A DNA stretch of 64,000 bases, from contig JBJMHA010000044.1 of NCBI GenBank assembly GCA_045807625.1, forward strand, positions 12,319 to 76,318. The letters are read 5' to 3'. The position numbers and the translations under genes are program-made. This DNA is from Thermoanaerobaculia bacterium. Lineage in GTDB: Bacteria; Acidobacteriota; Thermoanaerobaculia; Multivoradales; UBA5704. Positions within the stretch are counted from its first letter, which is position 1. Each line of letters opens with the position of its first letter. The notes beneath the pieces are model-generated. The model saw nothing but the letters and a program-made list of their open reading frames with translations, did no database searches and had not been told where the DNA came from. This document shows, piece after piece, positions 1 to 64,000 of this stretch.

Positions 1-592
1 CGGCCTGCTGCAACTCGGGATAGCGGACGCCGGCGGGCAGGACCCCCACGATGGTCTTCTCGCTGTTGTCGAGGCGGATCGTCTTGCCGATGATGGCGGG
101 ATCGCCGCCGAAGCGCCGTTTCCACAGACCGTGGCTGAGAATGATCACGGTCGGGCCCCCGGGTCCGTCCTCCTCGGCGGTGAAGTTCCGTCCGAGGGCC
201 GGCTCGACGCCGAGCAGAGGGAAGAAGTCGCGGTTGACGAACACCCCCATCAGCCGCTCCGGCTCGCCGCTGCCGGTCAGATTGGCGCTCTTGCCCCGGT
301 ACACCGCGAGCCGGGCGAAGACGCGGCTCTGGGCATGCCAGTCGAGGTAGTCGGCGGGCGACACCTGCCCCTCCGTCACCTCCTGCGTGAGATTGGTCCC
401 CCAGATCTTCACGATCCGTTCCGCGTGCGGATAGGGAAGCGGGCGGAGGAGAAGCGTATCGAAGACGCTGAAGACCGCGCTGTTGGCGCCGATCCCCAGC
501 GCCAGGGCCAGCACCGCTGAAAGCGCGAAGCCCGGGCTCCTGGCCAGCAGCCGGGCGGCGAAACGGAAATCCTGCCAGAGGTTTCTGAGCAT
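1..592 (-). CDS. MacB/FtsX-family ABC transporter permease, ADOP-like (acidobacterial duplicated orphan permease type); 5' part only, gene continues past the left edge
   Basis: Not in the ORF track because there is no stop in the window. Hand translation from ATG 592-590 gives MLRNLWQDFRFAARLLARSPGFALSAVLALALGIGANSAVFSVFDTLLLRPLPYPHAERIVKIWGTNLTQEV..YRGKSANLTGSGEPERLMGVFVNRDFFPLLGVEPALGRNF.., open to base 2. It shows an N-terminal TM helix plus the start of a MacB-type periplasmic domain. AGGAGG lies 4 nt upstream. Confidence 0.85.
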   Translation of the reverse strand, partial: MLRNLWQDFRFAARLLARSPGFALSAVLALALGIGANSAVFSVFDTLLLRPLPYPHAERIVKIWGTNLTQEVTEGQVSPADYLDWHAQSRVFARLAVYRGKSANLTGSGEPERLMGVFVNRDFFPLLGVEPALGRNFTAEEDGPGGPTVIILSHGLWKRRFGGDPAIIGKTIRLDNSEKTIVGVLPAGVRYPELQQA

Positions 593-596
593 CGAT

Positions 597-602
597 CCTC
601 CT
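597..602 (-). promoter_or_regulatory. Shine-Dalgarno (AGGAGG) for the permease gene
   Basis: Plus-strand cctcct at 597-602 is AGGAGG on the minus strand. It sits in the 11-nt gap between the NRPS stop (604-606) and ATG 592. Confidence 0.7.
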
Positions 603-603
603 A

Positions 604-3600
604 TCAATCCTCGTCCGTTCGCACGGTCCTGCCGAGGCACTCCGCGAGATGTGTGGCGACGGCCTGGACGAAAGGCTCCTGAAGCAGTGTCTCGTGGTGG
701 CCGGGGATCTCATGGATCTCCAGGGGCTGCTCCACCAGGCGGGACCACCCCTTGGTGAGGTCGTCGACCTCGTACCCGGCGCCGTGCAGCACGTCGAGGA
801 ATTCCCGATCCGCTTCCACGGTGCGAAAGAAGGTGACGGGCCCGGGATAGACCTCCGGCTGATAGCGCTCCGAAGCCAGGTCGCGGGCCTTGACCGCGGC
901 CAGGTAGCGCTCGACCCAGGGCAGGTCCAGCTCCTCGGGGACGAGGCCGGCCGCCTTGCCGTGGTCCAGGGCGAGCCGGATTCCTTCCTCCCGGGGGAGC
1001 GCCGTGATCTCCTCGAAGGAGATGACGAGGGGCACGCCCGCCCGGCGCGCCTGCTCGCGCAGCTCCTGGGCGACCAGGACCCCCTCGTTCAGGCGGCCCG
1101 ACTGCGCCTTGCGGCCCGGCGCTCCGCCGTCCAGCAGGGCGAGCAGGGCGAGCTCTTCGCCCGCGTGCCGGAGCTGCTGGGCCATCTCGAAGGCCACCTT
1201 GGCGCCGAACGAGTAGCCGCCGATGCGGTAGGGGCCCCGCGGCTGGACGATGCGGACAGCCTCGATGTACTGCCGCGCCAGGTCCTCGATCGCGAGCTCG
1301 CGGGAGCCGTCCCCGCTGCCCAGGTGGACCGCCTGCAGGCCGTAGAAGGGCTGGTCCGGCCCCAGGTGCTGGGAGAGGGCGTAGTAGCAGAGCACCTCGC
1401 CGCCGAGCGGATGCACACAGAAGAGGGGAGGCTTCGCACCGAGCGGCTGGATGGGCACCAGCGGCGACTCGGGAGCCCGCTCTCCCCCCTCGTCCGCGAG
1501 GATCCGGGCGAGCTTCTCCACCGTGCCCGCCCGGTAGAGGGTGGCGAGCGGGAGGGAGATCCCGAAGCGCTTGCGGATCTTGGCCATCAGCATCACCACC
1601 AGCAGCGAGTGGCCGCCCAGCGCGAAGAAGTCCTGGTCCACCCCGATCGGACGCATCTTGAGGAGGTCTTCCCAGATGTGCAGCAACTCGAGCTCGAGCA
1701 GCGTGCGGGGGGCGGCGGCCTCGCGGCGGGTCAGCTCCGGCCCGGCTCCCGGCTCCGGCAGCCGGGAGCGGTCGAGCTTGCCGTTGGGAGTCAGCGGCAG
1801 GGACTCCAACTCCACGAAGTGGGAGGGGACCATGTAGTCCGGCAGGTATTCCTTGAGCCAGCCCCGCAGCTCGGTCTCCGGCAGGCCGGGTCGACGGACG
1901 GCCAGGTAGGCGACCAGCCGGGTCTCTCCCGGTTCCTTCTGGCGGGCTGCGACGGCGACCTCCCGCACGTCGGGATGGCAGGCGAGAGCGGCCTCCACCT
2001 CGCCCATCTCGATCCGGAAGCCGCGGATCTTGACCTGGTGGTCGATGCGGCCCAGGAACTCCAGGTTGCCGTCGGGCCGCAGCCGGCCCAGGTCACCTGT
2101 GCGGTAGAGGCGCGAGCCCGGCTCCGGAGCGAAGGGATCGGGCAGGAACCGCTCGGCGGTCAGGTCCGGCCGGTGGAGGTAGCCGCGGGCCAGGCCGGCG
2201 CCCTCGATGCACAGCTCGCCGGGCGTGCCGGCGGGGACCAAGCCGCCCCGGGGATCGAGCAGCAGGACGCGGAGGTTGGGCAGCGGCCTGCCGAGCGGCA
2301 CCACGGCGCCGGCCCCCTGGGGCGGGACGGCGTCCACGCTGAAGGTCAGCGCTCCTACCGTGCTCTCGGTGGGGCCGTAGTGGTTGGCGATGGCGAGCTG
2401 CGGCGCCCGCGCCCGGAGGGACTCGACCTGCCCCCAGTAGCTCGCTTCACCACCGAGGATCAGCCGCCGCCGCGGCAGGGCGGGCGCCGGCCGGGAGGTC
2501 GACTGGAGCGCCATCAGATGGGAGGGCACGATCTTCAGGCAGTCGATCGGGTGGGCGGTGAAATAGTCCGCTGCCGCATCGGGATCGCCCGCTGTGCGCT
2601 CGGCGAGGACATGCAGGCAGCCGCCCGTCGCGAAGGCCGCGAAGACCGAGGTGTTGCCCAGATCGGCCGCAAAGGTGGACACCGTGGCGAACGAGGAGCA
2701 GGCGCCGAGCCCGAGACGGTGGATGACGCCGCCGACGTAGTTGACGATCTGCCGGTGCTCCACCGCCACCCCCTTGGGCGGGCCCGTGGAGCCCGAGGTG
2801 AACAGCACGTAGGCCAGACTCTCTGGGAAGAGCCCGGCCGGCCGCGGGGGCGCCTCCGGAGCGCGGGCGATCTTTGCGGCCCGGGTGTCCAGGCAGACCT
2901 TCTCGAAGGCCCCCGCGGGCAGCTCCTCGGCCAGCGCCGAGCGGGTCAGGACCACCCCGAGCCGCGCCGCCTCGATGGTCAGGCCCAGGCGCCGCTTCGG
3001 GTACATCGGGTCCATCGGTACGTAGGCGCCACCGCTCTTGAGCACGCCCAACAGGGCCACGACGAGATCGAGGGAGCGATCTAGGTAGAGGCCGACGGGG
3101 GTCTCCGGTCCCACCCCCAGCCCATGCAGGAGGTGCGCGACCTGGTTGGCCCGGCGGTCCAGGTCGCCGTAGGTCAGCGTCCGGCCGTCGGAGACCACGG
3201 CGGGGGCGTCGGCGTGGCGCTCCGCCTGGAGCTCGAAGAGCTCGTGCAGCAGGCCCGCCGGCGCCACGGGGGCTTCCGGCTCGCGCCAACCGGCGAGGAT
3301 CTGCTCGCGCTCGTCCGGGGTGAGCACCTCCAGGGTCGAGAGGGGGAGATCCGGATCGGCGAGAGCCGACTCCAGGAGCCGTGCGAAGCGTGCGTGGAGA
3401 CGCTCCACCGTCGCCACGTCGAACAGCTCGGCGGCGAACGCCCAGGCGCCGCTGAACGCCTCGCCCTCGGGCTGCACCGTCAGCATGAGGTCGAAACGCA
3501 CCAGCGTCTCGGCGAGCCCGAAGTCGCGGACGACCAGGGCCGACCGCAGGGGCTCCGCCGGAGGCTCGCCGGCGGCGCTGTTGTAGTTGAAGACCACCTG

Positions 3601-6600
3601 GAAGAGGGGGGAGTGGCTCGTCCCGCGTTCCGGCTTCAGCTCTTCGACCAGCTTGTCGAAGGGGAGGTCCTGATGGGCGATCCCCCCCACCGCTCCCTCG
3701 CGGACCCGGCGCAGCAGGGTGCCGAAATCGGGGTCGCCGGCGGCGTTCGTTCGCAGCACCAGCATGTTGATGAAGAACCCGATCAGATCCTCCACCTCCG
3801 ACCGCGTGCGCCCGGCCACGTCGGAGCCGACGACCACGTCGGCTTCGCCGGTGACGCGGTGGAGGAGGGCCACGAAGGCGGCCAGCAGGGTCATGAACGG
3901 CGTCGCCGAGTGGCGCAGGCTCACGGCCCGCACCGCGCGCGCGAGGGGCTCGTCGAGCCGGAACGGGGAGTACACGCCGCGGTGCGTGCGGACGGCGGGC
4001 TCGGGCCGGTCGGCGGGCAGGCGGAAGATCCCTTCCAGGTCCCCCAGCCGTCCGCGCCAGTACCGTAGCTGCGCCTCCAGCACCTCGCCCTGGAGCCACC
4101 GCCGCTGCCAGTGCGCGAAGTCGGCGTACTGCACGGGCAGCTCGCGCAGGGGGGAGGGGCGGCCGCTGGAGAAGGCGTGGTAGAGGCTCACCACCTCGTG
4201 GCGCAGGATGCCCATGGACCAGGCGTCGGAGGCGAGATGGTGCAGCGTCAGCAGCAACGCGTGCTCGCCGGCGGCGAGGCGCACGAGCTGCGCCCGCAGC
4301 AGCGGCTCGGCCGCGAGGTCGAAGGGGCGCCGGGCCGCAGCCACGGCGAGCCGTCGCGCCTCCTCCCCGCGGGGGGCCTCCGGCAGGCCGCTCAGGTCGA
4401 TCTGCGGCAGCGCGACCTCCGCGGCCGGACGGATCACCTGCCGCGGCTGCCCGTCGGCGGCGGGGAACAGGGTCCGCAGGATCTCGTGGCGCCGGACCAT
4501 TTCGCTCAGCACGCGGCGCAGAGCGACGGTCTCCAGCGGTCCGGACAGGCGCTGGAAGACCGGCACGTTATAGGCTGCGGACTCCGGTTCGAGCTGCTGC
4601 AGGAACCAGAGGCGCTGCTGGGCGAACGACAGGGGCAGCTCCTGGTCTCGCGGCACCGGCACGATGGGCGGCGCCTCCAGGCCCTCGCCGGCTCGTACGG
4701 CCCGCTCGATCTCGGCCGCGAGACGGCCCAGCACGGGCGCGTCGAACAGGCTGCGCAGCGGCAGGTCCACCTGGAAGGCCTCGCGGATGCGGGACAGCAC
4801 CTGGGTCGCGAGCAGCGAGTGCCCGCCCAGCTTGAAGAAGTCGTCGAAGACGCCGATCCCCGTCCGGCCGAGGGCCCCTTCCCAGATCTGCGCCAGCACC
4901 TCCTCGAAGACGTTGCGCGGGGCGACGTGCTCGCGCGCCGAATCCCCCTCGTCCTCGCGCGCCGCCAGAGCCGCGCGGTCGACCTTGCCGTTGCGCGTCA
5001 GGGGGAGGAAGTCGAGGATCGCGAACGAGGCGGGGATCATGTAGCCCGGCAGCCGGTCGCCGAGGAAGGCACGCAGGTCCTGCAGGTCGAGGGCTCCCCT
5101 TTCGCGCGCCACCAGGCAGGCAGCGAGGCGCAACTCGCCCGGCGTCCTCTCGCGCGTCACCACCACGGCCTGGGCCACCGCCGGGTGCTGGGCGAGCGCC
5201 GCTTCGATCTCCTCCAGCTCGATCCGGTAGCCGCGGACCTTGACCTGGAAGTCGCTCCGGCCGAGGAATTCGACCGTGCCGTCCGCGGCGCCGCGGGCGA
5301 GGTCGCCGGTCCTGTACATGCGCCCGCCGGGCACGGTGGAGAAGGGGTCGGGGACGAATCGCTCGGCGGTGAGGTCGGGACGGCCCAGATAGCCGCGGGC
5401 CACGCCGGCGCCGGCGATGTAGAGCTGGCCCGGAGCCATGACGGGCGCCGGCCGCAGATGGCGGTCGAGCAGATACGCGCGCGCGTTGGCGATCGGCCGG
5501 CCGATGGGAAGGGTACGGAAGAGATCCATCCCCTCGCCCGCGGTGGCGCGCCGGGTCAGGGCACCCACTGTGGTCTCCGTGGGGCCGTAGTGGTTGAGCA
5601 CCGCGCACTCCGTGCCGGCGGACAGCAGCTCCTCCGTCCACTCCCGGCGCGAAGCCTCGCCACCCAGCACCAGGAGACGGCGGGGCAGGGCCCAGGGCTG
5701 GCCGGCCGTCTGCAGGGCCTGGAGATGCGAGGGGACGATCTTCAGGCAGTCGATGGCATGGTCGCGCAGGTACCCGGCGAAGGCGCGCGGGTCGGTGGCG
5801 GCCTCCTGGGACAGGACGTGCAGCGTGCCGCCGTTCACCAGCGACGGGAACACGGAGGTGTAGCCCAGATCGGCCGCGAAGGTCGACACCATGGCGTACG
5901 AGGCGCCGTCCGGCAGTCCGAGGACCGCGCTGATGGCGCGCGCGTAGTTGGCGAGTTGGCGGTGCTCGACGGCCACTCCTTTCGGCCGGCCCGTGGAGCC
6001 CGAGGTGAAGATGACGTAGGCCAGGTTCTCTGGCCGCGCGCCGCCGTCGAAGGGGAGGCCGTCGTCCTCACCATTCTCGCTGCCGTCGTCCAGCGCCAGC
6101 AACTCGACGCCGGCCGCCGGCAACCGGTCCAGCAGCGCCCGCTCGGTGAGGACGATGCGCGCGCCGCTGTCCTCGATCATCGCCGCCAGGCGTTCGCGCG
6201 GCTGCGCCGGGTCGAGGGGGACGAAGGCGCCTCCGGCCTTGAGCACCGCCAGCGCCGCGACGATCATGCGTTGGGAGCGGTCGAGACAGACGACCGCCCT
6301 CTCCTCGGGCCGGACCCCCAGCGCGTGCAGCCGGCGGGCGAGCCGGTTGGCGGCGCCGTCGAGCTGGGAAAAGTCGAGCCAGGCCTCCACCGCGACGACG
6401 GCGGTCCGCCCGGGCACCCGCCGCGCCTGCCCGGCGAACAGGTGGTGGACGCAGGCGCCGCCGAAATCTCGCTCCTCGCTGCTCCAAGCCGCGAGGAGGC
6501 GGGCGCTTTCGGCTCCGGGCACGAGATCGAGCTCCCCGGCGGCGGCGGCGGGCCGGCGCGCTGCGTCCGCCAGCAGGGTGAGAAAGGCCTCCGCGAGGCG

Positions 6601-7794
6601 CGCGACGTCGCCGGAGTCGAAGCGGGCCGGATCGTAACGCAACTCCCCGCGGAGGCCGTCCTCGCCGGGGGTCAGGACCAGGCGCAGCTTGACGCCGCTC
6701 GTCGCCAAGTGCCAGGCGCGCAGGGGGAACGCCCCGGTGGCGGGAGCCAGGAAGAGCTCGACGGCCGGGGGAGCCGGCTCCTCGTCCTCGCCGGCCGGCG
6801 GCGGCTGGTAGAACTCCTGCCATCTCTCCGCCTCGGCGCTCTCGGCCGCGATCTTCTTGACCAGGCTGGAGAACGGCAGGCCGGCGTCGAACGCCGCTCG
6901 CACCGGCAGAGTGCGGGCCATGGGTCCCATCACCCCCCGGAGCTCCTCGAACCGGCGGCCGTCGAAGACGCGGTGGACGATGATCTCGTCCTGGCCGCTC
7001 CAGCGCCAGAGGAGCGTCTGCCAGGCCGCCAGCAGGAAGTCGCCGTCCTGGACGCCCAGGCCTGCCGTGGCCTCGCCCAGCGCGCGGACGGTCTCCGGGC
7101 CGATCGCGAACGAGGCGAGGCTGTGGAGACCGCGGGGGGCGGCCGTCCGCTCGAAGGGGAGGCGTGGGACGGCCGCGCTGGGCGCGGGCTGCCGGCGCCA
7201 GAACTCGGGGCCTTCGACCTCCGCCTCGTCCTCGATGAGCTGATACTGCCACTCCGAGAACTGCACGTACTGGACCGCCTCCTCCGCGTTCCTGCCAACG
7301 GCCGTCGCCTCGGTTGCGAGCTCCGCGGCGAGGTTGCGCAGCGTCCACTCGTCGGCACAGAGGACGGGCAGAGCGAGGAGCAGGGCACGCCCACCGGCCC
7401 AGGTGCACAGCGTCGCCCGGAGCAGTGGCCCCCGGGCGAGGTCGAGCGCGGGCTCGGGCCGCGAGAGGAGCAACTCGTGCCACTCCCCGGGCGTGCCGGG
7501 GAAGGGCTCAGGCCGGGTCTCGGTCCGCCACTCGAGCTCGCCGGCCTCCTGGACGACCTGGAGGGGCAACTGCATTCCCGGCCGCATCCGGAACGTGGTC
7601 CGCAGACCTTCGTGGCGGGCGACGACCCTCTGCAGAGCCTGCCGGAGCAGGTCCGGATCCACCGGAGCCGGCACCTCCATGGCACACCGCGCCAGGCGGG
7701 AGGGATCCGCGGCGGCAGCCGGCCAGAGACGCTTCTGCTGCGGCGACAGGCGGAACCCGGCGATGGGCTCCCCGGAGACGGTTTCTACGGACAT
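604..7794 (-). CDS. Terminal NRPS, two modules: interface-type C-like domain - A(Asp-like) - T - C - A(Asp-like) - T - TE
   Basis: 2396-aa track ORF with ATG 7794 and TGA 604-606. The translation shows LPVLCAD in place of HHxxxDG and two A domains (LAYVIFTSGSTGRPKG; LAYVLFTSGSTGPPKG; NHYGPTE twice). It also shows two carriers (FFKLGGHSLL; FFALGGHSLL), a C domain with HHLASDAWS and a thioesterase GYSFG. Confidence 0.95.
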   Translation of the reverse strand: MSVETVSGEPIAGFRLSPQQKRLWPAAAADPSRLARCAMEVPAPVDPDLLRQALQRVVARHEGLRTTFRMRPGMQLPLQVVQEAGELEWRTETRPEPFPGTPGEWHELLLSRPEPALDLARGPLLRATLCTWAGGRALLLALPVLCADEWTLRNLAAELATEATAVGRNAEEAVQYVQFSEWQYQLIEDEAEVEGPEFWRRQPAPSAAVPRLPFERTAAPRGLHSLASFAIGPETVRALGEATAGLGVQDGDFLLAAWQTLLWRWSGQDEIIVHRVFDGRRFEELRGVMGPMARTLPVRAAFDAGLPFSSLVKKIAAESAEAERWQEFYQPPPAGEDEEPAPPAVELFLAPATGAFPLRAWHLATSGVKLRLVLTPGEDGLRGELRYDPARFDSGDVARLAEAFLTLLADAARRPAAAAGELDLVPGAESARLLAAWSSEERDFGGACVHHLFAGQARRVPGRTAVVAVEAWLDFSQLDGAANRLARRLHALGVRPEERAVVCLDRSQRMIVAALAVLKAGGAFVPLDPAQPRERLAAMIEDSGARIVLTERALLDRLPAAGVELLALDDGSENGEDDGLPFDGGARPENLAYVIFTSGSTGRPKGVAVEHRQLANYARAISAVLGLPDGASYAMVSTFAADLGYTSVFPSLVNGGTLHVLSQEAATDPRAFAGYLRDHAIDCLKIVPSHLQALQTAGQPWALPRRLLVLGGEASRREWTEELLSAGTECAVLNHYGPTETTVGALTRRATAGEGMDLFRTLPIGRPIANARAYLLDRHLRPAPVMAPGQLYIAGAGVARGYLGRPDLTAERFVPDPFSTVPGGRMYRTGDLARGAADGTVEFLGRSDFQVKVRGYRIELEEIEAALAQHPAVAQAVVVTRERTPGELRLAACLVARERGALDLQDLRAFLGDRLPGYMIPASFAILDFLPLTRNGKVDRAALAAREDEGDSAREHVAPRNVFEEVLAQIWEGALGRTGIGVFDDFFKLGGHSLLATQVLSRIREAFQVDLPLRSLFDAPVLGRLAAEIERAVRAGEGLEAPPIVPVPRDQELPLSFAQQRLWFLQQLEPESAAYNVPVFQRLSGPLETVALRRVLSEMVRRHEILRTLFPAADGQPRQVIRPAAEVALPQIDLSGLPEAPRGEEARRLAVAAARRPFDLAAEPLLRAQLVRLAAGEHALLLTLHHLASDAWSMGILRHEVVSLYHAFSSGRPSPLRELPVQYADFAHWQRRWLQGEVLEAQLRYWRGRLGDLEGIFRLPADRPEPAVRTHRGVYSPFRLDEPLARAVRAVSLRHSATPFMTLLAAFVALLHRVTGEADVVVGSDVAGRTRSEVEDLIGFFINMLVLRTNAAGDPDFGTLLRRVREGAVGGIAHQDLPFDKLVEELKPERGTSHSPLFQVVFNYNSAAGEPPAEPLRSALVVRDFGLAETLVRFDLMLTVQPEGEAFSGAWAFAAELFDVATVERLHARFARLLESALADPDLPLSTLEVLTPDEREQILAGWREPEAPVAPAGLLHELFELQAERHADAPAVVSDGRTLTYGDLDRRANQVAHLLHGLGVGPETPVGLYLDRSLDLVVALLGVLKSGGAYVPMDPMYPKRRLGLTIEAARLGVVLTRSALAEELPAGAFEKVCLDTRAAKIARAPEAPPRPAGLFPESLAYVLFTSGSTGPPKGVAVEHRQIVNYVGGVIHRLGLGACSSFATVSTFAADLGNTSVFAAFATGGCLHVLAERTAGDPDAAADYFTAHPIDCLKIVPSHLMALQSTSRPAPALPRRRLILGGEASYWGQVESLRARAPQLAIANHYGPTESTVGALTFSVDAVPPQGAGAVVPLGRPLPNLRVLLLDPRGGLVPAGTPGELCIEGAGLARGYLHRPDLTAERFLPDPFAPEPGSRLYRTGDLGRLRPDGNLEFLGRIDHQVKIRGFRIEMGEVEAALACHPDVREVAVAARQKEPGETRLVAYLAVRRPGLPETELRGWLKEYLPDYMVPSHFVELESLPLTPNGKLDRSRLPEPGAGPELTRREAAAPRTLLELELLHIWEDLLKMRPIGVDQDFFALGGHSLLVVMLMAKIRKRFGISLPLATLYRAGTVEKLARILADEGGERAPESPLVPIQPLGAKPPLFCVHPLGGEVLCYYALSQHLGPDQPFYGLQAVHLGSGDGSRELAIEDLARQYIEAVRIVQPRGPYRIGGYSFGAKVAFEMAQQLRHAGEELALLALLDGGAPGRKAQSGRLNEGVLVAQELREQARRAGVPLVISFEEITALPREEGIRLALDHGKAAGLVPEELDLPWVERYLAAVKARDLASERYQPEVYPGPVTFFRTVEADREFLDVLHGAGYEVDDLTKGWSRLVEQPLEIHEIPGHHETLLQEPFVQAVATHLAECLGRTVRTDED
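620..1470 (-). other. Thioesterase (TE) release domain
   Basis: GGYSFG motif with nucleophile Ser codon at 1210-1212. It covers the last ~280 aa after the final carrier domain and has GHH near the C-terminus. Confidence 0.85.
1500..1710 (-). other. Peptidyl carrier (T) domain
   Basis: DFFALGGHSLL; phosphopantetheine Ser codon at 1606-1608. Confidence 0.9.
1765..3260 (-). other. Adenylation domain, hand-read code DLTKIGHVGK (Asp-like)
   Basis: Cores LTYGDLDRRANQVA, TSGSTGPPKG (~2775-2805), FAADLGNTS, DCLKIVPS, LILGGEAS, NHYGPTESTVG and LPLTPNGKLDR. The code was read by aligning to GrsA-PheA numbering. Confidence 0.7.
3330..4665 (-). other. Condensation (C) domain, canonical
   Basis: Starts LPLSFAQQRLWFLQQLEP; HHLASDAWS with HH codons at 4237-4242. 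Confidence 0.85.
4710..4920 (-). other. Peptidyl carrier (T) domain
   Basis: DFFKLGGHSLL; Ser codon at 4816-4818. Confidence 0.9.
4975..6450 (-). other. Adenylation domain, hand-read code DLTKVGHVGK (Asp-like)
   Basis: Cores LAYVIFTSGSTGRPKG (~5975-6020), FAADLGYTS, DCLKIVPS, LVLGGEAS, NHYGPTETTVG and LPLTRNGKVDR. Confidence 0.7.
6470..7770 (-). other. C-superfamily domain lacking the catalytic His motif (interface-type, I-like)
   Basis: N-terminal FRLSPQQKRLW. At the HHxxxDG position the sequence is LPVLCADEW (codons 7351-7371). About 430 aa sit directly in front of an Asp-like A domain and directly after the free-standing hydroxylase gene. Confidence 0.7.
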
Positions 7795-7800
7795 CGATGA

Positions 7801-7804
7801 CCTC
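7801..7804 (-). promoter_or_regulatory. Putative Shine-Dalgarno (GAGG) for the terminal NRPS
   Basis: Plus cctc is GAGG on the minus strand, 6 nt upstream of ATG 7794, inside the 24-nt intergenic gap 7795..7818. Confidence 0.5.
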
Positions 7805-7818
7805 GTTCTCGAAGCGGA

Positions 7819-8868
7819 TCAGGCGGCCATGGAGCTCTTCTCGAACAGCTCCCCCATGGCGACGACGATCTTGCGCTCGCCCTGGAACGGATTGCGGGCG
7901 TGCGCGGTGAGCATGTTATCCACCATCAGGATGTCCCCCTCCTGCCAGGGGAACTGGACGGCGTTCTGCCAGTAGAGATCCAGGATGTGCTGGACCAGGG
8001 AGTCTTCGATCGGCATGCCGTCGCCGTAGCAAACGCTGCGCGGCAGGCCATCCTTGCCCAGGAGCTCCTCCAGGGACTCGCGCACCCCGGGATCCAGGCA
8101 GGCGGCGTGGTGGAGCTGGATCTGGTTGAAGAACACCGTCTCGCCGGTCTTCGGATGCACCATAACAGCCGGCGCGGTCTGGCGCGTGCGCAGGCTCCCT
8201 TCCGGCGTCCATTCGAAGGCCAGGTCGGCGCGGTGGCAGTACTCCTCGACCGCGGACCGGTCGTCGGTGCGGAAGAAGTCCTGCCAGCTCACGTCGAGGC
8301 CCTCGACGAAATGCCGCACGTACATCAGACCCTTGTCCGCGAACCGCTGGCGCACCTCGGGAGCGAGCTGGGAGTAGATCCGCCGGCAGTCGACGATGGG
8401 GGTTTCGCCCCCCTCCCGGGATGGCGTGACGCAGTAGAACCACTGCATCATCGGCCACCGGTGCATGTGTGAGCTCTCGTTGTGGAACAGGATGGTCTTG
8501 TCGTTAGGATAGGGCGTCGACTTGTAGACCCTCTCGCCCTTGGCCTCGCGAGGCAGATCTCCATACTCGCCGAACAGGTTGGGGCAGATCGCCGCGGCGA
8601 ACGCCTCGAACGCGTTCACCGAGGCGAGGCCGAAACCGCGGAACAGGATGGCTCCGTGCCGCCGCAGCTTCTCGTCGAGGAACGCCGTGTTGGCGTGCGC
8701 CCAGCCCACGAGGTCCACGTCCTCCGTCGCGGGCTGGAGCACGAGCGGGAGCTCGGCGTCGTTGAGAGAGCTGGTCCGGACCAGCTCTTCGCCGGAGAAG
8801 GCGACCGCCTTCGGGGCCACCTTGGTGAACTTCTGGAACTTGTCGCGCAGATCGCCTGACTGCGTCAT
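7819..8868 (-). CDS. Fe(II)/2-oxoglutarate dioxygenase, TauD/TfdA family, SyrP-like NRPS-associated aminoacyl beta-hydroxylase (free-standing)
   Basis: 349-aa ORF with ATG 8868 and TGA 7819-7821. The facial triad H-x-E is in FHNESSH (codons 8476-8484), with the distal His in LTAHARNPF (7900-7902), followed by GERK. It shares blocks with the fused domain at 27969..28990: ILFRGFG, GGETPIVD, FPWQEGD and DN.LTAH.RNPF.GERK. Confidence 0.9.
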   Translation of the reverse strand: MTQSGDLRDKFQKFTKVAPKAVAFSGEELVRTSSLNDAELPLVLQPATEDVDLVGWAHANTAFLDEKLRRHGAILFRGFGLASVNAFEAFAAAICPNLFGEYGDLPREAKGERVYKSTPYPNDKTILFHNESSHMHRWPMMQWFYCVTPSREGGETPIVDCRRIYSQLAPEVRQRFADKGLMYVRHFVEGLDVSWQDFFRTDDRSAVEEYCHRADLAFEWTPEGSLRTRQTAPAVMVHPKTGETVFFNQIQLHHAACLDPGVRESLEELLGKDGLPRSVCYGDGMPIEDSLVQHILDLYWQNAVQFPWQEGDILMVDNMLTAHARNPFQGERKIVVAMGELFEKSSMAA

Positions 8869-8875
8869 GATCGGG

Positions 8876-8882
8876 TTCCTCC
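8876..8882 (-). promoter_or_regulatory. Shine-Dalgarno (GGAGGAA) for the hydroxylase gene
   Basis: Plus ttcctcc at 8876-8882, 7 nt upstream of ATG 8868, in the 42-nt gap 8869..8910 (the largest intergenic gap in the window). Confidence 0.65.
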
Positions 8883-8910
8883 GTTTGCGCGGGAGTCGGC
8901 CATTGCCGGC

Positions 8911-11900
8911 TCAGACCCTCGCCACAATGGTTTTGGTTTTCAGGAATTCCTGGAGCTTCGACGCGTCGCGCTCCCGTCGCCGCGCGGTCTCGTCGCCGTC
9001 CGTCACCAGGGAGCTCAGCCGCGCGTCCGGGCGCTCCAGCAACCGGCGCAGCAGCGCCTCGAAGCGTCCATGCAGAGTCTCGATGCGGGAGGGCTCGAAC
9101 AGGTCGGTGCTGTACATCCAGGAACCGGACAGGCCGGCACCGTCTTCGAGCACGATGAGCATCAGATCGAACCGGACCAGCTCCTCCGCCGCCGGAACCT
9201 CGGACAGCGACAGTCCGAGGCTCTCCAGGGGAGTGCCTTCGACGCTGTGCCGCGGAGCGTTGTTGAAGTTCAGCACCACCTGGAAGAGAGGCCTCTGGCT
9301 CCCCTGGTCAGGGCGCAGCTCCCGGACCAGCCGGTCGTAGGAGACGTCCTGGTGGGCGAACGCTCCCAGCACCACCTCGCGGCAGCGCCGCAGCAGCTCG
9401 CGGAAGGTGGGATCCCCCGCAAGGTCCATGCGCATCACCAGCATGTTGATGAAGAAGCCGATCAACCCCTCCGTCTGCCCCTGGGAGCGGCCGGCCATGT
9501 CGGCTCCCACCACCACGTCGTCCTGGGCGGTGTAGCGGTGGATCAGCAGGCTCAGCACGGCGAGCAGGAGCATGAAGAAGGTGACGCCTTCGCTGCGGCA
9601 GAGCTGGCGCAGCTCCGCGGTCTCCTCGGCGGAAAGCCGGAAGGACCGGTGCCGTCCCCGGTGCGTCGGCCGGTCGGGCCGCGGCCGGTCGGATGGCAGC
9701 TCCACCAGGGGAGGAAGCGCGCCGAGCTGCGCCCGCCAATAGGCGAGCTGCCCGCGCAGCGCCTCGCCCTGCATGCGCTCGCGCTGCCAGGCGGCGAAGT
9801 CGCCATACTGGATCTCCAACTCCGGCAGTGGTGAGGGGGCGCCCTGCCGGCGGGCGCCATAGAGCGTGGTGGCCTCCCGCACCAGGACGCCCAGCGACCA
9901 GCCGTCCGCCGCGATGTGGTGCAGCGCCATCAACAGCACGTGGCTGTCGCCGGTCTCCCGCAGGAGGCAGGTGCGGGCGAGCGGCCCCCGGCCGAGGTCG
10001 AACGGCCGGAGGCCCACCTCGGAGGCCAGACGCAGGACCTCGCCGTCACGGGCGTCGGCCGCCAGCGCCGCCAGGTCCACGACGGGGAGCGGCCATTCAC
10101 CATCTGGCACGGCCACCTGGACGGCCTCGTCGGCGAGCGCCTCGAAGCGGGTCCGGAGAACCTCGTGCCGGGCCACCACCTCCCCCAGACTCCAGCGTAG
10201 GGCCTCGACGTCCAGCCGGCCGGTCAGGCGCAGGGCGAGAGGCAGGTTGTAGGCACCGCTGCCGGGCTCGAGCTGGTGGAGGAACCAGAGGCGTTGCTGG
10301 GCGTCCGAAAGGGGGGCCGCCGCGCCGTCCGGCCGTCGTGGGATCCGCTCGACGGCTCCGGCCGCCCCGCCCTGCCGGTGCGCCTCGATCGCCGCCGCCA
10401 TCTCCAGCAGCCGCGGACGCTCGAAGATCAGCCTCAGGGGGAGGTCTAGGCCGAAGGCGTCACGCAGGCGGGACACCAATTGGATGGCCAGCAGGGAGTG
10501 ACCGCCCCGGTCGAAGAAGTCGTCGTCCCTCCCGACCCCTTCGGTGCCGAGTAGCTGCGACCAGATCGCGGCGAGCGTCCCCTCCACCTCGCCATGCGGG
10601 GCGAGGGGAACGTCGCCCTGCTCCGGTCCGGTCCGGTCCGGACCAGGGAGCGCCCGGCGGTCCACCTTGCCGCTGGGCGTGAGCGGCAGCCGGTCCAGGA
10701 ACAGGACGTGGGACGGGACCATGTAGCCCGGCAGGGAGCCGCGCAGAAAGCCGCGCAGCTCCCGGCCCAGCGCGGGCTCCACCGGCGTCGTCCCGGCGGG
10801 GACCACCCAGGCGACGAGGCGCCGGTCCCCCGGTCTCACCTCACGCACGTCCACGACCGCCTGTCCGACCGCCGGATGGTGGGCCAGGTGGGACTCGATC
10901 TCCCCCAGCTCGATGCGATGGGTGCGGATCTTCACCTGCTGGTCGGCCCGCCGCAGGAACTCCAGGGAGCCGTCGGGGCGCCAGCGCGCCAGGTCGCCCG
11001 TCCGGTAGAGGCGCTGTCCCGTCCCTCGCCCTCCCAGGCTACTCAGCGGGTGCGGAAGGAAGGCCGACGCCGTCGATCCCGGACGGTCGAGGTACCCGCG
11101 GGTCACTCCAGAGCCGCCGAGATACAGGTCGCCGGGCACGCCGGCGGGGACCGGCCGCAGGGAGGCGTCGAGGACGAACGCCTCGGCCCCGCCCAGGGGG
11201 CGGCCAATGGACGCTCCGGTTGACGGGAACGCGGCCGGCCTCCCGGCCACGAGAGGGAACACGGTGGCGGTGATGGTCGTCTCGGTTGGACCATAGCAGG
11301 AGAGGAAGAGGCCGCCGTCGTCCGCCACCGCCCGCCACTGCTCCAGCAGATCGCTTCCCAGGCTCTCGCCGCCGGTGATCCAGACGCGGACCGGCGGCCG
11401 GGGGGCGAAGCCGCGGTCCAGCTCGCGGAAGAGCTGGCGCATCAGCTCCATCGGCACTTCCACGACGGTCACCCTCTGCTCGGCGCAGAAGACCAGGAGC
11501 TCGGCCGGCGACAGGCGTCCAGGCGCGGGATGGAGCACCAGGGAGGCGCCGCTGGCGAGGGTGGGGTAGATCTGTTCCGCGGCGGCGTCGAAGGAAATGG
11601 ACAGGAACTGCAAGACCCGGTCGCCGGCGCCGAGACCGGCCACCCGGGCCAGAGCGGACGTGTAGCGGGCGAGCCCGCCATGATGGGCCACGACCCCCTT
11701 CGGCCGCCCGGTGGATCCCGAGGTGTAGATCACGTAGGCCGCCTGCGCCGGGTCGATGCCGCCTCGCGTGAGGTCGCCCGGCGCGCTGCTCGCGAGCTCG
11801 CCGAAGCAGATGCGGCGGACCGGGCGGCCGGTGGCGGGCAGTGCCTGGAGCAGGGACGGCTGGGTGAGCAGCAGCTCGATCCCGGAGTCGTCGAGCAGGA

Positions 11901-14900
11901 TGGCCAGGCGCTCGGCCGGGTACGCGGGATCGAGCGGGACGTAGGCCCCTCCGGCCTTGAGCACGCCGAGGAGCCCCACGATCATCTCCGGAGAGCGCTC
12001 CATGCAGAGGCCGACCCGCGCCTCGGTCCTCACCCCCAGGGCGACCAGTCTGCGGGCGAGGTGCTCCGTCCGCGCCACGAGGTCGCCATAGGTGAGCCGA
12101 TCCCCGCCGCAGACCAGCGCGACCGCGTCGGGGTCGCGCGCGGCCTGAGCCTCGATCAGGCTGACCACGTCGCCGCCGTCGTATCCGGCCTGCGGAGCGG
12201 CGCTCCACTCGCCGGCCAACTGCCAGATCTCCGCCCGGGAGAGCGCCCGGAGGTCCGCCAAGAGGGCCTGGGGATCGGCGGCGGCCGCCTCCAGAAGGTT
12301 GGCCCAGTGCTCCGCCAGGCGGCCCACCGTGGGCGCGTCGAACAGGTCGGTGCTGTAGTCGAAGCGGGTGGCGAGCCGGCCATCGGCCATCTCGGTGACC
12401 GCCAGGGCGAGATCGAGCTTCGCGGGCACATGCTCGCCCCCCAGGAACGGGGAGAAGGAGAGATCCCCCAGCTCCACGCCGCCGGTGCCGGCGTTCTGGA
12501 GCACGAAGAGGACCTGGAACAGGGGCGAGCTCGCGAGATCGCGTTCGGGCTGGATCTCAGCCACGATCTTCTCGAAGGGAAAATCCTGGTACGTGTAAGC
12601 GCCGAGCGCCGCTTCCCGCACCCTGGCCAGCATATCGGTGAACCGGTCCGTACCGGCCAGCCGCCCGCGCAGCACCAGGGTGTTGGCGAAGAAGCCGATG
12701 AGGGGCTCCAGCTCCGCGCAGCCGCGGTTCGCGATGGGCGTGCCCACCAGCAGATCCGCTTGCCCGGTGCTCCGGAAGAGCAGGACGTAAAGCGCGCTCA
12801 GCAGGGTCATGAACAGGGTCGTCCCCTGCTCCCGGCCCAGCGCGGCGAGCGTGGCGGTGAGGCGGGCGGGCAGCACGATCCGCCGGCTGGCGCCGCGGAA
12901 CGAGAGCGCCGCCGGTCGCGGCCGGTCCGCCGGCAACTCCAGCACGTGGGGAGCCCCCGCGAGCTGCTCCCGCCAGTAGGCGAGATGGGCCTCCAGGACC
13001 GGACCGCGCAGCCACTCCTTCTGCCAGGCCGCGAAGTCCGCGTACTGGACGGACAGCTCCGGAAGGGGGGAGGGCTGGTTCCGCACGAAGGCCTGATAGA
13101 GAGTCACGAGCTCGCGGACGAGGACGTCCATGGACCAGCCGTCGCTCACGATGTGGTGGAGCGTGAGGACGATGACGTGCTCGGCCGGCCCTAGGCGGAG
13201 CAGCAGTGTCCGCAGAAGGGGAGCGCGGTCGAGGGCGAACGGGCGGGCAACCTCGGCGGCGGCCAGCCGGCCGGCCACGGTTTCCCGCGCCGTCTCCGGC
13301 AGGGCGGAGAGGTCCACCAGGGGCAGGACGAGACGGAGCTCCGGCAGGATGCGCTGGTAGGGCCGCCCCTGCTCGTTCTCGAAGACCGTCCGCAGCGCCT
13401 CGTGCCGCCGCACCAGCTCGTCCACGCTCCGCTCCAGGGCGGCCAGCTCCAGAGGTCCCCGCAGGCGCAGAGCGGAGTCGATGTTGTACACCGGCAACCC
13501 GGGCTCGAGCTGGTCCAGGAACCAGAGCCGTTCCTGGGCGAAGGAGAGGACCTCGCGGCCGGTGCGAGGGATCCGCCGGATGGGCGGCACGGCCAACCCC
13601 GCCTGGGCGGAACGCGCCTCCTGGATACGGGGCGCCAGGTCGCTCAGGACCGGCGTCTCGAAGATCCAGCGCAAGGGCATCTCCACGCCGAATGCGGCGC
13701 GCACCCGCGAGACGAGCCGGGCCGCCAGGAGGGAGTGCCCGCCCAACTCGAAGAAACCGTCGCCCGCCCCCACCCGCTCCACCTTGAGGAGATCGGACCA
13801 GAGAGCGGCCAGGAGCTCCTCGGCCGGCGTCCGCAGCGCTGCATGTCCACCGGGGGACAGGGCTTCGGAAAGGTTGGGAGCGGGCAGCGCGCGACGATCG
13901 ATCTTGCCGCTCGAGTTGAGCGGCAGCGTGTCGAGGAAGACGAAATGGGCCGGGACCTCGTACTCCGGCAGCACCTCGCGCAGGCCGGCCCGCAGGTCGC
14001 TCGCGCTCAGCTCCGCGCCGTCGGCGGGGACCACGTAGCCGACCAGCCGCTTCTCGCCCGCCACCTCTTGTGCGGTCACCACCGCCGCGTGCACGCCGGC
14101 CAGCCGGGCCAGGGCCACTTCCACCTCGCCGAGCTCGATGCGGAAGCCGCGGACCTTGACCTGGTGGTCGAGCCGGCCGAGGAACTGGAGCGTTCCGTCC
14201 GCCCGCCACGCGACCCGGTCCCCCGTGCGGTAGAGCCGCCCCCCCGGCTCCGTCGCGAAGGGGTCCGGGATGAAGGCCTCCGCGGTCTTCGCGGAATCCT
14301 TCAGGTATCCCCGGCCCACACCGATACCGGAGACGAAGAGCTCCCCCGGAACCCCGACCGGCACCAGCGCGAGCGCGGCATCGAGCAGGTAGAGGCGGAA
14401 GTTGTCCATCGTCCGGCCGATCGGCGCGACGGAATCCACGTCGTCGGGGGGATGACTCACGACCCAGTGGGAGACGTTGTCCGAGCACTCTGTCGGGCCG
14501 TAGGCATTCAACAGCGGGACGTGCGGATAGAGGCCGAGCCAGCGGCGGCAGAGGGCGGCGGGAAGCGCCTCGCCCGTCGGCGAGAGCCAGCGTAGCGCGC
14601 GCAGGGCGGGGCGGTCGTCCTCCCGCCGTTCGATCCCGTCGAGCATCACCCGCAGCAGCGAGGGAACGGTCTCGAGGATCGTGACGCCCTCGCGGTCGAC
14701 CGCCGCGAGCAGTCGTTCCGGATCGCGCGCCGTCTCGTCCGGGAAGATCCGCACCCGTCCGCCGACGAGGAGAGCGGCGAGGAACTCCCAGACGGAGATG
14801 TCGAAGCACTGTGATGCCGTCTGGGCGATCAGGTCGCGATCGTTGAGCCCGAGCTCCGTGACCTTCGCGCGGAGGTGGTTCAGCATGCCGCGATGCTCGA

Positions 14901-17900
14901 CCATGGCCCCCTTGGGAGTGCCGGTCGAGCCGGAGGTGTAGATGACGTAGGCGAGTGACTCCGGCCATGTCCGCGAGGGCGGATTGGCGTCGTCATCGCC
15001 GTCCACGGTCGCGAGCTCGAGCGGCAGGAGCACCGCCCGCTGATCCTCCTGCAACTCGGCGAGCGCCGCCGCGAGGCGCGGCGCGTGCCCGGCGCCGGCC
15101 AGAGCCCATCCGGCACCGCTGCCGGTCAGGATCTGCCGCCATCGCGACGGCGGGTGATGGGGGTCGAGCGGCAGATAGGCGCCGCCCGCCTTGAACACCG
15201 CCAGGATCGCGACCAGGAACGCGCGACCGCGGTCAGCGAGCAGGGCCACCAGCCGGTCGTCGCCGACTCCCGATACGGCCAGGTGCCGCGCCAAGCGGTT
15301 GGCCTGGCGGTTGAGATCCCCGTAGGTCAGGATGCCGTCGTCATCGATCACGGCCACCGATTGCGGGTGGTGCGCCGCCTGGAGCTCGAAGCTGCGCACC
15401 ATCGGAGTCGCCGCGATCCCCACGGCCACATCGTTCCATTCTGCCGTCATCTGGTGCCGTTCGGCCGGCGACAGGAGGGGGATCTCGGGCAGGCGCAGGC
15501 CGGGGTCGGCCGCCACCGCCTCGGCGATACGGGCGAGGCTGCCAAGGAACCGGTCCACGGTGACCGCATCGAAGAGGTCGGTGGAGTATTGGGCCGTGCC
15601 CCGCAACGAGCCCGCCGACTCCTGGAAGAACAGGGTGAGGTCGAACTGCGCCGCGGTCATCTGCGCCGGAATTCCGAGCAGTCGTACGCCGGGGAGCTCG
15701 AAGACCGTTCGCGTGGGGGTCTGCAGTACCAGCATCACCTGGAACAACGGCGAGCGGGCGAGATTGCGCTCGGGCAGCTCCTCGACGAGCTTCTCGAAGG
15801 GCATGTCCTGGTGCGCCTGGGCCTGGAGGACCGTCTCACGCGCCCGCGCCAGGAGATCGCGGAACGGGGGCGCACCCGACAGGTCGGTCCGCAGCACCAG
15901 GGTGTTGACGAAGAACCCGATCAGGTTTTCGGTCTCCGTCCGGTTTCGATTGGCCACCGGGCAGCCGATGCTCAGGTCCTCGGAATGGGTGTATCGGTAG
16001 AGAAAAGCCTGGAAGATCGCCAGCAGCACCATGAAGGTCGTGGCACCCTGCTCGCGTCCGAGCTGTTGCAGGTCCGCCGCGACCGCCGGCGACCATGCGA
16101 AGGTGCGCGTGTCTCCCCGCGAGCTCTGGACCGCCGGCCGCGGCCGGTCGGTGGGCAGGTCGAGCGCCGGCGGTACGCCGGCCAATTGGCGACACCAATA
16201 GGCGAGTTGGCGGTCGAGCACGCTGTCCCGCAGCCAGGCGCGCTGCCAGACCGCGAAGTCGGCGTACTGGACGGGCAGCTCTGGCAGCGGCGACGGCTCC
16301 CCTTGGAGAAAGGCGCTATAGAGCGCGACCGTCTCCTGCGCCAGGACGCCCGCCGACCAGCCGTCGGAGGCGATGTGGTGCACGGCAAGGAACAGATGGT
16401 GGACCTCCTCCTCCAGGCGCAGGAGCACGGCCCGCAAAGGTGCCCCGCTCTCCAGGTCGAAGGGCCGGACGACCTCCCGGGAGGCCAGACGGCGAGCTTC
16501 GCCCTGGCGGAGAGCCGGCGGCAGCGCCGAGAGGTCCATCAGTGGGAATGGCACCTCCGCCGCGGCGAGCACGACCTGCCGGGGCTCTCCGTCCACGGTG
16601 CGGAAGACGGTGCGCAGGACCTCATGGCGCCGCACGATCTCCCGCAGGCTGAGGGCCAGCACGGGGACGTGCAGCCGGCCCTCGAGCCGGAAGAAATTGA
16701 CCAGATGGTAGGCCGGGTTGCCCGGCTGGAGGCGGTCCAGGAACCAGAGGCGCTGCTGGCCGTAGGAGAGCGGCAGCCCGGCGGCATCGCGTACTACACG
16801 GACCAGGGGCGGCGGCGCGAGCTCCCCGCCGTCCGCCTCTGTGGAGCGGCTCGCGAGCCGCAGGCCATGGACCGCCGGGGCCAGCTCCGCGGGAGTCGGG
16901 CGCTCGAAGAGAAGGCGCAGAGGGATCTCGATCGCGAGGCGCTCCCGCAGGCGGGAGAGCACGCGGATGCCCAGCAGGGAGTCGCCCCCGAGCTCGGCGA
17001 AGGCGTCGTGCACGCCGACGCGCTCGAGGCCGAGCACCTCCTGCCAGACGGATGCGATCTCCCGTTCCAGCTCGTCACGGGGCGCCACGTAGGCCTGGGG
17101 CAGGTCCGGCCGCTGGTGGGAGGCGGCGGAGGCCGCCGCGTCTCCCTGCGCGAGGCGCTGCGCCAAGTCGTCGGTGGTCTCCGCGAGCTCGATCACCGTC
17201 TCCAGATCTTGCGGAGAGACCACCACCTGCGCGGCACCGAGGGCAAGGGCACCGCCGAGCGCCTCGATGCCCTCGGCGGGGAGGATGGCCCGTGCGAGCC
17301 GCCGCCGTCGTTGCTCCGGAGATTCGAAGGGGATCTCCGTCCGCGCGGCCATGCCGACCTCTGCCCAGGCGCTCCAGGCCAATGCCACGACCGGCGTACG
17401 ACCATAGGAGGCGCGGGATTGGGCGAAGGCGTCGAGGAAGGAGTTGGCGGCGCAATAGTCGACCTCGCCGACGCCACCGGTGACGGCGGTCAGCGAAGAG
17501 CAGAGCACGAAGAAGTCCAGGGGACGCGGGCCGAGCAGGGCATCGAGCACGAGCGTGCCCCGCACCTTCGGCGCCAGCACGGCCGCCGCTCCGGACTCAT
17601 CCTTGAGCTCGATGAGCCCGCCCCCGGGAACGCCGGCAGCATGGACGACCCCTGCGATGGGACCGAACCGCTCCTCGGCCCGGTGCAGGCAGTCCGCCAT
17701 CGCTCCAGGGTCGGCGACGTCCGCCGCCAGGGCCAGGACTTCGGCCCCCAGCTCCTCCAGCGAGCGAATGGCCCGGAGCGCACCCTCGTCGGCAGGGCCG
17801 GAGCGCGAGACGAGGACCAGGCGGGCCCGGATCCGCCGCGCCAGCTCCCCTGCCAGCGTCAACCCGATACCCCCCAGGCCGCCTGTGATCAGATAGACGC

Positions 17901-20900
17901 CTTCGTCCCGGAGGTTCCATCCGGCGCCGGAAGGGCGAACGGCTTCGAACGCCTGCACCCAGCGACGGCCTCCACGCAGAGCTACCAGGGGCTCCGCTCC
18001 GGCCGCCAGCAGCTCGTCCACGAGCAGCTCGACGCTCTCATTCCCGGTCGCCAGATCGAGACTCCGGCAGACCACGTCCGGCCGCTCCCGCGGCAGGACG
18101 CGGACGGGACCGAGGAGCAGCGCCCTGGCCGGCTCGATCTCCTCGTCCCCTACGACGCGCTGGAGCCCGCTCGATATGATGTCCAGCCGCGTCCGCCGTC
18201 CGGCCATCCGCGGCAGCGCCTGCGCCAGGAAGAGCAGGCTGTAGAAGGCCCGGGTCTCCGCCGTGGCAAGGTCTGCGAGAGCCGTTCTCCCCGCCGCCCC
18301 GAGATTCCACAGATGGACGATCCGGTCCGGCAGCGGGCCGCGCCGGCGCAGCTCCGCGAAGAGCGCGGTGTAGTCGCCGGAGCGCCGCGGATCGAGCGTG
18401 AGCCGCTCTTCTCCAGCGGAGAAGCCCCTCCCGGGGAACACTTCCGTGACCTGCTCGCCCCGCTGGCGCAACCGTTCGGCCACCGCTGCCGCCGGGCCGT
18501 CGGGCTCCGAGAAGAGTAGCCAGCTCCCCCCGGCCGCCTTGTCGGCAGGCGGGGGAGCCTGCGCCTGCCGCCAGGCCGGCAGATAGAGCCAGTCCGCCAC
18601 GTCCGATCGCTTCTCCAGCATCCGCCGCGCGGGCCGTGCCCCGCTCGGCTTCAAGTCGACCCAGTAGCGCTGGCGCTCGAAGGGGTAGGTGGGCAGGGAC
18701 AGGCGCCGCCGCCCTTGGCCGGCATGCAGCCGGTCCCAGGCCACCGGCACTCCGGCCGTCCAGAGGCTGCCCAGGGCCTGCAGGAGGACCCGCAGATCCT
18801 CGTCTTCCTCGCGAGGGCTCCGCATGGAGGGGACTGCCAGCAATCCGCTCGCTGCCTCTCCCTGTCGTCGGGCCAGCCGGCTCAGCGAGTCTCCCGGTCC
18901 GACCTCCAGGAAGATCCGGCCGGGCTCCGTGGCCAGCGTCGCGAGGCCGGCGGAGAACCGGACCGTCTGGCGAAGATGGCGGGCCCAGTAGCCGGGATCG
19001 GTGGCCTCCCCGGCGGTGATCCAGGTGCCGGTGAGATTGGAGACGAAGGGGATGCGGGGGGGCGACAGGGGGATCCGGCGCACCGCCGCCGCGAACCTCT
19101 CCATGGCGGGTTCCATCAGGCGCGAGTGGAACGCATGGGAGGTGTGGAGGGAACGGTGCTCGATTCCCGCTTCTCCCAGACGCCGGGCCAGCCCTGCGAC
19201 CGCCTCTCCCGCACCCGACACGACGCACGCCGCCGGACCGTTGACCGCCGCGAGAGAGAGATCGTCGCCCAGCAAAGGGAGAACCTCCTCCTCCGGCAGG
19301 CCGACCGCCAGCATGACACCGGCAGGGAGCTCCTGGATCAGCCGCCCCCGCTCGGCGACCAGGCCGAGGGCATCGTCGAGTGTGAAGACCCCGGCCAGGC
19401 AGGCGGCTACGTACTCCCCGACGCTGTGGCCGAGCAGAGCTTCCGGGCGGACCCCCCGCTCCATCCAAAGTGTCGCGAGGGCGTGCTCGATTACGAACAG
19501 GGCTGGCTGCGCCAGGCGGGTTTCACGGAGCAGATCGGCGGAGCCCGCCTCCGGTTGCGCGAACAGGGCTGCGCGCAGATCGAAGCCCAGGGGGGCGCGC
19601 AACGTCTCACAGCAACGGTCCACGGCGTCGCGGAATGCGGGCTCCTCCCGGTAAAGGCCCAGGGCCATACCGGGATGCTGCGCCCCCTGGCCGGGGAACA
19701 GGAAGGCGACCGGCCGGTGGCGCGGCTCCTCGGCGCGCGTGATCACCTTGCGTGAGCCGGTCTCGGCCAGCGTCCGGGCGGCGTCGCGAGCGTCGCTGCA
19801 GACCGCGATCCGTCGGTGCTGGAACGCCTTGCGGCCGACCTGCAGCGTATGGGCCACGTCGGCGAGATCGACATCGGGCCGTTCTTCAAGAAAACGGCTC
19901 AGATTGGCGGTGGCGGTCTCCAGGGTGGACGCGGTGCGGGCGGAGAGCGCCAGCAGGTGCCAGGGCCGCGCGGGGCCAGGAGGGGGTGGCGCCGGCGCCT
20001 CCTCGAGGACCGCGTGGGCATTGGTGCCGCCGATCCCGAACGAGCTGACGCCGGCCCGCCGGGGGGAGCCGTCCGTCCGCCATTCCCGCAGCTTGTCGAC
20101 GACGAAGAACGGGCCTCCTGCGAAATCGACGTTGGGATTGGGTCGCTCGAAATGGAGCGTGGGGGGGAGCAGCCTCTGCTCGAGGGCGAGCACGGTCTTG
20201 ATGAAGCCGGCGACGCCCGAGGCCGTGTCCAGGTGGCCGATGTTGCTCTTCACCGAGCCGATGCCGCAGCGCCCGCCTTCTCCCGGCCCGAAAGCCTCCG
20301 TGAGCGCCGCGATCTCGATCGGATCTCCCAGGGCCGTGCCGGTGCCGTGGGTCTCGACGTAGGAGACGGACGCGGGGTCGACCTCCGCCAAGGCGAGAGC
20401 CTCCACGATCACCGCCGCCTGCCCCTCGACGCTGGGGGCTGTGAAGCCGACCTTGCCGGCGCCGTCGTTGTTGATCGCGGTCCCCCGTACGACGGCGTGG
20501 ACTTGGTCGCCGTCTGCCAAGGCCTCCTTGAGCCGCTTGAGCACCACGATGCCGAGACCGTTGCCGCCGACGGTCCCCGCGGCGCGGGCATCGAAAGGCC
20601 GGCAGTGTCCGTCGGGGGAGTGGATCCCCCCTTCCTGATAGACGTAGCCGGCCTTCTGGTGAGCGCTGAACGACACCCCGCCGGCCAAGGCCATGTCGCA
20701 CTCGCCGTTGAGCAGCGCCTGGCAGGCCAGATGGATCGCCACGAGGGAGGTCGAGCAGGCCGTCTGCACGCAGACCGCGGGACCGCGGAGGTCCAGCTTG
20801 TAGGCGGTCCAGGCGGCGAGATAGTCCTTGTCGTTGCCGTGGATGGTCCGGAAGCGGCCCACCGCCTCCATGGCGGCCGGATTCGAGTAGAGGTTGAACA

Positions 20901-21303
20901 GGTAGGTGTTCATCCCCACGCCGGCGTAGACCCCGATGAGCCCGCGGTAGGCGGAGGGGTCGTAGCCTGCGTCTTCGAGGGTCTCCCAGGCGCACTCCAG
21001 AAACAGGCGTTGCTGCGGATCCGTGATCTCCGCCTCGCGGGGTGTAAGACCGAAGAAGGGAGCATCGAACAGCTCGATCCCGTCCAGGACGGCACACGCC
21101 TTGACGTAGCCCGGCTTCGCCAGGAGACGGGGATCGACTCCCGCTTCCCGGAGCTCCTCGTCGGTGAAGAAGGTGATGCTCTCGACTCCGCTCCGCAGGT
21201 TCTCCCAGAAGGTCCTAACCCCCGCCCCTCCGGGGAAACGGCCGGCCAAGCCGATCACGGCCACGGACGACTCGAGCCGCAGGTGCAGATCGGATTCGTG
21301 CAT
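8911..21303 (-). CDS. Hybrid PKS/NRPS: KS-AT-KR-ACP-C-A-T-C-A-T-C
   Basis: 4130-aa track ORF with ATG 21303 and TGA 8911-8913. It has KS (TACSTS), AT (GHSVG, HAFH), KR (TGGLGGIG, YCAANSF) and three carriers (GGDSLL, GGHSLL twice). It also has three C domains (HHIASDGWS, HHIVSDGWS, HHIAADGWS) and two A domains. Confidence 0.95.
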   Translation of the reverse strand: MHESDLHLRLESSVAVIGLAGRFPGGAGVRTFWENLRSGVESITFFTDEELREAGVDPRLLAKPGYVKACAVLDGIELFDAPFFGLTPREAEITDPQQRLFLECAWETLEDAGYDPSAYRGLIGVYAGVGMNTYLFNLYSNPAAMEAVGRFRTIHGNDKDYLAAWTAYKLDLRGPAVCVQTACSTSLVAIHLACQALLNGECDMALAGGVSFSAHQKAGYVYQEGGIHSPDGHCRPFDARAAGTVGGNGLGIVVLKRLKEALADGDQVHAVVRGTAINNDGAGKVGFTAPSVEGQAAVIVEALALAEVDPASVSYVETHGTGTALGDPIEIAALTEAFGPGEGGRCGIGSVKSNIGHLDTASGVAGFIKTVLALEQRLLPPTLHFERPNPNVDFAGGPFFVVDKLREWRTDGSPRRAGVSSFGIGGTNAHAVLEEAPAPPPPGPARPWHLLALSARTASTLETATANLSRFLEERPDVDLADVAHTLQVGRKAFQHRRIAVCSDARDAARTLAETGSRKVITRAEEPRHRPVAFLFPGQGAQHPGMALGLYREEPAFRDAVDRCCETLRAPLGFDLRAALFAQPEAGSADLLRETRLAQPALFVIEHALATLWMERGVRPEALLGHSVGEYVAACLAGVFTLDDALGLVAERGRLIQELPAGVMLAVGLPEEEVLPLLGDDLSLAAVNGPAACVVSGAGEAVAGLARRLGEAGIEHRSLHTSHAFHSRLMEPAMERFAAAVRRIPLSPPRIPFVSNLTGTWITAGEATDPGYWARHLRQTVRFSAGLATLATEPGRIFLEVGPGDSLSRLARRQGEAASGLLAVPSMRSPREEDEDLRVLLQALGSLWTAGVPVAWDRLHAGQGRRRLSLPTYPFERQRYWVDLKPSGARPARRMLEKRSDVADWLYLPAWRQAQAPPPADKAAGGSWLLFSEPDGPAAAVAERLRQRGEQVTEVFPGRGFSAGEERLTLDPRRSGDYTALFAELRRRGPLPDRIVHLWNLGAAGRTALADLATAETRAFYSLLFLAQALPRMAGRRTRLDIISSGLQRVVGDEEIEPARALLLGPVRVLPRERPDVVCRSLDLATGNESVELLVDELLAAGAEPLVALRGGRRWVQAFEAVRPSGAGWNLRDEGVYLITGGLGGIGLTLAGELARRIRARLVLVSRSGPADEGALRAIRSLEELGAEVLALAADVADPGAMADCLHRAEERFGPIAGVVHAAGVPGGGLIELKDESGAAAVLAPKVRGTLVLDALLGPRPLDFFVLCSSLTAVTGGVGEVDYCAANSFLDAFAQSRASYGRTPVVALAWSAWAEVGMAARTEIPFESPEQRRRRLARAILPAEGIEALGGALALGAAQVVVSPQDLETVIELAETTDDLAQRLAQGDAAASAASHQRPDLPQAYVAPRDELEREIASVWQEVLGLERVGVHDAFAELGGDSLLGIRVLSRLRERLAIEIPLRLLFERPTPAELAPAVHGLRLASRSTEADGGELAPPPLVRVVRDAAGLPLSYGQQRLWFLDRLQPGNPAYHLVNFFRLEGRLHVPVLALSLREIVRRHEVLRTVFRTVDGEPRQVVLAAAEVPFPLMDLSALPPALRQGEARRLASREVVRPFDLESGAPLRAVLLRLEEEVHHLFLAVHHIASDGWSAGVLAQETVALYSAFLQGEPSPLPELPVQYADFAVWQRAWLRDSVLDRQLAYWCRQLAGVPPALDLPTDRPRPAVQSSRGDTRTFAWSPAVAADLQQLGREQGATTFMVLLAIFQAFLYRYTHSEDLSIGCPVANRNRTETENLIGFFVNTLVLRTDLSGAPPFRDLLARARETVLQAQAHQDMPFEKLVEELPERNLARSPLFQVMLVLQTPTRTVFELPGVRLLGIPAQMTAAQFDLTLFFQESAGSLRGTAQYSTDLFDAVTVDRFLGSLARIAEAVAADPGLRLPEIPLLSPAERHQMTAEWNDVAVGIAATPMVRSFELQAAHHPQSVAVIDDDGILTYGDLNRQANRLARHLAVSGVGDDRLVALLADRGRAFLVAILAVFKAGGAYLPLDPHHPPSRWRQILTGSGAGWALAGAGHAPRLAAALAELQEDQRAVLLPLELATVDGDDDANPPSRTWPESLAYVIYTSGSTGTPKGAMVEHRGMLNHLRAKVTELGLNDRDLIAQTASQCFDISVWEFLAALLVGGRVRIFPDETARDPERLLAAVDREGVTILETVPSLLRVMLDGIERREDDRPALRALRWLSPTGEALPAALCRRWLGLYPHVPLLNAYGPTECSDNVSHWVVSHPPDDVDSVAPIGRTMDNFRLYLLDAALALVPVGVPGELFVSGIGVGRGYLKDSAKTAEAFIPDPFATEPGGRLYRTGDRVAWRADGTLQFLGRLDHQVKVRGFRIELGEVEVALARLAGVHAAVVTAQEVAGEKRLVGYVVPADGAELSASDLRAGLREVLPEYEVPAHFVFLDTLPLNSSGKIDRRALPAPNLSEALSPGGHAALRTPAEELLAALWSDLLKVERVGAGDGFFELGGHSLLAARLVSRVRAAFGVEMPLRWIFETPVLSDLAPRIQEARSAQAGLAVPPIRRIPRTGREVLSFAQERLWFLDQLEPGLPVYNIDSALRLRGPLELAALERSVDELVRRHEALRTVFENEQGRPYQRILPELRLVLPLVDLSALPETARETVAGRLAAAEVARPFALDRAPLLRTLLLRLGPAEHVIVLTLHHIVSDGWSMDVLVRELVTLYQAFVRNQPSPLPELSVQYADFAAWQKEWLRGPVLEAHLAYWREQLAGAPHVLELPADRPRPAALSFRGASRRIVLPARLTATLAALGREQGTTLFMTLLSALYVLLFRSTGQADLLVGTPIANRGCAELEPLIGFFANTLVLRGRLAGTDRFTDMLARVREAALGAYTYQDFPFEKIVAEIQPERDLASSPLFQVLFVLQNAGTGGVELGDLSFSPFLGGEHVPAKLDLALAVTEMADGRLATRFDYSTDLFDAPTVGRLAEHWANLLEAAAADPQALLADLRALSRAEIWQLAGEWSAAPQAGYDGGDVVSLIEAQAARDPDAVALVCGGDRLTYGDLVARTEHLARRLVALGVRTEARVGLCMERSPEMIVGLLGVLKAGGAYVPLDPAYPAERLAILLDDSGIELLLTQPSLLQALPATGRPVRRICFGELASSAPGDLTRGGIDPAQAAYVIYTSGSTGRPKGVVAHHGGLARYTSALARVAGLGAGDRVLQFLSISFDAAAEQIYPTLASGASLVLHPAPGRLSPAELLVFCAEQRVTVVEVPMELMRQLFRELDRGFAPRPPVRVWITGGESLGSDLLEQWRAVADDGGLFLSCYGPTETTITATVFPLVAGRPAAFPSTGASIGRPLGGAEAFVLDASLRPVPAGVPGDLYLGGSGVTRGYLDRPGSTASAFLPHPLSSLGGRGTGQRLYRTGDLARWRPDGSLEFLRRADQQVKIRTHRIELGEIESHLAHHPAVGQAVVDVREVRPGDRRLVAWVVPAGTTPVEPALGRELRGFLRGSLPGYMVPSHVLFLDRLPLTPSGKVDRRALPGPDRTGPEQGDVPLAPHGEVEGTLAAIWSQLLGTEGVGRDDDFFDRGGHSLLAIQLVSRLRDAFGLDLPLRLIFERPRLLEMAAAIEAHRQGGAAGAVERIPRRPDGAAAPLSDAQQRLWFLHQLEPGSGAYNLPLALRLTGRLDVEALRWSLGEVVARHEVLRTRFEALADEAVQVAVPDGEWPLPVVDLAALAADARDGEVLRLASEVGLRPFDLGRGPLARTCLLRETGDSHVLLMALHHIAADGWSLGVLVREATTLYGARRQGAPSPLPELEIQYGDFAAWQRERMQGEALRGQLAYWRAQLGALPPLVELPSDRPRPDRPTHRGRHRSFRLSAEETAELRQLCRSEGVTFFMLLLAVLSLLIHRYTAQDDVVVGADMAGRSQGQTEGLIGFFINMLVMRMDLAGDPTFRELLRRCREVVLGAFAHQDVSYDRLVRELRPDQGSQRPLFQVVLNFNNAPRHSVEGTPLESLGLSLSEVPAAEELVRFDLMLIVLEDGAGLSGSWMYSTDLFEPSRIETLHGRFEALLRRLLERPDARLSSLVTDGDETARRRERDASKLQEFLKTKTIVARV
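9010..10340 (-). other. Terminal condensation (C) domain (acceptor module lies on the next NRPS, 604..7794)
   Basis: PLSDAQQRLWFLHQLEP; HHIAADGWS (codons 9901-9921). Only a ~30-aa tail follows. Confidence 0.85.
10390..10600 (-). other. Peptidyl carrier (T) domain
   Basis: DFFDRGGHSLL; Ser codon at 10495-10497. Confidence 0.9.
10650..12180 (-). other. Adenylation domain, hand-read code DAEEIGCITK (unassigned; two acidic pocket residues suggest a cationic substrate)
   Basis: Cores AAYVIYTSGSTGRPKG (~11695-11745), SFDAAAEQ, VTVVEVP, WITGGESL, SCYGPTETTIT and LPLTPSGKVDR. Confidence 0.6.
12240..13580 (-). other. Condensation (C) domain, canonical
   Basis: LSFAQERLWFLDQLEP; HHIVSDGWS (codons 13138-13158). 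Confidence 0.85.
13630..13840 (-). other. Peptidyl carrier (T) domain
   Basis: GFFELGGHSLL; Ser codon at 13732-13734. Confidence 0.9.
13890..15420 (-). other. Adenylation domain, hand-read code DIWESTADNK (tentatively 2,4-diaminobutyrate-like)
   Basis: Cores LAYVIYTSGSTGTPKG (~14907-14960), QCFDISVWE, TILETVPS, LSPTGEAL, NAYGPTECSDNV and LPLNSSGKIDR. It resembles the DIWELTADDK-type code I recall for the Dab module of PvdL; this is from memory and needs checking. Confidence 0.5.
15475..16800 (-). other. Condensation (C) domain accepting the ACP-bound polyketide-extended chain
   Basis: LPLSYGQQRLWFLDRLQP; HHIASDGWS (codons 16360-16380). Confidence 0.85.
16880..17090 (-). other. Acyl carrier (ACP) domain
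   Basis: AFAELGGDSLL; Ser codon at 16978-16980. Confidence 0.9.
17348..18535 (-). other. Ketoreductase (KR) domain including the structural subdomain
   Basis: Rossmann VYLITGGLGGIGL (~17856-17900), catalytic Tyr in VDYCAANSFLD (codon 17455-17457), and it ends WSAWAEVGMA. Confidence 0.85.
18830..19720 (-). other. Acyltransferase (AT) domain, malonyl-type
   Basis: FLFPGQGAQ; GHSVG with Ser codon at 19423-19425; HAFH motif at codons 19126-19137 (malonyl signature rather than YASH). Confidence 0.85.
20005..21265 (-). other. Ketosynthase (KS) domain
   Basis: VAVIGLAGRFPG; active-site Cys in TACSTS at codon 20755-20757; HGTGT; NIGHLDTASG; GGTNAH. Confidence 0.9.
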
Positions 21304-21320
21304 GCCCGTCCCTTCGACCC

Positions 21321-24300
21321 TCAGCTCGACCGCCGCCGTTGGCGGATCTCGCGCTGCCGCTGCGCGTCGGAGGCACGACCGCCGCGGCGGTCCGGTTCAG
21401 GACGTGCGGGGACCGCGGCCCCGTCCGAGAGCCGCTGGGCCAAGGCTCCGACCGTGGGATAGCGGAACAGGTCGGTGATCGGCACCTTGACCCCGAGGGC
21501 CTGCATCTTCTTGTAGACCTGGAGCAGGAGGAGCGAATCGCCGCCGAGCTCGAAAAAGCTGTCGCTGACTCCCACCCGTTCCAGGCGCAGAACCTCGCGC
21601 CAGACCGCGGCGAGCCGCTGCTCCATCTCCGACCTGGGCGCGAGGTAGCTCTGGTCGATCTCGCGGCGGCCTTCGTCGGGCGCGGGGAGACGGGCGCGAT
21701 CCACCTTGCCGTTGCTCGTCAGAGGGAGCTCCGGCAGCGGGACGACGACGGCGGGAACCATGTAGTCGGGCAGGCGCAGGCGCAGGAAGCTCCGTACCTC
21801 TGCGGGCTTCAGCCCTGGGTCGTTGGGGACGACATAGGCGACCAGCCGCCGTTCGCCGGGGCCGTCCTGGCGCGCCATGACCACGGCCTCGCGAATCCCG
21901 GCATGGTCCTCCAGACAGGACTCGACCTCTCCCGGCTCGATCCGGTAGCCGCGGATCTTGACTTGGTCGTCGTTGCGCCCGAGAAACTCCAGGGTGCCAT
22001 CGGGGAGGTGGCGGGCCAGATCGCCGGTGCGGTAGAGGCGTCCTCCCGGTTCGGTGCCGAAAGGATCGGGCACGAAGCGCCCGGCCGTCAGCTCCGGCCG
22101 GCGATGGTAGCCACGCGCCACTCCGTCGCCTCCGATGTAGAGCTCCCCCGGCGAGCCGACGGGAACGAGATGGAGGTCGCGGCCCAGGATATAGACCCGG
22201 GTGTTGGCGATCGGACGGCCGATCGCCACGGAGCCGGCCGCGGGAGTGCCGGGCGAAACCTCGTGGACCGTGCAGCCCACCACCGTTTCCGTGGGGCCAT
22301 ACTCGTTGAAGAGCCTGGTGTTCGGGGCGTGGCGGCGCCAGGGGGCGAGCGTCTCCGCACGCAGGGCCTCGCCGCCGATGACCAGGATCCGTGCGGCGTC
22401 CGCCAACTGTCCGGCGGGGATCTGCGCGTCGAGAAGCGCCACGTGGGCGGGCGTGAGCTTGACCAGGCGATCCCCACCCGGCTCCTGGAGTAAGCGGCCC
22501 AGCGCATCCCCCGAGGCCTTCTCGGGCAGCAGGGCCACCGTGCCACCGGACAGCAGGGGCGCGAAGAGGCTCGTGAGGGTGAGGTCGAAGGCGAGCGAGG
22601 AGTGCACGGGAGCGCTCCAGCCCGCCTGGATACCGTAGGCCCCGATGCACCAGGAGAGATAGTTCACCAGTCCCCGGTGGGGGACCATGACCCCTTTCGG
22701 CGTGCCGGTCGATCCGGAGGTGTACATCACATAGGCCAGGTTCTCCGGATCTGTGACGGGCGGGGAGTCGTCCTTCCGTTCACCGGCGAGCGCGGGCAGA
22801 AGCTCATCAAGGAGCAGCGTCTCGAGGCCGTCCGGGGCCGGCCCTGCGACCCGCCGGCTCGTGGTGAGCACCCGGGAGGCGCCGGATTCCCCGAGGACGA
22901 GGAGATGGCGCTGGCGGGGATATCCGGGATCCAGGGAGACGTAGGCGCCTCCCGCCTTGAGAACGGCGAGGATCGCGATCACCATCTCGGGAGACCGTTC
23001 GAGCAGCAGGCCCACCCGGTCCTCGGGCTGTATTCCCGTCCGGCGGAGATGGCGCGCGAGCCGGTTGGCCCATGCGTTCAGCTCACCGTACGTCAGGCGC
23101 CGCTCTCCGGCGGTGATCGCCAGGCTCTCCGGCGACCGGGCGGCCTGCCGCTCGAACAGCTCGTGAACGCAGCGGTCGCGCTCATAGCCGGATCCCGTCT
23201 CGTTCCACTGGACAGCCACCTGGTGCCGCTCGGTATCCGAGAGGAGGCTGCGGGCGTCGTGACGCTCCTCCGGGCTCTCCAGCATCGCGTCGAGCGCCCG
23301 CAGGATGTAGCCGCAGAGGGCGTGCACCTGTTCGGTCCCGATCTCGCGGGTGTCGAACTCCGGAAAGAGACGCAGCCTGCCGAGCGAGACGGCGCTGCTC
23401 TCGAAAGTCACCAGCAGCTTGTAGTGGGTCACCGAGTAGTCGCTGTGCCCACCCCGGGCAGGCACGACCTTGCCCTGCTCCACGGCAGCACCGATGGCAT
23501 GGAAGTGCAGGTAGCTGAACGCCGTCTCGAAGAGCACGCCCGGGCCCCAGCGGCGCTGCACCGCGGGAATGGGGTACTGGCGGTAGGGCAGCATCTCGAC
23601 CTCAGCGGCGAAGGTGCTCCGGATGAGGTCGAGCCAGGAGCCCGCGGGGAGCTCGAAGCGCAGGGGGAGGGTGTTCAGGAACAGGCCCCGCACCTGGTCC
23701 CCGTCCAGTGTGTCCGGACGCCCGTGGAAGACCAGGCCGGTCAGCAGGTCGCGCTGGCCGGACAGCAGGCTCAGCACCTTGAGATAGGAAGCGAGCAAAA
23801 CGCTCTTCAGCGGCACGCCGACCTCGCGGGCCAGCCCTTGCAGGCGCTCGACCTTCTCCCGCGGGACAGGGTAGTAGATCTTGCTGTCCCGCGGCGCCGC
23901 GCCGCGGAATTCCTCCGGCCAGCGCGGCAGGGTCAGCACCGAGCAACCGGCGAGCTTGCCCTCCCAGAACGCCCGCGCCTCCGCCGACTCCAGCATCTTT
24001 CTCTCCATGAAGATGAAGTGGCGGTAGCTGGTCGCGGGCGGTGGCTGCTCCAGAGGCGTCTCGCCTCGCAGGAATGCCGAGTAGAGGAACGCGATCTCCG
24101 ACAGGGTGCTCATCGTGCTCCAGCCATCGGAGATCGGATGGGGCTCGGTGAGGGTGAACTGGAATCTCTCCTCGCTGCGCCGGTGGACGGTGAAGTGCAC
24201 CAGGGGCGGCCTGGCCAGATCCACGAGGGTCCGGTTCTCCTGCTCGATGAACTCCTCGATGACCCGCTCCTGGGTCTCCGGCGCGAGGCCGCGGAGATCG

Positions 24301-24740
24301 AGCACGGGGATCGCGAGCGAGGCCTGCCGGTGCACCAGTTGGAGGGGCTCGCTGTAGGTGGTGAGGTCGAAGGACGTCCTCAGCACGGCGTGGCGGCGCA
24401 CGACCTGGTCCACGGCCCGTTGCAGGAGCGCCTGCGCGAACGGGAGCGACAGGTGCCAGCTGTTGACGTTGTGGTAGGCCGGCGTCGGCTGATCCGGCGT
24501 CAGCTCCATGTGGTAGAGCATCCCGAGCTGCACCATGGACAGCGGGAACGCGTCTTCCAGCCCCGGCGGCAGCTTGGCGCGGTCTTCCTCCGCGATCATG
24601 CAGAAGGGCGGCACCTCAGGGACGGCCGGTCCGGCGGCCGGCTGAACCGGCGCGGCCTTGCGGCGCTTCTCCAGCATCAGCTCCAGCAGCCGCTGGCGCT
24701 CCGGAGACAGCGAGGAGGCTCGATCCAGGGCGCCGCTCAT
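21321..24740 (-). CDS. NRPS, one module: divergent C - A(Asx, Asn-like code) - T
   Basis: The track ORF is 21321..24902. I place the start at ATG 24740 (MSGALDRASSLSPERQRLL..) because it forms an ATGA overlap with the upstream stop (24737-24739) and the extra 54 aa are Arg/Gly junk. Motifs seen are PHPISDGWS, LAYVMYTSGSTGTPKG and FFELGGDSLL. Confidence 0.9.
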   Translation of the reverse strand: MSGALDRASSLSPERQRLLELMLEKRRKAAPVQPAAGPAVPEVPPFCMIAEEDRAKLPPGLEDAFPLSMVQLGMLYHMELTPDQPTPAYHNVNSWHLSLPFAQALLQRAVDQVVRRHAVLRTSFDLTTYSEPLQLVHRQASLAIPVLDLRGLAPETQERVIEEFIEQENRTLVDLARPPLVHFTVHRRSEERFQFTLTEPHPISDGWSTMSTLSEIAFLYSAFLRGETPLEQPPPATSYRHFIFMERKMLESAEARAFWEGKLAGCSVLTLPRWPEEFRGAAPRDSKIYYPVPREKVERLQGLAREVGVPLKSVLLASYLKVLSLLSGQRDLLTGLVFHGRPDTLDGDQVRGLFLNTLPLRFELPAGSWLDLIRSTFAAEVEMLPYRQYPIPAVQRRWGPGVLFETAFSYLHFHAIGAAVEQGKVVPARGGHSDYSVTHYKLLVTFESSAVSLGRLRLFPEFDTREIGTEQVHALCGYILRALDAMLESPEERHDARSLLSDTERHQVAVQWNETGSGYERDRCVHELFERQAARSPESLAITAGERRLTYGELNAWANRLARHLRRTGIQPEDRVGLLLERSPEMVIAILAVLKAGGAYVSLDPGYPRQRHLLVLGESGASRVLTTSRRVAGPAPDGLETLLLDELLPALAGERKDDSPPVTDPENLAYVMYTSGSTGTPKGVMVPHRGLVNYLSWCIGAYGIQAGWSAPVHSSLAFDLTLTSLFAPLLSGGTVALLPEKASGDALGRLLQEPGGDRLVKLTPAHVALLDAQIPAGQLADAARILVIGGEALRAETLAPWRRHAPNTRLFNEYGPTETVVGCTVHEVSPGTPAAGSVAIGRPIANTRVYILGRDLHLVPVGSPGELYIGGDGVARGYHRRPELTAGRFVPDPFGTEPGGRLYRTGDLARHLPDGTLEFLGRNDDQVKIRGYRIEPGEVESCLEDHAGIREAVVMARQDGPGERRLVAYVVPNDPGLKPAEVRSFLRLRLPDYMVPAVVVPLPELPLTSNGKVDRARLPAPDEGRREIDQSYLAPRSEMEQRLAAVWREVLRLERVGVSDSFFELGGDSLLLLQVYKKMQALGVKVPITDLFRYPTVGALAQRLSDGAAVPARPEPDRRGGRASDAQRQREIRQRRRSS
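21430..21640 (-). other. Peptidyl carrier (T) domain
   Basis: SFFELGGDSLL; Ser codon at 21534-21536. Confidence 0.9.
21695..23190 (-). other. Adenylation domain, hand-read code DLTKVGEVGK (Asp/Asn family, Asn-like)
   Basis: Cores TSGSTGTPKG (~22683-22740), LAFDLTLTS, LVKLTPAH, LVIGGEAL, NEYGPTETVVG and LPLTSNGKVDR. It differs at one position from the canonical Asn code DLTKLGEVGK. Confidence 0.6.
23220..24565 (-). other. Divergent condensation domain (first His of HHxxxDG replaced: PHPISDG)
   Basis: It starts EDAFPLSMVQLGMLYH (the DCL-like N-terminal motif type). The motif TEPHPISDGWS is at codons 24123-24143. A ~60-aa N-terminal extension precedes it. Confidence 0.75.
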
Positions 24741-27700
24741 CCAGCGCTCTCCTGTCCGGAGAGAGCGGCGGATGCCGCCTGCAGCCTGGCCGCGACCTCC
24801 TCGTCGGAGAGTCCTTCGAGCTCTGCGAGCAACCCTTCCAGGTCTTCGGCGGCCGTCTCCTCCCTCCCGTGCGGTGGAGACATGGTCCGCAGCAGGTCGC
24901 ACAGATCCGCGATCCGGTGTCGCTGGTACAACTGCTGGACCGTGAACTCGAAGCCCCTTTCCTTGGCCAGGGCTACCAGTCGCACACTGCGGATCGAGTC
25001 ACCACCGAGAGCGAAGAAGCTGTCGAGCACTCCGACCCGGTCGACCCCCAGCACCTCGGACCAGAGCTCGGCTAGGACGCTCTCCTCGGGTGTCCGGGGA
25101 GCCACGTAGTTGGTCTGCAGCACCGGCCGCTCGGTGCTGGGCGCGGGCAGGGCCTTGCGGTCCACCTTGCCGTTGGCGGTCAGGGGGAAGGCGTCCATGG
25201 GCACGAAGTGCGCCGGAATCATGAAGTCGGGGAGGCGCTCGGCCAGAAACCGGCGGAGGTCGTCGACGCCGGCACTGCCGCCGGTCACGATGTAGGCGAC
25301 GAGACGCCGTTCGCCGCGCTCATCCTCGCGCGCCAGCACGGCCGCCTCCCGTACCGCCGGATGGCCCGCCAGGACGCTCTCGATCTCGCCGAGCTCGATG
25401 CGGAAACCTCGCACCTTCACCTGCTGATCGTTGCGGCCGAGGTATTCCAGGTTGCCGTCCGCCAGGTACCGGACGACGTCGCCCGTTTTGTAGAGTCGCC
25501 CGCCGGGCACCGGCGCGAACGGATCGGGCACGAAGCGCTCGGCGGTGAGCTCGGGCCGCGACAGGTACCCGCGGGCCAGGCCCTCGCCGCCGATGTACAG
25601 CTCGCCGGACATGCCGAACGGCACCGGCCGCGAACGCTCGTCGAGAACGAACAGCCGCGTGTTCGCGATCGGCCGGCCGATCGGTACAGGACCGGCCGGA
25701 AGCGTGCCGGCGGGCACTTCGTAAACGCAACAGCCGACCACCGTTTCGGTGGGCCCATACTCGTTGATCAGGCGGATCTCCGGCGCGACCTGCCGCCACC
25801 AAGCGAGCCCCTCGCCGAACAGAGCCTCCCCGCCGAGCACGAGCGTCCTGGTCCCGACTGCGGCTCCGGCCGCGGCGAGATTGTGCCGCAGCAGCTCGAG
25901 GTGCGCGGGCGTGAGCTTGACCAAGCTGTAGTCCTCGCCGCCGCCGATCGCCCCGGCCAGCCGGGACAGGTCGCCATCGTCAGGGATCAGCCGTACCCGG
26001 CGCCCGGTCGCCAGGGGAGAGAAGAGGCTCGTCACCGTCAGGTCGAAGCCGAGGGGAGAGTGGACCGGCGCTCCCTGGCCCGCCGCGACCGCGTAGGCTT
26101 CCGCGCACCAGGAGAGGTAGTTCACGACGCTCCGGTGGGGCACCATCACCCCCTTGGGCCGGCCGGTCGAGCCCGAGGTGTAGATGACGTAGGCCAGGTG
26201 GTCCTCGCCGGCGCTCGCCGCCAGGTTGTCTGCGCTGCGCTGCGCGACCGCGGACCAGTCGGCATCGAGACGGAGGACCGGGACGTCGCCCGCGGGTAGG
26301 GACGCGGCCAGCGTCTCCTGCGTCAGGAGGACAGACGGACGGGCGTCTTCGACGATGAGCGCCAGCCGTTCCCGCGGATAGGTGGGATCCAGGGGCAGGT
26401 AGGCGGCCCCGCTCTTCAAGACCCCGAGCGCCCCGATCACCATCTCGGGAGTACGGTCGAGATACAGCCCGATCAGGCTCTCCGGGCCCACCCCGCGGCT
26501 GCGCAATTCGTGGGCGAGCTGATTGGCCTTCCGGTTCAGCTCGGCGTACGTTAGCCGCGCTCCGTCGGCCTCCACCGCGACGGCTGCGGGGGAGAGATCG
26601 GCCTGGCGCTCGAAGAGACGATGCACGGCGTTCGCGCCCTCCGCCCGGCCAGCGCGCGTATCGTTGAGCGTCACCACCAACTCGTGCTCTTCCTCCGTGC
26701 CCAGGATCCGCAAGTCGGCGATCGGAGCGCCGGGAGCGTCGAGCGCACTGGCGACGATTTCACGGAAGCGGAAGGCGAACGCCTGGAACGCCCTCTCCGG
26801 GAACAGTCCTTCGAGAGATTCGACACGGATGGTCAGCGCGCCATCCCGGGCGATGCACGTCAGCTTCAGGCGGCAGGGCGCGAGCGGTCCCCGCAGATCC
26901 GCGAGAGAGAGCTCCAGCTCCCGGGCTGCGCGAGCGGAGGGCCAGGGGAGGAGCTCGAAGCCGGGGGACCAGTCGCGGACCGGCGCCATGGGCTCCCAGT
27001 GCTCCTCCGGCACGAAGGAATCCTGCCCTTCGACCGTTTCGCGAACCTGCTCGTCCAGGCGGGCCACCGCTTCGGCGAAGGAGGTCGCCGTGGTGAAACG
27101 GCCCTGCACGGGGAGGGCGCTGGCGAAAGGACCCACCGAAGCGCGTAGCGGCTCGTACTTCCTGCCATCGCAGACCAGGGCGATCGCGGGCGGCGCGCTG
27201 CCCCCTCCCAGACGCGTGAGCAGGACGGTCCAGGCGGCGAGCAGGAAGGATTCCACCCCGAGCCCCGACGCTTCGATCCGGGCCGCCGTGTCGGAAGGGA
27301 GCGGCAGCTCGAAAGTGTGGACTGCCGCCGCTTCCGAGGGGCCGGTCATCGCCTCCAGGGGGAGGACGGTCCGGGATGAGGCGCCCTGGCCCTGCCAGCG
27401 TTGCTTCGCCTCCGCGGCATCCTCCGATTCGAGCAGCTCGTGCTGCCATTCCGAGAACTGGAGATACTGCACGATCTCCTCTTCACTCTCCTTCTCCGGG
27501 TGGTCGATCAACTCGGCCAGGTCGCCCAACAGGTTGCCGAAGCTCGCGGCGTCGGCCGTGAGGGCGGAGCAGGAGAGGGCGAGGACGTGCTCCCGCTCGT
27601 CCAGGCGGAACAGCGTCGCGTCGATCAACGGGCCGCGCTCGAGGTCGCAGGCGGGTTCCGGCAGGTCCGCAGACCACGGGCCCTCGATCTCTCGCCAGTT

Positions 27701-27949
27701 CACCGCCGCGTCTTCGCGGACGCTCTGGACCGGAATCCGGATTCCCGGCGTGCGGTGAAAGACAGTGCGCAGGGCCTCGTGGCGCGCCGCCGCCCGCTGC
27801 AGGGCCGTCCGCAGGGCCATGGCTTGGAGCGGGCCCCGGAGGCGGACGGCGCAGCGGGCGCGGCAGGCGTCACGGACACCCCGGGCATGCAGCAGCCAGA
27901 GCCAGCGCTGCTGCGGTGAAAGCCGGAACCCATGAATCTCGTCGGACAT
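24737..27949 (-). CDS. NRPS, one module: interface-type C-like domain - A(Asx, Asn-like code) - T
   Basis: 1070-aa track ORF with ATG 27949 (GGAG 5 nt upstream) and TGA 24737-24739. It has N-terminal FRLSPQQRWLW, SCSALTAD in place of HHxxxDG, LAYVIYTSGSTGRPKG, FFALGGDSIR and an acidic helical C-terminal tail. Confidence 0.92.
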   Translation of the reverse strand: MSDEIHGFRLSPQQRWLWLLHARGVRDACRARCAVRLRGPLQAMALRTALQRAAARHEALRTVFHRTPGIRIPVQSVREDAAVNWREIEGPWSADLPEPACDLERGPLIDATLFRLDEREHVLALSCSALTADAASFGNLLGDLAELIDHPEKESEEEIVQYLQFSEWQHELLESEDAAEAKQRWQGQGASSRTVLPLEAMTGPSEAAAVHTFELPLPSDTAARIEASGLGVESFLLAAWTVLLTRLGGGSAPPAIALVCDGRKYEPLRASVGPFASALPVQGRFTTATSFAEAVARLDEQVRETVEGQDSFVPEEHWEPMAPVRDWSPGFELLPWPSARAARELELSLADLRGPLAPCRLKLTCIARDGALTIRVESLEGLFPERAFQAFAFRFREIVASALDAPGAPIADLRILGTEEEHELVVTLNDTRAGRAEGANAVHRLFERQADLSPAAVAVEADGARLTYAELNRKANQLAHELRSRGVGPESLIGLYLDRTPEMVIGALGVLKSGAAYLPLDPTYPRERLALIVEDARPSVLLTQETLAASLPAGDVPVLRLDADWSAVAQRSADNLAASAGEDHLAYVIYTSGSTGRPKGVMVPHRSVVNYLSWCAEAYAVAAGQGAPVHSPLGFDLTVTSLFSPLATGRRVRLIPDDGDLSRLAGAIGGGEDYSLVKLTPAHLELLRHNLAAAGAAVGTRTLVLGGEALFGEGLAWWRQVAPEIRLINEYGPTETVVGCCVYEVPAGTLPAGPVPIGRPIANTRLFVLDERSRPVPFGMSGELYIGGEGLARGYLSRPELTAERFVPDPFAPVPGGRLYKTGDVVRYLADGNLEYLGRNDQQVKVRGFRIELGEIESVLAGHPAVREAAVLAREDERGERRLVAYIVTGGSAGVDDLRRFLAERLPDFMIPAHFVPMDAFPLTANGKVDRKALPAPSTERPVLQTNYVAPRTPEESVLAELWSEVLGVDRVGVLDSFFALGGDSIRSVRLVALAKERGFEFTVQQLYQRHRIADLCDLLRTMSPPHGREETAAEDLEGLLAELEGLSDEEVAARLQAASAALSGQESAG
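24890..25100 (-). other. Peptidyl carrier (T) domain
   Basis: SFFALGGDSIR; Ser codon at 24995-24997. Confidence 0.9.
25150..26640 (-). other. Adenylation domain, hand-read code DLTKVGEVGK (Asp/Asn family, Asn-like)
   Basis: Cores TSGSTGRPKG (~26141-26200), LGFDLTVTS, LVKLTPAH, LVLGGEAL, NEYGPTETVVG and FPLTANGKVDR. Confidence 0.6.
26650..27925 (-). other. C-superfamily domain lacking the catalytic His motif (interface-type, I-like)
   Basis: LSCSALTADAAS at the HHxxxDG position (codons 27551-27574). It follows the C-TauD fusion protein encoded 16 nt upstream. Confidence 0.7.
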
Positions 27950-27954
27950 CTCTT

Positions 27955-27958
27955 CTCC
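27955..27958 (-). promoter_or_regulatory. Putative Shine-Dalgarno (GGAG)
   Basis: Plus ctcc at 27955-27958, 5 nt upstream of ATG 27949, in the 16-nt gap 27950..27965. Confidence 0.5.
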
Positions 27959-27965
27959 GCGCGGC

Positions 27966-30764
27966 TCAGGCCTGGAGGTCGTCGAAGCTGGTCATCTCGC
28001 CCATGGCGACGAGGATCTTGCGTTCACCGGTGAACGGGTTGCGACCGTGGGCCGTCAGCAGGTTGTCGAGCATCATGACGTCCCCCTCCTGCCAGGGGAA
28101 CGAAACCTCCAGCGAGCGGTAGGCCGCGAGGACCTCCGCCATCTCCGCATCCTCGATGACGCCTCCGTCGCCGAACCGGCACTGTCTGGGCAGCTCCTCT
28201 TGTCGGAAGACGGAGAGCAGCGACTGGCGGGTGAACGGGTCGAGGCAGGAGATGTGCCAGTGCTGGGCCTGGTTGAACCAGGACATGGCATCCGTCTTCG
28301 GATCCCGGACCACCGCCGGGCGGAAGGCATAGGTCTTCAGCCGGTCCTCATCCAGCCACTCGAACTGGAGGCGCTGCTCGGCGCAACGCCCTGCGACCTC
28401 TTCCTGCTCGTCAATCTGCAGGACCGCCCTCCAGTCCAGCCCCAGCCCCGTGCCATAGGTGCGTACGTACTGCACCTGCAGCTCGGCGAAGCGGTCGACC
28501 AGCTCGGGGCGGAGCCGCTGGTACACCTGCCGGCTGTCGACGATCGGCGTCTCGCCGCCGATCTCCGGCGCCTTGGCGCAGCAGAAGAAGATCTTCCGCG
28601 GCCAGCGATGGTTGAAGGAGTTCTCGTTGTGCCACAGGAGCTGTTGATCGGGGGGGAAGAACACCGGCGTGTAGACCTTGCCGCTCACCGACTGGCGGGG
28701 GTGCTCGCCGTTCTCGTTGAAGAGATCGGAGCAGAATGACGAGGCCAGCCGTTCGAAGGGCTCGGGCGAGTCGATGCCGAATCCCCGGAAGAGGATGCCG
28801 CCATGCCGCAGGAGGTCCGCTTCCAGGGCCTCGCGATGGCTCACCACCCAATCCACCAGATCGATGCCGGGCAGAGCGGGCCGCAGCACCAGGGGCAGGG
28901 TCTGCCCCTGAGAGAGGAGCTCGCGGATGACGACCTCGCCGCCCGGAATGGCCACCGCTTTGGGCTTCATGCTCCGGAGCTTGGAAAAGTCCGGCTGCGG
29001 GCGTCCGCCCTCTGCCTGGTGCTGTTTCTTGTCGGTTTGCATCAAGGCCTCCATCAGTTCTCCGACGTGGGCATGGGGACGGGCCGTCGCTGCCCGCATC
29101 AGACTCTCGAATTCGGAGCCGAGCCGGGCGATCGTGCCCTCGGAGAACAGGTCGGTTCGGTAGTTGGTCCAGCCCGTGAGCCCCGCCGGCAGATCCCACA
29201 GGGCCAGCGTGAGGTCGAGGTTGGCGGCTGTATTGTCCACCTCGATGGAGCTGAGCGTCAGCTCGGGGAGCTCGACCCGGCCCTCCGGTGCGTTCTGCAG
29301 GATGAGTTTGGCCTGGAACAGAGGAGGGTGGCTGAGGCTGCGCTCCACCTGGAGCCCTTCCACCAGCCGGTCGAAGGGCAGGTCCTGGTGGGAGTAGGCT
29401 TCGAGCGTCACCTGCCGGATGCGGGCCAGCAGCTCGCGGAAGGTGGGATCTCCGCTCAGGTCCACCCGCAGCACGAGCTGGTTGACGAAGAAGCCGATGA
29501 GCCCCTCCGTCTCGATCCAGTTCCGGTTCGCGACGTCGGTGCCGATCAGCATGTCCTTCTGCCCTGAACGGCGGTGCAGCAGCAGCGCGAAGACCGCCAG
29601 GAGCGCCATGAAGAGCGTCACCCCCTCACGGCGCGCCAGAGCCTTGAGCGGCTCGGCGATGGCCGCATCGAGGCTGAGACGACGCGTCGCCCCGCGAAAG
29701 CTCTGGATCTCCGGGCGCGGCCGGTCGGGGCGAAGGTCGAGCAGACCGGGAGCTCCCTGGAGCCGGCCACGCCAGTAGGAGAGCAGCCGCTCTCCCTTCT
29801 CGCGCAGCCACTCGCGCTGCCAGTGCGCGAAGTCGGTGTACTGGACGGGCAACTCCGCAAGCTCGCGACGGTTCCCGGACATGGCAGCCATGTAGAGCGC
29901 CGTGAGCTCCCGCACCAGCACGCCGAGCGACCAGCCGTCGCCGGCGATGTGGTGCAGGAGGACGATCAGCACATGCTCCCGCGACTCCATCCGCAGGAGC
30001 ATCGAACGCAGGAGAGGACCTCGGGCGAGGTCGAACGGACGCCGGGACTCCCGCGCCGTCAGGATACGGCTCTGTGCCTCGCGCTCACCCGCGCCCAGGC
30101 CGGACAGGTCGACGATAGGGAGAGGGAGGGCTCCGGGAGGACGGACCTCCACCACCGGACCTCCGTCCCGGCTGGGAAACGACGACCGCAGGATCTGGTG
30201 GCGGCGCACGACCTCGGAGAGGGCCCGCCGCAGGGACGTGACGTCGAGCCGCCCCTGCAGCCGCACGGCCAGGGGGATGTTGAAAGCCGGGCTCCCCGGC
30301 TCCAGATGATCGAGGAACCAGAGGCGTTGCTGGGCGAAGGAGAGCGGCGGCGGGATCCCCGCGGGCCGCCGCGGGATGGGCGCCACCGTTTCCAGCCCCG
30401 TGTCCCGGGTCTCGGCGATGCGAGCGGCCAGGCCGGCCACCGTCGGACCGGCGAAGAAGTCGCTCAACGAGAGGTCGGCTCCCAACGATGCGCGAAGCCG
30501 CGAAAGCACCTGGGTCGCCAGCATCGAATGGCCGCCGAGGTCAAAGAAATTATCGTTTACGCCCACCCGGTCGAGGGCCAGCACGTCGGCGACGATCCCC
30601 GTCACCAGCTCCTCGACGGAATTGCGGGAGGCGGCATAGGCCGCCGCGAGATCCGGACGGGCACGGCGTTCCCGCGCCGCAATCCGTTGGGCCAACTGCT
30701 CGGGATCCGACAGCTCGGTCGCGATCCTTTGCAGCAGGGAGGCTCGGGGACTCCTGCTCAGCAT
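27966..30764 (-). CDS. NRPS fragment with fused hydroxylase: T - C - TauD/TfdA-family Fe(II)/2OG dioxygenase domain
   Basis: 932-aa track ORF. ATG 30764 overlaps the upstream stop by 7 nt (ATGCTGA). It has FFDLGGHSML and HHIAGDGWS, then a ~340-aa TauD domain with WHNENSF and LTAHGRNPF. Confidence 0.92.
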   Translation of the reverse strand: MLSRSPRASLLQRIATELSDPEQLAQRIAARERRARPDLAAAYAASRNSVEELVTGIVADVLALDRVGVNDNFFDLGGHSMLATQVLSRLRASLGADLSLSDFFAGPTVAGLAARIAETRDTGLETVAPIPRRPAGIPPPLSFAQQRLWFLDHLEPGSPAFNIPLAVRLQGRLDVTSLRRALSEVVRRHQILRSSFPSRDGGPVVEVRPPGALPLPIVDLSGLGAGEREAQSRILTARESRRPFDLARGPLLRSMLLRMESREHVLIVLLHHIAGDGWSLGVLVRELTALYMAAMSGNRRELAELPVQYTDFAHWQREWLREKGERLLSYWRGRLQGAPGLLDLRPDRPRPEIQSFRGATRRLSLDAAIAEPLKALARREGVTLFMALLAVFALLLHRRSGQKDMLIGTDVANRNWIETEGLIGFFVNQLVLRVDLSGDPTFRELLARIRQVTLEAYSHQDLPFDRLVEGLQVERSLSHPPLFQAKLILQNAPEGRVELPELTLSSIEVDNTAANLDLTLALWDLPAGLTGWTNYRTDLFSEGTIARLGSEFESLMRAATARPHAHVGELMEALMQTDKKQHQAEGGRPQPDFSKLRSMKPKAVAIPGGEVVIRELLSQGQTLPLVLRPALPGIDLVDWVVSHREALEADLLRHGGILFRGFGIDSPEPFERLASSFCSDLFNENGEHPRQSVSGKVYTPVFFPPDQQLLWHNENSFNHRWPRKIFFCCAKAPEIGGETPIVDSRQVYQRLRPELVDRFAELQVQYVRTYGTGLGLDWRAVLQIDEQEEVAGRCAEQRLQFEWLDEDRLKTYAFRPAVVRDPKTDAMSWFNQAQHWHISCLDPFTRQSLLSVFRQEELPRQCRFGDGGVIEDAEMAEVLAAYRSLEVSFPWQEGDVMMLDNLLTAHGRNPFTGERKILVAMGEMTSFDDLQA
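27969..28990 (-). other. Integrated TauD/SyrP-like beta-hydroxylase domain
   Basis: H-x-E in WHNENSFNHRW (codons 28623-28631); distal His in LLTAHGRNPF (28047-28049); GERK. It is a paralogue of the free-standing gene 7819..8868. Confidence 0.88.
29050..30375 (-). other. Condensation (C) domain, canonical
   Basis: PLSFAQQRLWFLDHLEP; HHIAGDGWS (codons 29934-29954). Confidence 0.85.
30420..30630 (-). other. Carrier (T) domain with no cognate A domain; presumed acceptor of the FkbH-derived unit
   Basis: NFFDLGGHSML with Ser codon at 30525-30527. It lies 80 aa from the N-terminus, immediately downstream of the FkbH domain encoded on the previous polypeptide. Confidence 0.8.
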
Positions 30765-33700
30765 TGCGGAGCCTCCCCGGAGACACCAGGTCGCGCCATC
30801 CGCGGCGGCGCGAGCAGCCCCGGCGCGCCGCTCTCTTCGGCGGTCGACTCACCCTCCAGAAAACGGCGGGTGAGCCCCTCGAGGAGCCGGACCGGCAGCC
30901 GGTACGCGAACCCGTCGTCTACCGTCTCGCCAGGCTCCTCACCGAAGCTCGCGAGGAAATCCCGGGCGGGCTGGTTGCGGGCCGTGGGGACAAAAGCGAG
31001 GTCGACTCGCGAGAGCCCGCGAGCTGCCGCGATCCGGCCCAGTTCCTCCAGGACCCGGTGCTCCACGCCCCGACCCAGCACTCGGCAACTGAGCAGCAGG
31101 GTCTCGACCTCCAATGCCGCCGGAGAGGCCCCGTAGATCACAACTCCGGTGAGCCCGTAGTCGCCGAACCGATCCTGTACGCTCACGACGAGGCAGTGGC
31201 GTTCCGGCGAACGGATGATCTCCTCGATCTCGTTCTCGCTATGACGGATCGTCGTCAGGTTGAACTGGTTGGTGCGATGAGACAACTGCGCCACTCTCCT
31301 GACGTGTTGCGGCTGGAGGAAAGACACATCGACGTTAATTCTCAAATCCTTTAGGAATTCACGAAAGGAATGTGAGTTGGCCCTTAAATTTTCTCTTTCC
31401 TCATTCTGTCGATACAACTCAGTGCGGCTGCGGTCCTCATCCGTGACAGGGAGGCGGTCGAAGGCCCAGACGTTCCGCAGCAGAGCCGGGATTTCAGCCG
31501 GATCGGCGGGTAGCGCGACCACCAGGACCTCCGGGCAGGCGGCCTGAACCTCGGCGCATTCGACAGGATTGTCATCAATGAAGATGAAGGCATCGAGACC
31601 GAGCCGGAGCTCGGCGGCCAGGGCCGCGAGATTCTCCGACTTGGGACGCCAGTTCGCCCGCCAGCCGACGACATGCTGCCGGCGCAGAGGCATGTCGGCG
31701 CGGGTGTCGAAGACATCGAGCACGTCCCGCTCGTTGTTCTTGCTACAGACGCAGATCAGCATCCCGGCTTCATGCTGCGCGACCAGGAGCTCCTGCAGGG
31801 CCCGGCGCGGCGTGTCCAGCTCGACGCCCTGGGGCCCATCCTCCGCACAAATCCCTTTCCACAGCGTACCGTCGCAATCGACGGCGATGACTTTGTAGGG
31901 TGGGATCCGCAGGGCGAAGAAGCGGCGCGCCACCATCGTGGCGAGCGCGTTGAAGAACGCCGGGGTGTAAGGGATGCGCCCCAGCTCGTCGCCGTGGGGA
32001 TCGTAATACCCCAGCACGGGATAGACCGCCGCGAGCCCGGCGGAGGTCACGAGATGGACTCCGCCGGCAGCGGCGAGCTCCGCCGTCAGGAGATCCGCGG
32101 CTTCACGAGCGAGGTCGGCCGCTCCGGGCTCCGCCAGGTTGGCGGGAGAGCCTGGGCACACGAGGACCAGGAACGGCACCTTCGATCGCGAGGCGGCCGA
32201 CCGCAGGGCGCCGGCGAGGTCGAGCACGTTGCGTCGCAAATCGTCCGCGGCGAAGGGGCGGCCGCGCCCCCAGTCCTCGAAGCGGACGAGGATCACGTTG
32301 AGCCCGTCCGCGTTCCTCGCCAGGCTCCCGGCCCCCAGCAGCTCCTGGAAGACCTGGCCATAGGGTGCGAAGACGATCTCTGTATCGAACCCCAGCTCTT
32401 CCATCCAGAACCGCAGGGGCCTTTCGAGAGGCTCCGCGGTGAACGTGGCTGCGATGGCGATCTCCGGCCTGCGCTCGCGGTCCCTGGCCGCTGCGGCCTG
32501 CCGCTCCAGCCGCTCGGGCAGCGGCATTCCGGAGAGCGCTCTCTCCGGTCCCTCGGCAAGCCACGCGAGGGCCTGCTCGTAGGCATCCAATAAGAGCTCG
32601 GCGGTCTCCCCGGCGAACAGGTCTGTGCGGTATTCGAGCGAGATCTGCAGACCGCCCGCCGACTCCCAGGCCACGAGCCGGAGATCGAGCAGCGACGACC
32701 GCAGGTCGACGGGGACGAAGGCGGCGGTCAACCCCTCTCCGGCGGCGGGGCGTGGCTGCGTCTGGAGCAGGAACCCGACGTTGAAGAGCGGATTGGAACC
32801 CGAGCGGCGGTCCGGATTGACCGCCTGGACCAGCTTTTCGAACGGGCAGTCCTGGTGCGAGTAGGCATCCAGGACCGCGCTCCTCACCCGCGCCAGGAGC
32901 TCCAGACCCGATTCGTCCGCCCGGGAGCGGAGCCGCAGCGGGAGGAAGTTCATGAAGCAACCGATCAGGGGCTCGATCTCCGCCCGCATGCGGTTCGCGA
33001 TGACGGTCCCCAGGACGAGATCGTCCTGGCCGGTCCAGCGCGACAGGACCGCCTCGAAGGCCTCCAGAAGGACCATGAAGAGGGTGGCCCCAGCGCGCCG
33101 GCCCAGCTTGCGCAACCGCGCGGAGAGGTCCTCGCCGATTCGCCGGGAGCGGGCCGCGCCGCGCAGGGCCGCCCGCTCCGGCCGTGGGAAGTCGGTGGGC
33201 AGCTCGACGCGCGCGGGGGCTCCCGCGAGAGCCTCCGTCCAGTACCCGATCCGGGTGTCGAGGGCCGCGCCCTGAAGCCAGCTCCGCTCCCACCGCGCGA
33301 AGTCGGAGTATTGGACCGCGAGCTCCGGCAGCGGGGAGCGCTCGCCCAGGGAGAAGGCGCGGTAGAGGATCGCCAACTCGTCGAGCAGCAGGCTCATCGA
33401 CCAGCCGTCCGACACGATGTGATGGAGCGTGACCGAGAGGACGTGGTCCTCGGGACCCATGGCGATCAGGGCGACCCGCAACAGGGGCCCTCGCGCGAGA
33501 TCGAAGGGGCGCCGCCCCAGATCCTGCAGCAGGGCCGGCAGGAGAGCTTCCCGGCGGCCTGCCAGGACGGCGAGGAGGTCGATCCGGAAGAGCGCCGGCG
33601 GCGCGAGTGGTTGGACCACCTGCCGTGGCGTCCCGCCCTCCGAGGGGAAGCAGGTGCGCAGCACCTCGTGCCTGCGCGCGACCTCGGCCAGGCTCCGCTC

Positions 33701-36700
33701 CAACACCCGGTGGTCGAGCGGCCCCGAGAAGCGCACGGCGAGCGGCAGGTGATAAGCGCCTGCCCCGGGCTGCATCTGCTCCAGCAGCCAGAGCCTCTGC
33801 TGGGCATAGGAGAGAGGGGGATCGTCGCCGCGGCCGGCGGGTCTCAGCGGCGGTGGCGCCTGGGTTGCGGAGCGCAGGAGCCCCTCGATCTCGTCCGCCA
33901 GCTCCGCGACGGTCGGGTGCTCGAAGAGGGCGCGGACCGGGAAGTCGATCTGGAAGGCCTGCCGCAGCCGCGAGACGACCCGGATCGCCAGCAGGGAGTG
34001 GCCTCCGAGCTCGAAGAAGTCGTCCCGGGCCGCCGTGACCGGCCGCCCCAGGACCTCGCTCCAGACCATCGCCACGATCTCCTGGACCGGGCTGCGCAGC
34101 GCCGCGCCCTCACGCTCCGAAGCGGCAGGGCTCTCAGGGGTGGGCAGGGCCTTCCGGTCGATCTTGCCGTTGGGCAGGAGCGGCATTCTGGAGAGCTGGA
34201 CCACCCGGGACGGCACCATGGCTTCGGGCAGCCTGCGGCCGAGATCGGAGCGGACCTCCGCCTCGTCGAGGTCCGCGCTCCCGGCCGGCACAGCATAGGC
34301 CACGAGACGCTTGTCCCCGCCGTCGTCCGCGAGGACCACGGCCATCGCCTCGCGGACGGACGGATGCCGGAGGAGCGCGGACTCGACCTCGGAAAGCTCG
34401 ATGCGCACACCGCGGATCTTGACCTGATGGTCCGTCCGTCCGAGGAACTCGATCGCTCCGTCGGGCAGGCGCCGGGCGAGGTCTCCGGTCCGGTAGAGCC
34501 GCTGTCCCGGCTGCTCGCCGAAGGGGTCGGGGACGAACTTGTCCGCCGTGAGGTCCGGCCGGCCGGTATACCCGCGGGCCAGCCCCACCCCGCCGATGAG
34601 CAGCTCTCCGGGCACCCCGACCGGCGTGAGCTGGAAGCCGCTGTCGGCGAGGTGCACCCGGTCATTGGCGATCGGCCTGCCGATCACGACCACGGGCCTC
34701 ACGGCGTCACGCCGGCACGGCCAGTGGGTGGCATCGATGGCCGCTTCGGTGGGCCCGTAGAGGTTGTGCAGGTCCGAGCCCGCCACTCGCGCGAAGAAGC
34801 GTTCCTGGAGATGGGGCGTCAGAGCCTCCCCGCCGCAGAAGACCCGGCGCAGGGAGCGGACCTCCCGCAGCCGCGGCTCTTCGAGGAACACCTGAAGCAT
34901 CGAGGGAACGAGCTGCAGGATCGTCACCTGCTCCCGGGCGATCAGGTCCGCCAGGTAGGCGGTGTCCCGGTGTCCGTCGGGCGCGGCGACGACCAGTCGC
35001 AGGCCTGTGGTCCACGGGAGGAAGAGCTCCCAGATGGAGGCGTCGAAGCTGAACGGGGTCTTCTGGACGATCACGTCGTCCGCCTGTAGCGTCATCACCT
35101 CGTGCATCCAGAGCACGCGGTTCACGATGGCGCGATGCGGCACCATCACTCCCTTGGGCCGGCCGGTCGACCCCGACGTGAAGATGATGTACGCCAGGTG
35201 GTCGGGCTGCACGCCGGAGGACACCGGGGTGGTACGGGGGGCCGCGGGGTCCGGGGGATCGGCCTGCGGCTCCAGGACCGCGCACCCCTGCGCGGGCAGC
35301 AGCCCGCGCAGGTGGGGCTGCACGAGGAGCACCGCGGGCGCGGCGTTCTCCAGGATCGCCTCCAGCCGTTCCCGGGGATGGACGGGATCCAGGGGGACGT
35401 AGGCTCCCCCTGCTTTCAGCGTGCCGAGGAGCGCCACCATCATCTCCAGCGAGCGCTCCATGCACAGCCCGACGCGGACCTCGGGCCCGACCCCCGCGGC
35501 TCTCAGCCTTCCGGCCAGCCGGTTCGCCAGCTCATCGAGCTCGCCGTAGGTGAGGGAACGCCCCTCGAAGGTTACGGCCGGGCGGTCAGGCGCCAGCGCC
35601 GCCTGCTCCTCGAAGAGCTGATGGAGGCAGCGGGCCGGATTCAACCCGGTGGGCACGTCGTTCCACTCCACCAGGACCTGCTGGCGTTCCCCCGGTATCA
35701 GCAGGGAGAGATCGCCGACCCGTTGCTCAGGGCCCGCGACGGCGAGGCCCGACAGCACCGCTCCCAGATGCTCCAGCATGCGGAGCACCGTCGGCTCGTC
35801 GAACCGGGAGCCGTCGTACTTGATCTGGAGCCAGAGCTCGGAAGCCGGCACCGCCACCAGAGCCAACGGGTACTGGGTGTACTCGCGATGGTCGACTTCA
35901 CGGACGGCGACCGACCGCATCGCCCGGACGTTCACTTCCAGCGGGTAGTTCTCGAAGACCAGCAGCTTGTCGAAGATCACAGGCAGCGAGCTCCAGGCCT
36001 GGACCCTGGCGAGCGGCGTGTGCTCGAACTGGCTCAGCTCCGCCTGATCCATCTGCACTCCGGCGAGCCAGCGCACGACGGCGAGATCCGCGGGCACGGC
36101 GACCCGCGCCGGGAGCGTGTTGACGAAGACTCCGACCATCGAGTCGGCCCCGGGCAGCGCGCTGGGGCGCCCCGCCAGGGTCACGCCGAACACCGCCTCG
36201 GTGCTCCCACCGTAACGGGCCAGGAGCAGCGCCCAGGCGCCCTGGACGAGGGTGTTGATGGTTAGCCGGTGGCGGCGCGCGAAGCCCCGGAGCTCTTCGC
36301 TGCGCCGGAGGGACTGCCGCCCGTGCCGTTCGGCGAAATCCTTGTCGTCGGGCTCCCCGGAGTGAGGGTGGGCCTCGACCGGCAGGGAGGGGGGCGCGCC
36401 GGTTCCCTCCAGCCTGCGGCGCCAGTAGGCCTCGGCGGACGCCAGGCTCTGCCGCTGCAGCCACGCCACGTACTCCCGGTAGGGCCGCGGCGCCGGCAGC
36501 GCCGGCTCCTCACCGCGGGTGAGGGCGTTGTAGAGGGCGAAGACCTCCCGCAACAGGATCGAGTTGCTCCAGCCGTCGACCAGCAGGTGGTGGAAGCTCC
36601 AGATGAGCCGCCACTCCTCGTCGGCCACACGCAGGAGGGTGATCCGCATCAACGGGGCCCGGGAGGGCTTGAAGCCCTGTTCGCGGTCGGCCTCGCAGAG

Positions 36701-37021
36701 CTCGCGCCACCGTTGCTCCCGCTCGCGCGGCGGGAGCTCCCGCCAGTCCTCCCACCGGAAAGGCAGCCGGACCTTGCGGCCGACGACCTGGAGCGGCTCC
36801 TCCAGGCCCTCCCAGGCGAAGGCCGTGCGGAGCACCGCGTGCCGCTCGACGAGCCGCTGCCAGGAGCGCTCGAAGGCCGTCTCGTCGAGGGGACCGGCCA
36901 GGGTGCAGGTGAGCTGCTGGAAGTAGGCCCTCGAATCAGGGGCGAATAGGCAACGGAACAGCAACCCCTGCTGCAGGGGGGACAACGGATAGTAGGCCTC
37001 GATCTGCTGCTGCTCGCTCAT
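30758..37021 (-). CDS. NRPS: C(DCL-type) - A(Gln) - T - C - FkbH-like domain
   Basis: 2087-aa track ORF. ATG 37021 directly abuts the upstream TGA (TGAATG). It has YYPLSPLQQGLLF, HHLLVDGWS, LAYIIFTSGSTGRPKG, FFELGGHSLL and HHIVSDGWS. A ~570-aa FkbH/HAD-IIIC-like C-terminus follows (VIAVDCDGTLWKG, CVCSKNN, FIFIDDNP). Confidence 0.93.
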   Translation of the reverse strand: MSEQQQIEAYYPLSPLQQGLLFRCLFAPDSRAYFQQLTCTLAGPLDETAFERSWQRLVERHAVLRTAFAWEGLEEPLQVVGRKVRLPFRWEDWRELPPREREQRWRELCEADREQGFKPSRAPLMRITLLRVADEEWRLIWSFHHLLVDGWSNSILLREVFALYNALTRGEEPALPAPRPYREYVAWLQRQSLASAEAYWRRRLEGTGAPPSLPVEAHPHSGEPDDKDFAERHGRQSLRRSEELRGFARRHRLTINTLVQGAWALLLARYGGSTEAVFGVTLAGRPSALPGADSMVGVFVNTLPARVAVPADLAVVRWLAGVQMDQAELSQFEHTPLARVQAWSSLPVIFDKLLVFENYPLEVNVRAMRSVAVREVDHREYTQYPLALVAVPASELWLQIKYDGSRFDEPTVLRMLEHLGAVLSGLAVAGPEQRVGDLSLLIPGERQQVLVEWNDVPTGLNPARCLHQLFEEQAALAPDRPAVTFEGRSLTYGELDELANRLAGRLRAAGVGPEVRVGLCMERSLEMMVALLGTLKAGGAYVPLDPVHPRERLEAILENAAPAVLLVQPHLRGLLPAQGCAVLEPQADPPDPAAPRTTPVSSGVQPDHLAYIIFTSGSTGRPKGVMVPHRAIVNRVLWMHEVMTLQADDVIVQKTPFSFDASIWELFLPWTTGLRLVVAAPDGHRDTAYLADLIAREQVTILQLVPSMLQVFLEEPRLREVRSLRRVFCGGEALTPHLQERFFARVAGSDLHNLYGPTEAAIDATHWPCRRDAVRPVVVIGRPIANDRVHLADSGFQLTPVGVPGELLIGGVGLARGYTGRPDLTADKFVPDPFGEQPGQRLYRTGDLARRLPDGAIEFLGRTDHQVKIRGVRIELSEVESALLRHPSVREAMAVVLADDGGDKRLVAYAVPAGSADLDEAEVRSDLGRRLPEAMVPSRVVQLSRMPLLPNGKIDRKALPTPESPAASEREGAALRSPVQEIVAMVWSEVLGRPVTAARDDFFELGGHSLLAIRVVSRLRQAFQIDFPVRALFEHPTVAELADEIEGLLRSATQAPPPLRPAGRGDDPPLSYAQQRLWLLEQMQPGAGAYHLPLAVRFSGPLDHRVLERSLAEVARRHEVLRTCFPSEGGTPRQVVQPLAPPALFRIDLLAVLAGRREALLPALLQDLGRRPFDLARGPLLRVALIAMGPEDHVLSVTLHHIVSDGWSMSLLLDELAILYRAFSLGERSPLPELAVQYSDFARWERSWLQGAALDTRIGYWTEALAGAPARVELPTDFPRPERAALRGAARSRRIGEDLSARLRKLGRRAGATLFMVLLEAFEAVLSRWTGQDDLVLGTVIANRMRAEIEPLIGCFMNFLPLRLRSRADESGLELLARVRSAVLDAYSHQDCPFEKLVQAVNPDRRSGSNPLFNVGFLLQTQPRPAAGEGLTAAFVPVDLRSSLLDLRLVAWESAGGLQISLEYRTDLFAGETAELLLDAYEQALAWLAEGPERALSGMPLPERLERQAAAARDRERRPEIAIAATFTAEPLERPLRFWMEELGFDTEIVFAPYGQVFQELLGAGSLARNADGLNVILVRFEDWGRGRPFAADDLRRNVLDLAGALRSAASRSKVPFLVLVCPGSPANLAEPGAADLAREAADLLTAELAAAGGVHLVTSAGLAAVYPVLGYYDPHGDELGRIPYTPAFFNALATMVARRFFALRIPPYKVIAVDCDGTLWKGICAEDGPQGVELDTPRRALQELLVAQHEAGMLICVCSKNNERDVLDVFDTRADMPLRRQHVVGWRANWRPKSENLAALAAELRLGLDAFIFIDDNPVECAEVQAACPEVLVVALPADPAEIPALLRNVWAFDRLPVTDEDRSRTELYRQNEERENLRANSHSFREFLKDLRINVDVSFLQPQHVRRVAQLSHRTNQFNLTTIRHSENEIEEIIRSPERHCLVVSVQDRFGDYGLTGVVIYGASPAALEVETLLLSCRVLGRGVEHRVLEELGRIAAARGLSRVDLAFVPTARNQPARDFLASFGEEPGETVDDGFAYRLPVRLLEGLTRRFLEGESTAEESGAPGLLAPPRMARPGVSGEAPQC
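30761..32470 (-). other. FkbH-like domain (HAD-IIIC phosphatase plus acyl-loading region; glyceryl-carrier-forming family)
   Basis: HAD motif I DxDGT in VIAVDCDGTLWKG (codons 31865-31879), motif II region CVCSKNNERDV and motif IV FIFIDDNPVE. The C-terminal GNAT-like part reads LLSCRVLGRGVEHRVL. Confidence 0.85.
32510..33840 (-). other. Condensation (C) domain immediately upstream of FkbH
   Basis: PLSYAQQRLWLLEQMQP; HHIVSDGWS (codons 33404-33424). Confidence 0.85.
33890..34100 (-). other. Peptidyl carrier (T) domain
   Basis: DFFELGGHSLL; Ser codon at 33995-33997. Confidence 0.9.
34150..35640 (-). other. Adenylation domain, hand-read code DAWQFGLIDK (identical to the canonical Gln code)
   Basis: Cores TSGSTGRPKG (~35145-35200), FSFDASIWE, TILQLVPS, VFCGGEAL, NLYGPTEAAID and MPLLPNGKIDR. 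Confidence 0.7.
35690..37000 (-). other. Condensation domain, DCL-type (follows the upstream E domain)
   Basis: YYPLSPLQQGLLF N-terminal motif; HHLLVDGWS (codons 36572-36592). The preceding protein ends with an epimerase. Confidence 0.8.
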
Positions 37022-40000
37022 TCAGATCTCGAACTCGACGTTCTCCAGCAGATGGCTGAGCCGCTCGTCGTCGAGCGCGGTCTCGGACGGGCCGGCGAGC
37101 AGGGCCCGGAGCGCCTTCAGGATGTCCGTGGCCAGGGCCTCGATGCTCTCCCGCCGGTGAAGGCCGCGGCTGTAGATCAGTGCGACGCGGAGGCGGTCTC
37201 CCGCCACCGCCGCGTTGACCTCCAGGACGTGAGACCGTCGCTGCCGCGGGCTCTTCGTGGGACCCACGGACTCTCCGGCCGCTCCGAACAGGGCGGAAGC
37301 CGCTCCGGTGCCGAGCCGGCCCAGGTAGTTGAAGACCATCTCCGGCTGGGGCAACTCGCGGAGACGCACCGCGGCCGCGCCGCCGAAGCGCAGGAGGCCG
37401 TAGCCGATCCCCTGTCGGGGGACCTCGCGCATCCTCCGGTCGATCTGCCGCAGGGCCCCGGTGGGCCCGTCGATCTCCGACAGGTCGACCAGCATGGGGT
37501 AGAGCGTGGTGAACCAGCCCACCGTGCGGGTCAGGTCGACGGGTAGGCCGATCTCGTCGTTGTCGTTGTCGCGGCCGTGCCCCTCGAGGTCGATCCCCAC
37601 GGTCGTGCCCGGAGCCCAGCGGGCGAGGGCGCTCGCGAAAGCGGCGAGGAGTGCCTGGCCGGCCCCCACCTGGAAGCGCTCCGGCATCTCCTGGAGGAAG
37701 GCCCGTGTCTCCTCCGGCTCCAGAGACGCCGAGACGATGTCCGCCGAGGCCTCGTCGTTCTCTCCCGCCCGATCCTGGGGAAGGGGGGAGACATCGTGCC
37801 AGGTGGCCTGAGCCCAGTAGTCGAGCTCGGCGGCGGTCTCCGGAGACTGGGCCTGCCCGGCGAGCAGCCCGGCCCAGCGCTGGAACGAGGTCGCCTTGGC
37901 CGGGAGCCGTGGCTCCTCGCCGCGCTCGAAGCCCAGGAGCAGCGCTTCCAGGTCCTCCAGCACGACGTGCCAGGAGACGGCGTCGGTCAGCAGGTGGTGG
38001 ATCACCAGGAGAATCCGGCCGCTCTCCCCTGGGCCTGAGTCGAAGACCGCCACCCGCGTCAGGGGACCACGGGTCAGATCGAGGCTCCCCTGGAGGGCCG
38101 CGGCAGCGCTTTCGATCGCCGCGCCGCGCCCGGCCGCGGGCACGGCCGAAAGGTCGATCCAGGCCAGCGGGATGCCGACCTCAAGCCCCAGGCACTCCTG
38201 CCGCCATCCGTCCTCGCCCGGCGTGAAACGGAGCCGGAGGGCGTCATGGTGGGCCGCCAGCGCGCACAGAGCCCGCTCCCAGGAGGCGGGACTGCCGACC
38301 TGGTGGAGAGCCAGCAGCAGGGATTGGTTGTAGTGGTGGAGGTCGACGGTCACCTGCTCGAAGAAGCGTCGCTGGATCGGGGTCAGAGGCACCGGCCCGA
38401 CCACCGTCCCCTGCTGCTCCTCCGGTCCGCTCACGCTCCCCGCGGCCGCGGCCAAGGCGGCGACGGTCTGGTGCTGGAACACCTGGCGGGGCACGAGCCG
38501 GACGCCGGCCCGCTGAGCCCTGGAGACGACCTGGAGCGCCAGGATGGAGTCCCCTCCCAGCTCGAAGAAGTTGTCGTGGATCCCGACCCGGTCCAGTTTC
38601 AGGAATTCCGCCCAGAGCTCCGCCAGGAGCTTCTCCGTCTCGTTGCGCGGCGCCTCATAGGTGGACCCCGATTTGCCCCGCTCGTCCGGGGGAGGGAGCG
38701 CCGACCGGTCGACCTTGCCGTTGGAGGTCAGCGGAAGCGAGGGCAGGATCACGAAAGAGGAGGGGACCATGTACCTCGGGAGCTCGCGCTCCAGGGCCTC
38801 CCGGAGTCCAGGGGCCCTCAGCTCCTCTCCCGGACCCAGCACGACGTAGCAGACCAGACGCCGTTGCCCCTCGCTGCCCAGGGTAGCGGTGACTACGGCC
38901 TCCAAGACCCCGGGCTGCCGTCCTGCGGCGGCCTCGATCTCGCCGAGCTCGATCCGGAAGCCGCGGATCTTCACCTGATGGTCCCGCCGCCCGAGATAGA
39001 CGAGCTCACCCTCCTGGTCCAGGGCGGCCAGATCGCCTGTCCGGTAAAGGCGCCGCCCCGGCCGTCCGTCGAAGGGATCGGGCACGAAGCGCTCGGCGGT
39101 CAGGCCGGGGAGCCCCGAATAGCCGCGGGCCACACCGTCGCCGCCGACGTACAGCTCCCCGGGAGTTCCCGGCGGCACAGGAGCGAAGCTGGCATCCAGC
39201 AGGTAGAGCGCGGCGTTCGCGATGGGTCTGCCGATGGGTACCGGGCCCGGTGCGGGAGGGCCGGGGGGGAGCTCGTATACGCTGCAGCCCACCACGGTCT
39301 CGGTGGGCCCATACTCGTTGAAGATCCGCATCGAGGGCGAGCTCGCCCGCCACTGCGAGAGGCTTTCCCCCCGCAAGGCCTCTCCGCCCAGAATGACCGA
39401 GCGGAGCCTGGGGGCCGTGGCGAAGGCGTCCGGCAGGTGCCGCAGGCCGTCCAGGTGGGCCGGTGTCAGCTTCACCAGGTTGTACTCGCGCCCTCCCGCG
39501 AGGAGCGAGCTCAGGGCTTCGATCCCGTCGGCCTCTGGAATGATCAGCACCGTGCCACCGGCGAGGAGCGGCGCGAAAAGGCTGGTGAGGGTGAGGTCGA
39601 ACCCGAGCGGCGAATGCACGGGGACGACAGAGCCCGGAGCGAGCGAGTATGCATCCCGGCACCAGCTCAGATAGTTTGTGAGCCCCTGGTGGGGGACCAT
39701 GACCCCCTTGGGCCGGCCGGTGGAGCCCGACGTGTAGATCACGTAGGCGAGCTGTTGCGGCCCCACCACGACGGGCGCGCAAGGGGAGGGGGCGGGATCG
39801 GCTTCGAGAGCGCCGTCGAGGGAGAGGGTCTCGACCGGCAGGACGGGGAGGCGATGAGTCAGCCGATCGTGGGCCAGGATCAGGCGGGGCCGGGCGTCCG
39901 CGAGGATCGCCGCCAGGCGCTCCGTGGGCTGGAAGCTGTCGAGGGGCAGGAAAGCCGCTCCGGCCTTGAGGATCCCCAGCAGGGCCACCAGCGTTTCAGG

Positions 40001-41539
40001 AGAGCGTTCCGCCAGCAGGGCGACCGTCTGCTCGGGCCCCGCGCCCGCCTGGGAGAGGCGGTCCGCCAACCGGTCAGCCAGGGCGTCCAGCTCCGCATAG
40101 GTGAGCCTCCGGTCGCCGGCTTCGACCGCCACCCGGCCGGGGGATCGCCGGGCCTGCTCCGCGATCAGCTCGGCGACGCTCCGGTCCGCTGGATAGGGCG
40201 CGGCGGTCCGGTTGAAGCCGGTCAGCAGCTCTCTCTCCTCGGCCTCCCCGAGGGCCGGCAGATGGCTGCCGGGGCGCAGCGGATCCTTGATGGCGGCGGC
40301 CAGGAGGGCCTGGAAGCCCGTGGCGAGCCGCTCCAGGGTTGCCGCGGGAACGACCTCGGGATCCGCCGCCAGTGCCAGCGTCAGCCGTTCGCCGAGGGAT
40401 CCCGCGGCGAGCCGCAGGTGGAACCTCTCGAGCACGGCCCGGCGCAGCCGGGGTGAGATCGTCAGACTCCCCGCCGTCAAGGGGCCCGGGTCGCGGTCGA
40501 AGTCGAAGAGGAACGGAAAGAACCCGCCCTCCTCCGGCCACTCGAAGAACTCCTGCCACTCCGCAAGCGAGCTGCGCGCCTCCGCAATCCGCCGCGCCGC
40601 CTCCGCGAAGGACGGGTCGTCGGCGAGCCCGACCGCGACCGGCAGAGAGCGGGCGAAGAGTCCCAGAGCCTCGTCCAGGCCTTCGTACCTCCGCCCCGCG
40701 AAGGCGACCCCCACCGTGATCCCGCCCTCGCCGGTCCGCTTCTCCAGAAAGATTCTCCAGGCGGCCAGGAGGAAGTCCTCGACGTCTATGCCGGCAACTC
40801 CCGCCGCCCGGAGGAGCCGTTCCTCCAGGCCGGGTTCCAGGAAAAGCTCCCGGACCAGCGGCCAGAAAGCCGAGCCGGGAGGGGCCGGTGTGGAGAAGGG
40901 GAGCCTCGGCGCTTCGACCGACGCCGGATCCCAGGACCGCCAATAGCTCCGGCCGTCGGCCGTATCCTCCGCGATCAGGAGGTCGTTGAGGACCTCGGAC
41001 ACGTCGGCGTATTGAACAGGATCGGGTCCCGGATCATCCGGCGGCTGCAGGGCGGCCGCCAGCTCGCGAGCCAGGTTGGCCATGGACAGGAGATCGGCAC
41101 AGAGCGCCGGCAAGGTGAGCAGAAGGGCATGCCGTCCGGGGGAGAGCTCCTGCAAGGTCGCCCGCAGGACCGGACCGGAGGCGAGATCGAACGGCTGGCC
41201 AGCGATCTTCAAGAGCAGCGCTCCGGGATCCTCTTCCGCGGTAACGCGGAGCCACTCGACCGCCGGCTCCGCGATGACCTGGACGGGATCGGTCAGCCCC
41301 GGGATCTGCCGGTAGACGGTGCGCAGGATCTCGTGCCGCGCCACCACCGATTCCAGGGCCTGCCGGAGCGCCGCCGGATCGAGGTCCCCCGTGAGCAGCC
41401 AGGCTCCCTGAACGAGGAATCCACTCCCGCCGCTCGCCTTCAGCAGCGACCACGCGCGCCGCTGCTGTGGAGAGAGCTGAAAGCCCTGGTCGGTCGTCGG
41501 GGGGGCCGCCGGGAGAACGTTCGTCGGTGCGCCTGTCAC
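37022..41539 (-). CDS. NRPS, one module: interface-type C-like domain - A(Asx, Asn-like code) - T - E
   Basis: 1505-aa track ORF. The GTG start at 41539 forms a GTGA overlap with the upstream stop (41536-41538), and no in-frame ATG is nearby. It has FQLSPQQRRAW, LPALCAD, LAYVIYTSGSTGRPKG, FFELGGDSIL and the epimerase motif HHLLTDAVSW. Confidence 0.9.
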   Translation of the reverse strand: MTGAPTNVLPAAPPTTDQGFQLSPQQRRAWSLLKASGGSGFLVQGAWLLTGDLDPAALRQALESVVARHEILRTVYRQIPGLTDPVQVIAEPAVEWLRVTAEEDPGALLLKIAGQPFDLASGPVLRATLQELSPGRHALLLTLPALCADLLSMANLARELAAALQPPDDPGPDPVQYADVSEVLNDLLIAEDTADGRSYWRSWDPASVEAPRLPFSTPAPPGSAFWPLVRELFLEPGLEERLLRAAGVAGIDVEDFLLAAWRIFLEKRTGEGGITVGVAFAGRRYEGLDEALGLFARSLPVAVGLADDPSFAEAARRIAEARSSLAEWQEFFEWPEEGGFFPFLFDFDRDPGPLTAGSLTISPRLRRAVLERFHLRLAAGSLGERLTLALAADPEVVPAATLERLATGFQALLAAAIKDPLRPGSHLPALGEAEERELLTGFNRTAAPYPADRSVAELIAEQARRSPGRVAVEAGDRRLTYAELDALADRLADRLSQAGAGPEQTVALLAERSPETLVALLGILKAGAAFLPLDSFQPTERLAAILADARPRLILAHDRLTHRLPVLPVETLSLDGALEADPAPSPCAPVVVGPQQLAYVIYTSGSTGRPKGVMVPHQGLTNYLSWCRDAYSLAPGSVVPVHSPLGFDLTLTSLFAPLLAGGTVLIIPEADGIEALSSLLAGGREYNLVKLTPAHLDGLRHLPDAFATAPRLRSVILGGEALRGESLSQWRASSPSMRIFNEYGPTETVVGCSVYELPPGPPAPGPVPIGRPIANAALYLLDASFAPVPPGTPGELYVGGDGVARGYSGLPGLTAERFVPDPFDGRPGRRLYRTGDLAALDQEGELVYLGRRDHQVKIRGFRIELGEIEAAAGRQPGVLEAVVTATLGSEGQRRLVCYVVLGPGEELRAPGLREALERELPRYMVPSSFVILPSLPLTSNGKVDRSALPPPDERGKSGSTYEAPRNETEKLLAELWAEFLKLDRVGIHDNFFELGGDSILALQVVSRAQRAGVRLVPRQVFQHQTVAALAAAAGSVSGPEEQQGTVVGPVPLTPIQRRFFEQVTVDLHHYNQSLLLALHQVGSPASWERALCALAAHHDALRLRFTPGEDGWRQECLGLEVGIPLAWIDLSAVPAAGRGAAIESAAAALQGSLDLTRGPLTRVAVFDSGPGESGRILLVIHHLLTDAVSWHVVLEDLEALLLGFERGEEPRLPAKATSFQRWAGLLAGQAQSPETAAELDYWAQATWHDVSPLPQDRAGENDEASADIVSASLEPEETRAFLQEMPERFQVGAGQALLAAFASALARWAPGTTVGIDLEGHGRDNDNDEIGLPVDLTRTVGWFTTLYPMLVDLSEIDGPTGALRQIDRRMREVPRQGIGYGLLRFGGAAAVRLRELPQPEMVFNYLGRLGTGAASALFGAAGESVGPTKSPRQRRSHVLEVNAAVAGDRLRVALIYSRGLHRRESIEALATDILKALRALLAGPSETALDDERLSHLLENVEFEI
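37040..38400 (-). other. Epimerization (E) domain
   Basis: PLTPIQRRFFE start; VIHHLLTDAVSWHV (HH codons 37993-37998). About 500 aa after the carrier Ser. Confidence 0.85.
38440..38650 (-). other. Peptidyl carrier (T) domain
   Basis: NFFELGGDSIL; Ser codon at 38546-38548. Confidence 0.9.
38700..40190 (-). other. Adenylation domain, hand-read code DLTKIGEVGK (Asp/Asn family, Asn-like)
   Basis: Cores TSGSTGRPKG (~39700-39755), LGFDLTLTS, LVKLTPAH, VILGGEAL, NEYGPTETVVG and LPLTSNGKVDR. Confidence 0.6.
40200..41480 (-). other. C-superfamily domain lacking the catalytic His motif (interface-type, I-like); no hydroxylase at this junction
   Basis: LTLPALCADLLS at the HHxxxDG position (codons 41093-41113). 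It has the same architecture as the domains at 6470..7770 and 26650..27925. Confidence 0.65.
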
Positions 41540-44500
41540 CGCGTGCTGACCACCTTTCGCCGGATCTGGGTGAATTTCTCTTCGCGCGCCTGGCGCAGCC
41601 GCTGCTCCCTCTCGACACGCCGCCGCTCCGCCTCCTCGCGGCGGCAGGCATCGAGCCGGCTCAACGGAGCCTCCGGATCGGCTACGGCGGTACGCAGGAT
41701 CGATTCGAAGTCGGCCAGGATCTCACGGATGGTCGCTTCGGTATAGAGGTCGGTGCTGTATTCGAGCGAGCCGCGGATGCCGTCCGGGGTTTCGACGACG
41801 TTGAACAGGAGATCGAACTTGGCCTTCCAGGCGGGGACGCTCTCCGGAACCACGGTGAGCGAGTGCCTGCGCTGCGCCAGCCGGGGGATGTTCTGGAGCA
41901 CGAACTTCACCTGGAACAGCGGGGTCCTGCCGGGATCGCGCCCGGGCCGCAGGGCTTCGAGCAGCTTGTCGAAGGGGAGATCCTGGTGGAGATAGGCTCC
42001 CATCGCCGCCTTCCGGACCCTGTGGATCAGCTCGCTGAAGCCGGGATCCCCGGATAGGTCGGAGCGGAGGACGACCTGATTGACGAAGAAGCCGATCATG
42101 CCCTCGGTCTCGCGGCGGTTCCGGTTGGCCACGTCGGTGCCCACCACCACATCCTCCAGGCCGGACCGCTGGCCCACGAGCACGCAGCAGGCGGCGAACA
42201 GGGTCATGAAGAGGGTTGCCCCCTGCCGCTGGCCGAGGGACCGGAGCTGCTCGGACAGCGGCGCGGGCAGCTCGAAGCTCACGCTCGCGCCATCGAGGGC
42301 CCGCGTCTGAGGCCGCGGCAGGTCGCCCGGGATCTCCACGACCTCGGGGGCTCCGGCGAGAGCCGCCCGCCAGTAGTCCAGCAGGCGTTCCAGGGCCTCT
42401 CCCTGGAGCCACTCCCGCTGCCAGACCGCGAAATCGACGTATTGGAGGATCGGCTCGGAGAGAGGGGACGGCCGGCCGGCGACCATGGCCTCGTAGAGCG
42501 CCGCCGTCTCCGACAGGAGCACCTGGAGCGACCAGCGGTCCGAGATGATGTGATGCAGAGCCAGGAGCAACAGGTGCTCCTCCCCGCTCAGACGCAGCAG
42601 GAGGATCCGGAACAGAGGTCCGCTGCCCAGGTCGAAAGAGCGCTCCGCGTCTTCTCTGAGCAGGCGCCGGGCCAGCGAACGGGCGCGCTCGGCCGGCAGG
42701 CCTCCCAGGTCCACCATCGTGAGATCGCAGGCGGCGGGCGGGTTGATGATCTGCACCGGCTGGCCGTCGCGGTCCGCGAAGGTGGTGCGGAGCGACTCAT
42801 GGCGCCGCACCACCTCGGACAGCGCGCGGGCGAGGCTCTGCGTCGAGAGTGGGCCGAGGAGACGGACGGGCAGCGGCACGTTGTAGGCCGAGCCGTCCGT
42901 TCCGAGCTGGTCCAGAACCCAGAGGCGGTTCTGCGCGAACGAGACGGGCAGGCTCCCCTGGCGCGGCGCGGGCTGGATGGGCGGTAGCTCCAGCCCCTGC
43001 CGGGCTTCCAGCAGAGCCGCCAGCCGCGCCGCCATGTCTGCGAGGCTCTCGGCCCCCAGGACCTCGGGGAGCGGCAGCTCGACGCCCAGGGCCTGCCGCA
43101 CCCGGGAGGCGACCTGGGTGGCGAGCAGGGAGTGACCGCCGAGGGAGAGGAAATTGTCCGCGTGGGACGGCCGTCCGGAGCCGAGCACCTCGGCCCAGAT
43201 GCCCGCCAGGATCTCCGCGACCGGCTGGGAGGGAGATTCGGCGATCTCGCGCTCCTCCCCCTCGCGGCCCGTCGCCGGCGCTGCCGGCAGGGCGTCGCGG
43301 TCGATCTTGCCGTTCACCGTCAGCGGGAAGCGGTCCAGGGTCACGAAGGCCGCTGGCAGCATGTACTCGGGGAGACGGGCCGCGAGGTGCTCCCGCAGCT
43401 CCGGCGTCCCCGGCGCGCTGGCGGGTCCGGGCACCAGATAGGCCACCAGCCGGCGCTCCCCTCCGGGGCCGTCGTCGCGGGCCACGACGAGCGCCTCACG
43501 CACCGCCGGGTGGGTGGCGAGCGACGCTTCGATTTCGCCGAGCTCGATGCGGAAGCCGCGGATCTTGACCTGATGGTCGATCCGGCCCAGGTAGTCCACG
43601 TCGCCGTTGGACAGACGCCGGGCCAGGTCTCCCGAGCGATACAGGCGGGAGCCGGCGGGGCCCCAGGGATCCGGCACGAAGCGCTCGGCGGTGAGGTCCG
43701 GGCGGCCGAGATACCCCAGCGCGAGCCCCTCGCCCCCGACGAACAGCTCGCCAGGCACCCCGACCGGCTGAGGGCGCAGCCGGGGGTCGAGCACAAAGAG
43801 GGAGAGATCGGGAATGGGAGCGCCGATCGGGCTGCCTCCGGCGGACGAATCGGCGCGGCTCAGCGGTCGCCAGGTCACGTGCACGGTGGTCTCGGTGATG
43901 CCGTACATGTTGACCAGCCGGGGCCGCTCGTCACCATGGCGCTCGAACCAGGGGGCGAGGCTCGCCGGCTCCAGGGCTTCGCCGCCGAAGATCACCCAGC
44001 GCAACGCCAGGTCGGAAGGCTCGCCGCCGAGCACCGCTTCCTCCGCCCAGAGGAGCTGGCGAAACGCGGAAGGGGTCTGGTTGAGCACGGTCACCCGCTC
44101 CTCGCGCAGCAGGCGATAGAACGCCTCGGGCGAGCGGCTCTCCCAATACGGCACGACCACCAGCCGGCCGCCGTAGAGCAGAGCTCCCCAGATCTCCCAG
44201 ACCGAGAAGTCGAAGGCGTAGGAGTGGAAGAGGGTCCACACGTCGTCCGGGCCGAAGCCGAACCAGGCGTCGGTCGCGGTCAGCAGGCGGTCCACGTTGC
44301 GGTGCGAGACCACCACCCCCTTGGGCCTGCCGGTCGAGCCGGAGGTGTAGATCACGTAGGCCGGCTGCTCCGGATCGATCTCCACCCCCAGCCACTCGGC
44401 GCTGCATCCCGCGATCTCCTCGCGCTCGGCGTCGAGCCTCACCAACCGGACGGCGCCGTCCGCCAGGCCGTCCGCCAGGCCATCCTGGGTGATCAACAGC

Positions 44501-47500
44501 GGCGCGCCGCTGTCCGTCAGCGCGAAGGTGAGGCGTTCCAGGGGGTGGGCGGGATCGAGGGGCAGGTAGCAGGCGCCCGTCTTGAGCACCGCCAGGATGG
44601 CGACCACCATGTCCGCCGACCGTTCCAGACAGAGGCCCACCGGCTGCCCCGGACGGAGCCCCTGGGCGAGCAGGTGGCGGGCGAGCCGGTTGGCCCGCCC
44701 ATCCAGCTCCCGGTAGGTGAGCCGTTCACCGCTCGCCGTAACGGCCATCGCCTCGGGAGCCCGGTCCACCCGTTCCTCGAAGCGCCTGGGCAGGGGAGAG
44801 GACGGGCCACTCTCGCCCGGGATCGCCATGGACGAGACCTGGACCCGCTCGGCCGGATCGAGGATCTCCAGGCCCTCGACCGGCGCCTCTAGCCGCGAGG
44901 CGGCGCTCGCCAGCAGAACGCGGAAGCGGCGCAGCATCCGCCGGACCTCCGGCTCGGACAGCACCGCGTTGTCGTAGGCCAGGTCGAGAACGATCCTGCC
45001 GGGGTCTGGGGTCACGGCGAGCCGCAGCTTGAACCGGTCGCTCCGTGAGCTCTCCCGCTCGACGGACCAGCGGACATCCGCGGTCTGCAGCGGCGGACGG
45101 ATCGCCCGCGCCTCGAACTGGATGGGCGGCCAGCCCTCGGCGGCGCTCTCGTAGAGCTGCTGCCATCCCGCGTGTTCCCGCAGGACCTCCTCGGTACGGC
45201 GGACGGTCACGGCCAGCGGCTCCTCCTCGCTCACCCGCAGGACCACCGGCAGATGCCGGGCCAGGGAGCCCACCGCAGCGCCGAGCGGCTCCAGGGTCCG
45301 TCCCGGGAATGCCACACCCACCGCGATCTCCTGGCGGCCGGCAAGCCGCGACAGCAAGAGCTGCCAGGCGGTGAGGAGGAAGGCCGTGAGGGACGCACCG
45401 GTCGCTCGCGCGGCAGCCGCGAGCCCGTCCGAGGTCTCGAAGTCGAGGGTCTCGCCCACGTCCTGTGGCATGAAGCCGGCGCGGCCTCGCTCCTCGAACG
45501 GGAGCTCGACGTCCCAGAGCTGAGGCCGCGCGTGCTCCCGCCAGTACCGGCGGGCCTCCGCCGACGCCTCCGAACGGAGGATTCCGGCCTGCCATGCCGC
45601 CAGGAGGGGCCAGGGTGGAGCCGGCGGAGGCGGGCTTCCACCTTCCACCAGAGCTCCATACAGGAAGGCCGTTTCGGCCAGCAGATTCCAGAGCCCTTCG
45701 CCGTCCAGGGCGAGGGCCGGAGCGCTGACCTCCAACCGGTAGACGTCCTCTCCCAGGCTCTCCAACTGGAACGCCAGCGCGCCGGGGGCGAGGTGAGGAT
45801 GGCGCTCGCGGGCCTGCCGGACCGCCTCGTGGAAGGCCTCGGCATGGAGCGGTCCTTCGAGCCGGGCCGAGCATTCCGTGAGGTGAGGCCCTGCGAGCGG
45901 CGCAGGCGAAAGAGTCTCTGAAGGAAGGGGGGCGGAGAGCGCCCGTTCGAGGTCGCGTGCCAGGATCTCCCGGATGCTCGCGAGGCGTTCCTCGCGCCGT
46001 CTCCGCTCCGCACCGGCGATCGTTTCCAGGAGGTCCGCGACCCGGGCGCCGGAGGACTCGGGGATCGCCTCCAGGAGCAGAGCCAGATCCTCGATCAGGG
46101 AAGCGGCCGTGGCCGGCTCGAACCGTCCGCCGTCGTAGGTCAGGCGCAGGGAGAGCCCGCGCCCCGGCACGGCCAGCAGGCTCAGGGGGTAGTTGGTCCG
46201 CGTCCCATAGCGGACCTCCCGGATCTGGAGGTCGCCGTCCGCGCGGCGGAGGGCGGCGTCCACCGGATGGTTGACGAAGGCCAGGATGGAATCGAACAGG
46301 GGCCCGCCGCCAGGGATCTCGCTCCAGCCCTGGATTTCGAGCAGGGAGCTGCCCTCGTGACGGCGCATCTGGAGCTGGCGGGCCTGGTGTTGCTTGAGCC
46401 AGGGGAGGAGCCCTTCTCCGGTCCTCACCCGGACCCGGACGGGAAGGCTGCTGACGAAGAGGCCGACCATGGATTCCACCCCTTCGAGATCGTCCGTCCT
46501 GCCGGATGTCGCGGCTCCGAAACAGACGTCCTCACGACCGGTGCGGTGGCTCAGGACGACGGCCCAGGCGGCTTGTAGGAGGGTGCTGACGGTCAATTGG
46601 CTCCGGCGGGCGAAAGCCTGCAGCGCTTCGGTGCGGTCCGGCGGTAGCGAGACTCGAGCTTCCCCGTGCTCCGCCCCCCGGTCCGCCGCCGGCCGCTCGC
46701 GGTCCCCCGGCACGCGGGTGGGCGAGCGCAACCCCGCCAGCTCGCGCCGCCAATACTCCTCCGCCTCCTGGAGATCGCGGTCGCGCAGCCGGTCGATGAA
46801 GTCCCGGTAAGGGCGGACGGTCTCCAGGCGCGGCTCGATCCCCTGGCGCAGGGCCTGGTAGACCACCACCACGTCCCGGAGGACGACGGCCACCGACCAG
46901 GCGTCCATCAGGATGTGGTGATAACTCAGGACGAAGCCGCGGAGCCCCGGCTCCAGGTCGAAGAGGGCGAGCCGCATCAGCGGGGGGGCGGACATCTCGA
47001 AGCCGCGCTCGCGGTCCTCGCGAAGGAAGGCCGCGACCCGTTCCTGGCGCGCCTCTGGCGCCACCGCCCGCCAGTCCGACTCCTCGATGCGCAGCTCCAC
47101 CTGCTTCAGCACGGCCTGGACGTTCCGCCCCTGGCGATCGGTGAGGAAGGCCGTCCGCAGGACCGGATGGCGCTCCACGACGCGCAGCCAAGCGCGGCGG
47201 AACGCGGTCGGGTCGAAGCCGCCGCCCAGCGCGAGCTCTCCGCTCAACTGGTCGAAGTAGAGGCCGGACCGCGGGTTGGCCAGGCTGTGGAAAAGCATCC
47301 CTTCCTGGAGCGGCGAGAGGGGATAGACGTCCTCGACCGCGCCGGCGCCGCCGACGTGGTCCAGCACCTCCGCGAGCTCTCCCGGCCCCAGCCCCGGCAC
47401 CGCGAAGCGCTCCGGCCCGGTGCCGTCCCCCGCCCGGGCCTGCGCCGGCTCCGGGCCGCGCGCCGCCGCAGCCAGCTCCGCGACCGTCTGGCGCTCGAAG

Positions 47501-50500
47501 AGCTGGCTGGTGGTGAGTTGCAGGCCGAGTTGGCGCGCCCGGGAGAAGAGCTGGATTCCCAGCACCGAGTCGCCGCCCAGCTCGAAGAAGTTGTCGTGTA
47601 CGCCCACACGGTCGAGGCCCAGGAGCTCCCGCCACAGCCCGGCCAGCTTCTCCTCCACCGGGTCGCGTGGCGCGGCGTAGGGGGTTTCCAGGGCGGGCCG
47701 TGGGTGGGAGGGCCGGACGGGAGCGCCCGGCGCCGAGGCCGCCGGTCTCGCCGGGATCGCCGCTACGGGCTCCGCGACCGCTGCGGGCGTCGCGCCGGGC
47801 CCCCCGCGCAGGAGCTCCGGCAGGTCGCGGGGAGAGACCGCGACCTGTGACAGGGAGAGGGCGCCGAGCAGGCGCATCCAGGCCTCGGCCCCCTCCCCGG
47901 GCTGGATGCGCCGGCCGGCCGGCGCCGACGAGATGGCGGGCCGCGGCGCCGCGCTCTCGCTGCCCAACCGGCGCAGGACGATCTCCTCCACGGCCACCCG
48001 CTCCGTCCCTTCCTCGTCCAGCAGGGTGACGCGATAGCGCATCTCCCCGCCTCCCTCGCCCACGAGCCGTGCATGGCTGTAGAGACGCCGGGGCAGCGGG
48101 CCGTGGACCGTGACGCCACGATAGGAGACCGGGAGATGGCCGCCCTTTCCCAGGTGCAGATGGGCGAAGCTGGTTCCCACGTCCAGCAGGGCGGGATGAA
48201 GGGGATAGTCCTCCAGGTCGTCGGCGAAAAGCTCCGGGATCTCGAGGAGGGCCAGAGCCTCCCCGCTCCCGAGACGGACCTCGCGGACGCAATCCCAGCG
48301 GGCCCCCCACTCGACGGCTCCCCGCCCTCCCTGTCTGGCGTCCGGAGGCGGCCGGTCGCTGCAACTGGCGAGGAGTTCGGCCACCTCGTGGCGCGGCACC
48401 GTGCCCGCGGGGCCGAGCCGCGCCCGGCCGCGGGCGTGCTCCCGCCACTCCTCCCCCTCGGATGTGCGGCCGAGCACCCGGACCGACACCGCGTCGCCGT
48501 CCGGGCGCAGCTCCGTCCAGAGCTCGCGTCCGCCCTCGGCCACCACGCAGGGGGATAGGAGCTCCAGCTCCAGGATCTCCAGCCGGTCTCCGGGCGTGGG
48601 CCGGAGCGCCGCCCGGACGATCTCCAGGTAGGCCGTCCCCGGCAGGATGGACGAGCCCAGGACGCGGTGCTCCGCGACCGGCCAGGGGTCCGCCGGCGTC
48701 AGCTTGGCGATGAAGCCTTGGCCGTCGCTCCGGGGGGAGCCGAGCAGCGGGTGATCGGCGGTCGAGCGGCCCGGCGTGGAGCCGTGGCGGAGGGCGGGTC
48801 CGCGGGCCCGCATGCCGACCCCTTCCCAGCCATCCCAATCGACGGACAGGGTGAAGGCGCCGCGCTGTGAGCGATGGTGGGCGAAGGTGTCGAGGAATGC
48901 GTTGGCCGCCGAGTAGTCGACCAAGCCGACGCCGCCGTGCAGGGCGAAGGTCGATGAACAGAGGATCAGGAAGTCCAGCGGCCGGTAGCGGAAGACTTCG
49001 TCGAGAACCCTGGCCCCGTCGATCTTGGGCGCGAAGACGGCCTCGACCGCCCGCCGGTCCTTGCGCTGGATGAGGCCGCCGCCCGGCTCGCCCGCGGCGT
49101 GGAACACGCCATGGATGGCGCCGAACCGACCTTCCGCCAAGCTTACGACCTCCTCCATGCGAGCGGCATCCGTGACGTCGGCGCCCAGCACCAGCACCTC
49201 CGCGCCGAGAGCCTCCAGGTCCAGCAGCTTGCGGTCCCACCGCTCGCGCTCGGGCAGGGCCGAGCGTCCGGTCAACACCAGGCGCGCCCCGGCCGCGCGC
49301 GCCAGCGCCTCGGCGAGGACCAGACCGAGACCCCCGAGACCGCCGGTGATGAGGTAGGTCCCGCCCGGGCGCAGGCGGACCGGTTTCCCGGCCTCGCGTT
49401 CGAGTCGCACCGGCGACCAGTCGCGCTCCCAGCGGTGCCGGCCCCGCAGCGCCACGGCGGGCTCCCGACCGTCCCGCCCCATCTCGTCCAGGAGGTGGGC
49501 CGCCGTGGCGTCCACAGCCGGCCCATCCTCCGGCGGCGGCCAGACATCCACGGCGCGGCAGAGGAAGCCGGGATACTCCTGGGCGATGGTCAGCACGGGC
49601 CCCAGCAGGGTCGCCTTCTCAGGGTTGAGCTCCTCTTCGCCGGTGACCTCGTGGATGCCGTTCGACACGGCGATCAGCCGTGCCTCCTGTCCGCCCAGGG
49701 TCTGGGCGAGGTGGAGCAGGCTGAAGAAGCCGAGGTCCCTGGCCTCGGCGGGAGAGGATCTGCGGTCGTCGGCGGTGAGCGACCAGAGGTGAACGATCCG
49801 GTCCGGCAGCGCTCCGCGAGAGCGGAGCTCGGCCACCAGCGCTCGGTAATCCGCCGGGTTGCGGGGATCGAGACTGTAGCGATCGTCCGCCGTGCGGTCG
49901 AAGGCCGTGGCCGGGGTCACCCGCACGACGCGGACGCCCTGTTGCTGCAACTGCCCGGCCATCCGCGCGCCAACCCCGAGGGAATCTTCGAAGAGCAGGC
50001 AGTCGCCGGTGGAGGCCACCGCCGCGGCCGCCGGCAGCGAGCGGCGCCAGATGGGGGCGTAGAACCAGTCGGCCAGCTCTCGCCGCGCGGGGGCCGCCGG
50101 CAGCGCGACGCCCGGAGTGCCGCCGGGCTCGATCCAGTAGGCGCGGCGCTCGAAGGGGTAACTGGGCAGGCGCACGCGCCGCCGCCGATAAGGCGCGTGA
50201 AAGGCCTCCCAGTCCGGGGAGACCCCCTGGAGCCAGAGCTGCCCCACGGCGGCCGTCAGCGCGCGGGCTTCCGGCTCGGCTCCGCTCTCGCGGGGGAGCG
50301 AGGAGACGACCGCGCGGCCGGCCAGCGCCGGGTGCCGGCGCGCCAAGCCGCTCAGGGTCTGTCCCGGCCCCACTTCGAGGAGCACGGCCTCCGGCCGGGC
50401 CGCCAGGATGGCGAGCCCCGCGGCGAAGCGGACGGTATCCCGCAGGTGGCCGGCCCAGTAGCGGGGGTCTGTGGCCTCCTCGGGACGAATCCAGGAGCCG

Positions 50501-52764
50501 GTCCGGTTGGACAGGAACGGGACTCGGGGCGGCTGCCGGCGGACGCGCGCGACCTGCTCGCGGAACGGCTCGACCGCAGGATCCATCATCGCCGAGTGGA
50601 AGGCGTGGGAGGTGCGCAGGGGGCGCGCCTCGAGGCCGCGCTCCCGGACGCGGGCGGCGAGGGCCTCGACCGCGCCGGCCTCACCCGAGACGATGCACAG
50701 CGAGGGGCCGTTCTCCGCGGCGAGGGCCAGGCTCCCGGCGGCTTCGGCGAGCAACGGCTCCAACTCCCCGGCGGACAGCGGCACGCTGCGCATCGAGCCC
50801 GCGGGAAGGGCCTGCATCAGCCGTCCCCGCGCCGCGACCAGCGCGAGCGCGTCCTCCAGGGAGAAGACTCCGGCCAGGCAGGCGGCTACGTACTCACCGA
50901 GGCTGTGGCCGATCATCGCCGCCGGCTTGACTCCCCACTTCATCCACAGGCGGGCCAGGGCGTATTCGAAGCTGAACAGGGCCGGCTGCGCCAGGGCCGT
51001 CCGCTCCAGGAGGCCGCCGGCGCCGGGATCGAACAGGGCCTCGCGCACGTCGAGCCCGAGCCGTGGCTGGAGCAGCGCGGCGCAGCGGTCGATCTCCGCC
51101 CGGAACACGGGCTCCGCGTCGTACAGCTCGCGCCCGGCGCCCGCCTGCTGCGCCCCCTGGCCGGGGAACAGGAAGACGATCCAGGGATCGGCCTCTCCCG
51201 CCTTGACGGCGGCGCCCGCCGGCAGCTCCAGGGCGGCGGCGGCCTCCCCGGCGCTCCGGCAGACCACCGTCCGCCGGTGCTCGAAGTCGGTCCGGCCGGT
51301 CTGCAGGGTATAAGCGGCGTCGGCGAGGTCGAGATCCGGGTGCCCCCGGAGATGCGCCGCCAGGTTGGCGGCGGCCTTCTCCAGGGCCGAGGGGGTGCGG
51401 GCCGACAGCGGGAGGAGCTGCCAGGGCCGGGCGGAGTCCGCCGGCGCCTCGGGGGGAGCCTCCTCGAGGATCACGTGGGCGTTGGTGCCGCCGATGCCGA
51501 AGGAGCTGACGCCGGCGCGCCGGGGGCCGCCCTCGGAGCGCCAGGGCAGCGGCTCGGCGCTCACGAAGAACGGGCTCTCCTCCAGGCGCAACTGCGGGTT
51601 GGGTCGCTCGAAGTGCAGGGTCGGCGGAATGCAGCCGTGGCGCAGGGCGAGCACGGTCTTGATCAGCCCCGCCACCCCCGCGGCCGTGTCCAGGTGGCCG
51701 ATGGAGCTCTTGGCCGAGCCGACGGCGCAGAAGCCCCGCCGCTGGGTGCCGGCGCGGAAGGCCTTGGTCAGGGCGGAGATCTCGATGGGGTCGCCCAGCG
51801 GCGTGCCGGTGCCATGGGCCTCGATATAGGAGATCGAATCCGGGTCCACCTCCGCCAGCCGGAGTGCCTCGGAGATCACCGCCACCTGACCCTCCGCACC
51901 GGGAGCCGTGTAGCCCACCTTGACGGAGCCGTCGTTGTTCACGGCCGAGCCGAGGATCACCGCGAGGATCGGGTCGCGGTCCTCGATGGCTTCCTCAAGC
52001 CGCTTGAGCACCACCGCTCCGAGCCCGCTGCCGAATACCGTCCCCTGCGCCCGGCTGTCGAAAGGCCGGCAGTGGCCGTCGGGCGAGACGATCCCCCCCT
52101 CCTGGAAGCGGTAGCCCGCCCGTCCCTGGGGCTTGAGCGAGACTCCGCCGGCGAGGGCGAGGTCGCACTGGTAATCGAGCAGGCCCTGGCAGGCCAGATG
52201 CACCGCCACCAGCGAGGTCGAGCACGCGGTTTGCACGCTGAGGCTGGGCCCCCGCAGGTTGAGCTTGTAGGAGACGCGGGTGCACAGGTAGTCCTTGTCC
52301 GCCCCCAGGGTGAGCTGGAGGGTGGGCACCGAGGCCACCAGCCCGGGGTTGGAGAGCAGGTTGAACAGCAGGTAGTAGTTCATCCCGCAGCCGGCGTAGA
52401 CGCCGATCGAGCCGCCGAACTTGGCCGGCGAGCAGCCGGCGCTCTCCAGAGCCTCCAAGGCGCACTCCAGGAACAGCCGGTGCTGGGGATCGGTCAGCTC
52501 GGCCTCCCGCGGAGTCATGTCGAAGAAGCCGGCGTCGAACAGCGGCACTCCCTCCAGGAGGGGCTCGGCTCTGACGAAGGACGGATCCCGGAGCGACTGG
52601 GGATCTGCCAGGTGGGCGACCTCGTCTTCGCTCAGGAAGGTGATCCCCTCGACACCCTCGCGCAGGTTGTCCCAGAAGCGCTCGAGATCCGGCGCGCCGG
52701 GGAAGCGGCCGGCCATGCCGATGATGGCGACGCCCGGAATGCCGGCGGGCGGGCTTTCACTCAT
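41536..52764 (-). CDS. Hybrid PKS/NRPS: KS-AT-KR-DH-ACP-C-(degenerate C-like)-A(Thr)-T-C
   Basis: The track ORF is 41536..52884. I place the start at ATG 52764 (MSESPPAGIPGVAIIGMAGRFPG), which overlaps the upstream stop in ATGAGTGA; the 40 extra codons are Arg/Ala-rich. It has TACSTS, GHSLG, HAFH, TGGLGGLG, YSAANAF and DH HRVLGSSILP. It also has GGDSVL, HHILMDAWS, APALALDG, TSGSTGRPKG, GGHSLL and HHIISDRWS. Confidence 0.92.
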   Translation of the reverse strand: MSESPPAGIPGVAIIGMAGRFPGAPDLERFWDNLREGVEGITFLSEDEVAHLADPQSLRDPSFVRAEPLLEGVPLFDAGFFDMTPREAELTDPQHRLFLECALEALESAGCSPAKFGGSIGVYAGCGMNYYLLFNLLSNPGLVASVPTLQLTLGADKDYLCTRVSYKLNLRGPSLSVQTACSTSLVAVHLACQGLLDYQCDLALAGGVSLKPQGRAGYRFQEGGIVSPDGHCRPFDSRAQGTVFGSGLGAVVLKRLEEAIEDRDPILAVILGSAVNNDGSVKVGYTAPGAEGQVAVISEALRLAEVDPDSISYIEAHGTGTPLGDPIEISALTKAFRAGTQRRGFCAVGSAKSSIGHLDTAAGVAGLIKTVLALRHGCIPPTLHFERPNPQLRLEESPFFVSAEPLPWRSEGGPRRAGVSSFGIGGTNAHVILEEAPPEAPADSARPWQLLPLSARTPSALEKAAANLAAHLRGHPDLDLADAAYTLQTGRTDFEHRRTVVCRSAGEAAAALELPAGAAVKAGEADPWIVFLFPGQGAQQAGAGRELYDAEPVFRAEIDRCAALLQPRLGLDVREALFDPGAGGLLERTALAQPALFSFEYALARLWMKWGVKPAAMIGHSLGEYVAACLAGVFSLEDALALVAARGRLMQALPAGSMRSVPLSAGELEPLLAEAAGSLALAAENGPSLCIVSGEAGAVEALAARVRERGLEARPLRTSHAFHSAMMDPAVEPFREQVARVRRQPPRVPFLSNRTGSWIRPEEATDPRYWAGHLRDTVRFAAGLAILAARPEAVLLEVGPGQTLSGLARRHPALAGRAVVSSLPRESGAEPEARALTAAVGQLWLQGVSPDWEAFHAPYRRRRVRLPSYPFERRAYWIEPGGTPGVALPAAPARRELADWFYAPIWRRSLPAAAAVASTGDCLLFEDSLGVGARMAGQLQQQGVRVVRVTPATAFDRTADDRYSLDPRNPADYRALVAELRSRGALPDRIVHLWSLTADDRRSSPAEARDLGFFSLLHLAQTLGGQEARLIAVSNGIHEVTGEEELNPEKATLLGPVLTIAQEYPGFLCRAVDVWPPPEDGPAVDATAAHLLDEMGRDGREPAVALRGRHRWERDWSPVRLEREAGKPVRLRPGGTYLITGGLGGLGLVLAEALARAAGARLVLTGRSALPERERWDRKLLDLEALGAEVLVLGADVTDAARMEEVVSLAEGRFGAIHGVFHAAGEPGGGLIQRKDRRAVEAVFAPKIDGARVLDEVFRYRPLDFLILCSSTFALHGGVGLVDYSAANAFLDTFAHHRSQRGAFTLSVDWDGWEGVGMRARGPALRHGSTPGRSTADHPLLGSPRSDGQGFIAKLTPADPWPVAEHRVLGSSILPGTAYLEIVRAALRPTPGDRLEILELELLSPCVVAEGGRELWTELRPDGDAVSVRVLGRTSEGEEWREHARGRARLGPAGTVPRHEVAELLASCSDRPPPDARQGGRGAVEWGARWDCVREVRLGSGEALALLEIPELFADDLEDYPLHPALLDVGTSFAHLHLGKGGHLPVSYRGVTVHGPLPRRLYSHARLVGEGGGEMRYRVTLLDEEGTERVAVEEIVLRRLGSESAAPRPAISSAPAGRRIQPGEGAEAWMRLLGALSLSQVAVSPRDLPELLRGGPGATPAAVAEPVAAIPARPAASAPGAPVRPSHPRPALETPYAAPRDPVEEKLAGLWRELLGLDRVGVHDNFFELGGDSVLGIQLFSRARQLGLQLTTSQLFERQTVAELAAAARGPEPAQARAGDGTGPERFAVPGLGPGELAEVLDHVGGAGAVEDVYPLSPLQEGMLFHSLANPRSGLYFDQLSGELALGGGFDPTAFRRAWLRVVERHPVLRTAFLTDRQGRNVQAVLKQVELRIEESDWRAVAPEARQERVAAFLREDRERGFEMSAPPLMRLALFDLEPGLRGFVLSYHHILMDAWSVAVVLRDVVVVYQALRQGIEPRLETVRPYRDFIDRLRDRDLQEAEEYWRRELAGLRSPTRVPGDRERPAADRGAEHGEARVSLPPDRTEALQAFARRSQLTVSTLLQAAWAVVLSHRTGREDVCFGAATSGRTDDLEGVESMVGLFVSSLPVRVRVRTGEGLLPWLKQHQARQLQMRRHEGSSLLEIQGWSEIPGGGPLFDSILAFVNHPVDAALRRADGDLQIREVRYGTRTNYPLSLLAVPGRGLSLRLTYDGGRFEPATAASLIEDLALLLEAIPESSGARVADLLETIAGAERRRREERLASIREILARDLERALSAPLPSETLSPAPLAGPHLTECSARLEGPLHAEAFHEAVRQARERHPHLAPGALAFQLESLGEDVYRLEVSAPALALDGEGLWNLLAETAFLYGALVEGGSPPPPAPPWPLLAAWQAGILRSEASAEARRYWREHARPQLWDVELPFEERGRAGFMPQDVGETLDFETSDGLAAAARATGASLTAFLLTAWQLLLSRLAGRQEIAVGVAFPGRTLEPLGAAVGSLARHLPVVLRVSEEEPLAVTVRRTEEVLREHAGWQQLYESAAEGWPPIQFEARAIRPPLQTADVRWSVERESSRSDRFKLRLAVTPDPGRIVLDLAYDNAVLSEPEVRRMLRRFRVLLASAASRLEAPVEGLEILDPAERVQVSSMAIPGESGPSSPLPRRFEERVDRAPEAMAVTASGERLTYRELDGRANRLARHLLAQGLRPGQPVGLCLERSADMVVAILAVLKTGACYLPLDPAHPLERLTFALTDSGAPLLITQDGLADGLADGAVRLVRLDAEREEIAGCSAEWLGVEIDPEQPAYVIYTSGSTGRPKGVVVSHRNVDRLLTATDAWFGFGPDDVWTLFHSYAFDFSVWEIWGALLYGGRLVVVPYWESRSPEAFYRLLREERVTVLNQTPSAFRQLLWAEEAVLGGEPSDLALRWVIFGGEALEPASLAPWFERHGDERPRLVNMYGITETTVHVTWRPLSRADSSAGGSPIGAPIPDLSLFVLDPRLRPQPVGVPGELFVGGEGLALGYLGRPDLTAERFVPDPWGPAGSRLYRSGDLARRLSNGDVDYLGRIDHQVKIRGFRIELGEIEASLATHPAVREALVVARDDGPGGERRLVAYLVPGPASAPGTPELREHLAARLPEYMLPAAFVTLDRFPLTVNGKIDRDALPAAPATGREGEEREIAESPSQPVAEILAGIWAEVLGSGRPSHADNFLSLGGHSLLATQVASRVRQALGVELPLPEVLGAESLADMAARLAALLEARQGLELPPIQPAPRQGSLPVSFAQNRLWVLDQLGTDGSAYNVPLPVRLLGPLSTQSLARALSEVVRRHESLRTTFADRDGQPVQIINPPAACDLTMVDLGGLPAERARSLARRLLREDAERSFDLGSGPLFRILLLRLSGEEHLLLLALHHIISDRWSLQVLLSETAALYEAMVAGRPSPLSEPILQYVDFAVWQREWLQGEALERLLDYWRAALAGAPEVVEIPGDLPRPQTRALDGASVSFELPAPLSEQLRSLGQRQGATLFMTLFAACCVLVGQRSGLEDVVVGTDVANRNRRETEGMIGFFVNQVVLRSDLSGDPGFSELIHRVRKAAMGAYLHQDLPFDKLLEALRPGRDPGRTPLFQVKFVLQNIPRLAQRRHSLTVVPESVPAWKAKFDLLFNVVETPDGIRGSLEYSTDLYTEATIREILADFESILRTAVADPEAPLSRLDACRREEAERRRVEREQRLRQAREEKFTQIRRKVVSTR
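41640..42975 (-). other. Terminal condensation domain with HHxxxDR variant
   Basis: LPVSFAQNRLWVLDQL; LHHIISDRWS (codons 42535-42555), with Arg where Gly is usual. Confidence 0.8.
43025..43235 (-). other. Peptidyl carrier (T) domain
   Basis: NFLSLGGHSLL; Ser codon at 43129-43131. Confidence 0.9.
43290..44810 (-). other. Adenylation domain, hand-read code DFWNIGMVHK (identical to the canonical Thr code)
   Basis: Cores TSGSTGRPKG (~44314-44370), YAFDFSVWE, TVLNQTPS, VIFGGEAL, NMYGITETTVH and FPLTVNGKIDR. Confidence 0.75.
44860..46000 (-). other. Degenerate C-like domain (no catalytic His motif) inserted between a functional-looking C domain and the Thr A domain
   Basis: SAPALALDGEGLW at the HHxxxDG position (codons 45700-45723). 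The N-terminal lobe is shortened and has no LSPQQ..W start. The C-terminal lobe keeps the C-fold pattern (RYWREH.., LTAFLLTAWQLLLSRL). Confidence 0.6.
46010..47340 (-). other. Condensation domain accepting the ACP-bound polyketide intermediate
   Basis: VYPLSPLQEGMLFHS; YHHILMDAWS (codons 46900-46920). Confidence 0.85.
47470..47680 (-). other. Acyl carrier (ACP) domain
   Basis: NFFELGGDSVL; Ser codon at 47566-47568. Confidence 0.9.
47960..48756 (-). other. Dehydratase (DH) domain located after the KR
   Basis: HxxxGxxxxP in AEHRVLGSSILPGTAYLE (His codon 48667-48669); second-site Asp in LHPALLDVGTS (48181-48183). No clear GYxYGPxF motif was seen. Confidence 0.7.
48810..50010 (-). other. Ketoreductase (KR) domain including the structural subdomain
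   Basis: Rossmann TYLITGGLGGLGL (49321-49362), catalytic Tyr in VDYSAANAFLD (codon 48913-48915), and it ends WDGWEGVGM. Confidence 0.85.
50300..51185 (-). other. Acyltransferase (AT) domain, malonyl-type
   Basis: FLFPGQGAQ; GHSLG with Ser codon at 50902-50904; HAFH at codons 50596-50607. Confidence 0.85.
51460..52735 (-). other. Ketosynthase (KS) domain
   Basis: VAIIGMAGRFPG; Cys of TACSTS at codon 52222-52224; HGTGT; SIGHLDTAAG; GGTNAH. Confidence 0.9.
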
Positions 52765-55700
52765 CCGTGGGATCCTCGGGCATCCCCGGCCGCGGCCGGC
52801 GCCGTTGCTCTTTCTGGCGCGCCGCCTCGCGCCGGCGGTCGGCGCGGTCCTGGCCGCGCTCGACGCCGACGGCGTCGGCGACACCTTCCCGGTCGGAGAG
52901 ATGGCGGGCGAGCGAGCTCGCGGTGGGATGCTCGAACAGCGTGACCAGCGGGATGTCCCCGCCGAGGATCTCGCGCAACTGGTTGTAGACCTGGATCATG
53001 GTGACCGAGTTGCCGCCCAGCTCGAAGAAATTGTCGTGGCGCCCCACCGTCTCGAGCTGGAGCACACGCTTCCAGACTTCCAGGATGGAGCGCTCCACGT
53101 CGTTCTCGGCGGGCAGATGGCCGCCGCCCGTGGTCTCGCCGTGGAGGTCCGGTTCGGGCAGGGCCCGCCGGTCGACCTTGCCGTTCGAGGTGAGCGGCAG
53201 GGTATCGAGGAGGAGGAAGGCGGTGGGGACCATGTAGTGGGGCAGCTTGCCGGCGAGGAAACGCCGCAGGCGCCCGCTCAGGTCCTCCCCTGCGGAGGCC
53301 GGACGCCCGGAGACGGCTGCGGGCGAGGCGGTCTCGTCGACCGGACCGGCGAGGAAGGCATGGAGGAAGCAGTGGCTCGGCTTCAGGTCGAACAGCAGGC
53401 GTAGCGGCTCGAAGTCCATCCGGCCGACAGGGCAGAGACCGATCCCCGACTCCAGCGAGGTGGTCATCAGCAACTGTCCCACGTACCCCGCTTCCAGCAG
53501 GCAGAAGTCGCGGGCCATGTCGCCGTAGACCGGCGCGATGGCATCCAGGTCGCCGACCAGGAGGAGGATCAGGCCCGCGGCGTCGGCCACCGCCCGATTC
53601 ACCGGCGAATGCGCGTCCCGGTCGATGAGCGCCCCCTCGACGAGCGGGACGAGGGCGTGTTCCGCCGGGTTGTAGTAGTAGGTGCCGGCCGGCAGGCCCT
53701 CGACGGCGCCCGGCTTGAGATGGAGATAGACCTGCACCGGATAGAGGCTGCCGGCCGACGCGTAGAGATGACCGGGCAGTCGGCGGGATGCCAGGGGGAC
53801 CTGCGCGAGCTGGAGCAGCATACCGCCCAGGCGAGAGGCGGACAGGGCCGCCGGCGAGAAGCTCCGGCGCGAGCGGCGCCGCTCGTAGGCTTCCAGGAGA
53901 TCGAAATCGCCGTTCTGCCTGGAGAAGGGGAGCAGAGGCCTGTCCGGCTCCCGCCGCAGGCTCGGCTGGCCGAGCTTGAACTCCAGGGCCTGGAGGGGAT
54001 CGAGACGCCCGCCCTCCGCCTGGCCTTCCGGAGGCGGGAGAGGCGCGGGCGCCGGGGGCGCCGGTCCGGCGGCCCGGGATGGCGGCTCCGGATGGCGCTC
54101 GGGGACGACATAGGCCACGAGCCGTCGGCTCGTCCCGCTGCCCACTGGATTGACCACCGCGGTGCGCACGTCCGGATGCTGCAGCAGCGCCGACTCGATC
54201 TCTCCCAACTCGATCCGGTGGCCTTGGACCTTGACCTGGAAGTCCTCGCGCCCCAGGAACTCGATGTCGCCGCTCGGCAGGTAACGCCCGAGGTCGCCGG
54301 TGCGGTACAGCCGCTCGCCGGTAGCCGGATGGGTGATGAAGCTGCGGGCCGTCTTTTCCGGATCGCGCCAATACCCCTTGGCGAGACCGATGCCGCCGAT
54401 GTACAGCTCGCCGGGGACCCAGGTGGGCGACGGATCGAGCCTCTCGTCGAGCACGTGGAAGGTCTGGTTCACCATCGCCTTGCCGTAGGGGATGCTCCGC
54501 CAACTCGGATCGACCTCCCCGATCGGGTAGAGGATCGACCAGATCGAGGCCTCGGTGGCCCCGCCCAGGCTCCGCACGCAGATGTCGGGCGCCAGGGTCC
54601 GGATGCGTGCCGGCAGCCCCACCGGGATCCAGTCGCCGCTTATCATGACCAGCCGCAGCGAGGGAGGCATGGGCCGCCCGCAGCCCTCCAGGTACTCGAC
54701 CAGCATCTCCATCAGGGCCGGCACCGTGTTCCAGACCGTCACCCGGTGGTCGAGCAGCAACCGCTCCCAGCGCGAGGGGTCGCGGCGCTCCCCTGGATCG
54801 GGCAGCACCAGGGCTCCGCCGGCGGCGAGCAGCCCGAAGATGTCGTAGACGGAGAGGTCGAAGTTCAGGGCCGAGAGCCCCAGCACCCGGTCCTCCTCAC
54901 CGATGGCGAAGCGCTCGTTGAGGTCGACGAGAGTATTGAGCGCGCCGCGGTGGTCGGTCATCACGCCTTTCGGGACGCCGGTCGATCCGGAGGTGAAGAT
55001 CACATAGGCGAGATCCTCCGGATCCTGCGGCGGCTGCGGGGCATGGGCCACGGGCGCCGCGGGCGGCGCCGGGTCGACGGCGATCCGCCGGACCTCCTCG
55101 GGCCACTCCAGCTCGGCGTCGAAACGCGGTTGGGTGATGGCGACCTCCACCTCGCCCTGGCGCAGGAGGTACCAGAGCCGCTCCTGCGGCAGCTCGGCAT
55201 CGATCGGCAGGTAGGCGCCGCCCGCGCGCAGGATGGCGAATACGGCGACGGTCTGCTCCCAGCCCTTTTCCATCACCACGCCCACCAGGCGGTTCGGCCG
55301 CGTGCCGAGGGCGCGGAGGGTCTGCGCCAGGGCCTCGGCCCGCTGGTCGAGCTCGCCGTAGGTCAGCACCCGCTCGCCGCAGATCACGGCGATCCGATCG
55401 GGATTGCGGCGGACCTGATCCGCGAACGGCTCGTGGAGCAGGCCGGGCGGGATGGGCGCCGCGGTGTCGTTCGCGGCGTTGCGCGGCGCGAGCTGGCTCC
55501 CGGTCACTAGGCGGAACGACCGTTCCTGCCAGCCGTCGCCGTCGGCGAGGCGGCCCAGGAACGCCTGATAGGCCTCGAACATCTCGTCCAGGTAACCCGG
55601 TGGGAAGACCTCCTCGACCGCGTCCCAGTTCAGCACCAGACTGCCCTGGCGCTCGGCGGCCTGGTGGTCCAGCAGCACCTGCGGGGTTTGGGAAACGCCG

Positions 55701-58700
55701 TACACGACCCGGCCCGGCAGCGCGGGCGCGGAGCCGCCTGCCGCCTCCCGCAGGTCCAGGGTGCTGGTGAACACGATCGGGGTGATGGACCGCAGCCGGC
55801 CGCCCTGGCGGCTGGCCAGCTCCCGCATCACCTGCACGCCGCTGAAGTAGCGGTGGTCCAGATCGCTCCACAGCCGCTCCTGGAGCCGGCGGGCCCGGGC
55901 CTCGAAGGTCTCGGCCTCGCCGCGCTCCACGGTCAGCAGGGTGGTGGAGGTGAAGTCGCCCACCAGATCGTTCACCTGCCGGTGCAGGGGCAGCCGACCG
56001 AAGAGGGTCAGGACGAGGCTGAACCGGGGGCTGCGGGTCCAGATGCCCAGCACCTCCGAGAAGACGGCGAGGAGCAGGCCCGAGGGCGTGAGCCCAGCGG
56101 CGGCCCCCCGCGCCTTGAGCCGCCGCCAGGCCTCCGGCTCCAGCCGGGCCCTGCGGCGGGCGAAACGCTGCTCTGCGAGCAGGGCGGGGTCGCGCACCAG
56201 GGGGAGCTCCGGGCCGCCGGGGAGCGAAGGCAGCCGCTCCCGCCAATAGTCGCGGGCCCGCGTGTAGAGGTCCGACCCACGCAGGCGCTCCAGCGCCATC
56301 ACGTAGTCGCGGAACGACAGCTCCAGAGGCGGCAGGGTGGCCGCGGGATCGTGGTAGAGCCAAAGCAGCTCCCGCAGCAGGACCTGGAAGCTCCAGGCGT
56401 CGCCGATCAGGTAGTCGAAGCTGAAGAAGAGACGCACGCGCCCCTCCGCCAGCCGGCAGGTCCGGATCTCGAACAGCGGCCAGCGGTCGGTGCAGAAGAC
56501 CTGATGCGACAGCTCCTCCCGCAGGTCCGCCAGACGCATCTCCGCCACCGCCGCCGGCAGAACGGAGAGGTCCTCGGCCGCGATGGCGTAGGCGGGAACC
56601 TCGGTCAGGATGCGCTGTCGTCCGTCGGCGTCGACCACGGCACGGAGCATGCCGTGGCGGGCGATCAGGCACCGCCAAGCGTGGGCCAAGCGGTCGACGT
56701 CCAGGTCCTCGCTCTCCAGCTCCAGGTAGCGATGGGAGGCCACCTTGCCGAGCTCGATCGCGCCGGTGCGGCCGACCCAGTAGGCCTGCTGCACGTCGGT
56801 CATGGGGAAGGGAAGGCCGAGGTCCGCCGGAGCGGGCTCGATGCTGGGCAGTGTGGCGCCGTCTCCGGCGGGCCGTCCGAGGCGCTCTCGCAGGACCGTG
56901 GCGATCCCCGCGGCCGTGGGCGCCAGGAAGACTTCGCGCAGGGAGAGGCTCACGCCGAAGGCCGTTTCGACCTGCGCCAGCAGGCGGGCCGCCAGGAGGG
57001 AGTGGCCGCCCAGCTCGAAGAAGCTCGCGCTCCGGCCGACCCGCTCCCGACCCAGGAGCTCGGCGAGGATTTCGCAGACCACCTCCTCGATCGGATCCTG
57101 CAACGGGTCGACAGGCCCGGCCTCCGGAGCGGCGCTCCAGTCCGGCGCGGGCAGCCGGCGGCGGTCCAGCTTGCCGTTGGGCGTCAGCGGCAGGGCCGGC
57201 AACTCGACGAAGGCCGCAGGAACCATGTAATCGGGGAGCCGTTGGCCCAGGAAGGTCCGCAGCTCAGCGGCCGGCGGCGCCGTCGCATCGTTGGGGACGA
57301 CGTAGGCCGCCAGGCGCTTCTCTCCGGCCGCGGTCTCCAGCAGTAGCACCGCCGCCGTGAGTACCCGCGGATGCGCCGCGAGGGCCGCCTCGATCTCCCC
57401 CAACTCGATCCGGAAGCCGCGCAGCTTCACCTGCCCGTCCTTTCGGCCGGCGAACTCCACCGTGCCGTCCGGGAGGTAGCGCCCCAGGTCTCCCGTGCGG
57501 TAGAGCCTGTTGGCCAGGAAACGTTCGCGGGTCAGTGCCTCGTCCCCGAGATAGCCTTGGGAAAGATAGGGGGTCCGGATGTGGATCTCACCGCTCTCGC
57601 CGATGCCTGCGAGGTCTCCGGAGGCGTTGAGCACCAGGAGCTGGACCCCCTCGATGCCCCGGCCGACGGGTACCTCCTCGCGGCCGGACGGCGCTGCATC
57701 CAAAGGGAGCCAGCCCATGGCCTGAGGGGTCTCGGTGGCGCCGTAGAAGTTGACGCAGGCGGCGGCACCGGCCAGGCGCCGCAGCCCTTCGACGGTGCGC
57801 CGCCGCAGCAGGTCGCCGCCGAAGAACGCATGGCGCAGAGAGGGAACGCCGTTCTCCGCCGGAGCCGTGGCCAGGAGCTCGGCCAGAGCCGGGGTCAGGT
57901 GGGAGACGGTGACCCCCTGCCCGCCCATCCAGCCGGCGAGGCGCCTGCCGCTCTCCATCTCCTGCGCATCCGGGATGCACAGGGTCGCACCCACCCAAAG
58001 GGGGGTGAAGACATCGCGCAACAGCGGGTCGTGGGCGAGTCCCGAGAGCAGGCTGAAGCGGTCGTCTTCCGTCAGTCCGAAGGTGCGGGAGTGCCATCCC
58101 AGGAAGTGGGACAGCGGCCCGTGGCTGCCCAGGATCCCCTTCGGCTCGCCCGTCGATCCCGAGGTGAAGGCGACGTAGGCGAGGTCGTCCGGCCCGACCG
58201 CCACCTCACCGCAGTCCGGGAACGAGGCGAACGCGGCGCCGGCCGCGGCCGGCGTGCCCGGCAGGTCGATCCGGCAGCGCAGGGGGAGCCCGCTGAGCGC
58301 TTCCTCGACCTCGGCGGCCGGGGCGGGCGCGGCCTCCAGGCGCAGCCAGGCCACCGGCTTCGCCAGGCGGAGCGCGGCGGCCAGACGGGCCGGCGGATAG
58401 GCGGGATCGAGCACCGCGAACGCGGCTCCCGCGCGGTGGGCTCCGGCCAGCGCCAGGGCCAGGGCGGCGCTGCGGTGCGCCCACACGGCCACCACATCGC
58501 CGTGCCCCACGCCCGCTTCGCGCAGGCGGCCGGCGAGCCGGCCGGTGAGGGCGCCGAGCTCGGCGTAGGTCCACTCCCCCCGCCGGTCGGCCAGCGCCAC
58601 GTGCCGCGGTCGCCGGACCGCGTGGCGGGAGAGGGCCTGGTGTGCGGGCCCTGCCCAGACCGGCTCGATAGGCTGCTGCGGATCGGGGAGCACGGCGACG

Positions 58701-61700
58701 GCCTCGGGGGTCAGCAGCGACAGGCGATCGACCGGCCGGGCCGGGTCGGCGGCCGCCTGGGCCAGCACGGAGGCGAGCTGGCGCAGCATCTCCTCCACGC
58801 GTCCGGGGAGGAAGAGATCGGCGTTGTACACCAGATCGAGGCGGAGGCTGCCCTCCCGCTCGGCGGCGTAGAGCGTCAGGTCGAACTTGGAAGGCATCTC
58901 GCCGGAAGCGAGCGCCTTGAGCTTGCAGCCGGGCAGCCGCAGCTTGCGGGGCTCCAGGTTGAGCATGTTGAGGAAGACCTGGAACAACGGGGTGCGGCCC
59001 GCGTCGCGCTCCGGCTGTACCCGGGCGAGGATCGCCTCGAAGGGGACCTCCTGGTGGGCATAGGCCTCGATCGCCACCTCCCGAACCCGCGCCAGCAGAT
59101 CCTGGAAGGAGGGGTTCCCCGAGAGGTCGACGCGCAGCGCGAGCGTGCTCACGAACACGCCGATCATCCCCTCCACCTCGGGCTGCGTGCGGCCCGCCAC
59201 CGGCGAGCCGACGATCAGGTCCTTGGCGCCGCTCCAGCGGCGGAGCAGGATGGAGAAGCCGGCGAGGAGGACCATGAAGGGGGTCGCGCCGGAGCTTCGG
59301 GCGAGTTCCGTGAGGTCGCCGGTCAGGCCGAGCGGCAGGGTGAGGGAACGGCGTCCGCCGCGATAGGTCTGGACGCGCGGCCGCGGGAAGTCCGTGGGCA
59401 GGTCGAGCGGCGGCGGCGGATTCCCCAGACGAGCGGTCCAGTGCCCGAGCTCCCTCTCGAGGGTGTCGCCGCGCAGCCGGTCCCGCTGCCACTCCGCGAA
59501 GTCGGCGTACTGGAGCGGGAGATCCGGGAGGGACGGGGTCCCGCCGTCCAGCGCCGCCGGGTAGAGGGCGGTGATCTCGTCGATCAGGACCCCCACCGAC
59601 CAGCCGTCGGCCACGATGTGGTGGAGCGTGAGGAGGAGCCGGTGCTCGCTCTCGCAGAGCCGCAGGGCGGCGGCGCGGAAGAGCGGCCCCACCGCTAGGT
59701 CGAAGGGTCGGACGGCCTCCTCCGCGGCGAGGCGCGCCGCCTCCCGCTCGCGCCCGGCCGGCGGCAGCGCCGACAGGTCGACCACCTCCAGGCGCACCGG
59801 CGCGGAGGGCTCGACTCTCTGATAGGGGACTCCTGCCTCGTCACGGAAGACCGTGCGTAGGCTCTCGTGGCGGCGGACGACCTCGGCGAGGGCCCGCCCG
59901 AGAGCCTGGACGTCGAGCCGGCCGCGCAGGGCCACCGCGGCCGGCATGTTGTAGGCCGCGCCGGGCTCGAGCCGGTCGAGCAGCCAGAGCCTCTCCTGGG
60001 TGAAGGAGAGGCAGCCGCGCTCGCCGCGCTCCCGGGGGCGGAGCGGGGGCGCCTCGGCGGCCGCCTGGTAGGTGTCGAGCCGGGCGGCCATCTCCTCCAG
60101 CGTTGGGGCCTCGAACAGCTCCCGCAGCGGGGGATCGATTCGGAAGGTCTGGCGGATCCGCGCCAGCAGCCGCGTCGCCATGAGGGAGTGCCCGCCGAGC
60201 TCGTAGAAGTCGTCGTCGACGGCGATGGCGACGGGGTCGCGCCGCAGGAGACCGGCCCAGAGGACCGCGAGGGCCGCCTCCGTGGGGGTGCGGGGCGCCA
60301 CGGCGGACGAGGTCCGGCCCGCTCGGGTGCCGTGGCGCTCGGGGAGGGCTTGGCGGTCGATCTTGCCGTTCGGCGTCAGGGGGAGTTCCGGCACCAGGAG
60401 GATGTCGCCCGGCACCATGGGATCGGGCAGAGCGCCGACGAGGTGCTGGCGCAGCTCCTCCGGAGTCGCGGCTCCGTTCAGGGTCACGTAGGCCACCAGC
60501 CGCGCGCCGCTCCCCGGCTCGTCCTCCACCGCGAGCACGGCGGCCTGGCGCACGGCGGGGTGGGCGCCCAGGGCCACCTCGACCTCGCCGGGCTCCACCC
60601 GGAAGCCGCGGATCTTGACCTGGAAGTCGATCCGGCCGAGGAACTCCAGGTCCCCGGAGGGGAGGAGCCGCCCGCGGTCGCCGGTGCGGTAGAGGCGGCT
60701 CCCCGGCTCGTCCGCCAGCGGGTCCGGCACGAAGCGCTCGGCGGTGAGGTCGGGCCGGCCCAGGTAGCCGCGCCCGACGCCCACCCCGCCGACGTAGATC
60801 TCGCCGGGGGCCCCCTTCGGCACCGGCCGCAGGTCGCCGTCGAGCAGGACAACGCGCAGGTTGGTGACGGGGCGGCCGATGGGGGGCGCGGACTCCCCCT
60901 CCTCGCCCGGCGTCAGCACGGCGAAGGTGCTGACCACGGTGACCTCCGAGGGGCCGTACAGGTTCACCAGCACGAACGGCAGCTCGGGCCGCAGCCAGCG
61001 ATGGAGCCGGTCACCGCCGGTGGCCAGGACCCGCAGGGACAGCCCCTCCTCCGGCAGCGGCTCCTCCATGGCCGCCTCGGCGACCGGCGTCGAGAGGAAG
61101 CCGAGCGTGATCCGTTCCTCCGCCATCCAGCGCCAGAGGGCGGCGGGAGAGCGCTGGAGGTCGCGGTCCACGCAGTGGAGCGACGCTCCGGCGCACAGGG
61201 GGGGCCAGAGGTCGAGAATCGAGACGTCGAAGGCCGGACCGGCGAGCTGCGTCACCCGGTCCGAGGGGGCCATCCGGCAGGTCTCCAGGTACCAGTCGGT
61301 CAGGTTGGCCAGCCCGGCGTGGGTCAACAGGGACCCCTTGGGCCGTCCGGTCGATCCCGAGGTGTAGATGACGTAGGCGGCGGCCTCCGGCGGCACCTCG
61401 ATCCCCAGCCCCTCCCCGCCCGGATGCCCCGGCTCCGGCGGTCCCCCCGCCTCGTCCAGGGAGAGGACGGGCACCCCCTCGGGGGCCACGCCGCGCAGGG
61501 CGGGGCTGGTCACCAGCGCGGCCACCGACGCGTCTTCCAGGGTCAGCGCCAGGCGCTCGGCCGGATGGGCCGGATCGAGCGGGAGATAGGCGGCGCCGGC
61601 CTTGAGCGCGGCGAGGCAGGCGACCACCCGCTCCGGGCAGGGCTCGAAGAGCACCCCCACGACCCGGTCGGGGCCGGCGCCCCGGGCGCGCAGCTCGCGG

Positions 61701-64000
61701 GCCACGCGGTTGGCCCAGCGGTCCAGGGCGGCGTAGGTCAGCCGGCGGCCTCCGTGTGCTACCGCCAGCGCGCCCGGAGCCCGCCGCGCCCGCTCCTCGA
61801 TGCGCCTGTACACCGGCACCGGAGCCGGGCGTCCGCCCTGCGCCTCGGCCGCCGCCCCACCCTCGACGACCAACTCGCCGATCTCCGCCGAGCTGAGGAG
61901 GGGGAGGTCGGTGAGCCGGGTGCCGGGTGCCGCGGCGGCGCCGCGCAGGAGCTCCGCGAAGTGGGCGAGGATCCGCCTCGCCGTGGCCCGCTCGAAGCGG
62001 TCGGTGCTGTATTCCAGCAGCAGGCTCAGGCTCTCCCCCTCTCCCAACGTCACCAGGCTGAGGTCGAACTTCGAGGTGCCGTGCTCGAGGCTCCGCAGCT
62101 GCGTCGAGAGGCCCGGGAGCCGCAGGGCGAGAGAGGTCTCCTGGTGCGCGAAGATGGCCTCAAACAGCGCCTTGCGGCCGGCGCCACGGCCGGGGCGCAG
62201 CTCCTCCACCAGCAGCTCGTAGGGCACGTGCCGGCGCTCGTGCGCGGCGAGGGCGCTCTCACGCACCCGGGCGATCAGCTCGGCGAACGGCTGGTCGCCG
62301 AACGGGCGGGCGCGCATCACCAGCATGTTCACGAAGAACCCGATCAGCCCCTCGAGCTCGCGGCGGTCACGCTGGGCGACCGGCGTGCCGATGGCGAAGT
62401 CGCGCTGGCCGGTATAGCGGTAGAGGAGGGCCTGGAACGCCGCGAGCAGGACCATGAAGCGGGTGGCCCCGGCCTGGCTCGCCAGCTCCTCCAGCCTGCC
62501 GACGGTCTCCGGCGCGAGCGCCAGGGTCTCGACGGCGCCCCGCGAGCGGGCGGCGGCGGGGCGTGCGTGGTCGGCCGGCAGCTCGAGGGCCGGCAGCTCC
62601 GCCAGGCGGTCCCGCCACCAGGCGAGCGGGTGGGTGAGGGTCTCGGGGGTGAGCGTCCGCCGCTGCCACACCGCGAAGTCGGCGTACTGGACCGGCAGCT
62701 CCGGCAGGGGGGGCTCCGGGACGCCGGCGGCGAGGCCGGCATAGAAGGTCTCGAGCTCGCGCAGGAACAGCTCGACGGAGCCGCCGTCGGCCACCAGGTG
62801 ATGGACGGTCAGCAGGAGAGCCGATCGGCTGGCGGAGCACTGGACCACCCTCGCCCGCAACATCGGTCCGGTCTCGACATCGAAGGGGCGGACCGCCTCC
62901 TCGCGGCTCAGGCGGTCGAGCTCGGCGGCGGCCCGGTCCGCCCGGAGATGGCGGAGGTCGATCCGGGGAATCTCCAGGCCGGCGGCCGGAGGGGTGGCGA
63001 TCTGAGAGGGCTCCTCGCTGAGGAGCGGGAAGCGGGAGCGCAGCACCTCGTGGCGGCGGACGATGTCCCGCAGGGCGCCGGCCAGGGCCGGCAGGTCGAG
63101 CGGCCCGTCGATCTCCAGGACGACCGGCATGTTGTACGACGCGCTGTCCGGCTCCAGCCGGGCGAGGAACCAGAGCCGCCGCTGGACCAGCGACAGCGGC
63201 ATGGCGCCGTCGCCCGGGCGAGGGACCGGCAGGACCGGCGGCAGCTCGGAGGCGGGCCCGCCGCCGCGCAGCTCCATCACGCGGCCGGCCAGGGCCTCGA
63301 CGGTGGGGGCCTCGAAGAGCGCGCGCAGCGGCAGGTCGACGCCGAGCGTCTCGCGGATGCGGGAGGCCACCCGCACGGCGGCCAGGGAGTGGCCGCCCAA
63401 CTCGAAGAAGTCTACGTCGCGGTCGGGGCGCGGGACGCCGAGCGTCTCGGACCAGAAGCCGGCGATCAGCTCCTCCACGGGCCCCTGGAGGAGGGCGGCG
63501 CCCCCGGCGCCCGTCTCGCGCTCGGGCTGCAGGGCCGCCAGGGCCCGGCGGTCGATCTTGCCGGTGGTCGTCAGCGGCATCTCGCCCAGCACGGTGAAGG
63601 TGGCGGGGACCATGTAGGACGGCAGGTGGCGGCCCAGGGCGGCCCGGACCTCCTCCAGAGCGCCGGCCGCCGCCGAGGGCTCGGGCACCAGGAACGCGGC
63701 CAGGGCGGCGTCGCCGGTGCCGTCCTGGCGGGCCACGACGACGGCCTGGCGCACCGCCGGATGCGCGCGCAGCGCCTCCTCGATCTCCCCCAGCTCGATG
63801 CGGAAGCCGCGGACCTTGACCTGATGGTCGATCCGGCCGAGGTAGTCGAGGTCGCCGTCCGGCCGGTGGCGCGCCAGGTCTCCGGTCCGGTAGAGCCGGC
63901 CGCCCGGCTCCCGTCCGAAGGGATCGGGGAGGAAACGCTCGGCGGTGAGGTCGGGACGGTCCAGATACCCGCGCGACAGGCCGGCGCCGCCCAGGAAGAG
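52757..64000 (-). CDS. NRPS, 5'-truncated by the window edge: ..A-T-C-A-T-C-A-T-Cy-A(Cys)[Ox]-T
   Basis: The track ORF is 52757..63754, but the same frame stays open to 64000. There it reads LFLGGAGLSRGYLDRPDLTAERF..LYRTGDLAR..QVKVRGFRIELGEIE (A-domain cores A7-A8), so the gene starts beyond the window. Four carriers, two C domains, one Cy domain and an oxidase insert are visible. Confidence 0.93.
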   Translation of the reverse strand, partial: LFLGGAGLSRGYLDRPDLTAERFLPDPFGREPGGRLYRTGDLARHRPDGDLDYLGRIDHQVKVRGFRIELGEIEEALRAHPAVRQAVVVARQDGTGDAALAAFLVPEPSAAAGALEEVRAALGRHLPSYMVPATFTVLGEMPLTTTGKIDRRALAALQPERETGAGGAALLQGPVEELIAGFWSETLGVPRPDRDVDFFELGGHSLAAVRVASRIRETLGVDLPLRALFEAPTVEALAGRVMELRGGGPASELPPVLPVPRPGDGAMPLSLVQRRLWFLARLEPDSASYNMPVVLEIDGPLDLPALAGALRDIVRRHEVLRSRFPLLSEEPSQIATPPAAGLEIPRIDLRHLRADRAAAELDRLSREEAVRPFDVETGPMLRARVVQCSASRSALLLTVHHLVADGGSVELFLRELETFYAGLAAGVPEPPLPELPVQYADFAVWQRRTLTPETLTHPLAWWRDRLAELPALELPADHARPAAARSRGAVETLALAPETVGRLEELASQAGATRFMVLLAAFQALLYRYTGQRDFAIGTPVAQRDRRELEGLIGFFVNMLVMRARPFGDQPFAELIARVRESALAAHERRHVPYELLVEELRPGRGAGRKALFEAIFAHQETSLALRLPGLSTQLRSLEHGTSKFDLSLVTLGEGESLSLLLEYSTDRFERATARRILAHFAELLRGAAAAPGTRLTDLPLLSSAEIGELVVEGGAAAEAQGGRPAPVPVYRRIEERARRAPGALAVAHGGRRLTYAALDRWANRVARELRARGAGPDRVVGVLFEPCPERVVACLAALKAGAAYLPLDPAHPAERLALTLEDASVAALVTSPALRGVAPEGVPVLSLDEAGGPPEPGHPGGEGLGIEVPPEAAAYVIYTSGSTGRPKGSLLTHAGLANLTDWYLETCRMAPSDRVTQLAGPAFDVSILDLWPPLCAGASLHCVDRDLQRSPAALWRWMAEERITLGFLSTPVAEAAMEEPLPEEGLSLRVLATGGDRLHRWLRPELPFVLVNLYGPSEVTVVSTFAVLTPGEEGESAPPIGRPVTNLRVVLLDGDLRPVPKGAPGEIYVGGVGVGRGYLGRPDLTAERFVPDPLADEPGSRLYRTGDRGRLLPSGDLEFLGRIDFQVKIRGFRVEPGEVEVALGAHPAVRQAAVLAVEDEPGSGARLVAYVTLNGAATPEELRQHLVGALPDPMVPGDILLVPELPLTPNGKIDRQALPERHGTRAGRTSSAVAPRTPTEAALAVLWAGLLRRDPVAIAVDDDFYELGGHSLMATRLLARIRQTFRIDPPLRELFEAPTLEEMAARLDTYQAAAEAPPLRPRERGERGCLSFTQERLWLLDRLEPGAAYNMPAAVALRGRLDVQALGRALAEVVRRHESLRTVFRDEAGVPYQRVEPSAPVRLEVVDLSALPPAGREREAARLAAEEAVRPFDLAVGPLFRAAALRLCESEHRLLLTLHHIVADGWSVGVLIDEITALYPAALDGGTPSLPDLPLQYADFAEWQRDRLRGDTLERELGHWTARLGNPPPPLDLPTDFPRPRVQTYRGGRRSLTLPLGLTGDLTELARSSGATPFMVLLAGFSILLRRWSGAKDLIVGSPVAGRTQPEVEGMIGVFVSTLALRVDLSGNPSFQDLLARVREVAIEAYAHQEVPFEAILARVQPERDAGRTPLFQVFLNMLNLEPRKLRLPGCKLKALASGEMPSKFDLTLYAAEREGSLRLDLVYNADLFLPGRVEEMLRQLASVLAQAAADPARPVDRLSLLTPEAVAVLPDPQQPIEPVWAGPAHQALSRHAVRRPRHVALADRRGEWTYAELGALTGRLAGRLREAGVGHGDVVAVWAHRSAALALALAGAHRAGAAFAVLDPAYPPARLAAALRLAKPVAWLRLEAAPAPAAEVEEALSGLPLRCRIDLPGTPAAAGAAFASFPDCGEVAVGPDDLAYVAFTSGSTGEPKGILGSHGPLSHFLGWHSRTFGLTEDDRFSLLSGLAHDPLLRDVFTPLWVGATLCIPDAQEMESGRRLAGWMGGQGVTVSHLTPALAELLATAPAENGVPSLRHAFFGGDLLRRRTVEGLRRLAGAAACVNFYGATETPQAMGWLPLDAAPSGREEVPVGRGIEGVQLLVLNASGDLAGIGESGEIHIRTPYLSQGYLGDEALTRERFLANRLYRTGDLGRYLPDGTVEFAGRKDGQVKLRGFRIELGEIEAALAAHPRVLTAAVLLLETAAGEKRLAAYVVPNDATAPPAAELRTFLGQRLPDYMVPAAFVELPALPLTPNGKLDRRRLPAPDWSAAPEAGPVDPLQDPIEEVVCEILAELLGRERVGRSASFFELGGHSLLAARLLAQVETAFGVSLSLREVFLAPTAAGIATVLRERLGRPAGDGATLPSIEPAPADLGLPFPMTDVQQAYWVGRTGAIELGKVASHRYLELESEDLDVDRLAHAWRCLIARHGMLRAVVDADGRQRILTEVPAYAIAAEDLSVLPAAVAEMRLADLREELSHQVFCTDRWPLFEIRTCRLAEGRVRLFFSFDYLIGDAWSFQVLLRELLWLYHDPAATLPPLELSFRDYVMALERLRGSDLYTRARDYWRERLPSLPGGPELPLVRDPALLAEQRFARRRARLEPEAWRRLKARGAAAGLTPSGLLLAVFSEVLGIWTRSPRFSLVLTLFGRLPLHRQVNDLVGDFTSTTLLTVERGEAETFEARARRLQERLWSDLDHRYFSGVQVMRELASRQGGRLRSITPIVFTSTLDLREAAGGSAPALPGRVVYGVSQTPQVLLDHQAAERQGSLVLNWDAVEEVFPPGYLDEMFEAYQAFLGRLADGDGWQERSFRLVTGSQLAPRNAANDTAAPIPPGLLHEPFADQVRRNPDRIAVICGERVLTYGELDQRAEALAQTLRALGTRPNRLVGVVMEKGWEQTVAVFAILRAGGAYLPIDAELPQERLWYLLRQGEVEVAITQPRFDAELEWPEEVRRIAVDPAPPAAPVAHAPQPPQDPEDLAYVIFTSGSTGVPKGVMTDHRGALNTLVDLNERFAIGEEDRVLGLSALNFDLSVYDIFGLLAAGGALVLPDPGERRDPSRWERLLLDHRVTVWNTVPALMEMLVEYLEGCGRPMPPSLRLVMISGDWIPVGLPARIRTLAPDICVRSLGGATEASIWSILYPIGEVDPSWRSIPYGKAMVNQTFHVLDERLDPSPTWVPGELYIGGIGLAKGYWRDPEKTARSFITHPATGERLYRTGDLGRYLPSGDIEFLGREDFQVKVQGHRIELGEIESALLQHPDVRTAVVNPVGSGTSRRLVAYVVPERHPEPPSRAAGPAPPAPAPLPPPEGQAEGGRLDPLQALEFKLGQPSLRREPDRPLLPFSRQNGDFDLLEAYERRRSRRSFSPAALSASRLGGMLLQLAQVPLASRRLPGHLYASAGSLYPVQVYLHLKPGAVEGLPAGTYYYNPAEHALVPLVEGALIDRDAHSPVNRAVADAAGLILLLVGDLDAIAPVYGDMARDFCLLEAGYVGQLLMTTSLESGIGLCPVGRMDFEPLRLLFDLKPSHCFLHAFLAGPVDETASPAAVSGRPASAGEDLSGRLRRFLAGKLPHYMVPTAFLLLDTLPLTSNGKVDRRALPEPDLHGETTGGGHLPAENDVERSILEVWKRVLQLETVGRHDNFFELGGNSVTMIQVYNQLREILGGDIPLVTLFEHPTASSLARHLSDREGVADAVGVERGQDRADRRREAARQKEQRRRPRPGMPEDPTDE
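52900..53110 (-). other. Peptidyl carrier (T) domain
   Basis: NFFELGGNSVT; Ser codon at 53006-53008. Confidence 0.9.
53165..55480 (-). other. Adenylation domain, hand-read code DLYNMSLIWK (Cys; 9 of 10 identical to DLYNLSLIWK), interrupted by an oxidase insert
   Basis: Cores TSGSTGVPKG (~54962-55015), NFDLSVYD, TVWNTVPA, MISGDWIP, SLGGATEASIW and QVKVQGHRIELGEIE (~54195-54245). After the insert comes LPLTSNGKVDR (~53165-53205). Confidence 0.8.
53340..54000 (-). other. FMN-dependent oxidase (Ox, nitroreductase-like) domain inserted between A-domain cores A8 and A10
   Basis: About 220 aa: RRSRRSF..GHLYASAGSLYPVQVYL..GTYYYNPAEHAL..LLEAGYVGQLL..GLCPVG. The placement is as in EpoB/MtaD-type thiazole-forming modules. 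Confidence 0.8.
55500..56815 (-). other. Heterocyclization (Cy) domain
   Basis: FPMTDVQQAYWVGR start; DxxxxD motif FDYLIGDAWS (codons 56399-56416) in place of HHxxxDG. Confidence 0.88.
56895..57105 (-). other. Peptidyl carrier (T) domain
   Basis: SFFELGGHSLL; Ser codon at 56999-57001. Confidence 0.9.
57160..58680 (-). other. Adenylation domain with an HDP-type A4 core, hand-read code DPRHFGFQAK (unassigned)
   Basis: Cores FTSGSTGEPKG (~58135-58185), LSGLAHDPLLRDVFTPL, VTVSHLTPA, AFFGGDLL, NFYGATETPQAMG and LPLTPNGKLDR. Confidence 0.7.
58710..60045 (-). other. Condensation (C) domain, canonical
   Basis: LSFTQERLWLLDRLEP; HHIVADGWS (codons 59603-59623). Confidence 0.85.
60080..60290 (-). other. 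Peptidyl carrier (T) domain
   Basis: DFYELGGHSLM; Ser codon at 60185-60187. Confidence 0.9.
60350..61850 (-). other. Adenylation domain, hand-read code DVLFAGLVVK (unassigned, hydrophobic pocket)
   Basis: Cores AAYVIYTSGSTGRPKG (~61330-61385), PAFDVSILD, ITLGFLSTP, LATGGDRL, NLYGPSEVTVV and LPLTPNGKIDR. Confidence 0.65.
61890..63225 (-). other. Condensation (C) domain
   Basis: MPLSLVQRRLWFLARLEP; HHLVADGGS (codons 62783-62803). Confidence 0.85.
63280..63490 (-). other. Peptidyl carrier (T) domain
   Basis: DFFELGGHSLA; Ser codon at 63386-63388. Confidence 0.9.
63545..64000 (-). other. C-terminal part of an adenylation domain (N-terminal part lies outside the window)
   Basis: GYLDRPDLTAERF, LYRTGDLAR, QVKVRGFRIELGEIE, LPSYMVPATF and MPLTTTGKIDR, all read in the CDS frame. 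Confidence 0.85.

Follow-up and report, generated by a model that had tools for sequence, protein, structure and literature searches.

The cystomanamide synthetase of Cystobacter fuscus is outlined in secondary accounts of Etzbach 2014 (PMC9581180, PMC8949500) as having a (C-FkbH-PCP) unit as module 4 of 5, for the sequence Asn-Asn-Phe-GA-Tyr. As summarised there, this module is located mid-line, joins a C domain, an FkbH domain and a carrier without an A domain, and sets glyceric acid between two amino acids. The same outline shows a hybrid line with a PKS part and a 'C-C-A-PCP' module for beta-hydroxy-Asn. Two other myxobacterial examples, vioprolide VioA and module 2 of corramycin ComK, are described as FAAL-ACP-C-FkbH-T, where the C domain directly before FkbH forms an ester to T-bound glycerate (PMC8949500, PMC10099666, PMC12397197). 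The vioprolide FkbH domain has been characterised biochemically, with D-3-phosphoglycerate as its reported substrate. In polyketide pathways, a free-standing FkbH protein with a separate ACP is the normal arrangement, as in FkbH/FkbJ, OzmB/OzmE, Mad7/Mad8 and Mad14/Mad12 (PMC7489565). These pairs also belong to TIGR01686 and convert 1,3-bisphosphoglycerate to glyceryl-S-carrier with the carrier on a separate polypeptide (PMC7489565); however, they feed tetronate or methoxymalonyl-ACP formation, have no fused C domain and give no acceptor role to an NRPS C domain.

The window, meaning the whole 64,000-nucleotide stretch of DNA that was analysed, probably encodes an NRPS extension module that, like those of cystomanamide and vioprolide, incorporates glycerate; it is split over two polypeptides, C-FkbH // T (// denotes a break between polypeptides). 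Compared with the outline of the cystomanamide line, the window likewise has a mid-line module with no A domain, a hybrid line with a PKS part, and C // interface-A-T modules that resemble the 'C-C-A-PCP' module. While the cystomanamide carrier is tabulated inside the same module, with no split reported in that table (PMC9581180), the carrier in the window is split off; the line has at least 16 modules against the five NRPS modules outlined for cystomanamide, and the glycerate would be flanked by Gln and Asn instead of Phe and Tyr. The VioA and ComK modules stand at the start of their lines and receive a fatty acyl-ACP donor, whereas the donor in the window would be a peptidyl-T.

Three consecutive genes are of concern, and all features given here lie on the minus strand. 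O4 (30758–37021) encodes a 2087-residue NRPS with the order C(DCL-like)-A(Gln)-T-C-FkbH, as established from the ORF list, Pfam, NCBIfam, domain HMMs and the A-domain code. O5 (27966–30764) encodes a 932-residue NRPS of T-C-TauD composition (Pfam PP-binding 53–116, Condensation 140–570, TauD 633–920). O6 (24737–27949) encodes a non-catalytic C-like interface domain without HHxxxDG, followed by an Asn-like A domain and a T domain (Pfam partial Condensation 10–309, A and T). The module in question is composed of C (aa. 1069–1508) and FkbH (aa. 1509–2087) at the end of O4 and T (aa. 54–116) in the next protein, with no A domain inside it.

In the preliminary description, an FkbH-like domain was placed directly behind a canonical C domain in O4, and all of its coordinates and motifs were confirmed. 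Positions 30761–32500 match TIGR01686 (FkbH) with 304.9 bits (E = 6.4e-91, NCBIfam cut-off 146.65) over profile positions 3–319 of 323, and TIGR01681 (HAD-IIIC) with 56.8 bits (cut-off 35.75). A Pfam search of the same positions called no family; since NCBIfam identifies the stretch, this blank is a gap in the library and not an absence. The motifs DCDGT (31865–31879), CVCSKNN (31733–31753) and FIFIDDNP (31565–31588) are all present. HAD motif I reads D1715-C-D1717-G-T1719, and motifs II–IV are represented by S1760-K-N, K1794 and D1816-D1817. The HAD motif residues show either no variation or at least 90% conservation in two homologue alignments (A1 and A2), in both of which 'IAxAATFTAEP' of the N-terminal subdomain is also conserved. 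Cys1979 is found within LLLSCRVLGR (31061–31099), where S-C-R is invariant across 35 sequences. In work on OzmB, a conserved cysteine of the C-terminal acyl-transfer part reportedly carries the glyceryl intermediate.

An AlphaFold2 model of the FkbH domain (pLDDT = 88.3) may be considered in terms of three parts. The N-terminal alpha/beta subdomain (31907–32497, aa. ~1509–1705) was modeled with pLDDT > 90 and aligns with the N-terminal part of 3slr. The HAD-IIIC phosphatase core (31466–31903) is defined by both TIGR profiles, by conserved columns and by a phmmer match to 3slr (1.8e-19). The first 355 columns of the model match 3slr, the N-terminal and HAD part of BF1531, with a Foldseek E-value of 6e-20. 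The remaining subdomain (30851–31348), which contains Cys1979, matched many GNAT acetyltransferases (Foldseek E ~1e-6 to 3e-6, TMt ~0.7); the model thus agrees with the GNAT-like end that had been proposed. From profiles, motifs and predicted fold, the assignment of the last O4 domain to the FkbH family (HAD-IIIC) is strong.

The C domain that precedes FkbH (32498–33817, aa. 1069–1508; PF00668 over 32501–33901, E = 3.6e-96) retains an intact HHIVSDGWS (33398–33424), keeping HHxxxDG. A neighbor-joining tree of 174 C domains, built without VioA, Ctm, SgcC5 and Fum14 and hence with no proven ester-forming reference, places it inside a clade of 60 leaves, every one of which precedes an FkbH domain. 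One leaf, L083, was at first counted as a non-member of this group until its next gene was seen to encode FkbH-T-C-A. The exact 60-leaf split was recovered in 117 of 200 bootstraps, which is moderate. Members come from at least Acidobacteriota, Chloroflexota, Verrucomicrobiota, Cyanobacteria and Proteobacteria. The signature of the clade consists of IGCFMNFLPLR, HQDCPFEK, PLFN and LDLR, where C domains usually have IGxFVNT, HQDxPFE, PLFQ and FDL. The domain in the window shows IGCFMNFLPLR, HQDCPFEK, PLFNV and LDLRL, with 9 of the 11 clade-specific core-motif residues. Since it belongs to an FkbH-only clade with a core-motif signature of its own, the pre-FkbH C domain appears to be specialised and is presumably an ester former. 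Monophyly of all pre-FkbH C domains was considered and rejected, as 10 of 69 are placed elsewhere, among them those of the vioprolide-like FAAL-ACP-C-FkbH architecture (P0017, P0026, P0033, P0069 and P0073). The chances are evenly balanced that pre-FkbH C domains with a peptidyl donor make up a dedicated clade recognisable from sequence. If all of its members form peptidyl-to-glycerate esters, the window would encode a hybrid that has not been described before, at least 16 modules long, whose product would combine a thiazole and several beta-hydroxy-Asn/Asp residues with a glycerate ester in mid-chain.

The A-less T domain of O5 (30417–30605; PF00550, E = 2.9e-15) bears its phosphopantetheine serine, Ser80, in the motif LGGHSM (30525–30527). 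By domain HMMs it is the sole carrier in the window whose own module contains neither an A nor an AT domain, in keeping with its earlier designation as the only carrier available to FkbH. When O4 (C-FkbH) and O5 (T-C) are compared to the one-piece C-FkbH-T-C protein P0001, a single colinear HSP is obtained over residues 10–1617 with 44% identity, and the one-piece homologues P0002–P0004 likewise align colinearly with the O4 tail and the O5 head. Alignment with the cis-fused homologues also identified a helix ahead of the T domain, LLQRIATELSDPEQLAQRIAARE (30660–30740, O5 aa. ~9–35). With a strict regular expression, this pre-T helix was detected upstream of 19 of 58 T domains that follow FkbH and 0 of 63 that follow an A domain, and the T-bearing partner protein in the split module of L001 has it too. 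At 19 of 58, the motif is only partly diagnostic of FkbH-linked T domains. Based on the colinear alignment and the shared helix, the O5 T domain is predicted to be the cognate carrier of the O4 FkbH domain.

At the O4/O5 junction the sequence reads CGCAATGCTGAGC, in which the end of O4 (TGA) and the start of O5 (ATG) overlap as ATGCTGA (30758–30764), exactly as had been described. This overlap is located inside the low-complexity FkbH-T linker, which is variable and unconserved among cis-fused homologues, and a Shine-Dalgarno-like GGGGAGG is situated ~8 nt upstream. As judged from these features, the overlap is one of translational coupling between O4 and O5.

The placement of the module between a Gln and an Asx residue was also upheld. 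Stachelhaus codes, taken by alignment-anchored extraction, are DAWQFGLIDK (Gln) for the A domain before FkbH in O4 and DLTKVGEVGK (Asn/Asx-like) for the A domain after it in O6. At least eight modules precede the glycerate module and seven follow, with a TE last. The C domain of O5 (29028–30347, HHIAGDGWS) is called by Pfam and is ordinary and LCL-like, its nearest tree neighbors being ordinary domains of the C-A type, and a TauD-type beta-hydroxylase (28005–28868; PF02668, E = 2.3e-45) is fused at the C-terminus of O5. In O6, the C-like region (aa. 8–421) has 'CSALTADAAS' where HHxxxDG would be expected. A motif-less C-like domain, an Asx-type A domain and a TauD domain fused to O5 fit an interface-domain/TauD module for Asp(Asn) beta-hydroxylation. 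O6 would be the acceptor module following glycerate.

Of the best 120 database matches, about 80 contain FkbH, which in 74 of them is paired with a C domain as C-FkbH. The commonest architecture among the FkbH-bearing matches is not mid-line; it is the terminal C-FkbH-T-TE (24/81). The earlier proposal that NRPS lines carry FkbH domains chiefly at their beginning or close to it is not supported, given module 4 of the cystomanamide line, 13 matches with C-FkbH-T-C... and several with A-T-C-FkbH. Nor is there support for the claim that a trans split between FkbH and its carrier is unusual: 17 of the 81 end directly after a complete FkbH domain, separate ACPs are the rule in polyketide pathways, and genomic context verified the split in L001 (A-T-C-FkbH // T-C-A-T-C) and L002 (...C-FkbH // T-TE). 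L001 repeats a window-like order of A-T-C-FkbH // T-C-A-T-C // TauD // NRPS. The homologues (P0001–P0077; L001, L002, L003 and L083) are C-FkbH(-T) proteins of metagenomic and MAG origin, as yet uncharacterised, with 45–52% identity across the didomain, a C-domain clade in common with the window and the same split variants among them. No homologue of C-FkbH in the database search exceeded ~52% identity, and the collections searched contained no syntenic copy of the complete assembly line; an exact look-up of O5 gave no match. A pattern scan of contigs gave 80 loci, mostly ordinary NRPS picked up by the generic QY[AS]D[YF]AxW[QE], and Cystobacter fuscus and C. violaceus were not among them. The survey shows that C-FkbH modules are far commoner than would be expected from the three characterised myxobacterial cases, and that they occupy a wider range of positions (starter, mid-line, terminal and split) than those cases do.

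A route for the module can be proposed. The FkbH domain would take a phosphorylated glycerate, either D-1,3-bisphosphoglycerate, as OzmB and FkbH do, or D-3-phosphoglycerate, as the vioprolide domain is reported to do. The DxDGT aspartates would dephosphorylate the substrate and the glyceryl group would be held on Cys1979 before being handed to the phosphopantetheine of the N-terminal O5 T domain. This loading step is inferred from family membership and the intact residues. The specialised C domain of O4 would then take the chain ending in Gln off the O4 T domain and attach it to one of the hydroxyls of glyceryl-S-T, giving an ester (depsi) bond. Subsequently, a normal amide would be formed between the glyceryl thioester and the (beta-hydroxy)Asn loaded on O6, with the ordinary O5 C domain as catalyst. 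The gene split, bridged by translational coupling, would leave the chemistry unchanged. As far as sequence-level evidence reaches, it supports the earlier suggestion that FkbH loads the T domain of the next protein with a glycerate-derived unit and that the acceptor acylated by the upstream C domain must be a hydroxyl. A glyceric-acid unit spliced mid-peptide through an ester bond is the most likely outcome.

A different course would be that glyceryl-S-T is altered before extension, by amination to a Ser- or Dap-like unit, by dehydration or by oxidation, so that the C domain forms no simple glycerate ester. Glyceryl-ACP is routinely oxidised by partner dehydrogenases in polyketide pathways (PMC7489565), C-methylation has been proposed for the glycerate unit of corramycin (PMC10099666), and the gene cluster runs past the window edge at 64000, beyond which tailoring genes may lie. 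However, no dehydrogenase, aminotransferase or methyltransferase gene was found between or beside the NRPS genes within the 64 kb, where TauD hydroxylases are the only trans enzymes, and a dedicated C-domain clade tightly tied to FkbH fits the direct use of glyceryl-S-T. Such an alteration is considered unlikely, and its oxidative variant, leading towards hydroxymalonyl or 2-hydroxy-3-oxopropionyl, is similarly doubtful.

The identity of the loading enzyme and the reality of the split may also be questioned. Trans-loading of A-less modules occurs in NRPS systems, and with three Asn-type A domains nearby, FkbH could be a relic or skipped while an A domain such as that of O6 or O7 loads the T domain in trans. 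Yet every catalytic residue of FkbH is intact and the domain models with high confidence, the upstream C domain is within the FkbH-coupled clade, and the O5 T domain has the pre-T helix and is colinear with cis-fused homologues, which leaves this reading scarcely probable. The O4 and O5 frames are one nucleotide apart and the closest homologues are fused, as they would be if a sequencing or assembly frameshift had divided a true C-A-T-C-FkbH-T-C-TauD protein. In contrast, an exact ATGCTGA overlap behind GGGGAGG is what translational coupling classically looks like, a stop codon lies in the O5 frame 29 codons before its ATG, and natural breaks after FkbH are seen independently in L001, L002 and ~15 further database proteins. 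A frameshift artefact at this junction was judged unlikely, its probability being very small. The chemistry is the same with a frameshift or a true split.

The probable glycerate module adds a further example and implies no new mechanism, since modules of this sort are already known or common, as are a place in mid-line and a division over two proteins. For annotation, the A-less T domain and the Pfam-blank stretch behind the C domain are to be read jointly as one glycerate module, and the predicted product would then hold a base-labile depsi bond between Gln and beta-hydroxy-Asn. The C-domain signature could serve to predict ester formation. If all members of the clade are formers of peptidyl-to-glycerate esters, the signature would allow genomes to be mined for depsipeptides with mid-chain or C-terminal glycerate.

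A single minus-strand NRPS/PKS assembly line nearly fills the window (G+C about 70%), continues past position 64000 and is closed by a thioesterase (TE) near 600–1500. Its layout was read from domain HMMs (built from Pfam-delimited domains), Pfam searches of leftover stretches and alignment-anchored Stachelhaus codes. In order, the genes encode ...A-T / C-A-T / C-A-T / Cy-like-A(Cys, nitroreductase/Ox insert)-T (O1x), KS-AT-KR-DH-ACP-C-(partial C)-A(Thr)-T-C (O2), interface-A(Asn)-T-E (O3), C-A(Gln)-T-C-FkbH (O4, 30758..37021), T-C-TauD (O5, 27966..30764), interface-A(Asn-like)-T (O6), C-A(Asn)-T (O7), KS-AT-KR-ACP-C-A-T-C-A-T-C (O8), a stand-alone TauD (O9) and interface-A(Asp)-T-C-A(Asp)-T-TE (O10), all on the minus strand. 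From this domain layout, the FkbH module is flanked by at least eight modules before it and seven after it, and is thus truly mid-line. The hybrid line around it is large and otherwise undescribed. No close relative was found in the searched collections; matches to the C-FkbH didomain were 35–53% identical, with the best at about 52%, and exact-match look-ups likewise found none.

The last 580 residues of O4 are covered by no Pfam model. The preliminary description had recognized an FkbH-like domain there, and its motifs and coordinates were all correct when re-checked: HHIVSDGWS in the preceding condensation domain, O4 C2 (33398–33424); DCDGT (31865–31879), CVCSKNN (31733–31753) and FIFIDDNP (31565–31588) in FkbH; the serine of the carrier (T) domain that opens O5 (30525–30527); and the ATGCTGA stop/start overlap of O4 and O5 (30758–30764), preceded by GGGGAGG. 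The NCBIfam models TIGR01686 ("FkbH domain", 304.9 bits, cut-off 146.65, E = 6.4e-91) and TIGR01681 (HAD-IIIC, 56.8 bits) both match the O4 C-terminal stretch. In alignments of 16 and of 35 homologues, the catalytic Asp pair of DxDxT is invariant and kept in O4, as are the DxDxT threonine, the SKN motif, one lysine, the DD motif and, in the C-terminal region, a Ser-Cys-Arg triplet. When modeled with AlphaFold2 (pLDDT = 88.3, pTM = 0.79), the domain matches 3slr, a structure of the N-terminal and HAD regions of Bacteroides BF1531 (E = 6e-20). Since its C-terminal 160 residues match many GNAT acetyltransferase structures (E ~1e-6, TM ~0.7), the GNAT-like end described earlier was also right.

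As far as sequence can tell, the A-less T domain of O5 is the carrier partner of the O4 FkbH domain, as had been proposed. When O4 (C-FkbH) and O5 (T-C) were joined in silico, the product aligned in one unbroken HSP (residues 10–1617, 44% identity) with P0001, a database protein in which C-FkbH-T-C is one polypeptide; P0002–P0004 align much as P0001 does. The O4/O5 junction sits within a low-complexity, unconserved linker, and the first conserved element of O5 is a helix, RIATELSDPEQLAQRI, found at the same place in cis-fused homologues. A strict pattern for this helix occurs upstream of 19 of 58 T domains after FkbH and of 0 of 63 after an A domain, and is present too in the split partner at the homologous locus L001. 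Domain HMMs identified no other carrier in the window without its own A or AT domain. A frameshift error at the junction is opposed by an in-frame stop codon 29 codons upstream of the O5 ATG, by the overlap and by the ribosome-binding site, which together favor a genuine splitting of one gene into two translationally coupled ones.

The mid-line position and the trans carrier had both been considered unusual, a view that does not hold since each has direct precedents and is common in sequence databases. The cystomanamide line, (C-A-PCP-E)1-(C-C-A-PCP)2-(C-A-PCP-E)3-(C-FkbH-PCP)4-(C-A-PCP-E-TE)5, yields Asn-Asn-Phe-GA-Tyr (PMC9581180); its glycerate module stands mid-line with an amino acid on either side, as predicted for the line in the window. 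FkbH is present in 81 of the best 120 database matches to the didomain, and these 81 proteins comprise C-FkbH-T-TE (24), proteins ending right after a complete FkbH (17), C-FkbH-T (14), C-FkbH-T-C... (13), FkbH-T-C-A starters (7) and partial sequences cut within FkbH (6). A fused mid-line module, ...C-A-T / C-FkbH-T-C-A-T-C-A-T, was found in an Anaerolineales MAG (L003). Genomic context was checked for two of the proteins that stop after FkbH, and both are split: A-T-C-FkbH / (outer-membrane protein gene) / T-C-A-T-C / TauD / NRPS in L001, and ...C-FkbH / T-TE in L002. Separate proteins for FkbH and its ACP are the norm in polyketide pathways (PMC7489565). The matches come from Acidobacteriota, Chloroflexota, Verrucomicrobiota, Cyanobacteria, Proteobacteria and others, the best from Acidobacteriaceae, Bryobacterales and Terriglobales. 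The split point differs between organisms. In L083 (9200–12447) it lies between C and FkbH (C / FkbH-T-C-A...), where FkbH matches only positions 3–362 of 579 in a profile made from the window's own domain. The intervening gene of L001 (15266–18367) encodes a TonB-dependent-receptor-like protein.

Three N-terminal C-like domains lack HHxxxDG, each standing before an Asn/Asp-type A domain: in O3 (aa 20–434, 40238–41482, LPALCADLLS), O6 (aa 8–421, 26687–27928, CSALTADAAS) and O10 (aa 14–428, 6511–7755, LPVLCADEWT). The protein before each ends in C, C-TauD, or C with a stand-alone TauD gene (TauD domains at 28005–28868 and 7819–8868). This matches the interface domain and Asp/Asn β-hydroxylase arrangement of siderophore NRPSs, and the C-C-A-PCP hydroxy-Asn module of cystomanamide is its counterpart. 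For these three interface-type modules, and a possible fourth in O2, the window shows just two TauD enzymes. In O2, a full C domain (HHILMDA) is followed by a second, partial C-like domain (aa 2354–2682, 44839–45825) and then by a Thr-specific A domain (DFWNIGMVHK); the partial domain may be another interface-type domain.

Several other features were observed. The O7 C domain (aa 118–561, 23220–24551), directly after the β-hydroxy-Asn module, diverges strongly from the other 173 C domains (NJ distances of 0.8 or more to each), has EPHPISDGWS in place of HHxxxDG, and could be specialized, e.g., in dehydration or in handling modified amino acids. Because the annotated O7 start (GTG 24902) would make the gene share 165 nt with O6, translation probably begins at a codon farther downstream. 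The last A domain of 52757..63754 is Cys-specific (DLYNMSLIWK), follows a partial Cy-like C domain and contains ~275 aa of nitroreductase-family (FMN oxidase) sequence as an insert (53231–54133), which makes the module a thiazole-forming Cy-A(Ox)-T unit. According to Pfam, the first PKS module reads KS-AT-KR-DH-ACP: its KR catalytic domain precedes the DH domains (O2 aa 1201–1750, 47635–49284), whereas these normally come in the order DH-KR. Just downstream of the TE (~1–590, minus strand), a gene opens with the N-terminus of an ADOP-like FtsX/MacB-type permease, a possible exporter. Such permeases are very common in Acidobacteriota, which, with the taxa of the best didomain matches, hints that the window is of acidobacterial or similar origin.

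For the glycerate module, the analysis shows which domains are present, that the catalytic residues are intact, that the parts are colinear with fused modules and that its C domain belongs to an FkbH-coupled clade. The functional reading is reasonable, with the substrate, the ester linkage and the timing of its formation as inferences. FkbH would load onto the O5 T domain a glyceryl unit from D-1,3-bisphosphoglycerate or, as the vioprolide domain is reported to do, from D-3-phosphoglycerate (PMC10099666). O4 C2 would then move the ...-Gln chain onto one or other glycerate hydroxyl as an ester, and the C domain of O5, an ordinary one of the LCL-like type, would form an amide to Asn on O6. This Asn is probably β-hydroxylated by the O5-fused TauD in cooperation with the non-catalytic interface domain that opens O6.

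O4 C2, with its catalytic HHxxxDG intact, was placed in a neighbor-joining tree of 174 C domains, all near full length. Fifteen of these come from the window; the other 159 are taken from the best database matches and include, as controls, the most similar ordinary C-A domains. O4 C2 falls within a 60-leaf clade holding 59 of the 69 C domains directly preceding FkbH, the exact split being recovered in 117 of 200 bootstrap replicates. Only the C-terminal C domain of P0117 lacked this label, and it became a chance blind test: in L083 the next gene begins FkbH-T-C-A, making the clade 60/60 FkbH-associated. Eleven signature positions lie inside core motifs (IGCFMNFLPLR, HQDCPFEK, PLFN and LDLR versus the usual IGxFVNT, HQDxPFE, PLFQ and FDL), and O4 C2 has nine of them. 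Ten pre-FkbH C domains fall outside, including all five with the FAAL-ACP-C-FkbH architecture of the vioprolide/corramycin type, which differ in having a lipid donor. In vioprolide, an ester-bond-forming C domain joins glycerate to a fatty acid (PMC8949500), and corramycin has FAAL-ACP-C-HAD(FkbH)-T (PMC10099666). The grouping supports a putative specialization of O4 C2 for a glyceryl-S-T acceptor and a peptidyl donor. A phylogeny had been suggested to relate O4 C2 to ester-forming C domains; in this tree of window and database domains it groups with FkbH-preceding ones, which is no proof of ester formation, and that activity is putative. The most useful by-product of this analysis is the C-domain clade coupled to FkbH, together with its motif signature.
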